Shown piece after piece: positions 1-32,000 of a stretch of DNA of 32,000 nucleotides. The notes beneath the pieces were generated by a model. That model searched no databases, had not been told where the DNA came from, and was given only the letters and a program-made list of their open reading frames with translations. Within the stretch, counting starts at the first letter, position 1; each line of letters opens with the position of its first letter. Source of the DNA: Candidatus Pacearchaeota archaeon (lineage in GTDB: Archaea; Nanobdellota; Nanobdellia; Pacearchaeales; UBA284); NCBI GenBank assembly GCA_026016245.1, contig CP061211.1, positions 480,001-512,000 on the forward strand. Reading direction: 5' to 3'. A program made the translations under genes and the position numbers.

Positions 1-142
1 CTGTAATTAAAATGATCTGGCTATATTTAAGCACCCTATTAAAGAAGCTATCAAACTCTCCATCCTCAGCCTTAACAATAGAAAATGGCTGTATTGGCTC
101 TATTTTTTTAGGCTTTTTTCTGAATATATCAAAGATTCCCAT
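1..142 (-). CDS. hypothetical protein, N-terminal part only (gene runs off the left edge)
   Basis: Not in the supplied track because there is no stop inside the window. Hand translation of the reverse strand from ATG 142-140 gives MGIFDIFRKKPKKIEPIQPFSIVKAEDGEFDSFFNRVLKYSQIILIT, with no stop to position 1. A TTTTATAT box (plus-strand 163-170) lies about 24 nt upstream. Confidence 0.4.
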   Translation of the reverse strand, partial: MGIFDIFRKKPKKIEPIQPFSIVKAEDGEFDSFFNRVLKYSQIILIT

Positions 143-237
143 TAAAATCCTCTGTTTTAGGAATATAAAAGCTTTAGAAATCACTCTAAAGTGGTATCAA
201 AAGAAAGGTTTATAAATCAGGAAAGAGTTATAATTTT

Positions 238-1059
238 ATGTTAACAGATAAAGCATTAGTTGAAGAAATACTGGATAAAAAGAAGTACATAAAAAAGAAA
301 GGCTCTGATATATATGTCGTACTCGAAGAGCTCTTTGATGGGGCATTAGAAAGAGAGGCTCTGGAACATTCATTGAGAATAGAGTATCCTGTAGCAAAAG
401 CGCTAAAGAAAGGGAATACTAAAAAATATACTAAAGAAATTAAAAGATTGAGCAAAAACCTAAAGAAAGCGTGGGAGTTTGGAAAAAAGAACTTCACGAT
501 ACCTTTTGATAAAGATTTCTTAATAAAATTAGCTTATCAGATAGATCCTGAAGCATTTAGAACAAATGGTGGATTGATAAAAGATTATAGAAAGTTCAAT
601 GTTAGAGTGCGTGGTTCTTGTATAAAACCTCCTTATCCAGAGAAATTAAGACTTTCTATGAAAAGGTTTTTTGATGGTTTAGATCAACTTTATGGGGAAT
701 GTAAAAACAGAACAGCATATGTGCCTGAAAGATATTTTGATATAGGTTCTTGGATGCATTTGCATCTTGCTAGAATACATCCTTTTGAAGACACAAATGG
801 TAGGACATCTAGAATGGCCAATAATCTTTATTTAAGAAGTTCAAATTCTTTTCCTCCTATCATAATTTATGAAGGAGAAAGGCAGGATTATGAAAATCAT
901 ATAGAAAAAGCGTTGATAGGATTTAGAGAAAGAGATGGCAGGAAAAATTTGGCTGCAAAAAGAGATGAGCTTTCAGGAGGAGAAAGAGAATTTTATGATT
1001 ACTTGGCTGGTAAGCTTAATACCAGTCTTGACAAGGTTATTGAAAAGAAAGGCGCTTAA
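238..1059 (+). CDS. Fic/DOC family protein (putative AMPylase-type enzyme)
   Basis: 273-aa track ORF. The Fic core motif HPFx(D/E)xNGRxxR is present as IHPFEDTNGRTSRMANNLYL. A TTTATAAAT box at 209-217 lies about 25 nt before the ATG. Confidence 0.8.
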   Translation: MLTDKALVEEILDKKKYIKKKGSDIYVVLEELFDGALEREALEHSLRIEYPVAKALKKGNTKKYTKEIKRLSKNLKKAWEFGKKNFTIPFDKDFLIKLAYQIDPEAFRTNGGLIKDYRKFNVRVRGSCIKPPYPEKLRLSMKRFFDGLDQLYGECKNRTAYVPERYFDIGSWMHLHLARIHPFEDTNGRTSRMANNLYLRSSNSFPPIIIYEGERQDYENHIEKALIGFRERDGRKNLAAKRDELSGGEREFYDYLAGKLNTSLDKVIEKKGA

Positions 1060-1095
1060 GAAAAGAATTTTAAATTCCTTTTTCTTTGTTTTATT

Positions 1096-1761
1096 ATGAT
1101 TGATTTTGATGAATTAATTGATGAGCATATAAAAAGAGAGTATAAGCCGAAAGGTATAGGAAGATATTATCCTTCTGAGGCTGGTAGCTGTTTAAGAAAG
1201 GTGTGGTATTCTTATAAATATCCTACAGAAATAGCTCCTGAATTGAGAAAGATTTTTGAAATGGGCAATATAATACATGATTTTATTGTTCAAGTCTTAA
1301 AGTCAGAAAAGACACCACAAGTCGAGCTTCTTAAATCAGAATTTCCTTTCAAAGAGCAAATTGAAGATTTCACAATATCAGGAAGAATTGACAATCTTAT
1401 CAAAGTTAAAATTAGCGGCAAAATCTATCTTGTAGAAATAAAAAGTAGTGCAGGCATAAGGTTTGTTAAAGAAGCTTCCCCACACAATGTCCAACAACTT
1501 CAATTATACATGCATTTTATTGGAGTTCATAACGGTCTTTTAGTCTATATTGACAAATCCACACTAAAAACAAAAGTTTTTGAAATTAATTATGACAAAG
1601 AAAAAGCCCAAAAAATCCTAGAGAGATTCAAACTTCTTCATAAATTATTAACAACAAACACACTACCAGAACCAGAGGCAAGAAAACATGAGAAAACTAA
1701 GTGGATGTGTAGGTATTGTGAATATAAAGATAGGTGTCATAAAGACACCTCAAGAATATAA
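1096..1761 (+). CDS. Cas4/RecB-like PD-(D/E)XK nuclease with 4-Cys Fe-S signature (stand-alone)
   Basis: 221 aa. Motifs: GRIDNL...VEIKS (D..ExK), QQLQLY (QxxxY), and one N-terminal Cys (SEAGSCLRK) plus C-terminal CRYCEYKDRC. No cas genes or CRISPR array are in the window. Confidence 0.7.
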   Translation: MIDFDELIDEHIKREYKPKGIGRYYPSEAGSCLRKVWYSYKYPTEIAPELRKIFEMGNIIHDFIVQVLKSEKTPQVELLKSEFPFKEQIEDFTISGRIDNLIKVKISGKIYLVEIKSSAGIRFVKEASPHNVQQLQLYMHFIGVHNGLLVYIDKSTLKTKVFEINYDKEKAQKILERFKLLHKLLTTNTLPEPEARKHEKTKWMCRYCEYKDRCHKDTSRI

Positions 1762-1815
1762 AAATTATTTCTTGACTGCTAAAAAATATTTAAACCTTTC
1801 CCAATAATTAATAAT

Positions 1816-2370
1816 ATGAAACAAAAGCTATTAAGCAAATCTTTCTTCAACAAAGATACAGTAAAAACTGCAAAAGCTCTGCTTGGGAAAATAATCAAAT
1901 ATAAGAATACATCTGGAATAATAATAGAAACAGAAGCTTACAAAGGAAAAGAAGATGGTGATGAGGCAAGCCATGCATTCAAAAAAACAGAAAGAAGCGA
2001 GTTAATGTACAACAGTTATGGCAAATTCTATATTTATTTTATTTATGGAAATTATTACTGTCTTAATATCACAGCAGAAAAAAACAAACCAGGAGCTGTA
2101 TTAATCAGAGCAATTAAACCAATAAAAGGAATAAAGAATATGGAAAAAAGAAGACAAAGGAAAGATAACTTGACAGATGGTCCTGGAAAATTATGCCAAG
2201 CCTTAAACATAACTAAAGCCTTAAATGGAACAGATATTAATGACAAAATTAAAATACTAAAAGGAATAAAAATAAAAAATTCTCAAATAGGTTGTTCAAG
2301 TAGAATAGGGATAAATAAAGCTCAACATTTAAAATGGAGATTTTTTGTTAAAGAAAAAGATGCCAGCTAA
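1816..2370 (+). CDS. mpg: DNA-3-methyladenine glycosylase (Mpg/AAG family)
   Basis: 184 aa. Family-typical strings: FFNKDTVKTAKALLGK, IIETEAYKG..DEASHAF, YIYFIYGNYYCLNIT, GAVLIRAIKPIKGI, LTDGPGKLCQALNI. Confidence 0.8.
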   Translation: MKQKLLSKSFFNKDTVKTAKALLGKIIKYKNTSGIIIETEAYKGKEDGDEASHAFKKTERSELMYNSYGKFYIYFIYGNYYCLNITAEKNKPGAVLIRAIKPIKGIKNMEKRRQRKDNLTDGPGKLCQALNITKALNGTDINDKIKILKGIKIKNSQIGCSSRIGINKAQHLKWRFFVKEKDAS

Positions 2371-3235
2371 TGTAACCCCTCAATTCAAAAAAGCTCAAGC
2401 AGAATTTCTAGCAGCCAGAACTATAGAAGAAAAAATAGAAAGACTAAAGATAATGATTTCGCTAGCTCCTAAACACAAAGGGTCTGAAAATTTACTAGCA
2501 AATCTAAAGTCAAGATTAGCAAAATTAAAGCAAGAGTTACAGAGGCAGAAGAAAATCAGGAAACATAAAAAAGGATTAGGAAAAGAAGGAGATGCTCAAA
2601 TTACTTTAATAGGATATGCAAATTCAGGAAAATCTTTATTACTAAACAAACTAACCAGAGCAAGGTCAATAGTAAGCAAATTTCCTTATACAACAGCTAA
2701 ACCAGAGCAAGGAATGTTAAATTTAGGTGCTCTCGTACAAGTTCTTGATCTTCCGTCGTTAAAAGATAATGATGAAGATAATGAAATCCTTGGCTATGCA
2801 AATAATTCAGATCTTGTCCTTGTTGTTGGATGTTCAATAGATAAAATAAAAAAAATATTATCAAAGATAAAGAATAAAAATGTCTTAGTAGTAATAGATA
2901 AGGCTGATATAATAGATACAGAAAAGATAAAGAAAGAATTTTCAGGATCAATAGATATAAGTGCATTAACAGGACAGAATCTTAATTTACTAAAGAAAAA
3001 AATATTTACTTCTTTAAACATCATAAGAATTTACACAAAACATCCAGGAAGAAAGCCAGAAAAAAGACCAGTGATATTAAAAGAAAATTCAGTTGTCGAA
3101 GATTTAGCAAGGAAAGTTCATAAAGATTTCATAAAACAGTTTAAGTTTGCTAAAATCTGGAGAAAAAATACCATCAAAAGAGTTGGTCTCAAATATATTT
3201 TAAAGGATAGTGATGTTATTGAACTCCACATATAA
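2360..3235 (+). CDS. DRG-like (Obg-superfamily) GTPase with C-terminal TGS domain, shortened and divergent G domain
   Basis: The track ORF starts at TTG 2345; ATG 2360 (MPANVTPQF) is more likely and overlaps the mpg stop. There is an N-terminal helical region (LLANLKSRLAKLKQEL). G-domain motifs are G1 GYANSGKS and G2 PYTT. A TGS-like tail is present (IRIYTKHPGRKP...VGLKYILKDSDVIELH). Confidence 0.75.
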   Translation: MPANVTPQFKKAQAEFLAARTIEEKIERLKIMISLAPKHKGSENLLANLKSRLAKLKQELQRQKKIRKHKKGLGKEGDAQITLIGYANSGKSLLLNKLTRARSIVSKFPYTTAKPEQGMLNLGALVQVLDLPSLKDNDEDNEILGYANNSDLVLVVGCSIDKIKKILSKIKNKNVLVVIDKADIIDTEKIKKEFSGSIDISALTGQNLNLLKKKIFTSLNIIRIYTKHPGRKPEKRPVILKENSVVEDLARKVHKDFIKQFKFAKIWRKNTIKRVGLKYILKDSDVIELHI

Positions 3236-3271
3236 ATTTATAAACTAAACCTAGTTCTTTAATTTTTAAAA

Positions 3272-3508
3272 ATGGCAACATATACAGGATTATATATAGA
3301 ACTTTATAGTCATCTAGCAACAAGGATAATGGAGGAGCAAGAAAGGCTAGGGCCAGAGAATGAATTAGTAAAAAAACTTAAAATAGTTGATACTAAGAAA
3401 GGGCATTTTGGTCCTTTTGATCAGCTAAAAAAAGAATATCCTAATTTGAGTGAAAGGGATATTTTAATAGAATATCTGAAAAAATTAACTGATGAAAACA
3501 GAAATTAA
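3272..3508 (+). CDS. hypothetical protein (possibly the 5' part of a gene interrupted by an in-frame TAA)
   Basis: 78-aa track ORF. The same frame stays open for 52 more codons after the TAA at 3506-3508 and ends at TAG 3665-3667. Confidence 0.4.
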   Translation: MATYTGLYIELYSHLATRIMEEQERLGPENELVKKLKIVDTKKGHFGPFDQLKKEYPNLSERDILIEYLKKLTDENRN

Positions 3509-3927
3509 AGATTAAAATGGAAGACATTGCCTGATGAAGAAAAAAATATGTTATATATGTCATTAATATCTATTTGTATTGGTAATGATTTCTATCTTAA
3601 AGCTGATAATGGTGGTTGTTTGGTAGTAGAAACAGCAAAAGAAAAAGAAGAGTTAAAACATTATTAGAAAAATCATTGTAAATAGGAATATAAATCTAAG
3701 TGTAAAGCTAATAAATCATAACTCATCCAAAAGATTCTTTACTTTTTAAAGATATTTTAATTCCAAGTTTTCTTATTTCAGCATAATTTTTTAATTTATC
3801 TATGGCCTCTTTTAACATAATTTATTTAAAGTGAACTTCTTTATAAATATTGCCAGGGAAAATGCCAACTTATGAAGAAAAACAATAAGAAGTAATAGCT
3901 CTCTTGAATTATGCTGGGATAGATTTG

Positions 3928-4274
3928 ATGAATGAAAAAGTTATTCTTGGTTATTGTACATTTTCAGGCAAAGAAATAATAAGTGAGGAAAGTAACTGGA
4001 AGGGGAGCATCCTGTAGCATATGGATTATATAAATTTGGTGACAAAGATAAACCAAAATATCTTGTTTTATCTGCAGTATTAGATAAGAAATATAGTGAT
4101 GAGGAAGGAGTTTTTATTTTAACTCATGAAATTTTACCAGAAGCACCAGATTTAAAAGAATATAAGATGCCAGATATCAAAAACAAGGAAGCTTACAATT
4201 ATGGTGGAAATCATCTGGAAAATTTAATTGATGGCATTATAATAAGAGAACAAGAAAAGGGGATTATTCACTAA
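3928..4274 (+). pseudogene. frameshifted hypothetical gene
   Basis: Hand translation gives ATG 3928 MNEKVILGYCTFSGKEIISEESNWKGSIL* (stop 4015-4017). A second frame is open from 3996 to the TAA at 4272-4274 (LEGEHPVAYGLYKFGDKDKPKYLVLSAVLDKKYSDEEGVFILTHEILPEAPDLKEYKMPDIKNKEAYNYGGNHLENLIDGIIIREQEKGIIH) with no start codon of its own near its 5' end. The two frames overlap at 3996-4017. Confidence 0.45.
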
Positions 4275-4441
4275 GATTTAGATTTTTTCATCTCTTCCAT
4301 CTTAGCCTTCCCCAGAAATCAGCTGAGGCTCAAATCACCTCTAAACTAGCAAGATTGTGGAATTTTTAAATATTATGGCTTGTGAACGAGAAAGATTTAT
4401 AAATAAGGACCAAATTGATATCTAATAGGAGGATTTTTGAA

Positions 4442-4735
4442 ATGCCATATAGAGATTCTAGAAGAGGCACTGGAAGAGGAAGGAGCGGCCCCCGTAAATT
4501 TGGTGGTCAGAGAAGGTTTGGCGGTCCACGTAGATTTGGGCCACGAGAGATGCACAAAATAACATGTGCTGAATGCGGAAAAGAAGCAGAAGTTCCTTTC
4601 AAACCTTCAGGAGACAGGCCAGTTTATTGCAAAGAGTGTTTTATGAAAAGGAAAGGAATAAAACCTAGAGAAGAAAAAGAAGAAAAGGAAAAAACTGAAA
4701 AGCCAGAAGAAGTCGAAGAAGCCAAAGAAGAATAA
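4442..4735 (+). CDS. CxxC-x17-CxxC zinc-ribbon protein with RGG/RFGG-rich N-terminus and acidic K/E tail
   Basis: The track ORF starts at TTG 4415; ATG 4442 is preceded by AGGAGG (4427-4432). CAEC-17 residues-CKEC spacing counted directly. The N-terminus carries the repeated RKFGGQRRFGGPRRFG. Confidence 0.75.
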   Translation: MPYRDSRRGTGRGRSGPRKFGGQRRFGGPRRFGPREMHKITCAECGKEAEVPFKPSGDRPVYCKECFMKRKGIKPREEKEEKEKTEKPEEVEEAKEE

Positions 4736-4784
4736 GTATAAGAATAAATCAAACTATTTCTTATTTTTTATTTTTATTATATTT

Positions 4785-5081
4785 TTAATAATTTCTATGA
4801 GTTTTAACTACATTCAAGCCTTGCTTTTTAAGCCTAGAAGCAAGATTAATAGGGATAGTCTCTTCATCTAGTGTTATTGGAATTGGCAAAACATTATAGC
4901 CTTTAATAATATAAGAATCACATAAACCATTCTTATTCTGGTCATAACATTCTAGAACATATTGTGCTTTTTCTTCAAGTGGGCCTTTTGCAGGAATCAC
5001 TACCCTATTTACTCCAGTACTAGTACATCCTCCTAATATCACTAAAACACCAACAGTTTCAATTATTTCTTTTAATGACAT
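4785..5081 (-). CDS. small putative lipoprotein / secreted protein
   Basis: The track ORF begins at TTG 5099. ATG 5081 lies 1 nt after the upstream gene stop. The N-terminus MSLKEIIETVGVLVILGGCTSTG has a hydrophobic helix followed by a lipobox-like LGGC. Confidence 0.5.
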   Translation of the reverse strand: MSLKEIIETVGVLVILGGCTSTGVNRVVIPAKGPLEEKAQYVLECYDQNKNGLCDSYIIKGYNVLPIPITLDEETIPINLASRLKKQGLNVVKTHRNY

Positions 5082-5082
5082 T

Positions 5083-5439
5083 TTAGTTATTTGTAACAAT
5101 AATAAATTTCCTCAATTTAACAAGCATTTCCAAAGGAATATTTGTTTTTATTGCTTTGTCTCTTAATTCTCTTTCATCAAGATCAACAAGTCTCTTTCCT
5201 AAGCGTGTTTCAGTAAATCCCCCCCTATTTTCCAGCAAAACATCTTCTTTGTCAGTAGAATACAAAACTAGAGCTTTTTTAGAGCTGACATCTCCCAAAG
5301 ACCTAGTTTCATGAATACCAATTAGATTTTCCCTATTTATCTTGTCTCTAAGATGGCTTGCAAGATAATGAAAATCAGTATAACTATTCCATACCTTATC
5401 TCCATGCCTTCCTATAACATATTGCTTTTCCATTTCCAT
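5083..5439 (-). CDS. hypothetical protein
   Basis: 118-aa track ORF tightly coupled to the downstream small gene. No motif recognised. Confidence 0.5.
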   Translation of the reverse strand: MEMEKQYVIGRHGDKVWNSYTDFHYLASHLRDKINRENLIGIHETRSLGDVSSKKALVLYSTDKEDVLLENRGGFTETRLGKRLVDLDERELRDKAIKTNIPLEMLVKLRKFIIVTNN

Positions 5440-5502
5440 TATAATCTCAATAGCTTTAAATTGATTTTTGTATTATAAAATATATCTTGCATTATAAAGT
5501 GT

Positions 5503-5527
5503 AAAAATTATTAAGGCTGGGGAATTT
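5503..5527 (+). promoter_or_regulatory. copy 1 of dispersed intergenic motif AAAAATTA..AAGGCT(A)GGGGAATTT
   Basis: aaaaattattaaggctggggaattt. Compare with 9719-9745 and 10068-10094. All three copies lie upstream of + strand genes. Confidence 0.45.
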
Positions 5528-5591
5528 AAAAGCAAAAGGTTTTTAAGCGTATATCAATTGATATACATATAAAATTGATAAAGGAATTAAA

Positions 5592-5894
5592 ATGCCGTTG
5601 CAAATTCAAAGAAAAAATGACTATTGCAAAGAAATATCAAGATTATTCAGATCCCCAACTCTAGAGACTGTATTGATGGTGGAAAAAACTATAAAGAGGT
5701 ATAGTGGAGAATTTAATAGAAGAAAAATCTGGCAAAAGCTTCCTAGAAAGGTCATGTGGCAGACATATGTAAAGATATTAGATTATTTACAAAGTATAAA
5801 TAAAATAGCTATTTCTAAGAAAGGCATATTGGTCTATATTTGGAACCCAAAGTTAGCTAAGAAATTCATGAAATTAGGCAGGAGAAAATTATGA
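5592..5894 (+). CDS. hypothetical protein, possibly winged-helix
   Basis: 100-aa track ORF with a basic C-terminus. Its stop overlaps (ATGA at 5891-5894) a 27-codon ORF at 5891-5974. Confidence 0.5.
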   Translation: MPLQIQRKNDYCKEISRLFRSPTLETVLMVEKTIKRYSGEFNRRKIWQKLPRKVMWQTYVKILDYLQSINKIAISKKGILVYIWNPKLAKKFMKLGRRKL

Positions 5895-5976
5895 TAAAGC
5901 CATCTAAGGTGATATTTGCAGATGCTAAATTGGAAAAGACCTATTTTCAGTTAAATAATTTAGATATTGATTAAAC

Positions 5977-5993
5977 AAGCGTAAAAGTTATAA
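5977..5993 (+). promoter_or_regulatory. promoter-like 17-mer AAGCGTAAAAGTTATAA upstream of the ASCH gene
   Basis: Identical 17-mer at 9200-9216. Both copies end 23-24 nt before an ATG (6017 and 9239). Confidence 0.5.
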
Positions 5994-6016
5994 TCTCTTT
6001 TTTATTCTTCTTAATC

Positions 6017-6379
6017 ATGAAAACATTATCTTTAAAACAGCCATGGGCAGAATTAATATTGCAAGGCAGAAAAAAGATAGAAATAAGAAAATGGAACACA
6101 AAATTTAGAGATCCTTTTTTGATTCATGCTTCTAAAATTCCTGATGAAAAAGCTATGAAAAAATTCAACTTCAAAACCCTGCCCTGTGGCTTTATTATAG
6201 GAAAAGCAGAGTTAGTAGATATCAAACATTATAAAAATGAGGAAGAATTCAATAAAGACAAACAGCTTCATTTAGCAACAAGTGGCTGGGGCAATTATGG
6301 TTTTATTTTAAAGAATGTCAAGAGAATCAGACACATCAAATGTAAAGGCTCCCTAGGTTTCTGGGATTTTAAGTTATAG
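6017..6379 (+). CDS. ASCH domain (PUA-like fold) protein
   Basis: 120 aa. The N-terminus LSLKQPWAELILQGRKKIEIRKW...FLIHASK is typical of ASCH domain proteins. Confidence 0.7.
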   Translation: MKTLSLKQPWAELILQGRKKIEIRKWNTKFRDPFLIHASKIPDEKAMKKFNFKTLPCGFIIGKAELVDIKHYKNEEEFNKDKQLHLATSGWGNYGFILKNVKRIRHIKCKGSLGFWDFKL

Positions 6380-6385
6380 TAAAAC

Positions 6386-8365
6386 TTAAAAATTGTGAGT
6401 TCTAAAAACTCTTACATCAGGAGATAAAAGAAAGATATGGTCTTCTCTGCTTCTTAAACCGCGATATATTCTTTGTAAAAACTCTCTTCTTGCTTTGTCT
6501 ATATAAAACATATTATAATATTGGGGTTTAGTTCTCTTTAAAATTCTCCAAAAAAGCGAATTAACATTTGGATAAGGATATTTAGTCAGAATTATACTAT
6601 TACATATTTCTCCTGGAAAATCTACCCCCCTATTACATTTTGTGGAAAATAAAATTTCTATTTCTCCTTGCTTGAATTTTTTAACAGCTTCTCCTACACT
6701 ATCTTGTTGCTGTAGATATCTAAGTTTTTTCTGAGTCATAATATTCAAATTAAACTCTTTTATTTCTTGTTCAGTTGGAAGATCTTTAAAAGAATTAACA
6801 TGAACCAAAACAGGTTTCTTTGCCTTTTCTATACTTTTTGATAATGCCAAAAGATACTGTTTTCTTGTTATTCTTCCTTTTTGAAAATTTTTATATCTAC
6901 AATCAATTTCAAATTTTGTTTTTAAAAAGTCGATTTTTCCAGGAGTTTTAGTTTCTGCTTCAATAATCTTGAAATTATCCAGACCAAAAATATTTTTTAG
7001 AACATCTTTAGAGTGTATTGTGCCTGACATCAATACAATAATCTTATTTTTATCAAGAAGCTCTTTAAACTTTTTCTCAAGATTTGTTGTTACTAATCTA
7101 ACAATAAACTCTTTTCCTTTATCTCTGTATGATTCTTCTTTACAAAAAGAAAGATATGTTTCATCAAAAAAATTATCAAAAGTTTTAGCTACTTCTTCTA
7201 TATGATAACAATAATTTTCTTCATCACATTCAACACAATTCATAAGATCAGAATCTAAAAAATATTTCAGCAAATCAAAAATTTCACTATTCTTTATATG
7301 AATGATTTTCTCACTCAGAATATATTCCTCAATTTGCTTATCTTTGTCTTTTAAAATTTCATTTGATAGAGCTATTAATTTATTAATTATTTTTTGTGTT
7401 TTTTCATCTTCTGTAAACAACCCTCCTAAAGCCAAATTAAGTCTATTAAGATTAATTTTCTTAGTATTTGAGAAACTGTCTAAAAATTCATCACATTCAT
7501 CTATAATCTCTATTTCTGTGGTTGGCTTTCTGTTCATCAATGTTTCTAATTTATATTTCTGGCTGTTAAAAATTATTACATCTGCATCAATATAAGCATT
7601 AAACTGGTCATAATAACCACAACCTCGTTTTCTTTGATGAATTGTATAATTTCTATCCATCAAACCAGTATAATTCCTTTGATTAGCCTTTAAATTAAGT
7701 TTTATTTCAGAAGGAACAATAGGACTCCAGTAAGGACATATGGGGGCTATAGACATTCTTCTCACATCATTTATAGAAATAAAAGCTGTGTCTATTTTAG
7801 GATTCTTTTTTAAATACTCTCTAATTTTCTTGGAATTTTTTTCTTTAATCTCAATTCTACAAGGAAGAAATGGATTATCACATAAAATATAGTCCTTTTC
7901 CAGGTTATATTTTTCATTTAACTCATTATCTTCATTATTCTTAAAATCATCTCCAAAATCACTTAATTTAGAGTCCTTTTGCTCTTTTTCCTTCTGCACT
8001 AATTTTTGCATCTTTTCTTGTTCTTGTAAATAAGGACATATATGATTAACTCTTCCTGTTATAACTTTGATTTTTAATTTTTGGCTATTTTCCTTTAATA
8101 GATACTTTTTACTTGTATAATCATCTTCATACTGCTTTTGTAAGGCTTTGGATGGAACAACAATAGAGGTTTTTCCAATTTCTTTTGCTAAATTTAAAGC
8201 CACTATGCTTTTTCCAGTGCCACAAACTCCTTTAATAAAAATAACTTTATATCCTTCATCAATTGCTTCAAGGACCTCTTTAACAATATCTTCCTGGCTT
8301 TTATTATTAGAAAAAATCAATGGTTTCAATATCTCATTTTTATTATTTTCATATAAACTCCACAT
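6386..8365 (-). CDS. XPD/Rad3/DinG-like superfamily 2 DNA helicase with Fe-S cluster cysteines
   Basis: 659 aa. Walker A GVCGTGKS; motif II IIDECDEF; VLMSGTI; STKCNRGVDFPG; QRIYRGLRSREDHIFLLSPDVRV. Four Cys lie between motifs I and II (NHICPY, LCDNPFLPC, APICPYW). Confidence 0.8.
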   Translation of the reverse strand: MWSLYENNKNEILKPLIFSNNKSQEDIVKEVLEAIDEGYKVIFIKGVCGTGKSIVALNLAKEIGKTSIVVPSKALQKQYEDDYTSKKYLLKENSQKLKIKVITGRVNHICPYLQEQEKMQKLVQKEKEQKDSKLSDFGDDFKNNEDNELNEKYNLEKDYILCDNPFLPCRIEIKEKNSKKIREYLKKNPKIDTAFISINDVRRMSIAPICPYWSPIVPSEIKLNLKANQRNYTGLMDRNYTIHQRKRGCGYYDQFNAYIDADVIIFNSQKYKLETLMNRKPTTEIEIIDECDEFLDSFSNTKKINLNRLNLALGGLFTEDEKTQKIINKLIALSNEILKDKDKQIEEYILSEKIIHIKNSEIFDLLKYFLDSDLMNCVECDEENYCYHIEEVAKTFDNFFDETYLSFCKEESYRDKGKEFIVRLVTTNLEKKFKELLDKNKIIVLMSGTIHSKDVLKNIFGLDNFKIIEAETKTPGKIDFLKTKFEIDCRYKNFQKGRITRKQYLLALSKSIEKAKKPVLVHVNSFKDLPTEQEIKEFNLNIMTQKKLRYLQQQDSVGEAVKKFKQGEIEILFSTKCNRGVDFPGEICNSIILTKYPYPNVNSLFWRILKRTKPQYYNMFYIDKARREFLQRIYRGLRSREDHIFLLSPDVRVFRTHNF

Positions 8366-8498
8366 GATTATATTTAAAACAAAAGCCTTTTAAGAATTTG
8401 TGTGATGTGGAAAGTGCAAAGGAAAGGGATTACAAATTAGCAAAATCTCAAAATAAAATCAAATTAGAATTAAAAAAACTTTTACTTTTCTATTTACT

Positions 8499-8744
8499 TT
8501 ATTCTTCTTTCTTTTCTTCCTTTTTACCTTTTAGCTTTTCAACTTCTTCTGCTTTAGGGCCTTTATCTCCCTCAACAGCTTTAAAAGAAACCCTATCGCC
8601 TTCATCAATTTCAACACCTTCCTTTAATCCGTCTCCATGGACAAAGTAAGATTTTCCATCATCTCCATTGATAAAACCATAGTTTCTTGTTCTGTTAAAA
8701 AACTTTACTGTTCCTTCAACCATCCCAAAATCAAGAATTTTCAT
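8499..8744 (-). CDS. csp: cold-shock domain protein with K/E-rich tail
   Basis: 81 aa. GTVKFFNRTRNYGFINGDDGKSYFVH...DEGDRVSFKAVEGDKGPKA matches the CspA-type RNP1/RNP2 layout. Confidence 0.85.
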   Translation of the reverse strand: MKILDFGMVEGTVKFFNRTRNYGFINGDDGKSYFVHGDGLKEGVEIDEGDRVSFKAVEGDKGPKAEEVEKLKGKKEEKKEE

Positions 8745-8850
8745 CTTTTAAATGTTTAGTTTGACAGAAAGCGTAAGAATTATAAATCCCAAATTCCCTT
8801 ACAAAACTGAGGTGGTGGCGCCTCAGAGCCTAATTCTGAGAGAGATTATA

Positions 8851-9207
8851 ATGGCAAAGAAATTAATAGATATGAAAAAGATTTTATTGTTTCCAGGAAG
8901 CAAAGGAGAATTAGAAGAAATTACAGGGAAACAATATAGGTTTGTAAAAACTAAATATTCTCAGGGATATACAGGTGAAACTGAAACAGAGACTCATATC
9001 AAAAGAATTCTATTTAAATCTCTTTTCGTTGGTGTTCAAGGAAAAGATTCTAGAGAAGCTTCTAATAGATTCTCTGATGAAATTGATTTATTGAGGGAAC
9101 ATCATCATCTAAAAATTGATGCTTTTGTCTATTATCAGGTGGGACAAGGAGATGGTATTGTTTATACGATGGGAGTTCCAGTAGCAGAAAAAAGAAAGAA
9201 AGCGTAA
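8851..9207 (+). CDS. hypothetical protein
   Basis: The track ORF starts at ATG 8752, only 8 nt from the divergent csp start. ATG 8851 (MAKKLIDMKK) leaves room for divergent promoters and is preferred. Confidence 0.45.
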   Translation: MAKKLIDMKKILLFPGSKGELEEITGKQYRFVKTKYSQGYTGETETETHIKRILFKSLFVGVQGKDSREASNRFSDEIDLLREHHHLKIDAFVYYQVGQGDGIVYTMGVPVAEKRKKA

Positions 9208-9216
9208 AAGTTATAA
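9200..9216 (+). promoter_or_regulatory. promoter-like 17-mer AAGCGTAAAAGTTATAA upstream of the NUDIX gene
   Basis: Identical to 5977-5993. Ends 23 nt before ATG 9239. Confidence 0.5.
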
Positions 9217-9238
9217 GATTCTTTCTTCTAAATTTAGT

Positions 9239-9727
9239 ATGATTAAGCAGATACTGAAAGTAAAGAGGGGGATTTTTGAATTAACTTGGCATGATCTCAC
9301 AGATTTCTCAAAAATTAAACCAATAAGCCAGGTTTATGGTGTTTGTTTTAGTAAAGAGGGAAAAATATGTATTATTAAGAATCCAAGAAAACACTGGGGT
9401 TTGCCCGGAGGAAAACCAGAAAAAGGGGAAAATTTTGATCAGACATTAAAAAGAGAAGTAAAGGAAGAAGCAGATATAGAAATTAAAGATATAACTCCTT
9501 TAGGATATCAAAAAGTATATCATAAAGACACAAAAAAGACATTTTATCAATTAAGATATGCTGCTATAATTTCAAAAATAAAGCCTCAAACAATAGATCC
9601 CAGTGAAAAAAGAATTCCTAAAAGAAAATTCATAAAGCCAAAAGATTTCTTGAAATACTGCCCTTGGGGTCCAATCGGCAAAAAAATAATTAAGAAGGCT
9701 GTTAAAATGTATAAAGAGAAAAATTAA
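9239..9727 (+). CDS. NUDIX hydrolase
   Basis: 162 aa. Nudix box GKPEKGENFDQTLKREVKEEADI (Gx5Ex7REVxEE). Confidence 0.85.
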   Translation: MIKQILKVKRGIFELTWHDLTDFSKIKPISQVYGVCFSKEGKICIIKNPRKHWGLPGGKPEKGENFDQTLKREVKEEADIEIKDITPLGYQKVYHKDTKKTFYQLRYAAIISKIKPQTIDPSEKRIPKRKFIKPKDFLKYCPWGPIGKKIIKKAVKMYKEKN

Positions 9728-9745
9728 AAGGCTAGGGGAATTTGA
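9719..9745 (+). promoter_or_regulatory. copy 2 of dispersed intergenic motif (AAAAATTAAAAGGCTAGGGGAATTTGA)
   Basis: A 20-nt perfect match to 10068-10087, or 27 nt with 2 mismatches. Overlaps the NUDIX stop and lies 13 nt before ATG 9758. Confidence 0.5.
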
Positions 9746-9757
9746 TATTTTAGAAAA

Positions 9758-10066
9758 ATGGGTGATAGATTAATACATCCTGAAAATGTAAGAATAATAG
9801 CCAAGGGAAGTATTGGAGACATAGAAAGAATCCAACAAAGAGAAAGAAGACGAAAATTTCATATTTTTCTTAATATTATTATTGCTATTTGTGCTATTTT
9901 AGGAATAATCTCGGCGATTAGTAAAGATTACTTGTTTAGTATGGTGTTTTTTGTAATTGCTATATTAATTATCTTGTTTTTAATTTTCAGAAAGAAACGT
10001 AGAAGATATTATAGAAGAAAATCCTATAGAAGAAAGTCAAGAAAATTTCGTAAGAAAAGAAGATAG
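9758..10066 (+). CDS. small membrane protein with extremely Arg/Lys-rich C-terminal tail
   Basis: 102 aa. Two hydrophobic helices (IFLNIIIAICAILGIISAI, MVFFVIAILIILFLIF) followed by RKKRRRYYRRKSYRRKSRKFRKKRR. Confidence 0.55.
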   Translation: MGDRLIHPENVRIIAKGSIGDIERIQQRERRRKFHIFLNIIIAICAILGIISAISKDYLFSMVFFVIAILIILFLIFRKKRRRYYRRKSYRRKSRKFRKKRR

Positions 10067-10067
10067 T

Positions 10068-10094
10068 AAAAATTAAAAGGCTAGGGGGGTTTGA
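10068..10094 (+). promoter_or_regulatory. copy 3 of dispersed intergenic motif (AAAAATTAAAAGGCTAGGGGGGTTTGA)
   Basis: See 9719-9745. Followed by the G-runs GGGGGG..GGGGG. Confidence 0.5.
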
Positions 10095-10115
10095 GGGGGT
10101 GTTCTTTAAAGAAAA

Positions 10116-10140
10116 TTTTATAAAGTATACTTAGTATACT
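10116..10140 (+). promoter_or_regulatory. TATA-like box plus tandem 8-bp palindromes (AGTATACT x2), putative operator of the R-M operon
   Basis: TTTTATAAA at 10116-10124. AGTATACT at 10124-10131 and 10133-10140; each is its own reverse complement. The second ends 5 nt before ATG 10146. Confidence 0.45.
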
Positions 10141-10145
10141 AAAAG

Positions 10146-10304
10146 ATGGCTAAGGGAATTAATGGAAATAACAAGAGCACTATAAAACTCAGTAAAGAAA
10201 CTAAAGAAAAACTAATTAATTTAGACATCTCCCGAAAAAATAAGTCTTTTGAAGAGATAATTCTAGAATTAATTAAATCTTATGGGGAGAAAAATGGAAA
10301 ATGA
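10146..10304 (+). CDS. small (52 aa) RHH/VapB-like putative regulator or antitoxin, translationally coupled to hsdM
   Basis: Below the track size cut-off. Hand translation: [52 protein letters not shown]. The pattern (beta-strand TIKLS, then helix..KSFEEII.ELI) resembles small archaeal RHH/antitoxin-type proteins. The stop TGA 10302-10304 overlaps the hsdM ATG at 10301. Confidence 0.5.
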
Positions 10305-11836
10305 CAAATAATGGTGCAAATCTTGGTTTTGAACAAAAACTATGGCAAGCTGCTGATAAATTAAGAAGTAATATGGATGCTGCAGAATATAAGCATGTAG
10401 TTCTTGGCCTTATATTCTTAAAGTATATTTCTGATGCTTTTGAAGAAAGACATGAATATTTACAAGAGCATTTGCATGAAGGATGTGACCCTGAAGAGCC
10501 AGATGAATACAAAGAGGAGAATGTTTTTTGGGTTCCGCCAATAGCTAGATGGGATTATATTAAAAAAAATGCAAAAAAGCCAACAATAGGCGAAATTATT
10601 GATAAGGCTATGGAAGCCATAGAAAGAGATAATCCTTCTTTGAAAGGTGTTTTGCCTAAAAATTATGCAAGGCCTGGATTAAATAAACAAAGATTAGGAG
10701 AATTAATTGATTTAATTGGATCTATTGCATTAGGAGATTATGACAGTAGGTCTAAAGATATTTTAGGAAGAGTTTATGAATATTTTCTTGGCCAGTTTGC
10801 AGATGCAGAAGGAAAAAAAGGCGGGCAGTTCTATACCCCAAGATGTATAGTTAAAATTCTTGTTGAAATGATTGAACCTTATAAAGGAAGAGTCTTTGAT
10901 CCTTGCTGTGGTTCTGGAGGAATGTTTGTTCAATCTGAAAAATTCATTAAAGAGCATAGCGGGAGAATAGGGGATATTTCTATTTATGGCCAAGAATCAA
11001 ATCAAACAACATGGAAATTATGTAAAATGAATATGGCAATTAGAGGAATTGATGCTAATATTAAATGGGGAGATTCTTTCCATGATGACCAGCATAAAGA
11101 CTTAAAAGCAGATTTTGTTCTTGCTAATCCTCCCTTTAATGATTCGGACTGGAATGGACAGCTTTTACAAGAAGATGTAAGATGGAAGTTTGGGGTTCCA
11201 CCAACAGGAAATGCTAATTTTGCATGGGTTCAGCATTTTATTCATCATTTAAATCCTTCAGGAATAGCTGGTTTTGTTTTAGCTAATGGCTCAATGTCTT
11301 CTAATACATCAAATGAAGGGGAAATTAGAAAAAACATCATTAATGCTGATATGGTTGATTGCATGATTGCTCTTCCTAGCCAATTATTCTATAATACAAT
11401 GATTCCTGCTTGCTTATGGTTTGTTACAAGAGACAAAAAAGACAGTAAATTCAGAGACAGAAGAAACACAGTTCTTTTTATTGATGCCAGAAACATGGGA
11501 AAGATGATAGACAGAAGGCATAAAGAACTAACTGATGAGGAAATAAAGAAGATTGCAGACACGTATCATTCTTGGAGAGGAGAAAACAAACAAAAATACA
11601 AAGACATTCCAGGATTTTGCAAATCTGCCTCATTAAAAGAAATTGAAAAAAACAATTTCATCCTCACACCAGGAAGATATGTCGGAGCAAAAGAAGAGGA
11701 AGAAGATAAAGAAGTCTTTGATGAAAAGATGAAGAGATTGACTTCTGAACTTTCAGAACAGATGAAACAAGGGCAGAAACTAGATGAAGAAATAAAGAAG
11801 AATTTGGGGGGCTTGGTTGGAGGATTTAGAAGATGA
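10301..11836 (+). CDS. hsdM: Type I restriction-modification system, DNA methyltransferase subunit M
   Basis: 511 aa. HsdM N-terminal domain ([36 protein letters not shown]), AdoMet motif [10 protein letters not shown], catalytic LANPPFN. Confidence 0.95.
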
Positions 11837-13008
11837 AAAGATTCTTTGCTTGGATTAAAGAAAACGTTTTTCTTATTTTAGAATCAATTATTTTATTACT
11901 AATTCCTATTTTTAATTTTATTAGTTCACAAATTTTAATCTATCAGAAAATTATAAGTTGGGTTTTGTTTCTACTAATTCTCATTGATGTTTTGTTTAAG
12001 ATAAATGAAAAAATAAGGGAGAAGAAGAAAGAAAGAGCACTAAAAATGGAAAATGAAAAAAGAGGGGAAACTGAAAGAAAAAGATATGAAACTATAGAAG
12101 AAATGAAAAAGAATTTAGAAGAACAGAAAAATTTTAATTTAGAATACAAAGAAAAAAAGGAAAGATCCATAAAAATATTAAATAAATTCTTTAACGAAAG
12201 TCTACTAAATGAAGAGGATATTTTAAGTCTAGCGAAGTCATCTAGTTATTATATTCTTTTTATTTATAGTTGGCCTTTTCCAGAAATCAAAAATAAAAGA
12301 TATAAGTTCATAACAACTAGACAATACCCCCTCTTTTTAAATGATATCGGATTTACAAGAATGGGCAGTTCAAGAAGCACCTTTTTCATTATAAAAAAAG
12401 ATAGATTAGAAAAGAAATACCACAATATTGCAAGTTTTAAAAAATTTCTCAATAAGAATTTAGAAGAGATAAGAAAAGAAGAATTTAAAATGTATTTAGA
12501 AGAATTAAAAAAACAAGACAAGAAAGTATATACTAAATATTCAAAAAAGAGTTACTCTGAATATTTGAAAATAAATTTTCTACTACTTGAGAATATCATC
12601 CATTCTGGGAATCTTGGTCTTGTGAGTGGGGAGTATATTGGTCTTGGTGGGAAAAAACAAGTTGAAGAAATAAACAAACAAATTTTATCAGGAATAGAAC
12701 TTTCTGAAATTGACTTAAAAGAAAATGTTAAAATAAAGATTAGAGATTATTTTCAAAAGCAGGACTTTAATCTCTTACTAGAAGGAATTAAACAAAGAAC
12801 AATAAATAAAATTTCAAAATCGAGAGTTAAACTAAAAGACGAATTAAATATTGCTAATGTATTAGAAATAGCTGGAAAAAACAAACAGGATTTACAAAAA
12901 GCATTAGATAAAATTGGTATACCAAATGCTAAGAATCTCGCTACCAAGATGAAACAAATTGCAGAAGAATATTTAGAAGCATTAAACGATTTAAAGATAA
13001 ACCTTTAA
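11833..13008 (+). CDS. unknown 2-TM + coiled-coil protein embedded in the Type I operon
   Basis: 391 aa. Its ATG overlaps the hsdM stop (ATGA). It has two N-terminal hydrophobic helices, a K/E-rich segment ([38 protein letters not shown]) and an unassigned C-terminal region. Confidence 0.6.
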
Positions 13009-13014
13009 TAGAAA

Positions 13015-13057
13015 ATGAAACAACAAACAAAATTCAAGCAAACTGAAAATAAGGAAA
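13015..13057 (+). pseudogene. vestigial duplicate of the hsdS 5' end
   Basis: atgaaacaacaaacaaaattcaagcaaactgaaaataaggaaa aligns to the hsdS start at 14069-14109 (37 of 43 columns). It encodes MKQQTKFKQTE versus the hsdS MKSQTKFKQTE. The frame dies after 24 codons and is out of frame with ATG 13062. Confidence 0.65.
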
Positions 13058-13061
13058 CAAA

Positions 13062-14072
13062 ATGCCAACACAAACAGGTAAATCACTAATTGTAGTTGAT
13101 ACTAATATTATAAGAACCAAGCAAGATTGGGAATCAGATTTTTTTGAACTCTCGCCTAAAGGAACATTTACCGAATTAATTTATTACATAGAAAAAAATA
13201 ACTTACAAAATCTAGTTAATATTGCAATTCCTGAGATTGTAATTGAAGAGTTTTCTGAGTCTAAAAAAGAGAATTTTAATAATTCTTTAACTGGATTAAA
13301 GAAGAAGTTAGAACTTTTTAAAAAAATGCCTTGTTGTGATTTTTCAAATATAAAATTACCAGAAGAGTCATTTGATTATGGAAACTATATAACCCAAAAA
13401 ATAAATGAATTAATCACTGCTAAAAATTTTATTAAGATTATTAAGATAGATGCTACCAAGTCTCATGAGGTGTTAGAAGATCTAAAAAAAAGAGTTTTCG
13501 AAGGAAAAAAACCTTTCAAAAAGGGAAGCGATAGAGGATTTAAAGATTCATTAATTTGGCATTGTTTTTTGCATAATGTAGATGTAAATACTTTTGATTA
13601 TTTTTACTTTCTAAGTGAGAATTCAGAAGATTTTAATGAAGAATTAAAAGAAGAATTTGAGAGCAGATTTCAGAGGAATTTAAACTTCTTTACGGATGTA
13701 AAAGAAATGATTTCAAATCTAAATGAATATTATTATTTATATGAAGACTACCCAGAAATAATTGCTCATTTGCAAACGGACTATTTCAAGGGGCAATTAA
13801 TGGATTTTATATCTGATATCTTAGGTATAGGAATAAATAATTTTGAGATTATAAATTTTTGTAAAGGGATAGAAGAGATGAGTTTAGAAAAATTCTATGA
13901 ATTAGAATTACAAGAAGAATTCCCAGATGAAATAATAGAAATCCTAAAATTAATCCAAATTGAGATTAAGAATGAGGGTATTGAATATCTTGCTTTAGTC
14001 ATTTTTGATTTTTCATCGAATACAATAGTTGATGTAAGATTAAATAAGAAAGACGGGAGACTAGTAATATGA
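13062..14072 (+). CDS. PIN-like (DUF4935-type) putative nuclease embedded in the Type I operon
   Basis: 336 aa. N-terminal SLIVVDTNIIR, then IPEIVIEE, GFKDSLIWH and FLSENSEDF, which is the acidic-residue layout of PIN-like domains. The stop overlaps the hsdS ATG (ATGA 14069-14072). Confidence 0.55.
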   Translation: MPTQTGKSLIVVDTNIIRTKQDWESDFFELSPKGTFTELIYYIEKNNLQNLVNIAIPEIVIEEFSESKKENFNNSLTGLKKKLELFKKMPCCDFSNIKLPEESFDYGNYITQKINELITAKNFIKIIKIDATKSHEVLEDLKKRVFEGKKPFKKGSDRGFKDSLIWHCFLHNVDVNTFDYFYFLSENSEDFNEELKEEFESRFQRNLNFFTDVKEMISNLNEYYYLYEDYPEIIAHLQTDYFKGQLMDFISDILGIGINNFEIINFCKGIEEMSLEKFYELELQEEFPDEIIEILKLIQIEIKNEGIEYLALVIFDFSSNTIVDVRLNKKDGRLVI

Positions 14073-15325
14073 AATCCCAAACAAAATTCAAACAAACTGA
14101 AATAGGAAAAATCCCTGAAGGCTGGGAAATCTTGAGAGTAACGGATTTAGGGAGAGTTATTACGGGAAAAACTCCACCAACAAAAATAAAGGAATACTTC
14201 GGTTCAGATTTTCCATTCATAAAAATACCTGATCTGGGAAAGTCAGTTTATATTGAGAAATCTGAAACTATGCTCTCTAAAAAAGGAGCGGGATATATGG
14301 GTAACCTAAAGCTACCAAAAGATTCAGTGATGGTTTCATGTTTAGCAACAATCGGTAAAGTAGGCATTACAAAAAGAGATTCATTCACAAATCAGCAAAT
14401 AAACTCTTTAATTTGTAATAAAGATAAAGTCATCCCATTGTGGATATACTACTTTTTTAAGAATAATCTCTTTTATTTAGAAAGTTTGGGTGGCGGTGGT
14501 TCTGTTTACACAAACATTTCTAAAAGCCGGTTTGAGAACGCATCAATCCCTATTCCAAGGATAAAAGAACAGGAAAGGATTATTAATATCTTATTTGACT
14601 TAGATTCAAAAATCGAATTCAACCAACAAATGAACAAGAGTTTAGAAGCAATCGGCCAAGCAATCTTTAAGAGATGGTTTGTTGATTTTGAATTTCCAAA
14701 TGAAAAAGGCAAGCCATACAAAAGCTCAGGCGGAGAGATGGTTGAATCTGAATTAGGAAAGATACCGAAAGGATGGGGGGTTGGGAGATTTAAAGATATT
14801 TCAAAACTTCAGATGGGAATATCCCCAAAAGGCAATAGTTATAACGAAGATAGAAAAGGTATTCCTTTACTAAACGGGGCTGCGGATTTCTCAGGCAAAT
14901 TAATCTTACCAAAAAAGTTTACTACTGAGCCAATTAAAAAGTGCAATACGGGCGATTTAGTTTTTTGTATTAGGGCAACAATAGGAAATGTAACTTTTGC
15001 AGATAAAGAATTTTGTCTTGGTCGTGGTGTCGCAGCATTAAAAATAAATAATAATTTTAGAGAGTTTTTTTACTATTCCCTTATTGGTTCATTAGAAAAA
15101 ATGATTTCAAGTGCTACTGGAAGCGTAATCATGGGCTTGTCAAAGACAGATATAGAAGACTGCAAAATTATTATTCCTGATAATAATTTAATTAAGATTT
15201 TTAACAAGAATCTATTCTCATTTTTTGAAATGCAAAAAAAGCTTGATGAAGAAATTCAAAGCTTATCACAAATCCGAGACTCCCTTTTACCTAAATTGAT
15301 GTCTGGGAAGATTAGAGTTATTTAA
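14069..15325 (+). CDS. hsdS: Type I restriction-modification system, specificity subunit S
   Basis: 418 aa. Two target-recognition halves each open with KIPEGW / KIPKGW. A central conserved helix (EQERIINILFDLDSKIEFNQQMNKSLEAIGQAIFKRWFVDFEFP) and a C-terminal conserved helix (LSQIRDSLLPKLMSGKIRV) are present. Confidence 0.9.
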   Translation: MKSQTKFKQTEIGKIPEGWEILRVTDLGRVITGKTPPTKIKEYFGSDFPFIKIPDLGKSVYIEKSETMLSKKGAGYMGNLKLPKDSVMVSCLATIGKVGITKRDSFTNQQINSLICNKDKVIPLWIYYFFKNNLFYLESLGGGGSVYTNISKSRFENASIPIPRIKEQERIINILFDLDSKIEFNQQMNKSLEAIGQAIFKRWFVDFEFPNEKGKPYKSSGGEMVESELGKIPKGWGVGRFKDISKLQMGISPKGNSYNEDRKGIPLLNGAADFSGKLILPKKFTTEPIKKCNTGDLVFCIRATIGNVTFADKEFCLGRGVAALKINNNFREFFYYSLIGSLEKMISSATGSVIMGLSKTDIEDCKIIIPDNNLIKIFNKNLFSFFEMQKKLDEEIQSLSQIRDSLLPKLMSGKIRVI

Positions 15326-16088
15326 CATTATTTTTAGCCCTATCTAAAAAATCTATTATTCTTTGTCTTAGCCCATTCAAGATATTTCTGAAAGACTGCG
15401 GATTAACTAAGTAAGGTACAGGTTCATTTGGATCGACATTCAAATCTTTTACCATTAACTCCATTGGAGGAGCATTCATTACTATTCTTTGTTCTTTGGA
15501 ATATCTATCAACCCACTCCTCAATTTGCCTTATTGGTTGAGAAATAAACATGGGGATATCAAATCTTTCTATTTTCCCATTTTTTAAACCAATATTTAAT
15601 TCCGCTTCTATTCTTCTATATTGGGTTTCTTTATCTGATTTTTTCATCTTTAATCCTGTGTTCTTCTCTTCATCACCCCAATATTCACCATATCCTCTAA
15701 CTTCCTTATTTAACCATTTTTCATCATCATTCATCTTTAGTTTTTTAGCTAATCTCAAAGACATTTCAGATATTGTCGAGATTGACTTATTTTCATCAAG
15801 ATAATTTTCTATTTTACTTATTAGTTTTTTTGCGTTTGTTTCTTCTTCTCTTATTTCCTCCGAGAACGCTACCACTTTTTTACTTTCTTCTTTGAAATGA
15901 GTTATTTGAGAGTTTGTAACATTGCCAGTTATTTGAACTAATTGTGAGTTAGGAGAGTTGATAAGAAGTGCTTTTTGATTTTTCTCAATTTTAATAAGAT
16001 ATTTAACAGCAAATCCAAATCCTGCTAAGGAAACTATCAATAAGGCTATCTCTACTATATGTTCAATAAACCATTCTTCAAATGCCAT
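15318..16088 (-). CDS. membrane-anchored AbiTii-like protein, antisense inside the R-M locus
   Basis: The track ORF starts at TTG 16094; ATG 16088 (MAFEEWF) is preferred. N-terminal TM helix IVEIALLIVSLAGFGFAV. The segment LRLAKKLKMNDDEKWLNKEVRGYGEY...QYRRIEAEL resembles the AbiTii signature (W..EL.GY ... YR). Assigned from memory only. Confidence 0.45.
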   Translation of the reverse strand: MAFEEWFIEHIVEIALLIVSLAGFGFAVKYLIKIEKNQKALLINSPNSQLVQITGNVTNSQITHFKEESKKVVAFSEEIREEETNAKKLISKIENYLDENKSISTISEMSLRLAKKLKMNDDEKWLNKEVRGYGEYWGDEEKNTGLKMKKSDKETQYRRIEAELNIGLKNGKIERFDIPMFISQPIRQIEEWVDRYSKEQRIVMNAPPMELMVKDLNVDPNEPVPYLVNPQSFRNILNGLRQRIIDFLDRAKNNVK

Positions 16089-16180
16089 AAACAATCAATA
16101 CAAATTGATTATTTAATCTTTATGTAGTCTTTAAATCTATCAGAGAAAGAAGTTAAAAACCTCAAATTCCTTATTAAAAA

Positions 16181-19100
16181 ATGCCAAAAATCATAACAGA
16201 ATCTGATGTTGAAGAAAATGTCTTAATCATACTTGAAAAGCTTGGATATGAAATAATTCGTGGAGATAATGAAGAATATCTGCCTAGGGGAGGCAAGGCT
16301 TTGAGAGATGATTATAAAGATGTTGTTCTTGTTGACAAACTGCGATATGCTCTTAGAAAGATTAATCCTTCTGTTCCTGAAGAAGCAAGAGAAATGGCTT
16401 TAAAGCAAATATTGAGAGGCGAGAACCAGAAGCTTATAGCTGATAATGAAAGCTTTCATAAGATGCTTGTTAATGGCATAAGTATCCCTATAAGAAAAGC
16501 TGGAGAAGAAAGGCATGTTATTGTAAAACTTTTTGATTTTGAAAATCCTGAAAACAATGAGTTTACAGCAGTTAATCAGTTTACTGTAGAAGAAAATAAT
16601 ATTGAAAGAAGACCTGATGTTGTTTTATTTGTTAATGGAATCCCTTTAGTTATTCTTGAGCTAAAAAATTTAGCAGATGAAAAAGCAGATATATGGATAG
16701 CTTATGATCAATTTCAAACATATAAGGAACAATTGCCTTATTTATTCAGGTTTAATGAATTTCTAATTATTAGCGATGGATTAGAAGCAAGAGCAGGAAC
16801 AATAACTTCTGAAAAAGAGAGATTTATGCAATGGAAAACAATAAATGGAGAAAAACCAAAAAAAGGATTAATTGAAATTGAAGTTTTACTTAAAGGAATG
16901 TGTGATAAATCAAGAATTTTGGATATTATCAGAAATTTTATTGTTTTTGAAAAAGATAAAGAAGTAAAAAAGAAACTTGCTGCTTATCATCAATATTGGG
17001 CTACAAACAAAGCAATAGAATCATCAATAAAAGCAAGAAAAGGCAACAAAAAAGCAGGGGTTGTTTGGCATACTCAAGGTTCTGGAAAAAGTTTAACAAT
17101 GGTTTTTTATTCGGGAAAATTAGTAGGAGAATTTGATAATCCAACAATAATAGTTTTAACAGATAGAAATGATTTAGATGACCAGTTATTTGGAACTTTT
17201 GCAAGATGCAAGGATGTTCTAAGACAAACTCCTATTCAAGCTAATTCAAGAAAAGAATTGCAAAAATTATTGAAAGTATCTTCAGGAGGAATTGTATTTA
17301 CAACAATTCAAAAATTCTTTCCAGATGAAAACAGAGAAAAATATCCTGTTTTATCAGAAAGAGACAATATTATAGTAATAGCAGATGAAGCTCACAGAAG
17401 CCAGTATGGTTTTTCTGCTAAAATACTAAACAAACAAGATAAGACATTAATCACTTATGGTTATGCTAAATATTTAAGAGATGCTTTGCCAAATGCATCT
17501 TTTATTGGCTTTACTGGAACTCCTATTGAAAAGGCAGACAGATCAACCCCTGCAGTATTTGGAAATTATGTTGATAAATATGATATAGAAAGAGCTGTTG
17601 AAGATGGAGCCACTGTAAGGATCTTTTATGAAAGCAGATTAGCAAAATTAGAACTTAAACCAGAAGAAAGGCCTAAAATAGACAAAGAATTTGAAGAAGC
17701 CACAGAAGGAGAAGAAGTTGAAGGCAAAGAAAAATTAAAAAGCAAATGGGCAAGATTAGAGAAAGTTGCAGGTTCTCCAAAAAGAATTAAAAAAATAGCA
17801 GAAGATATAATTGAACATTTTGAATCAAAAACTGAAGTTTTAGAAGGTAAAGGCATGATTGTTTGCATGTCTAGAAGGATTTGTGTTGATTTATACAATG
17901 AAATAATAAGATTAAGGCCTAGATGGCATAATAAAGACGATAATAAAGGATTTATAAAAGTAGTTATGACTGGTTCTGCCTCTGATCCAAAAGAATGGCA
18001 AGAGCATATAAGAAATAAAAATAGAAGAAAGCAAGTAGGAGATAATTTTAAAGATCCTAAACATGAGATTGGATTATTAATTGTTAGAGATATGTTTTTA
18101 ACAGGGTTTGATGCTCCTTCTCTCCATTCAATGTATCTAGACAAATCAATAAAAGGCCATACATTAATGCAAGCAATAGCAAGAGTAAATCGTGTTTATC
18201 CAGGAAAAGAAGGAGGATTAATTATTGATTATATGGGTGTTGGAGCAGAACTAAAAAAAGCATTAATAAATTACACTGAAAGTGGCGGAAAAGGAAAACC
18301 GACTTTTGACCAAGCTCAAGCAGTTAAGCTAATGATTGAAAAATATGAAGTTGTTAGAGATATGTTTCATGGATTTAATTATAAAAAATTCTTTGAACTC
18401 AAACCAAATAAGAGAATTTCTTTTATTCCAAATGCAATGGAGCATATACTAAAAGAAAGGGGCAAAAAAGAGAGATTTGAAAGAGAAGTAACTGCTCTCC
18501 TAAAAGCATTTTCTTTAGCTGTTCCTCATGACAAAGCTATTAATATAAAAGAAGATGTTGGACTTTTTCAAGCAATAAAATCTGCAATATTTAAAACAAC
18601 TGAAGTAACAAAAAGAAAAGAGGAAAAGTTTGATACTGCAATAAAGCAGATATTATCTAAAGCAGTGATCTCTGATAGAATTATTGATATTTTTGAAGCA
18701 GCAGGAATTCAAAAACCAGAATTATCTATTTTATCAGAAGGATTTTTAGCAGAAGTTAAAGAAATGCCACAGAAAAATTTGGCTTTTGAAGCCTTGAAAA
18801 AGTTATTGAATGATGAAATAAGAGTTATTTCTAAAAAGAATATGGTTCAAGGAAAATCTTTCATGGATTTACTAGATAAAACAATAAAAAGATATACTAA
18901 TAGAAGCATAGAAGCTGCCCAAGTAATAGAAGAATTAATTGAATTAGCAAGAAAAATAAGAGATGAAAAAGGCAGAGGAAAAGAACTTAAAATAAATGAT
19001 GATGAATTGGCATTTTATGATGCTCTTGGAGTTAATGACAGTGCAGTTAAAGTTTTGGGAGATGAAATATTAAGAAAAATTGCATTAGAGCTGACAAAAA

Positions 19101-19282
19101 TGATAAGAAATGGTGTTACAATAGATTGGACTCAAAGAGAAAGTGTTCAAGCAAAAATTCGTGTAAATGTAAGGAAAATTTTAAAAAAATATGATTATCC
19201 TCCGGATAAACAAAAGAAAGCAGTCGAGACAGTATTAAAACAAGCTGAATTAGTTGCTAAAAATTGGGCAGAAAAAGATTAA
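16181..19282 (+). CDS. hsdR: Type I restriction-modification system, restriction/helicase subunit R
   Basis: 1033 aa. N-terminal PD-(D/E)xK ([20 protein letters not shown]), Walker [15 protein letters not shown] box [14 protein letters not shown], motif [10 protein letters not shown]. Confidence 0.95.
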
Positions 19283-19965
19283 ATTTTTTGCTCTTCTCTG
19301 AAACTATAATATTCTTTGTTACCCATTATAATATGATCAGTTAATTTTATCTTCAAAAGTTTTCCAGCTTCTCTTATTCTTTCAGTAACATTTATGTCTC
19401 CTTGCGATGGTGCAGAATCTCCAGAAGGATGATTATGAATAAGAATTATTTTAGCAGCGCTATTTTTTATTGCGGACCTAAAAATTTCTCTTGAATGCAC
19501 TAATGAAGCATCGAGTATGCCTTTTGTAATTAATTGCTCTCCAATAACATTATTCCTATTATTTAACATTAAAATATAAAAATTCTCTTGTTTTTCATCT
19601 TTTAATCTTTCATGAAATAAATTAAAAACATCTTCTGCACAAGTTATCTTCTTTATTGGTTTTTTAGATTGATTAATACGTTTTTGGAGTTCTGCTATTG
19701 TTAATATCTGCATTGCTTTGGATGGTCCAATTCCGTTGATTTTCTGTAATTCTGTTAAGGAACATTCCAGAAGCTTATCTAAACCATACTCATTAATTAA
19801 ACGATTGGACATCTCTATTACATTTTCTCCAACTTGTCCTTTTTTGCCACGCGTTCCAGTTCTCAAAAGTATTGCAAAAAGCTCAGCGTCGCTTAATGCT
19901 TCTGGCCCATGTTTTAGAAATCTTTCTCTTGGCTTAGAAGAATCTGGCAAGTCTCTTATTTTCAT
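19279..19965 (-). CDS. radC: RadC-like JAB/MPN domain protein
   Basis: 228 aa. N-terminal HhH region ([29 protein letters not shown]) and JAMM motif [17 protein letters not shown]. The 3' end overlaps the hsdR stop by 4 nt (convergent). Confidence 0.9.
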
Positions 19966-20027
19966 AATGTTTAAATGATAAATATATTTTTAAAGATTAC
20001 AGTTGTAAAACTTGAGGAGAGTTTGAA

Positions 20028-20291
20028 ATGAAAAAGAAAGAAACTTTTGATGCGACAATAAATGAAAGAGAATTTAAGATAATACTATGGATAGGAGAAG
20101 ATGGAATGACTAAAGTATATAAAGAACAACCAAAGAACATAGACCCAAATATTCATGCCTCTGGAGCTCATTATTTCAAAGATAAGCCAGAAAAAAACCA
20201 TTGGGATCATTACCATTATGGGCAACACTTTAGGGAATATTTTAGTGGGGCAAATATCATAAATGTTAGTGGTGCTTCTATTATTATCTAG
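20028..20291 (+). CDS. hypothetical small His-rich protein
   Basis: 87 aa. Preceded by the conserved leader GAGGAGAGTTTGAAATG (20014-20030). Confidence 0.45.
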   Translation: MKKKETFDATINEREFKIILWIGEDGMTKVYKEQPKNIDPNIHASGAHYFKDKPEKNHWDHYHYGQHFREYFSGANIINVSGASIII

Positions 20292-20315
20292 AAAAAGTAA
20301 AGAGGAGAGTTTGAA

Positions 20316-20378
20316 ATGAATATAAAAAGTGGATTAAGAAAGAAGACAAAAAAAGATATTAAAGAATTAAGAGATTAA
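20316..20378 (+). CDS. possible 20-aa basic micro-ORF (MNIKSGLRKKTKKDIKELRD)
   Basis: It carries the same 17-nt leader (20302-20318) as 20028. Its stop lies 1 nt before ATG 20380. Too short to call with confidence. Confidence 0.25.
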   Translation: MNIKSGLRKKTKKDIKELRD

Positions 20379-20379
20379 A

Positions 20380-20619
20380 ATGGACGAACAGGAGATATTT
20401 AGTGCATGTGTTAGAAAATTACAAGAAGCTGGAAAGAGTATAGAAGAATCTGCTAATAGGTGTATAAGGTATATATCTAAAAATTCGGAGATTACAACTG
20501 CTAGATTTGGTAACATATCAGTTAAAACAACAAATAAAGGAAAAGGTTGGGTGGTAATTTTAGTCATATTGGCTTTAATTATAATTGCATTTCTTAAATT
20601 TGTCTTAAGAATTTTTTAG
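20380..20619 (+). CDS. hypothetical tail-anchored membrane protein
   Basis: 79 aa with a C-terminal hydrophobic helix WVVILVILALIIIAFLKFVL. Confidence 0.45.
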   Translation: MDEQEIFSACVRKLQEAGKSIEESANRCIRYISKNSEITTARFGNISVKTTNKGKGWVVILVILALIIIAFLKFVLRIF

Positions 20620-20656
20620 AAATAAAATAGTAAGGAAAGATTAAGCTGAGGAGAAA

Positions 20657-21148
20657 ATGAAAACACAACAAATAAAAGATGTAAAAAATAGAGAAGAAAT
20701 AATTATTGGATTTGATACTGGGGCAGTTCGTGGTACAGTAGATATCATGAGTGATGAAAATTTAGCAAAAGCAAATGTAAAGAGAGAAGACATACAGAAT
20801 ATAACTCCTTTTATTGGTGATTTAAATAAAAATCTTTATACAGAAGTTGGAATAGCTTCTAGCGAACATCCTTGTGCTGGAAGTACTGGAGTAAATATTT
20901 TAACAAATGATGGAAGAAAAGCAAGTATACAAAGAATTTTTTATAAGGATAAAACACAACATGATAAAACTACACACTGGAATCAAGAACAATGGATACA
21001 ACCAGTAGGAAGAGAAAGAGAACAGGACAACTCTTTTAAAGCAGATCCTAATCATAAAATTCCCATCTCTGAATCCTTAAAATTTTATATTATTGATGGT
21101 GATGGAAAGAAGAAAGAAAAAGAAGTCTTTAGTTCATCAAAAAAATAA
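20657..21148 (+). CDS. hypothetical protein
   Basis: 163 aa. GAGGAG lies 4 nt upstream of the ATG. No motif recognised. Confidence 0.5.
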   Translation: MKTQQIKDVKNREEIIIGFDTGAVRGTVDIMSDENLAKANVKREDIQNITPFIGDLNKNLYTEVGIASSEHPCAGSTGVNILTNDGRKASIQRIFYKDKTQHDKTTHWNQEQWIQPVGREREQDNSFKADPNHKIPISESLKFYIIDGDGKKKEKEVFSSSKK

Positions 21149-21170
21149 ACCAAAACCCTTAAATATTTCT
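21145..21170 (+). repeat. left copy of perfect 26-bp direct repeat ATAAACCAAAACCCTTAAATATTTCT
   Basis: Identical to 23694-23719. Overlaps the TAA stop of 20657..21148. Confidence 0.9.
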
Positions 21171-21208
21171 TATTCTTAGTTAGATAAAGGTTAAGAGGAA
21201 AGTTTGAA

Positions 21209-21721
21209 ATGGGTGAAATAATCAAATTTTTAAAAATAGGGCAGGACATACTTTTCCACACATTTAATTGGATAATCCCTTTATTAATTCCAGCTATAAT
21301 AGTTATTTTTCTTGGTTGGTATTTAAAATCTTATTTTATAATTATACCTATCTTAACCAGCCAGATTTATTTATATGATGTTATCCTTCTTAGCACAAAT
21401 ATTGGTTTACTCAAATCCTCAAGAAAGAAAAAAGATGAATTTAAAGAGAAAAATGTAGCGGTTTCTATGTGTTTATTGCCTTTAGGATTATTTTTCTTAA
21501 CTTTTTCTTTGATAATAAGTTTTTCCCTAAAGACATATGTTGGTAATTGGGATATTTTACTATTTATTTTAGCTTTGCCATTTACATATTCGTCTATTCT
21601 TTTATTAAGTAAAAACAAACTAGCTTCCTTTGTTGTTCAATCACCAACTGAGCTTTCTCAAAATAGAGCCAAAGTAAATAAAGAATTGTCTTACAAAATT
21701 TTAAGGGGGGATAAAAAATGA
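21209..21721 (+). CDS. polytopic membrane protein (about 4 TM), first gene of the DGQHR cassette
   Basis: 170 aa. Several hydrophobic helices. Leader GAGGAAAGTTTGAAATG. The stop overlaps the next ATG (ATGA 21718-21721). Confidence 0.55.
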   Translation: MGEIIKFLKIGQDILFHTFNWIIPLLIPAIIVIFLGWYLKSYFIIIPILTSQIYLYDVILLSTNIGLLKSSRKKKDEFKEKNVAVSMCLLPLGLFFLTFSLIISFSLKTYVGNWDILLFILALPFTYSSILLLSKNKLASFVVQSPTELSQNRAKVNKELSYKILRGDKK

Positions 21722-22818
21722 GTAAAGAATATATAATTATAAAGAAATTAATAAAGATAAAACAACCTATGGGGGATTTCCTAGTTGGAGTCATGAAGGC
21801 CAAAGACTTACTTAAAATTACTAAAGCGAACCCCCGTCATTATAATGAAGAATTGGATACTTATGCGGGAATACAAAGAGAAATAAATGATAAAAAAATA
21901 AAACAATTAAAAAAATTTATCATGACAAGTGATGCCACTTTTCCAAACACAATAATTGGGGCATTAAAACCAGATAAATTTGATTTTGATGGAAAAAAAA
22001 GTACTCTTAAAATAGAAAAAAATCCAGAATCATTTGCTGTAATTGATGGCCAACATAGGTTAGCTTCTTTTAAAAATGAATCTTTAATTAGTAATGATTT
22101 TGATTTAATTGTATCTTTTTTCTTAGGCTTAGATCTAGAAGAACAGGCATATCTTTTTTCTATAATAAATATGACTCAGAAAAAATTAAATCCTTCGTTA
22201 GTTCAAGATTTAACAGAGCTTTTTACTATTATCACTCCTGAAAAACTTGCGCATAATTTAGCAACAGTTTTCAATAATGAGAAAAAAAGTCCATGGTTTA
22301 AAAAAATAAAAATGTTGGGTAAAAATGTGGGTTCTTATAAAGGGGTTCTTTCCCAGTATACTTTTACTAAAGGGATAACGGAACTTATAGCAGATGTGGA
22401 GAGATATTACGAAATAAGAGATATTTTAAAAAATAATAAAAAAAGAAAAAGTCTTGAGTCTTTAAAAATGGACTCAGAAAAATATGTGCTTTGGAAACAT
22501 TATATAAATGAAGAAGATAATTTTATTTATAAATTATTAAATGTGTATTTTATAACAATAAAAAAAGTTTTCCAAAAAGAATGGGGAAATAAAAATTATA
22601 TTCTAACTAAAACCACGGGATATAACGCTTTTATGAGACTATTAAGGGATCTCCATAAAAAAGCAGAAAATCAAAAATGTGAGATGACAGAAGAATTTTT
22701 TGAGAAATACTTAAAAATAATCAAACGGAAAATTAAGCCATTAATCTCAAAATATTATAATCCGGGAAAACAAGGAGAAAATAGATTATATGAGGCTTTA
22801 AAAAAAGCACTTAAATAA
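21718..22818 (+). CDS. DGQHR-domain protein (DndB-like, ParB/Srx superfamily)
   Basis: 366 aa. Literal DGQHR motif in FAVIDGQHRLASF. Upstream are GIQREINDKKIKQLKKFI and FPNTIIGAL, matching the DndB/DGQHR domain layout. Confidence 0.75.
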   Translation: MSKEYIIIKKLIKIKQPMGDFLVGVMKAKDLLKITKANPRHYNEELDTYAGIQREINDKKIKQLKKFIMTSDATFPNTIIGALKPDKFDFDGKKSTLKIEKNPESFAVIDGQHRLASFKNESLISNDFDLIVSFFLGLDLEEQAYLFSIINMTQKKLNPSLVQDLTELFTIITPEKLAHNLATVFNNEKKSPWFKKIKMLGKNVGSYKGVLSQYTFTKGITELIADVERYYEIRDILKNNKKRKSLESLKMDSEKYVLWKHYINEEDNFIYKLLNVYFITIKKVFQKEWGNKNYILTKTTGYNAFMRLLRDLHKKAENQKCEMTEEFFEKYLKIIKRKIKPLISKYYNPGKQGENRLYEALKKALK

Positions 22819-22866
22819 TCTTAATTAGAAAATTTTTTATATTGTAAAAGCTTGTGATTATTACAA

Positions 22867-23691
22867 ATGATAATACCAACATTTTTAAAATGGGCTGGAG
22901 GAAAAAAGAGGCTAATAAAAGATATAGAGCGATCTCTCCCAAAAAAAATTGATAGATATTTTGAGCCTTTTCTTGGTGCTGGAGCAATTTTCTTTTATAT
23001 TAAACAAAAATATAATCCTAAATTTTGTGTGATTTCGGATATAAATAAAGACCTTATAGATACCTTTAAGGCAGTCATAGATAATCCAAAAGAATTAATT
23101 AAATTTTTAAAATATTTCAAAAAAAATAATTCAAAAGAATTTTATTATCGTGTCAGAGACAAATTTAATAAAGGAAAATTTAAACAAATACAAAAAAGTG
23201 CGGCTTTTATTTATCTAAATAAAACATGTTATAATGGATTATATAGAGTTAATTCTAAAGGAGGATTTAATGTTCCTTATGGTAAATATAAAAATCCTGA
23301 AATATTTAATGAAAAAACAATTATGTTTGCTAGCAGATTATTAAAAAATGTTAGAATAAAATGTCAAAACTATGAAAAAATTAAAGATTATATTAGAAAA
23401 AATGATTTTGTTTATTTAGATCCTTGTTATGATCCTTTAAAAAAGACAAGTTTTGCAAATTATACTCCTAAAAGATTTTGTGATGTGGATAATGAAAAGC
23501 TATCTCTTTTTGTTGCTGAATTAAAAAGAAGAAATTCAAAGGTTCTCTTAAGTAATAATATAACAAAAAATGTTAAGAGATTATATCCAAAAAACCAATT
23601 TAATATAATAAAGGTTTGGTGTTCTAGAAGTATTAATTGTATTGGGGAAAAAAGAGGTAAAATTCCAGAGCTTCTAATTAAAAATTATTAG
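22867..23691 (+). CDS. dam: Dam-family N6-adenine DNA methyltransferase with variant DPCY catalytic motif
   Basis: 274 aa. N-terminal FLKWAGGKKRL, AdoMet motif EPFLGAGAIF, catalytic tetrapeptide VYLDPCYDP (codons 23419-23430) in place of DPPY. Confidence 0.85.
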   Translation: MIIPTFLKWAGGKKRLIKDIERSLPKKIDRYFEPFLGAGAIFFYIKQKYNPKFCVISDINKDLIDTFKAVIDNPKELIKFLKYFKKNNSKEFYYRVRDKFNKGKFKQIQKSAAFIYLNKTCYNGLYRVNSKGGFNVPYGKYKNPEIFNEKTIMFASRLLKNVRIKCQNYEKIKDYIRKNDFVYLDPCYDPLKKTSFANYTPKRFCDVDNEKLSLFVAELKRRNSKVLLSNNITKNVKRLYPKNQFNIIKVWCSRSINCIGEKRGKIPELLIKNY

Positions 23692-23693
23692 TC

Positions 23694-23719
23694 ATAAACC
23701 AAAACCCTTAAATATTTCT
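23694..23719 (+). repeat. right copy of perfect 26-bp direct repeat
   Basis: Identical to 21145-21170. Starts 2 nt after the dam stop and overlaps the stop of the convergent gene 23718..24365 by 2 nt. Confidence 0.9.
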
Positions 23720-24365
23720 AAGATATTTTTTGTATCAGCTTTCTCCCTCCAGTCAATATTTTTATTTCTTGTAATCCTTCTTTTTTTAAAATTAAGTCTA
23801 CATAATGCGATCTTATATAAGAATGAAAAAGTTCTGATAGTAATATTTTCAAATCTTTACATACCACTCTATATAGTAAAGTCGCTATCCTTTTTCTTCT
23901 AAAAGGAGGAATGACAAATAAATCATATATTTTAAATTGAGGTTCTTTTTTTAAATAAATTCTTTTAACACAAATATACCCCACAATGAAATCATATTTA
24001 TTTACCACCATATAAACAAAATTATTTGGATTTATATGGTTCGGAGTCGGAATACTACAGAAATCTAATCCTTGTTCGATTTTAGAAAAAAAGGTTAGAT
24101 TACTTAACGCTTTTTTAAACTTATGTGGCGAATCCCACGTAATTTTGAAAATTCTAAATTGTTCTTTATTTGGCTTTGTTTTTCTTATTAATTTACAATA
24201 AAAAAATGGATTAATTGGTTCTTTTGTTGTATAATGTTCAATACATGCTCCAGGTCTTTTATATTCTTTATAACATGTAGGGCATAAATAAATTTTTGGA
24301 TTTCCTTCTCCAACTAAAAAGAAATTAATAAATTCATCTCCTACACAAAGAAAATATTCTGGCAT
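23718..24365 (-). CDS. Zn-finger + putative GNAT-like acetyltransferase
   Basis: 215 aa. N-terminal CPTCYKEYKRPGACIEHY (CxxC..CxxH). C-terminal LFVIPPFRRKRIATLLYRVV resembles GNAT motif A, but with the Gly positions substituted. Confidence 0.45.
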   Translation of the reverse strand: MPEYFLCVGDEFINFFLVGEGNPKIYLCPTCYKEYKRPGACIEHYTTKEPINPFFYCKLIRKTKPNKEQFRIFKITWDSPHKFKKALSNLTFFSKIEQGLDFCSIPTPNHINPNNFVYMVVNKYDFIVGYICVKRIYLKKEPQFKIYDLFVIPPFRRKRIATLLYRVVCKDLKILLSELFHSYIRSHYVDLILKKEGLQEIKILTGGRKLIQKIS

Positions 24366-24442
24366 CTTCTAATCCAGTTAGTTTAGTTTATTAACTTTTC
24401 TTAAACCAAAAAAGATAAATAGTTGTTAGTTTTTGTTGTGGT

Positions 24443-24706
24443 ATGGCTAAGAGGAAAAAGAAAAAAGTTTCATTTTGGACCACTAAAAAAGTAAAAAAAC
24501 CAGTAAAAGTTAAGTTTGTAGATAGAGAAGGCAATCTTGTTTCATTTACAGCTATGAAAGAAATAAAAAAACCCACAAAAGTTATTTTTTATAAATCAAA
24601 TGGTAAAAGAATAAGAAGAATAAAATGTCCTTATTGTTCTCATTCATTTTTTACTAAAAGAAAAATTGTTTATTATTGTCCTTATTGTGGAAAAAGGTTA
24701 AAATGA
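24443..24706 (+). CDS. Lys-rich small protein with C-terminal zinc ribbon
   Basis: 87 aa. KKPVKVKF / KKPTKVIF internal repeat. CPYC-17 residues-CPYC. The stop overlaps the next ATG (ATGA 24703-24706). Confidence 0.55.
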   Translation: MAKRKKKKVSFWTTKKVKKPVKVKFVDREGNLVSFTAMKEIKKPTKVIFYKSNGKRIRRIKCPYCSHSFFTKRKIVYYCPYCGKRLK

Positions 24707-25731
24707 CAGACTATAAAACGATAGAAACTAAAAAATTACATAAATTAATATATAAAGAGAGAGGAGTAAGAGTTAAACTTAGACAATTAACACACATTAA
24801 AAAAATAATAAATTCTGGTTGTTTATTAAACCTTGAATTTAAAAAAAATCAAGAGGAATTATTTAACATATTTGTAAAATATAGTAATGTATTAGAACAA
24901 ATAAAGGCTTTGAATAAGTTTTTTTTTGACTTAATAAAAACAAAAAAAGAATATCCAAAATTTCGTCTAACTATCAAAACACATTTTGCATTACGTACTA
25001 TTTTTACATTATTAAATGTTTCAAAAAATACTGCAGTATACAAAAATTTTGATAAAAAATTACTTAAAAAAGTAAATTTTGATGATTTTTTAAAAATAAC
25101 AAAAAAAATTATTACTGGTTTAGAAAAATTAAATTCTGAAATTATAGATCTTGAAGAATGGTTTAATGATAAATATAACATATCTTTAACAGAAGGGGGA
25201 CATCTTTATTTTTGCCCTAACTGTGGAAGATTTATTGGAGAAAAATTTAGAAGAATAAAATGTTTTTGTGGTAAAAATATAAATGAGGGTAGAAATACAT
25301 TGAGAAAAGAAGCAAGATATTTAAAAGATGAAATTTATAATTTTTTTACAAAAGGGTTTTGGTTAGAAGAAGCTATATGTGAGGTCTTAAAGCAATTAAG
25401 TGATAAAAGATATTGTGGGATAGATGTATTAGGAAGAAGCGGAATATTGCATGAACTGGATATTCTTACGGCTTTAGATAATAAAAAGATTTTTTTAATA
25501 GCAGAATGTAAAGATACAGATATTGATCTTAAAGATGTTATGAAATTAAATGTTAAAAATGAAGAAATTAATAGCCATATAAGTTGTATATTTACTACTG
25601 AAAAAGTATCTGATGAGAGGATCCTACAGTTTTGTAAATATTATAAGGTATTGATTTTTGACAAAGTATTTAATAGAAAATCAAGAGATATTTTAAATAA
25701 AATAAAGCAGGAAATAGATCTAATAAGGTAA
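24703..25731 (+). CDS. zinc-ribbon protein with C-terminal PD-(D/E)xK (Mrr/Hjc-like) nuclease core
   Basis: The track ORF starts at TTG 24676; ATG 24703 (MTDYKTIE) is preferred. CPNCGRF...CFCGKNI ribbon, then GIDVLGRSGILHELDILTALDNKKIFLIAECKD (D...ExK). Confidence 0.5.
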   Translation: MTDYKTIETKKLHKLIYKERGVRVKLRQLTHIKKIINSGCLLNLEFKKNQEELFNIFVKYSNVLEQIKALNKFFFDLIKTKKEYPKFRLTIKTHFALRTIFTLLNVSKNTAVYKNFDKKLLKKVNFDDFLKITKKIITGLEKLNSEIIDLEEWFNDKYNISLTEGGHLYFCPNCGRFIGEKFRRIKCFCGKNINEGRNTLRKEARYLKDEIYNFFTKGFWLEEAICEVLKQLSDKRYCGIDVLGRSGILHELDILTALDNKKIFLIAECKDTDIDLKDVMKLNVKNEEINSHISCIFTTEKVSDERILQFCKYYKVLIFDKVFNRKSRDILNKIKQEIDLIR

Positions 25732-25785
25732 AATCCTCAAGTATCCTAATTCGTTTAATACATCTTAGGAGAACTTTTTAGAGAA

Positions 25786-26127
25786 TTATGTATGAATTGG
25801 AGAAACTAGCTGTTCTGTTAGTTCTGGTGCAAGAGTCTTTTTAGTAAGAATCCAATCCAGCTTGATGAGATTGCTAATAAAAATATTTTTAATATTTAAC
25901 TTGAAATACTCGGATTTCCCAACTTTTCTAGTTTTTATTAATATTCCTTCCCTGATCCATTCTTTAAAAAAAACTTTAATAGAATTATAACTAACATTGC
26001 TTTCTCTTGCTATTTCAGTCATAGGATAATCAAAAAAATGATTTTCTATTAAGAAATCTAAAACTCTTAATTTGGGCGTATCTCCAAAGACCTCTAAAAA
26101 AATAGACTTATTTTTTTTCTTTTTCAT
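25786..26127 (-). CDS. winged-helix transcriptional regulator
   Basis: 113 aa. PKLRVLDFLIENHFFDYPMTEIARESNVSYNSIKVFFKEWIREGILIKTRKVGKSEYFKLN is a typical archaeal wHTH layout. Confidence 0.65.
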   Translation of the reverse strand: MKKKKNKSIFLEVFGDTPKLRVLDFLIENHFFDYPMTEIARESNVSYNSIKVFFKEWIREGILIKTRKVGKSEYFKLNIKNIFISNLIKLDWILTKKTLAPELTEQLVSPIHT

Positions 26128-26225
26128 AAAAATAAGTGGTATAAGTAGTATTTAAATATTTCTATTAAATAAAAGAATATTTCAAAAATAGAAACATTTA
26201 AAAATAATTGAAGTTTGTATTTTAA

Positions 26226-26495
26226 ATGAAAAAAATAGATGATTTAGAAAAAGCACAGTTATTGTTTAAGCTAGTTAGAGGAAAGAAAAATTGGGGCGCT
26301 TGTTATGATAGATTAGAGCATTTCAAAAGATTCCAGAATTTAGATAATATTATTAAAGAGCTTGCTAAAATTGGCTGGATTACCCTAACTAAAAAAACAA
26401 AATTAAAAGCCATATCTGCTAATCCAAAATTTAAAAAAAAGATTATTGAATTCATAGAAGATAAAATGCCTTATTTGAAAGGAGAGCTTAAATAA
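26226..26495 (+). CDS. hypothetical small protein
   Basis: 89-aa track ORF, divergent from the wHTH gene. Confidence 0.45.
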   Translation: MKKIDDLEKAQLLFKLVRGKKNWGACYDRLEHFKRFQNLDNIIKELAKIGWITLTKKTKLKAISANPKFKKKIIEFIEDKMPYLKGELK

Positions 26496-26498
26496 AAA

Positions 26499-26618
26499 AT
26501 GGTTTCTAGAAAGACAAGAGAAAGAATATTGAAAGAGAATAAAGAGCTTTTCAAAGCTTTAGAAGAATATGATAAGACTGGAAAGCCAATTTCTAGGATA
26601 ATTGAGGAAAAATTATAA
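26499..26618 (+). CDS. possible 39-aa ORF (MVSRKTRERILKENKELFKALEEYDKTGKPISRIIEEKL)
   Basis: Below the track cut-off. AGGAG at 26472-26476 (about 22 nt upstream). Starts 3 nt after the upstream stop. Confidence 0.3.
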   Translation: MVSRKTRERILKENKELFKALEEYDKTGKPISRIIEEKL

Positions 26619-26708
26619 CCCATCTCATCTAGGGAACTCTTGCTTTTCTTCTTATTATATATTTTAGATAAGAATAATAAATTTAAGTTCAAAATATTAT
26701 GTTTTCTG

Positions 26709-27065
26709 ATGGTGAATTCAATTTATGAGTATGTTTCTGAAAAGACAACAATATTCGGGGGTTTTGATTATGATTCTTGCGAGCTCTTTACAAAGAATAA
26801 TAAAGAATATTATGTTTATCTGGGGCTTCCAATGCTTAACCCTAAAGGCAATGTGCAATTGTTGATTATAAATGAAAAAGATGATAATAAGTGGTATTTC
26901 AGACATATAAGAAAAGACATTAGTGAAACAGAAGATGGCTATGGCATTAATGTAAAAGAGTATAATAAGATTGTCAATGAAACAATAGATAAAGAATATG
27001 AAGTTAACCCCAAAAATCTTGAGGAGATTTTATTGAATGTTATTGAGGATCTAGAGATTGTCTAA
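26709..27065 (+). CDS. hypothetical protein
   Basis: The track ORF starts at TTG 26640; ATG 26709 (MVNSIYEYV) is preferred. The 3' end overlaps the recombinase 3' end by 15 nt. Confidence 0.45.
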   Translation: MVNSIYEYVSEKTTIFGGFDYDSCELFTKNNKEYYVYLGLPMLNPKGNVQLLIINEKDDNKWYFRHIRKDISETEDGYGINVKEYNKIVNETIDKEYEVNPKNLEEILLNVIEDLEIV

Positions 27066-27866
27066 TGGATTCTTGACTTTCTTTATTTCTTCTGTGCTTA
27101 CATGAGTGTAGATTTGTGTTGTGTTGAGGTTTTCATGGCCTAAAAGAACTTGAATTATTCTTATGTCTGTTCCTGATTCTAAAAGATGTGTTGCATAACT
27201 GTGTCTTAAAGTGTGAGGAGTGACTTTTTTCTGGATATTTGCATTTTCTGCTGTTTTTTTGATTATTTTTTGTATGTTTCTTGTTGTGAATGGCTTGTCT
27301 TTTGAGAAAAGGTATTGGTTTTTGGGATGTTTTTCTATATAATTTTGTAATTCATCTATTAATTTTTCTGGTAATGTAAAAAACCTGTCTTTTTTGCCTT
27401 TTCCTTTTTTCACTATCCCTGTTTTTTCCTGCAGATTAAGATCCTGAGGTTTAAGATTTACTAATTCGCTGACTCTTAAACCTGTTGAGTATAGGAATTT
27501 TATCATAAGTTTTGATTTTCTTGTTTGTGATGCATCTATAAGGCTTTTTATCTCATCTTTTGTTAAAACTGAAGGTAGTGTTTTGTCTTTTTTTGGCCTT
27601 TTGATGTCTTTTGTTAAATCCTGCTTTAAAATAGCTATAGAAGCGAACTTTATTGCAGCTAAAGCTAAAATTATTGAACTTGAAGCTTTGTCTGACATTG
27701 ATGCTAGAAAGTTTTTAACATCTTCCTCACTTAACTGTTCAGGATCTTTGTTTGTTGATTCTAAAAGTTTTTTGTTAAAATAAAGATAATTTCTTATAGT
27801 TAAATTGCTTCTTTTTATTAATTTGAGTTCTGTTTCAAGTTTTTTCAGATATTCCTCTTTTTGCAT
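27051..27866 (-). CDS. tyrosine recombinase/integrase (XerA/XerC/D-like)
   Basis: 271 aa. N-terminal SAM-like core-binding domain. The catalytic region has GLRVSEL, HTLRHSYATHLLESGTDIRIIQVLLGHENLNTTQIYTHV (R..HxxR..Y). Confidence 0.9.
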   Translation of the reverse strand: MQKEEYLKKLETELKLIKRSNLTIRNYLYFNKKLLESTNKDPEQLSEEDVKNFLASMSDKASSSIILALAAIKFASIAILKQDLTKDIKRPKKDKTLPSVLTKDEIKSLIDASQTRKSKLMIKFLYSTGLRVSELVNLKPQDLNLQEKTGIVKKGKGKKDRFFTLPEKLIDELQNYIEKHPKNQYLFSKDKPFTTRNIQKIIKKTAENANIQKKVTPHTLRHSYATHLLESGTDIRIIQVLLGHENLNTTQIYTHVSTEEIKKVKNPLDNL

Positions 27867-27908
27867 TTTTAGTTGTTTTTAATTATTTTTTAATATTTTG
27901 ATTAAAAC

Positions 27909-27923
27909 GAACAAATATATAAA
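27909..27923. repeat. left arm of perfect 15-bp inverted repeat GAACAAATATATAAA
   Basis: Its reverse complement TTTATATATTTGTTC occurs at 28045-28059. On the minus strand it reads as a TATA-like box about 50 nt upstream of the recombinase ATG (27866). Confidence 0.8.
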
Positions 27924-28044
27924 CTTTTGTAGTTCTCCTAATGCACCTTGTGCGCACTTTTGGCCTGTTTTCGACGAGAAATAGTCTTATGCAGTAACTT
28001 ATTGGCAACGCTTAAAACTTTTAGCTTTGGTTTTAGACGACAAA

Positions 28045-28059
28045 TTTATATATTTGTTC
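28045..28059. repeat. right arm of 15-bp inverted repeat TTTATATATTTGTTC
   Basis: The TATA-like part at 28045-28052 lies about 25 nt before ATG 28074. Confidence 0.8.
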
Positions 28060-28073
28060 ATCTTTTAAAATAA

Positions 28074-28316
28074 ATGGTTAAATGGCCAGAGTGGTTGGTT
28101 TTTGGAATTAGTTTTATAGTGTTAGCAGTATTTTGTTTTTTTGCATTAGAAATGTCACCTATTTTCGGGATACCTGGGAAATGGACAGAATATCTGGTTT
28201 TTGGCAAGTTTTTTGGTGTTATTTTCTTGATCTTGGCTATTGCTAGTTTCATAAACCTGATTATATCTGCTTCAAGAGAGAAAATACAAAGAGAAATAAG
28301 AAAGAGTAGAAAGTAA
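28074..28316 (+). CDS. small 2-TM membrane protein
   Basis: 80 aa with two hydrophobic helices and a basic tail. Confidence 0.5.
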   Translation: MVKWPEWLVFGISFIVLAVFCFFALEMSPIFGIPGKWTEYLVFGKFFGVIFLILAIASFINLIISASREKIQREIRKSRK

Positions 28317-28364
28317 GCTTAAAAGTTTTAATTTTTAGATTTTTAGCCTTTTTGGTTAGTTCTC

Positions 28365-28658
28365 TCAGCTTTTCTTAGCTCCCCACTTAGAGAATAAGAC
28401 AAGGGCCATCACACAGACTATTGTTATTAATATTGCTGAGTAGATTTTGTAAAGATAGGCTTGTTGTATCTGAATGCCCATATTTACTATGAAAGCATTA
28501 ATACCCTCTTGTATAGCATCTCTCCATACTAAAGCTATGAGAAAAGCAAAACCAGCTGTGATTGCTGTGGCTATATGGGTCCTAAATCCTTTTCTAAATT
28601 CTTGCTCTAGATTCTTTGCTGTGCTTAAAACTTTTGATTTTCTGAACCTCTTTTTCAT
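28365..28658 (-). CDS. small 2-TM membrane protein
   Basis: 97 aa. Basic N-terminus, then TAITAGFAFLIALVWRDAIQ and ILITIVCVMALVLF helices. Confidence 0.55.
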   Translation of the reverse strand: MKKRFRKSKVLSTAKNLEQEFRKGFRTHIATAITAGFAFLIALVWRDAIQEGINAFIVNMGIQIQQAYLYKIYSAILITIVCVMALVLFSKWGAKKS

Positions 28659-28776
28659 GAAAATTAGAATAATCTAATGCTTAAAAATTTTAGTTTTTTA
28701 CTTAAAGTTTTTAATTTTTTATTTATTTTTTGTAATTTTTAGAAAAATTTAAAAGCATCTGTTGTTTGATTTTTTT

Positions 28777-29409
28777 ATGGGTTTTCTATGGTTCGGAAAA
28801 AAGAAAAAAGGAGATGAATCTGATAAAATTAAAGATGAAGTTAAGTCTTCTTTTGAAAATGTTAAGCGAGATATGTCCAAAATAAGCCGTTGGATTAGAC
28901 ATTTGGACACTAAAGACAATGTTCTAGAGGGTGAAATGGGTATGATTAGAGATGAAATTGGGGGTATAAAGCAAGATATCGACGGGATTAAAAGTTTTGT
29001 TTCTTTCTTTGATACACGTCTGGCAAGCAGGATTTTCAAGCAAAAACAAACACCTGTCCATAAACAAACAGCTGTCCAAGCTGTCCAAACACCTGTCCAA
29101 ACAGTTGTTCAAACAGCAATTTTAAGGGGTTTGACAGCAAATGAAAGACTTATAATATGGACTTTGCTTAATACTGATCTTAAATTGAGCTATGATGATA
29201 TTGCAGTTTTATTAGGAAAAGAAAAATCTACTGTGAGGGGCCAGATTAATAGTATCAAACAAAAAAGTGGCATTGGATTGATAAATGAATTTTTAGAAAT
29301 ATCTGGAAAAAAAAGATATTATATTAATGAAAAAGTTAGAAACACAATTTTTAAGTCAATCAAGGTAAAAACTAGAAAAATAGAAAAAACAGGAAGAGGC
29401 AAAAAGTAG
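28777..29409 (+). CDS. coiled-coil + Q/T/V-rich linker + C-terminal winged-helix protein
   Basis: The track ORF starts at TTG 28762; ATG 28777 (MGFLWFGKKKK) is preferred. VKSSFENVKRDM coiled-coil start. C-terminal LTANERLIIWTLLNTDLKLSYDDIAVLLGKEKSTVRGQINSIKQK wHTH. Confidence 0.6.
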   Translation: MGFLWFGKKKKGDESDKIKDEVKSSFENVKRDMSKISRWIRHLDTKDNVLEGEMGMIRDEIGGIKQDIDGIKSFVSFFDTRLASRIFKQKQTPVHKQTAVQAVQTPVQTVVQTAILRGLTANERLIIWTLLNTDLKLSYDDIAVLLGKEKSTVRGQINSIKQKSGIGLINEFLEISGKKRYYINEKVRNTIFKSIKVKTRKIEKTGRGKK

Positions 29410-29837
29410 AAAAGATAAGTTTTGGGCTAGATGAGATATAGGTAAAGTCAAGCTAAATTATGAATTTTATGAGTTGAAATATAGGAAAAGTGAGGCATCT
29501 ATTTGAATAAACGAACTTTTTAGGCTGAAAATTGCTGAAAAAAGTCTAGAGAAAGAGGAAAAGTGAGAGTTTGTTGTTGGGATTAAAACGAACTACCAAG
29601 GAAAAAACAGAAATAAAAGTGTTTAGGAATAAGTAAAAGTGAGTGTTAGAATTAGTTTATTGGAATTTGTGGATGTTTTAACATACAACATGTGGTATAG
29701 GGTATAGGGTTAGAATACAAGATTTAGTTAAAATAAAGGTTAAATAAGGTTATATGATAGTTATTCGGCTAAGCGTTTTATGATATCTAGTATTAATTTT
29801 ATATCTCTTTAAAACAAATATTCTTCTAGAACTTAAA
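29410..29837 (+). repeat. 428-bp noncoding, G-rich/C-poor spacer with periodic iteron-like motifs
   Basis: A(T/G)AGGNAAAGT(G/C)A(G/A)G-type motif at 29438-29452, 29481-29495, 29554-29568 and 29629-29643. AAACGAACT at 29509-29517 and 29586-29594. GGTATAG GGTATAG GGTTAGA at 29694-29714. No ORF of 60 codons or more. Confidence 0.7.
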
Positions 29838-30485
29838 CTATAGTCCTTTTAATTTTGATAGCTTGTCTAAAGTAGCTAGATCTTTTAATTCTCGAGGTAT
29901 CTTTAGTATGATTATCTTGTTATTAATTTTCTCCTTAATTACTGGTATTCCCTTATGAATAAGTCTGACAACATAATCTCTTATTGAACTTTCTGTTAAT
30001 CCTGTTCTTTGTGCAATATCACTATAAGTTACTTTTTCTAGCTCTTCTTCTAATGTATAGAGAACTGAGAAGATCAGGAATTCTTTGTTTGTTAATGTTT
30101 TGAATTTTTCTCCTAGATCCTGTCTTAATGTGTCAAGAATATCAGAAAGCTGGTTGATTTCTTGTGAATATTCTGGCCTCTTAGAAGCTGTTTCAGGAGT
30201 TCGTTTTAATGGTGTTATTTGTCTGTCGTATGTGTGCTGTCTGTCTGCTGGAACCCCTTCATTTCCTATGGAACTCTGGAAATTTGCTTGTTTTAGGCTG
30301 TAATTCATTAGATTATCTGCCGTATTATGTGTCGTATGTCTGGCTTGTGCTGGAGGTGTGCTGGATAATAGAATTCGCTTAATTTCCTCAATTTCTTGTT
30401 TAAGAATCATAATTTCTTGTTGAAAAAAAAGCATGTCTTCTTTGATTTTTGAGAAAGATTCTCTAACTTTATTTTCATCTATCAT
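29838..30485 (-). CDS. coiled-coil + low-complexity linker + C-terminal winged-helix protein (paralog-like to 28777..29409)
   Basis: 215 aa. VRESFSKIKEDM coiled-coil start. C-terminal LTNKEFLIFSVLYTLEEELEKVTYSDIAQRTGLTESSIRDYVVRLIHKG. Confidence 0.6.
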   Translation of the reverse strand: MIDENKVRESFSKIKEDMLFFQQEIMILKQEIEEIKRILLSSTPPAQARHTTHNTADNLMNYSLKQANFQSSIGNEGVPADRQHTYDRQITPLKRTPETASKRPEYSQEINQLSDILDTLRQDLGEKFKTLTNKEFLIFSVLYTLEEELEKVTYSDIAQRTGLTESSIRDYVVRLIHKGIPVIKEKINNKIIILKIPRELKDLATLDKLSKLKGL

Positions 30486-30527
30486 TTTAGTTAGGGATAT
30501 GTTAAGTAATTTAAATAGATTTTTGTG

Positions 30528-30836
30528 TTATAAAATCCTAGAATCAATTATAAATTTCTGGCTGGCATTATTGATCTTTTTGTAGGCATCATAGACTTTT
30601 GAATCTAAGCGCCACCTTATGCGTCTGCTATAGTCCTGACCTTTTGGATTCTTTTTTATTGCTATGACCAAGCCCTTAGCCTCTAGTCCAAGAAGCAGCT
30701 TTTTCATGTATTCTTCATCTCTGGCCAGTTCTTGAGCTATACGGCATGTGAAAAGGGCTTTTGGGGAGTGTTGGAAAAGGAAATGAAGTATTGATTCTTT
30801 TATCTTTTCCTCTTTTCTTATTGATATTCTTGGCAT
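30528..30836 (-). CDS. winged-helix DNA-binding protein
   Basis: 102 aa. ILHFLFQHSPKALFTCRIAQELARDEEYMKKLLLGLEAKGLVIAIKK. Confidence 0.6.
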   Translation of the reverse strand: MPRISIRKEEKIKESILHFLFQHSPKALFTCRIAQELARDEEYMKKLLLGLEAKGLVIAIKKNPKGQDYSRRIRWRLDSKVYDAYKKINNASQKFIIDSRIL

Positions 30837-30886
30837 GTTTCTGTTTATGTAAAAATGTTTATAAAGATTATTGTGTTCTTCGGTTT

Positions 30887-31795
30887 ATGATTTCAAAAGA
30901 AGTGACTAGGAGAGCGTTTCTAAAGTATATGATTGCAGGAGGGGCTGCTTTAGCTGCTAAACCTTCATTATTATGGGGTGAGACACTTGAAGATAAAATT
31001 AAAAGAAGAAGAATTGATGCCTTGCATCCTGGTCCAAGAGGACAACATATTGCAGGCTATCGGTTTCCTCTTAAGATTAAAGATAAGATTTTTCCTTATA
31101 TGAAAGGCGAGGAAATAAAATTTAATGTGCGTTTTGAGTATTTTCAGGGCCCAAAAGGTGTTGGAGGAGCTTTAAGGACTTTTGTTTATTTAGATGAAAA
31201 AGATTGGTATTCTAGAAAAGCTATACGCAATCTTAAACTCATATTCTATAGTACAAAGAAAACAAGTGTATCAAAAGAGATATATGAAGTTAATGTGGAT
31301 CGGCATAAAGGAAGAGTAACACACTGTTCTCTTGATTATGTCATACTTCCAGGAGATTATTTTGCTAAAAAATTTGAGAGTAGTGTTTACACAATTTTAA
31401 AAAAAGCGAAAATAAACAAGAAGGATATAAAAAAGGTGTTTTGGGTAAAAGATTTATTTGAAGATATCAAGGATCAGGATTTATTGGAAAAGATTATTGA
31501 AAAAGGTAATGATATAACTGGCCAAAGTGTGCATATAAAAACTGCTGATTATAATGGTTTTGGTCTTCTTGATGATAATCTTCTGAATGGAGAGAAAAGA
31601 AATCCAAAACTAGTGAGGGTTGAGTTGTTGAGAGGCGATCAGAGTGTTGAAGCAGTGGGTATTATTCTTAAGGTTGTTGATTTCAGGGAGACTAAAATGG
31701 GCACAGGAAATTTATTTGGTAGTGCTGATTATTTCTTTGACTTTAATGTGAAAAAACTTAGTAAAGACATAAATATTCCAAAAGGGGAAGATTAA
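30887..31795 (+). CDS. Tat-signal secreted protein of unknown function
   Basis: The track ORF starts at 30761 and overlaps the divergent gene; ATG 30887 is preferred. MISKEVTRRAFLKYMIAGGAALAAKPSLLWG is a twin-arginine signal. GTTTATAAAG box at 30858-30867. Confidence 0.6.
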   Translation: MISKEVTRRAFLKYMIAGGAALAAKPSLLWGETLEDKIKRRRIDALHPGPRGQHIAGYRFPLKIKDKIFPYMKGEEIKFNVRFEYFQGPKGVGGALRTFVYLDEKDWYSRKAIRNLKLIFYSTKKTSVSKEIYEVNVDRHKGRVTHCSLDYVILPGDYFAKKFESSVYTILKKAKINKKDIKKVFWVKDLFEDIKDQDLLEKIIEKGNDITGQSVHIKTADYNGFGLLDDNLLNGEKRNPKLVRVELLRGDQSVEAVGIILKVVDFRETKMGTGNLFGSADYFFDFNVKKLSKDINIPKGED

Positions 31796-31989
31796 ACAAG
31801 ATCTTTAAGCTCTTCTTTGTAAATGCTCAGAATTTTTGGTTTTAATTTTGATGGAATTCTTGAAGCATAGATTCTAAAGAATTTTTTTCTTAGTTCATCT
31901 TCTCTTGTTAGGGCTTCTTTTAGATATTTTTTCCTGAATTTATCTATAATATATCCTTTTTCTTTATTTCTTAAGGCAAATAAAAGCAT
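31792..31989 (-). CDS. hypothetical protein (may extend past the right edge)
   Basis: 65-aa track ORF. The frame stays open upstream of ATG 31989 to the window end. Confidence 0.35.
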   Translation of the reverse strand: MLLFALRNKEKGYIIDKFRKKYLKEALTREDELRKKFFRIYASRIPSKLKPKILSIYKEELKDLV

Positions 31990-32000
31990 TAAAAGTTCTT

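What the first reader, a model, noticed from the sequence alone, without database searches (positions are those of the whole stretch)
11833..14072. Two non-R-M genes (2-TM coiled-coil protein + PIN-like nuclease) wired between hsdM and hsdS
Seen in sequence:
- The hsdM stop overlaps the start of the 391-aa ORF (ATGA 11833-11836).
- The stop of the 336-aa ORF overlaps the hsdS start (ATGA 14069-14072). Both genes are therefore chained into the M-S operon.
- The 391-aa protein has two N-terminal hydrophobic helices, a K/E-rich coiled coil, and a C-terminal region of about 270 aa that I cannot assign.
- The 336-aa protein opens with a PIN-type strand-Asp (SLIVVDTNIIR), followed by IPEIVIEE, GFKDSLIWH and FLSENSEDF.

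Established knowledge: Type I loci can harbour latent effectors between R-M genes, such as the PrrC anticodon nuclease inside EcoprrI and RloC-type genes.

Inference: this is a membrane sensor/effector plus RNase-like pair acting as a second-line (abortive or back-up) module coupled to the Type I enzyme. I do not recognise this pairing as a described system.
Basis: partly seen in the sequence, partly recalled or inferred. Interest (0 to 1): 0.8.

Follow-up and report, generated by a model that had tools for sequence, protein, structure and literature searches.

The report
Defence-type cargo genes inside restriction operon
Two extra genes sit inside a DNA-restriction operon of a tiny DPANN archaeon: a PIN-type nuclease that turns out to be embedded in such operons across many bacteria and archaea, and a previously unannotated membrane protein. 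They are real and co-transcribed but were acquired separately as swappable cassettes rather than forming a dedicated pair.

Summary
In this Candidatus Pacearchaeota contig, hsdM (10301-11836), a 391-aa ORF, a 336-aa ORF and hsdS (14069-15325) are chained by ATGA overlaps at 11833 and 14069. No terminator-like site lies between them.

- **ORF336** is a Pfam PIN_12/DUF4935 protein (64.6 bits against a cut-off of 32). D13, E63, D157 and D162 are intact.
- Of 35 relatives' loci sampled in reference genomes and IMG/VR, 27 lie in Type I R-M loci, mostly hsdM-PIN_12-hsdS. None of these has an ORF391 homolog.
- **ORF391** founds an unannotated family: 72 clusters among 1.84 billion proteins. The four named members are DPANN archaea and Patescibacteria.
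- ORF391 has a two-helix membrane hairpin, a long helical stalk and a strongly basic cytoplasmic region with no detectable fold relative. Ten of about 16 distinct loci (the window included) are in Type I operons.
- The two genes co-occur in only two loci, and there the PIN_12 genes come from different lineages.
- A 37-nt copy of the hsdS 5' end follows ORF391 and flanks the PIN_12 gene. Similar hsdS-5' and hsdM-3' scars bound cargo in sister loci, so these are cassettes.
- In a syntenic locus, PD-Lambda-5 occupies ORF391's place.

Best reading: two independent second-line defence cargos. The functions themselves are inferred, not shown.

The parts
10146..10304 (+). 52-aa ORF whose stop overlaps the hsdM start (ATGA). 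Possible ribbon-helix-helix / VapB-like regulator. Two palindromic AGTATACT octamers lie just upstream (10124-10140).
   Evidence: Sequence. Pfam hits are below threshold: DUF7557 20.8 bits (cut-off 25) and VAPB_antitox 18.1 bits (cut-off 27.9). Not found in any related locus.
10301..11836 (+). hsdM, Type I methyltransferase subunit, 511 aa.
   Evidence: PF02384 E 1.5e-117 and PF12161 E 2e-29.
11833..13008 (+). ORF391, founding member of an unannotated membrane-anchored family.
   Evidence: No Pfam, PADLOC, NCBIfam or PHROG family. 72 representative clusters by profile search. AlphaFold model pLDDT 91.3, pTM 0.75. No Foldseek hit at E<=0.001 in PDB or BFVD.
11866..12006 (+). ORF391 aa 12-58: two hydrophobic helices forming a membrane hairpin. 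Basic residues on both sides suggest N-in/C-in topology.
   Evidence: Hydropathy analysis. 56 of 60 family members have at least one N-terminal hydrophobic segment, and 43 of 60 have at least two.
12007..12195 (+). ORF391 aa 59-121: K/E-rich helical stalk, modelled as continuous with the second membrane helix.
   Evidence: AlphaFold helix 36-121.
12211..13005 (+). ORF391 aa 127-391: basic alpha/beta domain (127-256), linker, and helical C-terminal domain (294-391). Conserved residues are R163, Y165, G173, F174, R176, E217, K300 and K335. No catalytic-type motif.
   Evidence: median net charge +10 for the alpha/beta domain across 60 members. Only weak local Foldseek hits to helix-hairpin-helix domains.
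13012..13048 (+). Truncated copy of the hsdS 5' end, the upstream arm of a direct repeat. It opens a 24-codon leader ORF (13015-13089) that overlaps the ORF336 start.
   Evidence: Equivalent remnants occur in L008, L013 and L011.
13062..14072 (+). ORF336, a PIN_12/DUF4935 protein. PIN-like domain aa 10-191 (13089-13634) and C-terminal region aa 192-336 of unknown fold.
   Evidence: PF16289 E 1.9e-17, 64.6 bits against cut-off 32. D13, E63, D157 and D162 are invariant in 33 relatives. Position 187 is D in 30 of 33 but N here.
14066..14102 (+). Downstream arm of the direct repeat: the functional hsdS 5' end.
14069..15325 (+). hsdS, specificity subunit, 418 aa with two target-recognition domains.
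   Evidence: PF01420 E 1.4e-44, two matched stretches.
15318..16094 (-). AbiTii-domain gene (258 aa, hydrophobic N-terminus) on the opposite strand in the hsdS-hsdR slot. A third embedded cargo.
   Evidence: PF18864 E 5.6e-12, 46.7 bits against cut-off 27.6. PADLOC AbiTii E 1.7e-13.
16181..19282 (+). hsdR, restriction subunit, 1033 aa.
   Evidence: HSDR_N, SWI2_SNF2, T1R_D3-like and T1RH-like_C.

Best explanation
The region is an intact Type I restriction-modification operon whose hsdM-hsdS junction serves as a slot for exchangeable cargo genes. It holds two cargos that were acquired separately.

**(1) ORF336**
ORF336 is a PIN_12/DUF4935 predicted metal-dependent nuclease. It belongs to a clade that sits between hsdM and hsdS in many Bacillota, Proteobacteria, methanogens and DPANN archaea. 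It has no adjacent antitoxin gene. I infer that it is a latent RNase-type second-line effector. I further infer that its dose, and perhaps its activity, is tied to the M2S methylase core by translational coupling, working like PrrC without being a member of that family.

**(2) ORF391**
ORF391 is the first described member of a rare family. The four members that carry organism names come from DPANN archaea and CPR bacteria.
- It has an N-in/C-in two-helix membrane hairpin, a helical stalk of about 65 residues that probably drives oligomerisation, and a strongly basic cytoplasmic alpha/beta plus helical region with no catalytic motif.
- I infer that it is a membrane-anchored nucleic-acid-binding sensor/effector of the abortive-infection type. 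It would act on its own and be carried by, rather than mechanistically part of, the R-M enzyme.

**How cargo enters**
The evidence points to recombination through the conserved 3' end of hsdM and 5' end of hsdS. This leaves short duplicated scars, and the 37-nt hsdS 5' copy after ORF391 is one.

**Shown:** gene structure, family membership, recurrent embedding, independence of the two genes, and the scars.
**Inferred:** defence function, RNase activity, membrane action and the trigger.
For: **Operon structure**
- ATGA overlaps at both ends and no + strand terminator-like site.

**PIN_12**
- PF16289 scores 64.6 bits against a cut-off of 32.
- D13, E63, D157 and D162 are invariant in 33 relatives.
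- 24 of 32 loci in GTDB representative genomes, and 3 of 3 in IMG/VR, carry hsd genes around the PIN_12 gene. In 18 of the 32, hsdM ends at the PIN_12 start.
- None of these loci holds an ORF391-family gene, by tblastn or by HMM.

**ORF391 family**
- Only 9 clusters by word-based search and 72 by exhaustive profile search, nearly all 330-420 aa and matching end to end.
- No library has a model for it.
- The model is confident (pLDDT 91.3) but has no fold neighbour in PDB or BFVD.
- The membrane hairpin is conserved and the alpha/beta domain is basic, median +10.

**ORF391 contexts**
- It lies directly 3' of hsdM in the window and in L001, L003/4/5, L008, L009/10 and L013.
- It lies between hsdS and hsdR in a Patescibacteria locus at 33-35% identity, with overlapping stops and starts (L048/49).
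- It lies next to another N6 methylase in L007.

**Independence of the two genes**
- They co-occur only in the window and in L009/10.
- The L009 PIN_12 is closer to bacterial PIN_12 genes, and the window's is closest to L016/L006, which lacks ORF391.

**Cassette scars**
- Window: 13012-13048 and 14066-14102.
- L013: one hsdS-5' remnant.
- L008: two hsdS-5' remnants plus an hsdM-3' remnant between cargos.
- L011: an hsdS-5' remnant upstream of the ORF391 homolog itself.

**The slot carries defence genes**
- PD-Lambda-5 A+B (E 1e-117 and 1e-120) replaces ORF391 in the syntenic locus L006.
- Sister loci carry a PycTM-like gene, SoFic, AbiLi/AbiLii and an OLD/AriA-like ATPase. The window itself carries AbiTii.

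**Literature**
- Embedding in Type I R-M predicts defence function (bioRxiv 10.1101/2024.01.29.577857; PMC11411939).
Against: - No functional data exist for either family.
- The PIN fold was not checked by structure. A profile search of the PIN_12 alignment against PDB sequences found nothing.
- ORF336 carries N at position 187, where 30 of 33 relatives have D, so activity could be reduced.
- The PIN_12 sample is biased. It was selected by a family motif plus tblastn similarity to ORF336, and many of the Bacillota loci are related.
- Matelska et al. 2017 described DUF4935 genes as usually monocistronic (PMC5499597).
- About a third of the ORF391-family loci with context are not in R-M operons (L015/55, L050-53, L056, L057, L058/61). 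Many contigs are short, and only four members carry organism names.
- Two independent co-occurrences of ORF391 with PIN_12 among about nine close-clade loci could reflect synergy rather than coincidence.
- ORF391's position first after hsdM, and its ATGA coupling, would also fit a true R-M accessory role.
Confidence: 0.6

Rival explanations
1. ORF391 (membrane sensor) and ORF336 (PIN RNase effector) form one obligate two-gene abortive or back-up system coupled to the Type I enzyme.
For: Both genes are chained in one operon. The same gene order, hsdM - ORF391 homolog - PIN_12 - hsdS, recurs in L009/L010, where only a 2-nt gap separates the two genes. The window has a leader ORF bridging the two genes, which could couple their translation.
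Against: 27 of 35 PIN_12 loci are in Type I operons without any ORF391-family gene. Seven of about nine close ORF391-clade loci, and all the more distant members, lack PIN_12. The two co-occurring PIN_12 genes are about 25% identical and belong to different lineages. The window's PIN_12 is bounded by an insertion scar.
Confidence: 0.1
2. ORF391 is an accessory subunit of the Type I enzyme rather than an autonomous effector. As a membrane-anchored, DNA-binding tether, it would hold the M2S or R2M2S complex at the inner face of the membrane where foreign DNA enters. This could matter in episymbiotic DPANN and CPR cells, which take up external DNA.
For: It lies immediately 3' of hsdM, translationally coupled, in six distinct loci, and next to another N6 methylase in L007. 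A CPR homolog sits between hsdS and hsdR with overlapping stops and starts. The cytoplasmic domains are basic and lack a catalytic motif. There are weak Foldseek hits to helix-hairpin-helix DNA-binding domains, for example the RadA N-terminal domain (2bke) at probability 0.85.
Against: Family members occur away from any hsd gene (L015/55, L050-53, L056-58). Closely related Type I operons work without it: L006 has 74% HsdM identity, and so do all the bacterial PIN_12 loci. In L011 the gene is itself flanked by hsdS-5' repeats, like any other cargo. The helix-hairpin-helix similarity is not significant (E 0.5).
Confidence: 0.15
3. ORF336 is the toxin of a split VapBC-like toxin-antitoxin module that stabilises the R-M locus. 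Its antitoxin would be the 52-aa ribbon-helix-helix-like ORF at the head of the operon (10146-10304).
For: The 52-aa ORF overlaps the hsdM start (ATGA) and gives weak hits to VAPB_antitox (E 0.005) and DUF7557 (E 2.6e-4). Palindromic AGTATACT repeats lie just upstream. PIN proteins are the classic VapC toxins (PMC5499597).
Against: Both Pfam hits fall below their curated cut-offs. The small ORF is absent from every other PIN_12 or ORF391 locus. It lies 2.8 kb from the PIN gene. PIN_12 proteins are 320-370 aa with an extra C-terminal region, unlike VapC at about 130 aa.
Confidence: 0.07
4. Both genes are functionally neutral hitch-hikers left by recombination between Type I loci, with no role in immunity.
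For: Recombination scars show that the slot accumulates DNA passively. GC content dips to 24-26% across the two genes, against 33-34% in hsdM and hsdS.
Against: Both ORFs are intact, and both families keep conserved residues and full length down to 20-25% identity across phyla and two domains of life. PIN_12 keeps the same position in many phyla. The same slots hold recognised defence genes.
Confidence: 0.05

Closest known systems
PrrC anticodon nuclease embedded in the EcoprrI Type I R-M locus (and RloC)
   Same: A nuclease gene sits inside a Type I R-M operon with no separate antitoxin. The proposed logic is the same: a latent RNase backs up restriction.
   Different: ORF336 has no ABC-ATPase domain and does not match the PADLOC PrrC model. 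It is a PIN_12 protein and sits between hsdM and hsdS, whereas by my recollection prrC sits between hsdS and hsdR. No activation mechanism is known.
DUF4935 / PIN_12 (PF16289), VapC-like group of the PIN superfamily (Matelska et al. 2017, PMC5499597)
   Same: ORF336 scores above the Pfam cut-off. It has the N-terminal PIN-like region followed by an unassigned C-terminal region, and it keeps the conserved acidic residues.
   Different: That paper reported the family as of unknown function, almost entirely bacterial and usually monocistronic. Here the clade around ORF336 is mostly embedded in Type I operons and includes archaea. Position 187 is N instead of D.
Genes embedded in defence systems: TgvAB in the Vibrio cholerae VPI-2 Type I cluster (PMC11411939), and the HEC/PDC candidates of Payne et al. 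2024 (bioRxiv 10.1101/2024.01.29.577857)
   Same: Uncharacterised genes are nested between hsd genes, and the embedding itself predicts a defence role.
   Different: Neither ORF matches any PADLOC v2 model, including PDC and HEC. That survey used RefSeq genomes, where DPANN and CPR are scarce.
Two-helix membrane effectors of abortive-infection systems (PycTM of Pycsar, CBASS 2TM effectors, SLATT domains)
   Same: N-terminal membrane helices are joined to a cytoplasmic sensing region, and the genes lie in defence neighbourhoods.
   Different: There is no sequence match to the PycTM or SLATT models. No cyclase or signal-producing partner is present. The cytoplasmic region is about 270 aa and has an unrecognised fold.
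Integron cassette arrays and recombination-driven hsdS shuffling
   Same: Promoterless cargo genes are stacked in one orientation behind a fixed gene, and each unit is bounded by repeated sequence.
   Different: There is no integrase or attC-type site. The repeats are truncated ends of hsdS and hsdM with variable breakpoints (about 45-70 nt), which points to homologous plus illegitimate recombination rather than site-specific recombination. The repeats are direct, not the inverted repeats of phase-variable hsdS systems.

Membership tests
PIN_12 / DUF4935 (PF16289) | Score above the Pfam gathering threshold over the full model | tested here: met
   64.6 bits against cut-off 32, aa 10-191 aligned to model positions 1-172 of 172.
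PIN_12 / DUF4935 (PF16289) | Conserved acidic active-site residues of PIN-like nucleases | tested here: met
   D13, E63, D157 and D162 are invariant in 33 relatives. A further acidic position (187) is D in 30 of 33 but N in ORF336.
PIN_12 / DUF4935 (PF16289) | PIN (Rossmann-like alpha/beta/alpha) fold confirmed by structure | not tested
A profile search against PDB sequences found no hit.
VapBC toxin-antitoxin | Small antitoxin gene immediately upstream of, and overlapping, a PIN toxin of about 130 aa | tested here: not met
   The upstream neighbour is the 391-aa membrane protein, 53 nt away. ORF336 is 336 aa. The distant 52-aa RHH-like ORF is below Pfam thresholds.
PrrC / RloC anticodon nucleases | ABC-ATPase N-domain plus anticodon-nuclease C-domain; match to the family model | tested here: not met
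   No PADLOC or Pfam ATPase or PrrC hit for either ORF.
PrrC / RloC anticodon nucleases | Gene embedded within a Type I R-M operon | tested here: met
PADLOC known and candidate defence systems (including PDC and HEC) | Match to any of the 5027 models | tested here: not met
   No family at E<=1 for ORF391 or ORF336. Of 9 PIN_12 relatives tested, 7 had no hit and 2 had C-terminal-only partial hits (PDC-S34, PDC-S15).
2TM abortive-infection effectors (PycTM, SLATT) | Sequence match to the family models | tested here: not met
   No Pfam or PADLOC hit for ORF391 or for 60 family members.
2TM abortive-infection effectors (PycTM, SLATT) | Membrane disruption on activation | not testable with these tools
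   Requires experiment.
Type I restriction-modification system (host operon) | Full-length hsdM, hsdS (two target-recognition domains) and hsdR | tested here: met
   Pfam domain sets are complete for all three.
ORF391 family (defined here) | About 330-420 aa; N-terminal hydrophobic hairpin, helical stalk, RxYPxFLxxxGFxR motif and conserved C-terminal helical domain | tested here: met

The most novel reading that the evidence does not exclude
ORF391 defines a membrane-anchored immune sensor/effector family found so far mainly in ultra-small DPANN and CPR cells, with a new fold. The conserved hsdM-3' and hsdS-5' ends of this widely transferred Type I family act as homology arms of an integron-like platform. 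Through it, defence cassettes (ORF391, PIN_12, PD-Lambda-5, PycTM-like and unknown genes) are captured, stacked, translationally coupled to the R-M genes and exchanged between lineages and domains.
Probability: 0.25. Interest if true: 0.75.

Novelty: new variant of a known kind. Interest (0 to 1): 0.55.

Why it matters
- **Few known defences in these lineages.** A recent survey found that nearly a third of archaeal genomes carry no detected defence system beyond CRISPR-Cas and R-M (abstract of PMC12988326). An unannotated, membrane-anchored family that travels with Type I operons is a concrete candidate to test.
- **A function lead for DUF4935.** The PIN_12 result gives a Pfam family of unknown function a consistent genomic home between hsdM and hsdS. 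That makes a PrrC-like 'guard of the restriction enzyme' hypothesis directly testable.
- **A mechanism for embedding.** The duplicated hsdS-5' and hsdM-3' scars are physical evidence of how genes become embedded in defence operons, the premise behind guilt-by-embedding searches. Scanning for such scars could locate cargo boundaries automatically.

Tried and rejected
- **First AlphaFold run.** With 9 sequences the model was poor (pLDDT 66.5). It was replaced by the 60-sequence run.
- **PDB sequence searches.** Profile searches with the ORF391 and PIN_12 alignments found nothing meaningful.
- **Profile-profile comparisons.** The ORF391 family compared with the L006 440-aa gene and with the window's AbiTii protein showed no relation.
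- **Pfam on 60 ORF391-family members.** Only scattered single-member chance hits appeared.
- **Other collections for ORF391.** The search was empty in GTDB representative genomes by pattern scan, IMG/VR, plasmids and phages. ORF336 was also absent from plasmids. Alignments A4 and A5 were too divergent for the locus finder.
- **Flanking repeats in bacterial loci.** No direct repeat above background flanks PIN_12 in bacterial hsdM-PIN_12-hsdS loci, so the scars are a feature of the DPANN loci.
- **The 52-aa RHH-like ORF.** It is not conserved in any related locus.
- **The hsdS-hsdR slot.** I looked for scars around AbiTii in the window and found none convincing.
- **Literature.** DUF4935/PF16289 appears in only two papers in the library, and PF16289 itself in one. 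It is absent from the supplements of Payne et al. 2024.

Full report
**1. Observation**

The ORF map and sequence confirm the following genes.
- hsdM: 10301-11836
- A 391-aa ORF: 11833-13008
- A 336-aa ORF: 13062-14072
- hsdS: 14069-15325
- An opposite-strand 258-aa ORF: 15318-16094
- hsdR: 16181-19282
- RadC on the opposite strand: 19279-19965

The ATGA overlaps at 11833 and 14069 are real. Pfam shows complete HsdM, HsdS (two target-recognition domains) and HsdR, so the host system looks intact.

There are two corrections to the finding. The PIN strand-Asp is D13, not D14. The two inserted genes are separated by a 53-nt spacer rather than abutting. No terminator-like site lies on the + strand between 10000 and 16300. 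The exact proteins are on record from a 710,724-bp contig of a Candidatus Pacearchaeota MAG, a DPANN archaeon.

**2. ORF336**

ORF336 matches Pfam PIN_12 (PF16289, formerly DUF4935) at E 1.9e-17. The score is 64.6 bits against a cut-off of 32, and the match covers the whole model. In an alignment of 33 relatives, D13, E63, D157 and D162 are invariant. Position 187 is D in 30 of 33 but N here.

The only paper in the library that analyses the family classifies DUF4935 as a VapC-like PIN domain followed by an unassigned alpha/beta region. [quoted passage not shown] PADLOC, NCBIfam and PHROGs have no match.

A pattern-plus-tblastn scan of one genome per GTDB species returned 32 loci. tblastn with the window's Hsd proteins classified them as follows.
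- 24 carry hsd genes around the PIN_12 gene.
- In 18 of these, hsdM ends at the PIN_12 start and hsdS follows.
- Four more have PIN_12 between hsdM and hsdS with extra DNA.
- One has it between hsdS and hsdR, and one has it after hsdR.

The hosts are Bacillota, Gamma- and Alphaproteobacteria, Haloplasma, Methanimicrococcus and Woesearchaeota. All three IMG/VR hits have the same hsdM-PIN_12 arrangement.

The sample is biased toward relatives of ORF336. Within that clade, though, the position between hsdM and hsdS is the rule. None of these loci contains an ORF391-family gene, by tblastn or by an HMM run over six-frame translations.

**3. ORF391**

No model in Pfam, PADLOC, NCBIfam or PHROGs fits it. 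A word-indexed search of 5.8 billion proteins found eight relatives at 47-64% identity. An exhaustive profile search of 1.84 billion representatives found 72 clusters. Nearly all are 330-420 aa and align end to end. A Pfam scan of 60 members gave only scattered chance hits.

The four members that carry organism names are Pacearchaeota, Woesearchaeota, Nanoarchaeia and Patescibacteria.

With the 60-sequence alignment, AlphaFold gives a confident model (pLDDT 91.3, pTM 0.75) with these parts.
- Helix 2-31
- One long helix 36-121, comprising the second membrane helix plus a K/E-rich stalk
- An alpha/beta domain, 127-256
- A linker
- A helical domain, 294-386

Hydropathy shows the N-terminal hydrophobic hairpin in most members. 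The flanks are basic, which suggests both termini lie in the cytoplasm (inference from the positive-inside rule).

The conserved residues are R163, Y165, P166, G173, F174, R176, E217, K300 and K335. There is no acidic or histidine constellation of the kind expected for an enzyme. The alpha/beta domain has a median net charge of +10 across the family.

**4. Where ORF391 relatives sit**

In the close clade (47-64% identity), contexts are as follows.
- Directly after hsdM, with hsdS downstream, in the window and in L001, L003/4/5, L008, L009/10 and L013/14.
- After two small genes in L011/12.
- After a different N6 methylase (Eco57I-type) in L007.
- In a decayed locus in L002.

A Patescibacteria homolog at 33-35% identity lies between hsdS and hsdR, with overlapping stops and starts.

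Other members at 31-36% identity lie outside any R-M operon.
- One is near HEPN_AbiU2 (L015/55).
- One is beside a C5 methylase and a type IV secretion cluster (L050-53).
- One is beside a large serine recombinase (L058/61).
- Two are among unknown genes (L056, L057).

The family is therefore strongly, but not exclusively, linked to Type I operons and methylases. It was absent from the phage, plasmid and IMG/VR collections searched.

**5. Are the two genes a pair?**

They co-occur only in the window and in L009/10. Those two PIN_12 proteins are about 25% identical. The L009 protein's best matches are bacterial, and the window's best match is L016/L006, a Woesearchaeota locus without ORF391. 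The co-occurrence therefore arose at least twice from different PIN_12 lineages. Each gene occurs many times without the other, so an obligate two-gene system is unlikely.

**6. Cassette scars**

Directly after the ORF391 stop lies a truncated copy of the hsdS 5' end. It spans 13012-13048, 86% identical over 37 nt to 14066-14102. A pattern search gave 2 matches against 0 expected. The PIN_12 gene is thus bracketed by direct repeats.

The same remnant appears wherever extra cargo separates an ORF391 homolog from hsdS.
- L013 has one remnant (MKTQKFKQTEIGEIK*).
- L008 has two. The second is followed at once by a remnant of the hsdM 3' end and then the next cargo gene.
- In L011 an hsdS-5' remnant lies upstream of the ORF391 homolog itself. 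The ORF391 gene is therefore a cassette too.
- Loci without extra cargo (L001, L003) have only the functional hsdS start. L009 has no scar.

L001 also carries a duplicated hsdR 5' fragment ahead of the intact hsdR, downstream of cargo genes in the hsdS-hsdR slot.

Breakpoints vary (about 45-70 nt). I read this as homology-guided recombination through the conserved gene ends, not site-specific integration. Bacterial hsdM-PIN_12-hsdS loci show no such repeats.

In the window the remnant opens a 24-codon ORF (13015-13089) that overlaps the PIN_12 start. This could preserve translational coupling along the operon (inference).

**7. What the slots carry**

The Woesearchaeota locus L006 is syntenic with the window. 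Identities are HsdM 74%, PIN_12 39%, HsdS 63%, HsdR 63% and RadC 64%. In place of ORF391 it has a complete PD-Lambda-5 system (A at E 1.5e-117, B at E 1.4e-120) plus four unknown genes.

Sister loci carry the following.
- A PycTM-like gene (L008)
- SoFic (L004)
- AbiLi/AbiLii (L010)
- An OLD/AriA-like ATPase (L048)
- A Schlafen-type gene (L006)

The window has an AbiTii gene in the hsdS-hsdR slot. Embedded genes in Type I systems have been shown or proposed to be defence systems (PMC11411939; bioRxiv 10.1101/2024.01.29.577857).

**8. Mechanism (inferred)**

ORF336 is most likely a latent metal-dependent RNase-type effector. Its expression is tied to the methylase core by its position between hsdM and hsdS. 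It may be unleashed when restriction is subverted, which resembles PrrC in logic but not in family. It lacks an adjacent antitoxin.

ORF391 is most likely a membrane-anchored, oligomeric, nucleic-acid-binding sensor/effector that works independently of the R-M enzyme. Family members exist outside R-M loci, and close Type I relatives function without it.

The rival readings are:
- a true pair;
- an R-M membrane tether;
- a split VapBC module with the 52-aa ORF at 10146-10304;
- neutral hitch-hikers.

They are scored in the rivals section.

**9. Novelty**

Embedding of defence genes in Type I operons is known, and PIN_12 is a known Pfam family. Three things appear to be new.
- The ORF391 family itself.
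- The consistent hsdM-PIN_12-hsdS arrangement of this PIN_12 clade.
- The hsdS-5' and hsdM-3' scars that document cassette stacking.

I rate the finding a new variant of a known kind, of moderate to good interest.

Noticed in passing
window 13012-13048 and 14066-14102; L008 1445-1510, 2122-2262, 2902-2958; L013 1563-1607; L011 1252-1316: Truncated copies of the hsdS 5' end bound each cargo gene between hsdM and hsdS, and L008 also has copies of the hsdM 3' end. The ORF391 homolog in L011 is itself flanked this way. This looks like cassette stacking by recombination through the conserved gene ends.
   Followed up: yes
window 13015-13089: The hsdS remnant opens a 24-codon ORF (MKQQTKFKQTENKETKCQHKQVNH*) that ends 28 nt inside ORF336. 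It may keep translation coupled from ORF391 into the PIN_12 gene.
   Followed up: partly
window 10124-10304: A 52-aa ORF (10146-10304) has a stop that overlaps the hsdM start (ATGA). Its Pfam hits to DUF7557 and VAPB_antitox are below threshold. Two palindromic AGTATACT octamers lie just upstream. It could be a controller or antitoxin-like regulator. It is not conserved in any related locus.
   Followed up: partly
window 15318-16094 (- strand): An AbiTii-domain gene with a hydrophobic N-terminus lies antisense between hsdS and hsdR and overlaps the hsdS 3' end by 8 nt. It is a third embedded defence-type gene in the same operon.
   Followed up: partly
L006 5591-7758: In the syntenic Woesearchaeota Type I locus, the position held by ORF391 in the window is filled by a complete PD-Lambda-5 system (A and B) plus four unknown genes. 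PIN_12, hsdS, hsdR and RadC are conserved in order.
   Followed up: yes
L026, L017, L018, L042 against window 10301-11836: HsdM of this Pacearchaeota archaeon is 60-68% identical to HsdM of a gammaproteobacterial MAG, Alkaliphilus, Gottfriedia and Haloplasma. This implies recent transfer of this Type I family between domains.
   Followed up: partly
L001 17149-17838: A duplicated hsdR 5' fragment of about 650 nt, broken into two ORFs, lies directly upstream of the intact hsdR and downstream of three unknown cargo genes. It is a scar in the hsdS-hsdR slot, analogous to those in the hsdM-hsdS slot.
   Followed up: partly
window 11600-13800: GC content falls to 24-26% across ORF391 and ORF336, against 33-34% in hsdM and hsdS and about 28-31% in the surroundings.
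   Followed up: no
window 19279-19965 (- strand): A RadC/JAB gene converges on hsdR, and its end overlaps the hsdR stop by 4 nt. The same arrangement occurs in L006.
   Followed up: partly
L048 3322-5016: In the Patescibacteria locus, hsdM carries an N-terminal MerR/HTH_17 DNA-binding domain fusion, and an OLD/AriA-like ATPase sits between hsdM and hsdS.
   Followed up: no
window 6386-8365 (- strand): A 659-aa helicase (Helicase_C_2, ResIII) lies upstream of the R-M locus. I did not examine whether it is housekeeping or defence-related.
   Followed up: no

Follow-up and report, generated by a model that had tools for sequence, protein, structure and literature searches.

A multi-spanning membrane (TM) protein and a DGQHR-domain protein, encoded by adjoining genes, form a conserved core that is re-used with different DNA-modification enzymes (writers), clade by clade. 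In the window, by which we mean the whole 32-kb stretch of DNA analysed here, this pair is followed by the gene for a predicted DpnM-type methylase, and the three genes make up a discrete, horizontally mobile cassette that moved whole. DGQHR/ParB-like proteins are standard components of Dnd and Dpd DNA-modification systems, although their roles are disputed, and we found no published characterisation of the present architecture in the literature searched. Both the pair and the trio recur across many unrelated lineages, beyond what chance would give. The cassette is laid out as follows:

21145 to 21170, plus strand: left copy of a perfect 26-nt direct repeat, ATAAACCAAAACCCTTAAATATTTCT, marking the cassette edge
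21209 to 21721, plus strand: open reading frame (ORF) for a 4-TM membrane protein of 170 aa, obligate partner of the DGQHR protein
21718 to 22818, plus strand: ORF for a DGQHR-domain protein of 366 aa, assigned by HMM matches
22819 to 22866, plus strand: 48-nt spacer with an A/T-rich TATA-like box, TTTTTTATAT, at about 22833-22842
22867 to 23691, plus strand: ORF for a Dam/DpnM-family N6-adenine DNA methyltransferase (MT) of 274 aa, assigned by HMM matches
23694 to 23719, plus strand: right copy of the 26-nt direct repeat, beginning 2 nt past the methylase stop codon

The stretch from 21145 to 23719 spans 2.5 kb from repeat to repeat. Its left repeat shares bases with the stop codon that ends ORF 20657-21148 upstream, and its right repeat with that of a convergent GNAT gene (23718-24365, minus strand). 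Only these two copies occur in the window, even when 3 mismatches are allowed, and shuffled sequences are expected to yield 0; the flanks outside the repeats show no alignment with each other. Because a perfect direct repeat brackets exactly three genes, the trio can be regarded as one inserted cassette, and direct repeats of 21-77 nt likewise enclose cassettes of writer and pair at six other loci, L084 and L038 among them. An initial annotation of this DNA had described three co-oriented genes, with an ATGA overlap between the first two and a 48-nt gap before the third. The sequence bears this out, as the three ORFs all lie on the plus strand and the TGA of the first (21719-21721) overlaps the ATG of the second at 21718; through this overlap, translation of the DGQHR gene is probably coupled to that of the TM gene. 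The same annotation had taken the trio to be self-contained. The repeats do enclose it as a unit, but the conserved core proved to be the TM-DGQHR pair.

The DGQHR protein contains the literal motif that had been reported for it, 'FAVIDGQHRLASF', in which VIDGQHRL occupies residues 108-115; across 67-80 relatives, D110-R114 do not vary. HMM searches, proposed in the initial annotation, placed it in the DGQHR-domain family TIGR03187 (175.5 bits, cut-off 58.85), while PF14072 (DndB) matched at 50.1 bits over the N-terminal half only (profile positions 5-158 of 338). The only model to match end to end was TIGR04172, 'DNA phosphorothioation-associated DGQHR protein 1', a family defined by phylogenetic profiling (PMC3226654). 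Residues 11-366 aligned with positions 3-381 of 381 at 187.9 bits, short of the equivalog cut-off of 450, and by sequence the protein is a member of a wider family around TIGR04172, outside the equivalog. The TIGR04172 family is known from E. coli and Serratia dnd islands; the window protein is ~30% identical to the E. coli member, and the E. coli members are likewise preceded by the TM partner gene. These members are linked to dnd/dpt genes, whereas the window protein is linked to a DpnM-type methylase, with no Dnd A-E or DptH-like gene in the 32-kb window.

Family alignment and structure prediction, the latter also proposed in the initial annotation, divide the protein into a ParB/Srx-fold N-domain (about residues 1-136; motifs GIQR, DATFPN and DGQHR) and an all-helical C-domain (about residues 140-366). 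The invariant residues are Q16, G51, Q53, R54, P76, D110-R114, N151, G201, W289 and G301, and the NTP-binding motifs are invariant as well. The AF2 model (pLDDT 91.8, pTM 0.84) matched only ParB-like, DndB-like or GmrSD_N folds, with GmrSD_N/DUF262 proteins among the matches. The C-domain model on its own (pLDDT 96.4) gave no PDB match and had no recognisable HTH; neither an HNH, PD-(D/E)xK or SspE-type motif in the protein nor a solved nuclease relative of the C-domain was found. By analogy with DpdB, DndB and the N-domains of SspE/DndI, the protein is probably a dimeric, DNA-embracing NTPase switch.

Identity with the known DGQHR proteins was rejected. As in canonical DndB, the window protein has a DGQHR ParB/Srx N-domain (hhalign probability 96.5% over about 168 residues) and its gene adjoins DNA-modification genes, but hhalign against six canonical DndB proteins aligned the first ~168 residues only, the C-terminal halves being unrelated. 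NCBIfam gave no TIGR03233 match at E <= 0.01; moreover, DndB has no membrane partner, and canonical DndB co-exists with the pair at several loci. DpdB resembles the window protein along its full length (71.8 bits NCBIfam, 78 bits PADLOC) and also combines a ParB-like ATPase with a helical C-domain, but the NCBIfam score lies far below the NF041060 cut-off of 300, no DpdA/TGT gene was found among the scanned window ORFs, and DpdB likewise has no membrane partner.

In agreement with the initial annotation, the 170-aa TM protein has four hydrophobic segments, the positions of which are conserved across the family. Scans of Pfam, NCBIfam and PADLOC gave no match to it. An iterative HMM built on this sequence nevertheless recovered 67 ORFs, every one ending at the start of a DGQHR gene, and none among ~3,900 other ORFs; the same HMM also picks up the upstream ORF at six further loci (L081-L083 and L085-L087) and in E. 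coli. The family alignment contains no conserved residue. From the positive-inside rule we predict an N-in/C-in topology in which a basic loop (residues 67-81) faces the cytoplasm and the protein ends in a basic tail of 36 aa. The TM protein is a fast-evolving partner that defines the DGQHR family, and since it has no conserved residue, the role of an anchor fits as well as that of an effector. In Kiwa, a small 4-TM protein, KwaA, is similarly encoded just 5' of the DNA-binding KwaB of about 300-370 aa, and the two form a complete system at the membrane (bioRxiv 10.1101/2023.02.26.530102). The two systems are unrelated in sequence. KwaB is a DUF4868 protein rather than ParB-like, Kiwa has no link to modification genes, and PADLOC returned only DpdB (78 bits) for the DGQHR protein and nothing for the TM protein.

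The third gene had been annotated as a Dam-family methylase, and the HMM scores leave it there (TIGR00571, 266.4 bits against 114.85; PF02086, 202.6 bits against 22; PADLOC MTase_II, 298 bits), as does a SAM-binding motif I (FxGxG) that reads FLGAG. The closest solved relative is DpnM (2DPM), at 198.6 bits versus 140 for E. coli Dam. In motif IV, DPCY replaces the usual DPPY. This form is common to the window, L002, L081 and L089 methylases (~57% identical), and all other cassette methylases have DPPY. On sequence, the enzyme groups with DpnM-type restriction-modification (RM) methylases, and is putatively active, with an atypical motif IV. Because its closest solved relative is DpnM and sister cassettes encode DpnII endonucleases, it is probably GATC-specific, making G(m6A)TC.

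The absence of dnd and dpd genes from the window, reported in the initial annotation, was upheld by tblastn for Dnd and by Pfam scans. Across the 32 kb, tblastn detected no DndA, B, C, D, E, Ei, canonical DndB or DndH-like gene, and no significant match to three DpnII, two DUF6996/6997 and one BglII-family proteins. Pfam scans of the 28 larger window ORFs found no such partner family and no PAPS_reduct, DndE or TGT-like match, every ORF of >=90 aa left out of the scans being <=120 aa. The reported absence of Ssp and Dpd genes likewise rests on the Pfam scans and this size limit. A Dnd/Ssp phosphorothioation system (DndC/SspD, DndD/SspC, DndE/SspB) was rejected on the negative tblastn (Dnd) and Pfam results for the window, as was a DpnII-type type II RM system, there being neither a cognate endonuclease beside the window methylase nor a second methylase. 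No homologues were found for a neighbouring ORF at 24676-25731.

To place the window in context, we surveyed the neighbourhoods of 80 genome loci, counting Dam-family and dnd genes within 6 kb, from a DGQHR family that comprises at least 724 clusters at 50% identity. The upstream TM partner was recognised by HMM in 67 of the 80 loci, and a multi-TM ORF of 140-310 aa lay directly 5' of the DGQHR gene in 66. The two genes overlapped by exactly 4 nt in 29/67, and the TM and DGQHR distances were correlated (r = 0.77). By contrast with this constant pairing, the partner type varies and tracks clades of the DGQHR tree. The dndC/D/E(i)/A genes occur near the pair in 30 loci, with E. coli 55989 among the dnd-linked cases, and a DpnM/Dam-type methylase within 6 kb in 19, six of which also have a DpnII endonuclease; 13 of these 19 are tight MT-TM-DGQHR cassettes amid housekeeping genes, such as uvrB or lysR. 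The initial annotation had named lack of co-conservation between DGQHR protein and methylase as grounds for refutation. The two are co-conserved, as judged by these 19/80 loci and by the correlation of their distances (r = 0.58; 0/2000 Mantel permutations reached this value).

The remaining 31 loci have neither dnd genes nor a Dam-family methylase within 6 kb, which suggests that the pair may work without a dedicated mark. An N6_N4 methylase is present in two of them (L038 and L056), and at four loci the pair stands alone amid housekeeping genes. Defence-type neighbours include SIR2 (one locus), HD proteins (two) and a DndB-like protein with HEPN (one), and one locus has Tn7-type neighbours; the pair is also carried by plasmids and Tn7-like elements. 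No other neighbour class comes near the frequency of dnd (30) or Dam (19).

At many of the loci surveyed, the writer and the pair overlap or stand only a few nucleotides apart. In the window's own clade, a D12-class methylase is found at nearly every locus. The order TM-DGQHR-MT recurs in L002, L081, L088, L089 and L090, five independent loci with 41-60% DGQHR identity and no DpnII endonuclease; one of them, L088, has a candidate endonuclease of the DUF6996/6997 type. In roughly half of the close relatives, the same cassette also encodes a DpnII endonuclease (PF04556) and a second methylase: the order in L084 is MT-DpnII-TM-DGQHR-MT, and three loci carry a convergent DpnII cassette. The pair can even be lodged within a DpnII cassette, with R on one side and M on the other. 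The relatives thus resemble the DpnII system (DpnM, DpnA, DpnII) in having DpnII and a DpnA-like N6_N4 methylase, while the TM-DGQHR pair is absent from described DpnII systems. Given the DpnM-type methylase and the DpnII-bearing relatives, the module may have arisen from GATC restriction-modification systems or serve them as an accessory.

In dnd islands, the pair lies on the restriction side. A frequent co-directional order is dndC-dndD-dndEi-TM-DGQHR, and canonical DndB is absent nearby in 24 of the 30 dnd loci. In the six with canonical DndB, the pair adjoins an upstream protein of 1,350-1,724 aa; four of these large proteins cluster as one HerA/DUF87 family, for which the Pfam annotation comes from a single representative only. 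E. coli 55989, which has canonical DndB, shows the order dptF-dptG-dptH-TM-DGQHR, facing dndEDCB. Its TM partner matches the TM HMM (E = 1e-7). PGAP names this partner AgrB, a name we rejected: 0/46 TM partners match AgrB (Pfam, E <= 0.01), and no residue is conserved in the TM family alignment, which leaves no conserved His/Cys catalytic pair. An in-frame stop interrupts the DGQHR gene of the common E. coli 55989 lineage, which indicates that this gene can be lost without obvious harm. In Salmonella, DndI, a ParB-like NTPase joined to HNH, senses PT and provides defence together with dndBCDE (PMC11662687), and the E. coli 55989 pair, between dptH and dndE, occupies the slot of DndI, a positional equivalence.

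By analogy with PT-sensing DndI/SspE, we propose that the trio is a writer-reader-membrane module in which a membrane partner replaces the HNH nuclease, a reading to which we assign a probability of roughly 0.45. The ParB-like NTPases of DndI/SspE/GmrSD-BrxU (DUF262 NTPase plus DUF1524 HNH) read DNA modification state, and the window protein appears to share their NTPase and DGQxR motif. It differs in having DGQHR rather than DGQQR, in lacking the HNH/DUF1524 nuclease domain, and in being paired with a separate 4-TM protein and a predicted m6A mark where the DndI/SspE group has PT. The DpnM-type methyltransferase would act as writer of the G(m6A)TC mark and the DGQHR protein as reader, through its NTP-binding ParB/Srx N-domain and helical C-domain. 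The 4-TM protein, kept at a constant ratio to the reader by the gene overlap, would probably hold it at the membrane. Methylated self-DNA would trigger NTP hydrolysis and release of the reader; on unmodified incoming DNA, from a virus or plasmid, the reader would stay engaged and act via its membrane partner, either by perturbing the membrane (abortive infection or dormancy) or by trapping DNA at entry. The same reader pair would serve different writers, Dnd phosphorothioation or m6A. We infer GATC specificity, NTPase activity, recognition of the modification state, contact between the TM and DGQHR proteins, and the outcome, and likewise the roles given in the initial annotation (methylation as self mark, DGQHR protein as sensor, TM protein as effector). 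Counted against this reading are the 31 loci with neither dnd genes nor a Dam-family methylase, the lack of any conserved residue in the TM protein, the atypical motif IV of the putatively active window methylase and the in-frame stop in the E. coli 55989 lineage; further, that DndB, the most thoroughly studied DGQHR protein, has been reported as a repressor and not a sensor of foreign DNA (PMC4507180), and that co-inheritance could stem from shared mobility rather than shared function.

More tentatively, and with some doubt on our part, the TM and DGQHR proteins may form a modification-agnostic reader-effector that reads whichever mark its neighbour makes, phosphorothioate or G(m6A)TC, and stops unmarked DNA without a nuclease, by membrane-based abortive infection or by DNA capture at the entry point. 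This would amount to nuclease-free restriction in organisms that range from DPANN archaea through CPR bacteria to E. coli. What makes the pair of interest is that a defined two-gene core is plugged into chemically different writers, for backbone sulfur or for adenine methylation. The three genes of the window are the smallest such system, bounded by its own insertion scars, and its probable GATC mark is easily switched on or off in E. coli. If confirmed, the writer-reader-membrane module would represent a new coupling of epigenetic self-marking to immunity, through the membrane, and would explain what a neglected gene pair does within E. coli dnd islands that are otherwise well studied.

One alternative is a DndB-like regulator: the DGQHR protein would bind the cassette's own promoter or operator and tune the modification enzyme, along with the endonuclease where there is one, the TM protein only sequestering or anchoring it. 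Controller genes are common in RM cassettes. DndB, which shares the DGQHR N-domain, is reported as a transcriptional repressor of dndBCDE that limits PT levels (PMC4507180), and the pair, often co-directional in the 24 dnd loci without canonical DndB nearby, could replace it there. However, the six dnd loci and E. coli 55989 have canonical DndB already, with the pair on the restriction side, just as a cassette on an Acinetobacter plasmid already has an HTH controller, and pairs that stand alone or beside SIR2, HD or HEPN have nothing to regulate. The C-domain, moreover, neither resembles its DndB counterpart nor contains a recognisable HTH, and the obligate membrane partner is left unexplained; we consider regulation unlikely.

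It is similarly improbable, in our view, that the pair is an independent hitch-hiker, that is, a Kiwa-like, modification-independent membrane defence or exclusion pair beside a methylase left over from DpnII. Kiwa provides the precedent of a 4-TM and a DNA-binding protein forming a complete system (bioRxiv 10.1101/2023.02.26.530102), stand-alone pairs exist, other pairs lie beside varied defence genes or on plasmids and Tn7-like elements, and the complete DpnII systems in half of the close relatives make endonuclease loss plausible. Such independence sits poorly with a partner type that is clade-specific and not random, with no neighbour class rivalling dnd or Dam, and with the closeness of writer and pair, which even extends to a position between R and M. 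It also leaves unaccounted for the TM-DGQHR-MT order, which is kept without a DpnII endonuclease at the five independent loci (bearing in mind the candidate in L088).

A cryptic restriction enzyme, in which the ParB/Srx N-domain of the DGQHR protein cuts or nicks unmethylated GATC DNA and the trio is type II-like, appears very unlikely. ParB/Srx DNases or nickases have been reported (cited in PMC10853773 and PMC12839542); MT-only cassettes lack any other endonuclease; and GATC is depleted in the window (54 observed versus 92 +/- 9 in shuffles; Markov O/E 0.57). GTAC and CCGG are equally depleted there, though, and the GATC depletion may reflect lineage history. Pooled host GATC O/E was 0.89 for 16 endonuclease-less cassettes versus 0.43 for 9 DpnII-containing ones. 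Hosts of MT-only cassettes thus do not avoid GATC, which fits a non-cleaving reader and argues against a simple nuclease role for the DGQHR protein. Where DpnII or BglII-family endonucleases accompany the pair, such an enzyme would also be redundant; dnd systems, which have other target motifs, use this pair too, and the nuclease motifs and nuclease relatives sought above were not found.

Least probable is a modification cofactor whose NTPase helps the writer reach DNA, as DpdB, a DNA-stimulated ATPase dimer modelled around dsDNA and similar to the window protein over its full length, is required for preQ0 insertion by DpdA (PMC10164549), given that Dam/DpnM methylases work alone, that stand-alone pairs exist, that the pair is missing from most Dam- and dnd-bearing genomes and that the membrane partner would again be unexplained.

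Finally, a sigma-70 promoter scan does not apply to archaea. The TATA-like box in the 48-nt spacer lies roughly 25 nt 5' of the methylase ATG, and the spacer contains no Shine-Dalgarno sequence; judging from these features, it may be an independent archaeal promoter that gives a leaderless methylase mRNA.

The conserved core of the module is a membrane protein together with a DGQHR protein, and in the window this pair is followed by a Dam/DpnM-type methylase gene. The initial annotation had described three co-oriented genes, an ATGA in which the stop of the membrane protein (TM) gene overlaps the start of the DGQHR gene, the motif FAVIDGQHRLASF in the DGQHR protein, and 48 nt between the end of the DGQHR gene and the start of the methylase gene, all of which were borne out by the open reading frames and the sequence:

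21209-21721, + strand: TM protein gene, 170-aa ORF
21718-22818, + strand: DGQHR protein gene, 366-aa ORF
22867-23691, + strand: methylase gene, 274-aa ORF

Its DGQHR and Dam-family assignments were upheld by HMM scores of 175.5 bits for the DGQHR protein against TIGR03187 (DGQHR domain; cut-off 58.85) and 266.4 bits for the methylase against TIGR00571 (Dam family; cut-off 114.85). The DGQHR protein additionally matched TIGR04172, 'DNA phosphorothioation-associated DGQHR protein 1', at full length (187.9 bits, under the cut-off of 450), the DpdB model (71.8 bits) and, in the model's N-terminal half only, PF14072 (DndB; 50.1 bits). A protein identical to the DGQHR protein is recorded from a 710-kb contig of a MAG of Candidatus Pacearchaeota, a DPANN archaeon. 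The TM protein had no match in Pfam, NCBIfam or PADLOC. We found no dnd genes, canonical dndB, dptH-like gene or known GATC endonuclease in the 32-kb window, nor any Dpd or Ssp genes there by Pfam scans, the sole check applied to these. A scan of the window for sigma-70 promoters and terminators was uninformative, the host being an archaeon.

To place the pair among its relatives, one genome per species was scanned, giving 536 confirmed relatives, with 80 loci kept. In 66 of these 80 loci the ORF that runs up to the DGQHR start is 140-310 aa long, with two or more TM segments predicted. An iterative HMM seeded with the window TM protein united 67 ORFs, each of which ends where a DGQHR gene starts, and matched none of ~3,900 other ORFs; the overlap of the two genes is exactly 4 nt in 29 of these 67. 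The same HMM picked out the upstream ORF in E. coli and, of seven metagenome and plasmid loci that had been retrieved independently, in six, the seventh being found by phmmer. Members share four hydrophobic segments that are conserved in position, with no conserved residues. No Pfam family covers the TM partners, a word-based search with the window TM protein returned only itself, and the family is visible only via context-guided iterative HMMs. TM and DGQHR distances are correlated (r = 0.77). The DGQHR family is large, since a profile search of 1.84 billion representatives returned 724 clusters at a threshold of E <= 1e-30, rising to 3,248 at E <= 1e-10. While the annotated DGQHR family and its dnd link are already known, the obligate membrane partner is undescribed as far as the searchable literature shows, and the literature mentioning DGQHR describes neither the TM-DGQHR pair nor its Dam-linked version. 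An AgrB peptidase identity of the TM partner, after its PGAP name 'AgrB family' in E. coli, gained no support from family-alignment and Pfam scans. One DGQHR family member, P0133, carries a C-terminal pentapeptide-repeat extension.

We then annotated the neighbour clusters with Pfam and counted modification partners within 6 kb:

30 of 80 loci: dndC/dndD/dndE (or dndEi)/dndA partner
19 of 80 loci: Dam-family methylase partner
31 of 80 loci: neither a dnd nor a Dam-family partner, some of these standing alone amid housekeeping genes

Thirteen of the 19 Dam-family loci are tight MT-TM-DGQHR cassettes (MT, methylase gene) without a DpnII endonuclease and with housekeeping flanks such as uvrB and lysR, while the other six encode a DpnII endonuclease as well and, in most cases, a second methylase resembling DpnA. 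Bacterial MT-TM-DGQHR cassettes include those of L028, L043 and Acinetobacter pTR3_1. The window's order, TM-DGQHR-MT, recurs in loci L002, L081, L088, L089 (another Pacearchaeota) and L090; locus L084 is arranged MT-DpnII-TM-DGQHR-MT, L003, L005 and L091 have a convergent DpnII cassette, and L083 a convergent N6_N4 methylase. On a 15-kb Acinetobacter plasmid the pair follows a BglII/BstYI-family restriction-modification system, and on pRiA4 it lies near one. Partner type tracks the clades of the DGQHR tree, and nearly every locus in the clade to which the window belongs has the methylase. The pair thus exchanges its DNA-modification partner clade by clade, and this swap of phosphorothioation (PT) for m6A writers is, as far as the searchable literature shows, likewise undescribed. 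In L020 (3351-4631) and L088 (5977-6738), DUF6996/DUF6997 (+/- DUF7226) proteins occupy the DpnII endonuclease slot of sister cassettes and may represent an unrecognised family of GATC restriction endonucleases.

A writer-reader-membrane module is the best-supported reading, with a probability that we put at about 0.45. In it, the methylase would mark self DNA, the DGQHR NTPase would read the state of the DNA, and the membrane partner would localise the response or execute it. A DndB-like regulator is an unlikely alternative. Six of the 30 dnd loci also encode canonical DndB, and there the pair adjoins a protein of 1,350-1,724 aa (HerA/DUF87 in the four that cluster together); the pair is thus found alongside canonical DndB, on the restriction side. 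It also occurs with SIR2, HD and HEPN proteins, and its membrane partner is obligate, all of which speaks against a DndB-like regulator. In addition, the profile-profile alignment of canonical DndB with the DGQHR protein is limited to approximately the first 168 residues. It also seems improbable that the two genes are an independent, Kiwa-like pair whose only tie to modification genes is travel in common mobile cassettes. Stand-alone pairs exist, which counts against the writer-reader-membrane reading; methylase and DGQHR distances are correlated (r = 0.58; 0/2000 permutations). Other loci with no dnd or Dam-family partner have SIR2, HD, DndB-like+HEPN proteins, an N6_N4 methylase or Tn7-type genes as neighbours. 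Among L026, L040, L045, L044 and L047 these neighbours include SIR2_2 (1,221 aa), HD-domain and 776-aa DndB-like+HEPN_Swt1 proteins, and L047 also has a TnsE-C-domain gene and a ParB_N-like gene.

The dnd islands offer a parallel for the writer-reader-membrane reading. E. coli 55989 has the gene order dptF-dptG-dptH-TM-DGQHR, which faces dndE-dndD-dndC-dndB. In the 55989-type lineage (L093, 9663-10823) the DGQHR gene is cut by an in-frame stop into pieces of 101 and 268 aa; in at least two strains at ~99.5% identity it is annotated as a single gene. A matching region is present in 178 of 5,426 complete E. coli genomes. Intact E. coli DGQHR genes, such as that of strain MEI7BO1-21, are named 'DNA phosphorothioation-associated DGQHR protein 1', a family set up in 2011 by Haft's group through phylogenetic profiling (PMC3226654); in Serratia its gene lies between dptH and dptE. 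The slot that TM-DGQHR holds in E. coli 55989 belongs to DndI in Salmonella Cerro 87. DndI joins a ParB-like NTPase (DGQQR) to an HNH nuclease, senses PT and provides defence jointly with dndBCDE (PMC11662687). By position, the TM-DGQHR pair therefore takes the place of an effector proven to sense DNA modification. The proposed module would parallel DndI and SspE, except that a membrane protein replaces the nuclease. The DGQHR protein is not itself DndI, which is a 656-aa DUF262 + DUF1524 protein with DGQQR.

An AF2 model of the DGQHR protein (pLDDT 91.8, pTM 0.84) comprises a beta/alpha N-domain and a helical C-domain. Solved structures gave no sequence match and, by Foldseek, only weak ParB-like matches in the PDB (PadC and ParB); matching viral predicted structures were DndB-like, GmrSD_N/DUF262, AIPR and ParB-like. 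Invariant residues concentrate in GIQR, DATFPN and DGQHR, which are NTP-binding motifs of the ParB type. A cryptic ParB-type nuclease is a doubtful reading that we rate as very unlikely. A HEPN or nuclease C-domain has been proposed for DndB (PMC3632139), but is unsupported in the DGQHR protein, in which we found no conserved HEPN (Rx4-6H) or HNH signature in the C-domain; modelled alone (pLDDT 96.4), this domain had no match in the PDB (best E = 4.4). DpdB, related to the DGQHR protein over the full length, forms a dimer with DNA-stimulated ATPase activity that has been modelled around dsDNA (PMC10164549). A DpdB-like modification cofactor is highly improbable.

The methylase is closest to DpnM (2DPM, 198.6 bits, versus 140 for E. 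coli Dam), so that GATC is its likely target. Its motif IV reads DPCY, an unusual form that counts against the writer-reader-membrane reading, in the window, L002, L081 and L089, four DPANN/CPR cassettes without an endonuclease candidate. Wherever a DpnII or DUF6996/6997 protein is present, motif IV has the canonical form DPPY, the DPPY set comprising L003, L005, L084, L088, L090 and L091. This correlation could reflect altered methylase activity or specificity. GATC is depleted in the window, with 54 sites against 92 +/- 9 in shuffles and a Markov observed/expected ratio (O/E) of 0.57 (54 versus ~94 expected). GTAC and CCGG are similarly low (O/E 0.53 each, from small counts), while CTAG is not depleted, suggesting past restriction pressure on the lineage. 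Across the compared loci, GATC O/E was as follows:

0.43: DpnII endonuclease present (pooled)
0.89: methylase without DpnII endonuclease (pooled)
0.83: dnd-linked loci (pooled)
0.32-0.38: stand-alone Bacteroidota clade (L010, L012, L014, L026)

By locus class, therefore, the TM-DGQHR pair imposes no DpnII-like selection against GATC, which argues against a simple site-specific endonuclease role for the pair. No dnd, Dam-family or N6_N4 methylase was found among the genes clustered or annotated within 6 kb in the four Bacteroidota loci, whose genomes may harbour a GATC restriction-modification system acting in trans.

The trio is bracketed by two identical copies of a 26-nt direct repeat:

21145-21170: left copy, ATAAACCAAAACCCTTAAATATTTCT, starting 64 nt before the first gene and overlapping the stop of the upstream ORF
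23694-23719: right copy, starting 3 nt after the last gene and overlapping the stop of the convergent GNAT gene

No further copy occurs in the window with up to three mismatches allowed (0 expected by chance), and the outer flanking sequences are unrelated to each other. The trio looks like one inserted cassette, with the repeats as an apparent insertion scar between two convergent genes. It lacks its own recombinase; a search for relatives of the flanking GNAT gave none, and neither metagenome nor viral contigs contained an exact match to the 26-mer that would reveal an empty site or other cargo. Cassettes combining modification genes with the TM-DGQHR pair are likewise enclosed by direct repeats (21-77 nt) in six other loci, a 21-mer lying on both sides of MT-DpnII-TM-DGQHR-MT in L084. 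The minimal repeat-bounded three-gene form is undescribed as far as the searchable literature shows, and the module is an unusually tractable way into the question of what DGQHR proteins do.

The surroundings form a defence island that includes a type I restriction-modification (RM) operon with embedded PIN and AbiTii genes, RadC, Fic and a Cas4-like nuclease. A tyrosine recombinase (27051-27866), 3.3 kb downstream of the cassette, is possibly a XerA-type enzyme with a housekeeping function and not the integrase of an element. Extra genes interrupt the RM operon (10301-19282), and the RadC gene overlaps the end of hsdR:

10301-11836: hsdM
11833-13008: 391-aa ORF
13062-14072: PIN_12 protein gene
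14069-15325: hsdS
15318-16094, antisense: AbiTii gene
16181-19282: hsdR

Approximately 730 nt at 3670-4400 lack any ORF of at least 40 aa on both strands, and have no Rfam match, tRNA or repeats. At 24443-25731 lie an 87-aa Zn-ribbon ORF and, after it, an orphan ORF of 351 aa that has a second Zn-ribbon, the two having in common a 37-nt imperfect repeat that spans an 'RRIKC' motif. The ORF at 24676-25731 combines its Zn-ribbon with a PD-(D/E)xK-like 'ELD...ECK' stretch; it was rejected as the missing endonuclease, having no homologue among 5.8 billion proteins, being absent from all related loci and lying outside the repeat-bounded cassette. The stretch 22500-26500, which spans the methylase gene, the GNAT gene, the orphan ORFs and a Csa3-like wHTH gene, has a G+C content of 0.23-0.25, versus 0.29-0.33 elsewhere in the window, suggesting recently acquired DNA.

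Follow-up and report, generated by a model that had tools for sequence, protein, structure and literature searches.

A conserved non-coding array of same-orientation boxes between two convergent winged-helix genes of Pacearchaeota

The window analysed here is a 32,000-nucleotide stretch (positions 480001-512000) of a Candidatus Pacearchaeota genome that is assembled as a single contig of 710,724 bp (32% G+C, about 92% complete). Within it, a 428-bp spacer separates the 3' ends of two convergent genes, here called A and B, which are accompanied by a small gene C and a gene for a DUF5654 protein (Table 1). The position of the spacer between two 3' ends, which an earlier note on this DNA had pointed out as unusual, was borne out by a genome-wide comparison, in which it is the third-longest convergent gap of a genome whose median convergent gap is 8 nt. 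Among the papers searched, none deals with the motif or the locus.

Table 1 Features of the spacer locus, in window coordinates.
Feature	Position	Strand	Description
One-mismatch copy of the 13-mer	27901-27913	+	at the edge of the inverted-repeat element
Inverted-repeat element	27909-28059		15-bp inverted repeats; between a recombinase gene and the DUF5654 gene
DUF5654 small membrane protein	28365..28658	-	Pfam 7e-14; conserved divergent neighbour of A
Gene A	28777..29409	+	candidate box-binding protein; single-copy core gene of the order
Whole spacer	29410..29837	+	purine-rich, C-poor, non-coding; between the stop codons of A and B
Degenerate box copy	29438..29452	+	weak, 3 mismatches; 43 nt (about 4 turns) before copy 1
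Box copy 1	29484..29498	+	core AAAAGTGAG at 29486-29494; weight-matrix score 19.1, third best in genome
Half-site AAACGAACT	29509..29517	+	family-specific second half-site; partner of copy 1
Box copy 2	29557..29572	+	core at 29559-29567; weight-matrix score 26.7, best in genome
13-mer half-site ending in AAACGAACT	29582..29594	+	family-specific; 9-11 variable nt after box 2
Box copy 3	29633..29648	+	core at 29635-29643; weight-matrix score 22.5, second best
Family-conserved blocks	29683..29752	+	words of ACAAnAT.TGG type and a AGGTTAAATAAGG block
3' block, ATTCGG core	29759..29773	+	near the B-side end in most family spacers
Gene B	29838..30485	-	distant paralogue of A and convergent with it; has a coiled coil, a low-complexity linker and a wHTH
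Exact copy of the 13-mer	30198..30210	-	inside B, on the B sense strand
Gene C	30528..30836	-	small protein; co-oriented upstream of B, syntenic

The spacer is strongly skewed in composition. Positions 29401-29760 contain A151 C19 G85 T105, which reproduces exactly the 85 G and 19 C counted earlier, and the resulting GC skew of 0.63 is the highest among all 360-nt windows of the 710,724-bp genome, 11 other loci reaching 0.58-0.61. The reported absence of an open reading frame was likewise upheld: stops occur in all frames, stop-to-stop frames that lie in the spacer or reach into it measure at most 41-42 aa, and homologous spacers lack the 3-nt periodicity of coding DNA (power 0.6-0.8 vs 8.2 in the A coding sequence). 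Small ORFs were rejected as the frames vary between relatives, and a Shine-Dalgarno reading of the box was rejected as just 4 bp pair with the 16S 3' end. The spacer was also considered as a decayed copy of B; a 13-mer common to both is real, while the other resemblance, to the N-terminal codons of B, is unconserved.

Each motif described earlier was found at its quoted coordinates, including the AAACGAACT repeats at 29509 and 29586. The tandem of GGTATAG words is present as well, but it is unconserved in the closest relative. The boxes have a consensus of about nGnAAAAGTGAGrGTTA with a core word of AAAGTGAG type, and all spacer boxes are direct copies in the same orientation. The word AAAAGTGAG occurs three times in the 32-kb window, always within 158 nt of spacer, where about one occurrence per window is expected, and ten times in the genome. 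When the genome was scanned with a weight matrix built from the boxes of other genomes, the top three scores were the three box copies of the spacer. Of the copies, box 2 fits the order-wide consensus best and does not vary among 4 genera, and the 13-mer half-site that follows it is invariant in three (g1, g4 and g7). Furthermore, the ATTCGG-core block is unique in the genome at up to 3 mismatches, chance-level matches aside. A search for antisense targets of the spacer elsewhere in the genome found none above chance.

The 13-mer half-site recurs as an exact copy inside B, where it encodes L-K-R-T using the rare Arg codon CGA (2.6% of Arg codons), and a 10-mer of the half-site is found again in the B genes of three other genomes (G001, G003 and G006). 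This recurrence suggests either nucleotide-level selection or an extra, inverted binding site about 615 bp from box 2.

Conservation of the locus was followed in 143 relatives that were retrieved by alignment of A, and 80 of these loci were retained. The relatives are labelled without exception as MAGs of Pacearchaeota, Woesearchaeota or Nanoarchaeota, which places the present genome among the DPANN archaea. The spacer DNA is 73% identical over 385 nt to that of a genome of the same genus (G002), and shorter blocks match in three further genera, so that conserved blocks are found in 4 genera. Eight genomes have in common the gene order DUF5654 gene, A, spacer (216-815 nt), convergent B and C, and convergent B-like genes are present in nearly all of the 80 loci. 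Box 2 and the 13-nt half-site 9-11 nt downstream are invariant in genomes whose A proteins are 52-76% identical, including genera with A proteins of 52-61% identity, and the intervening bases vary freely; this conservation is far above neutral expectation. Among 69 spacers of at least 100 nt from Pacearchaeota and Woesearchaeota genomes, AAAGTGAG is found just downstream of A on the A-sense strand in 65 and on the opposite strand in none (0/69). Across the class, box pairs occur in 57 of 301 genomes vs about 7 control hits, and those in-order hits that were checked lie at the 3' end of A. The composition is conserved as well: the spacers of relatives are G-skewed with about 8% C, and in all of them G is far above C and A above T over the whole spacer.

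The spacer is thus a real, strongly conserved, single-copy and syntenic non-coding element. Conservation of the repeats in homologous regions, on which the earlier note had made its readings depend, was found. Its suggestion of a decayed repeat array is refuted, as the spacer is conserved throughout the order, where protein A is 44-60% identical. Nor is the spacer a mobile element or part of an integrated plasmid or virus, since 50 of the 52 genomes sampled within the order have one copy of A and its locus is syntenic.

The arrangement of the boxes follows the pitch of the DNA helix. Box-to-box distances in the spacers of the order are phase-locked at 10.5 bp (Rayleigh R=0.49, p=1.7e-8 for adjacent pairs, mean phase 0.3; p=2.4e-10 for all box pairs), these p-values being optimistic since the genomes in the statistic are related, and R peaks at exactly 10.5 and is at most 0.23 beyond the 10-11 bp range. 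The core spacings of 43, 73 and 76 nt in the present spacer, which agree with those first reported, equal about 4, 7 and 7 turns, so that what had been described as a 75-bp periodicity is a spacing of seven helical turns. A-runs around the boxes recur at about -21, -10, 0, +11, +22 and +34, and the A content across 63 spacers gives a sharp spectral line at 10.5 nt (z=31 over shuffles), with 31 of the 63 above the 5% white-noise level for this periodicity. Normalised 10.5-nt power is 4.2 in the spacers, compared with 1.4-1.5 in the flanks of the locus and 1.1-1.3 in other intergenic regions or random windows of this genome, and it is still 3.5 when every box plus or minus 12 nt is masked. Moreover, a wedge model with provisional parameters predicts, for 56 of 58 loci, a stronger curvature in the spacer than in the remainder of the locus. 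The spacer of the present genome is a moderate example, as its 10.5-nt power is 2.15, its A-tract phasing has a p of about 0.06 and its curvature in the wedge model ranks at the 92nd percentile and peaks locally beyond the 99th. Phasing, periodicity and curvature are properties of duplex DNA, not of RNA, and a loose repeat of purine-rich, A-tract-bearing turns on one strand accounts for the skew.

The proteins encoded beside the spacer have the features of DNA-binding proteins. In an AF2 model of A, a long helix (residues 12-83) leads through a disordered linker to a wHTH domain (residues 113-183), which is followed by a basic C-terminal helix; the wHTH is modelled as a three-helix bundle plus a beta-hairpin wing at a pLDDT of 91-94, and its best Foldseek matches are the Lrs14-like AbfR2 (6cmv) and MarR/MepR, with E values from 6e-5 to 1e-3. 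At the sequence level, no Pfam HTH family is matched by A at its cut-off, and the profile matches to Sta1 (18.5 bits vs a cut-off of 80) and Lrs14 are weak and sub-threshold. The N-terminus of A is invariant and of a hydrophobic-polybasic type, M-G-F-L-W/F-F-G followed by lysines. B is related to A over the wHTH (BLASTP, E=0.001). Of 8 members of the B family, all match HTH_24 and 5 match DnaD_N, the matches to DnaD_N and to HTH_36 being weak. For C, the model has a wHTH-like H-H-H-b-b-H topology at low confidence (pLDDT 62), the PDB profile matches are weak and the match to TubR is non-significant (E=0.18). No NTPase domain was detected when A, B, C and another six genes from about 3.6 kb around the locus were scanned against Pfam. 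The linkers of A and B are themselves repetitive: an in-frame microrepeat of 9-18 nt and of CAAACAGCTGTC type (window positions 29044-29117) encodes the Q/T/V-rich linker of A, and at the equivalent position the linkers of B homologues read G-N-x-G-V-x-T-D-R-Q, followed by T-D/N-R/Q-Q repeats.

Outside the order, eight loci from five other families of the class were examined. All eight contain arrays of 4-10 boxes, situated 200-730 bp upstream of a distant A-like gene and pointing away from it, and these A-like genes encode the same type of N-terminal hydrophobic-polybasic start and a C-terminal wHTH of TrmB/MarR type. No helical phasing was seen in the other-family arrays (R=0.19, p=0.19), and in none of five genomes searched from these families was the array found on the contig carrying cdc6. 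The array is thus found beside A-like genes in two arrangements, which indicates that the partnership of gene and site survives rearrangement.

Taken together, we consider it probable that the box array is bound by A-family proteins, which build a higher-order nucleoprotein complex on one face of bent DNA. The spacer would then be a cis-acting DNA element composed of same-orientation recognition boxes, each of which, in the family of this genome, would be lengthened by another half-site placed one helical turn beyond it. These boxes would most likely be bound by the adjacent A, and perhaps by B too; the wHTH of the A family would read the box, and the long coiled coil would oligomerise or bridge. 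Since the Pacearchaeota boxes lie whole turns apart within phased A-tracts, they all face one side of the bent DNA, and such one-sided boxes on intrinsically bent DNA would favour the cooperative assembly of a wrapped, higher-order complex. Iterons, plasmid centromeres (parC/ParR, tubC/TubR) and some nucleation sites of nucleoid proteins work by assembly of this kind. Binding of the boxes by A and B, the formation of a multi-protein complex and the role of that complex are inferences. As the boxes, phased on bent DNA in related genomes, are always found beside genes for coiled-coil DNA-binding proteins, the spacer is most likely a docking site for these proteins. As to its role, we rank a locus-specific site that organises or anchors the chromosome, or resembles a centromere, above a simple operator, and the array may also feed back on the expression of A and B.

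Several observations fit this reading less well. The box is asymmetric, while most dimers of MarR/Lrs14 type recognise palindromic sites; no gene for a partner NTPase was seen next to the locus; and the arrays of other families show neither helical phasing nor proximity to an origin. An iteron-like array of boxes tied to the flanking wHTH genes, which the earlier note had offered as one of three readings, is retained here on account of the strand-fixed boxes, the helical phasing, the bent DNA and the gene adjacency that survives rearrangement. The plasmid or virus origin that went with it is not, given the single-copy, syntenic A (50/52) and a classical oriC 15 kb away.

The strict orientation of the boxes on one strand and the purine-rich, C-poor composition would equally suit an RNA. 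The alternative that survives best is accordingly a sponge or decoy, namely an unstructured, purine-rich RNA of the + strand (the 3' UTR of A or a separate sRNA) whose AAAGUGAG words titrate or recruit an RNA-binding factor. The confinement of the boxes to one strand would suit such an RNA, as would the excess of G over C and of A over T in all relatives, which resembles the sense strands of this genome. The number of boxes varies, as in sponge RNAs, the 13-mer is also carried by the sense strand of the B mRNA, and one box hairpin keeps its pairing through a U-G wobble that is workable on the + strand only. However, the 10.5-nt periodicity, the whole-turn spacing of the boxes and the curvature have no rationale in an RNA, the box 2 hairpin lacks compensatory changes and is disrupted in several genomes, and no conserved promoter or terminator ends were found. 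In other families, moreover, an array that is upstream of the A-like gene and on the other strand cannot be the UTR of A. We regard the sponge as unlikely.

A structured RNA, the second of the readings offered earlier, was not borne out. RNAalifold returned 0 consensus pairs among 8 spacers, folding stability relative to shuffles gave z-scores of +0.41 and +0.16 on the two strands, and no match in the window reached the gathering threshold of Rfam 15, a permissive scan of the spacer giving a chance hit in B only; the same three results weigh against the sponge. No tRNA or tmRNA was found. Among specific candidates, C/D or H/ACA sRNAs were rejected by eye, with no conserved C, D or ACA boxes after the modules; a K-turn reading of GUGA/CGAA was rejected as the flanking stems are unpaired; and the box hairpin was rejected as a functional unit, its 3' arm being invariant and its 5' arm varying without compensation. 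The SRP RNA is located elsewhere, at genome position 282484. RNase P RNA had been suspected from words resembling CR-I and CR-V, but the full-length RF00373 match lies elsewhere, at genome positions 629486-629925 (-). That match scores 69.6 bits, under the Rfam gathering score of 84, and represents a divergent RNase P RNA that would escape standard annotation.

The position of the array relative to the origin of replication raises a further alternative. The only orc1/cdc6 gene of the genome (genome positions 525374-526612) lies 15.5 kb from the spacer, and the likely oriC is directly upstream of it (525005-525373), where two direct and one inverted box of ORB type (TTTCCAnnGGAAA core with a G-string; 525073-525293, outside the spacer) surround an AT-rich palindromic stretch. 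Like an archaeal oriC, the spacer is a long intergenic stretch of an archaeal chromosome with several copies of a box. Its AAAGTGAG-type boxes are, however, unrelated in sequence to ORB or mini-ORB boxes (a TCCA..GGAAA-type dyad plus G-string), all copies are direct with none inverted around an AT-rich unwinding element, and the array is not adjacent to orc1/cdc6. With a canonical ORB-type oriC 15 kb off, the spacer is not the chromosomal replication origin.

It could still be a replication-linked element by oriC, either an origin-proximal anchoring site or a protein-bound polar fork barrier or terminus, which would halt the fork that moves from oriC to the array and thereby leave most of the chromosome to be copied one way. 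All 6 Pacearchaeota genomes for which long contigs exist carry the array 4-16 kb from orc1/cdc6 and upstream of oriC, with A pointing toward oriC every time. The convergence of A and B at the spacer is of the kind seen at a terminus, and the wHTH protein B has weak matches to DnaD_N and HTH_36. In addition, once the coding-strand effect is removed, the residual GC skew does not flip at oriC in 4 of the 6 genomes (G000, G061, G063 and G065), in which a G excess of 0.04-0.11 keeps one sign along the entire assembly (14/14, 19/20, 20/20 and 18/20 segments), always on the sense strand of A and cdc6, and the gene-strand bias agrees with it in direction. Against this, the other two genomes (G062 and G064) have no such skew, gene orientation between the array and oriC is mixed, and proximity to the origin is possibly plain synteny. 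Archaeal skews are weak and have other causes, the gene calls used here are crude, and in other families the array was off the cdc6 contig in all five genomes searched, so that origin proximity failed as a general property. A replication-linked element is therefore quite unlikely in our view. Its stronger form, in which an origin-proximal polar fork barrier or terminus causes the chromosome to be copied essentially one way, would explain the one-signed skew and gene-strand bias of the four assemblies, and is highly improbable. Unidirectional replication or another strand-wide asymmetry is a possible source of the one-signed skew.

The location of the array between convergent genes also brings to mind a transcription insulator or terminator zone, where bent DNA and bound protein would block read-through and collisions. 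Oligo-T is the intrinsic termination signal of archaea, and on the strand read from B the boxes are T-tracts preceded by CTCAC, the complement of each box having a run of four or more T, with further T-runs following; the array, moreover, always faces the 3' end of a convergent gene, in Pacearchaeota and in other families alike. Yet a terminator has no need for an invariant word of 8-13 nt in 3-10 copies, for whole-turn phasing or for 400-1100 bp, the median convergent gap of this genome being 8 nt, and it would leave the link to A-like genes unexplained. We hold it to be very unlikely. Finally, we give next to no credence to the idea that the spacer is an additional replication origin of iteron type, or that of an integrated plasmid or virus, with A and B as initiators: direct repeats in helical phase on bent DNA beside wH protein genes do resemble iteron plasmids, a tyrosine recombinase lies 1.5 kb away and B has its weak DnaD_N and HTH_36 matches, but the canonical ORB-type oriC beside the only orc1/cdc6 is 15 kb off, A is a vertically inherited single-copy core gene (50/52 genomes) in a synteny stable throughout the order, A and B lack helicase-loading, primase or Rep catalytic domains, and no distinct unwinding element is evident.

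The preferred reading, a complex of A-family proteins on the box array, has counterparts among known systems. The iterons of theta plasmids, with winged-helix initiators of RepA/RepE/pi type, similarly consist of several asymmetric boxes in the same orientation on one face of bent DNA, beside the gene of a winged-helix protein, and vary in copy number between relatives; the direct repeats found here beside A are in helical phase throughout the order (10.5-bp phase-locking). Iterons are tight units of 22 bp, whereas the spacing here is 34-210 bp, and the present array is chromosomal, single-copy and vertically inherited, with a canonical Orc1/Cdc6 origin elsewhere. Nor is it on a mobile or extrachromosomal replicon with an initiator of Rep type: A is syntenic and folds like Lrs14/MarR, and A and B have one wHTH plus a coiled coil instead of the two-WH fold of Rep.

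In partition centromeres (parC/ParR, tubC/TubR and the pNOB8 AspA site), direct, helix-phased repeats wrap an oligomeric adaptor, which is a wHTH protein in TubR and AspA. Here too a repeat array lies beside the gene of a small DNA-binding protein, the wHTH genes of the A family, in two arrangements, and outside Pacearchaeota the site adjoins the adaptor-type gene on its upstream side. The basic N-terminal peptide of A is similar, though only in type, to tails by which partner ATPases are contacted. The repeats of the spacer are more widely spaced than those of centromeres, and at the locus no motor gene of ParM, TubZ or ParA type was seen. Archaeal wHTH regulators and nucleoid proteins of Lrs14/Sta1/MarR type provide the best structural matches to the C-terminal domain of A, to which A adds a 70-residue coiled coil, a disordered linker and the conserved N-terminal hydrophobic-polybasic peptide, its sequence scoring under every family cut-off. 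To our knowledge, no dedicated multi-box array has been described for Lrs14 proteins. More distant analogies are offered by the EBV oriP family of repeats with EBNA1, and by RacA-ram and Noc-NBS of B. subtilis, where a sequence-specific protein on an origin-near repeat cluster acts in tethering, in organisation or in the blocking of forks. In Noc and RacA, DNA binding goes together with attachment to the membrane or pole, to which the N-terminus of A might likewise serve. These proteins have no homology to A or B and serve as analogies only, and the origin proximity of the present array is confined to one order.

DPANN archaea are uncultivated and, as far as we know, their chromosome organisation, segregation and regulation are almost unstudied. 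The present analysis defines an order-wide cis-element of precise geometry, class-wide in a looser form, and points to the proteins that probably act with it, a family without annotation whose members have a coiled coil, a wHTH and a conserved peptide at the N-terminus. What had been hypothetical proteins plus a long gap becomes a testable DNA-protein system of small, expressible proteins and a 428-bp site. Should the complex turn out to act as a centromere, membrane anchor or fork barrier, no element of that kind would have been described before in this lineage.

Two variations of the locus were observed in relatives. In genus g24 (G036, G058, G304 and G240), a second box pair of AAAGTGAG type is located on the opposite strand, about 2.3-2.6 kb from the A-side array, and with this second pair near the A locus the genus may bear two inverted arrays that bracket a gene block. 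In families f25 and f28 (L215, L216, L218, L221 and L222), the far side of the array is in every case formed by the 3' end of a conserved protein of ~145 aa, which is unannotated and has no Pfam match, and a second A-like paralogue lies 1-2 kb away.
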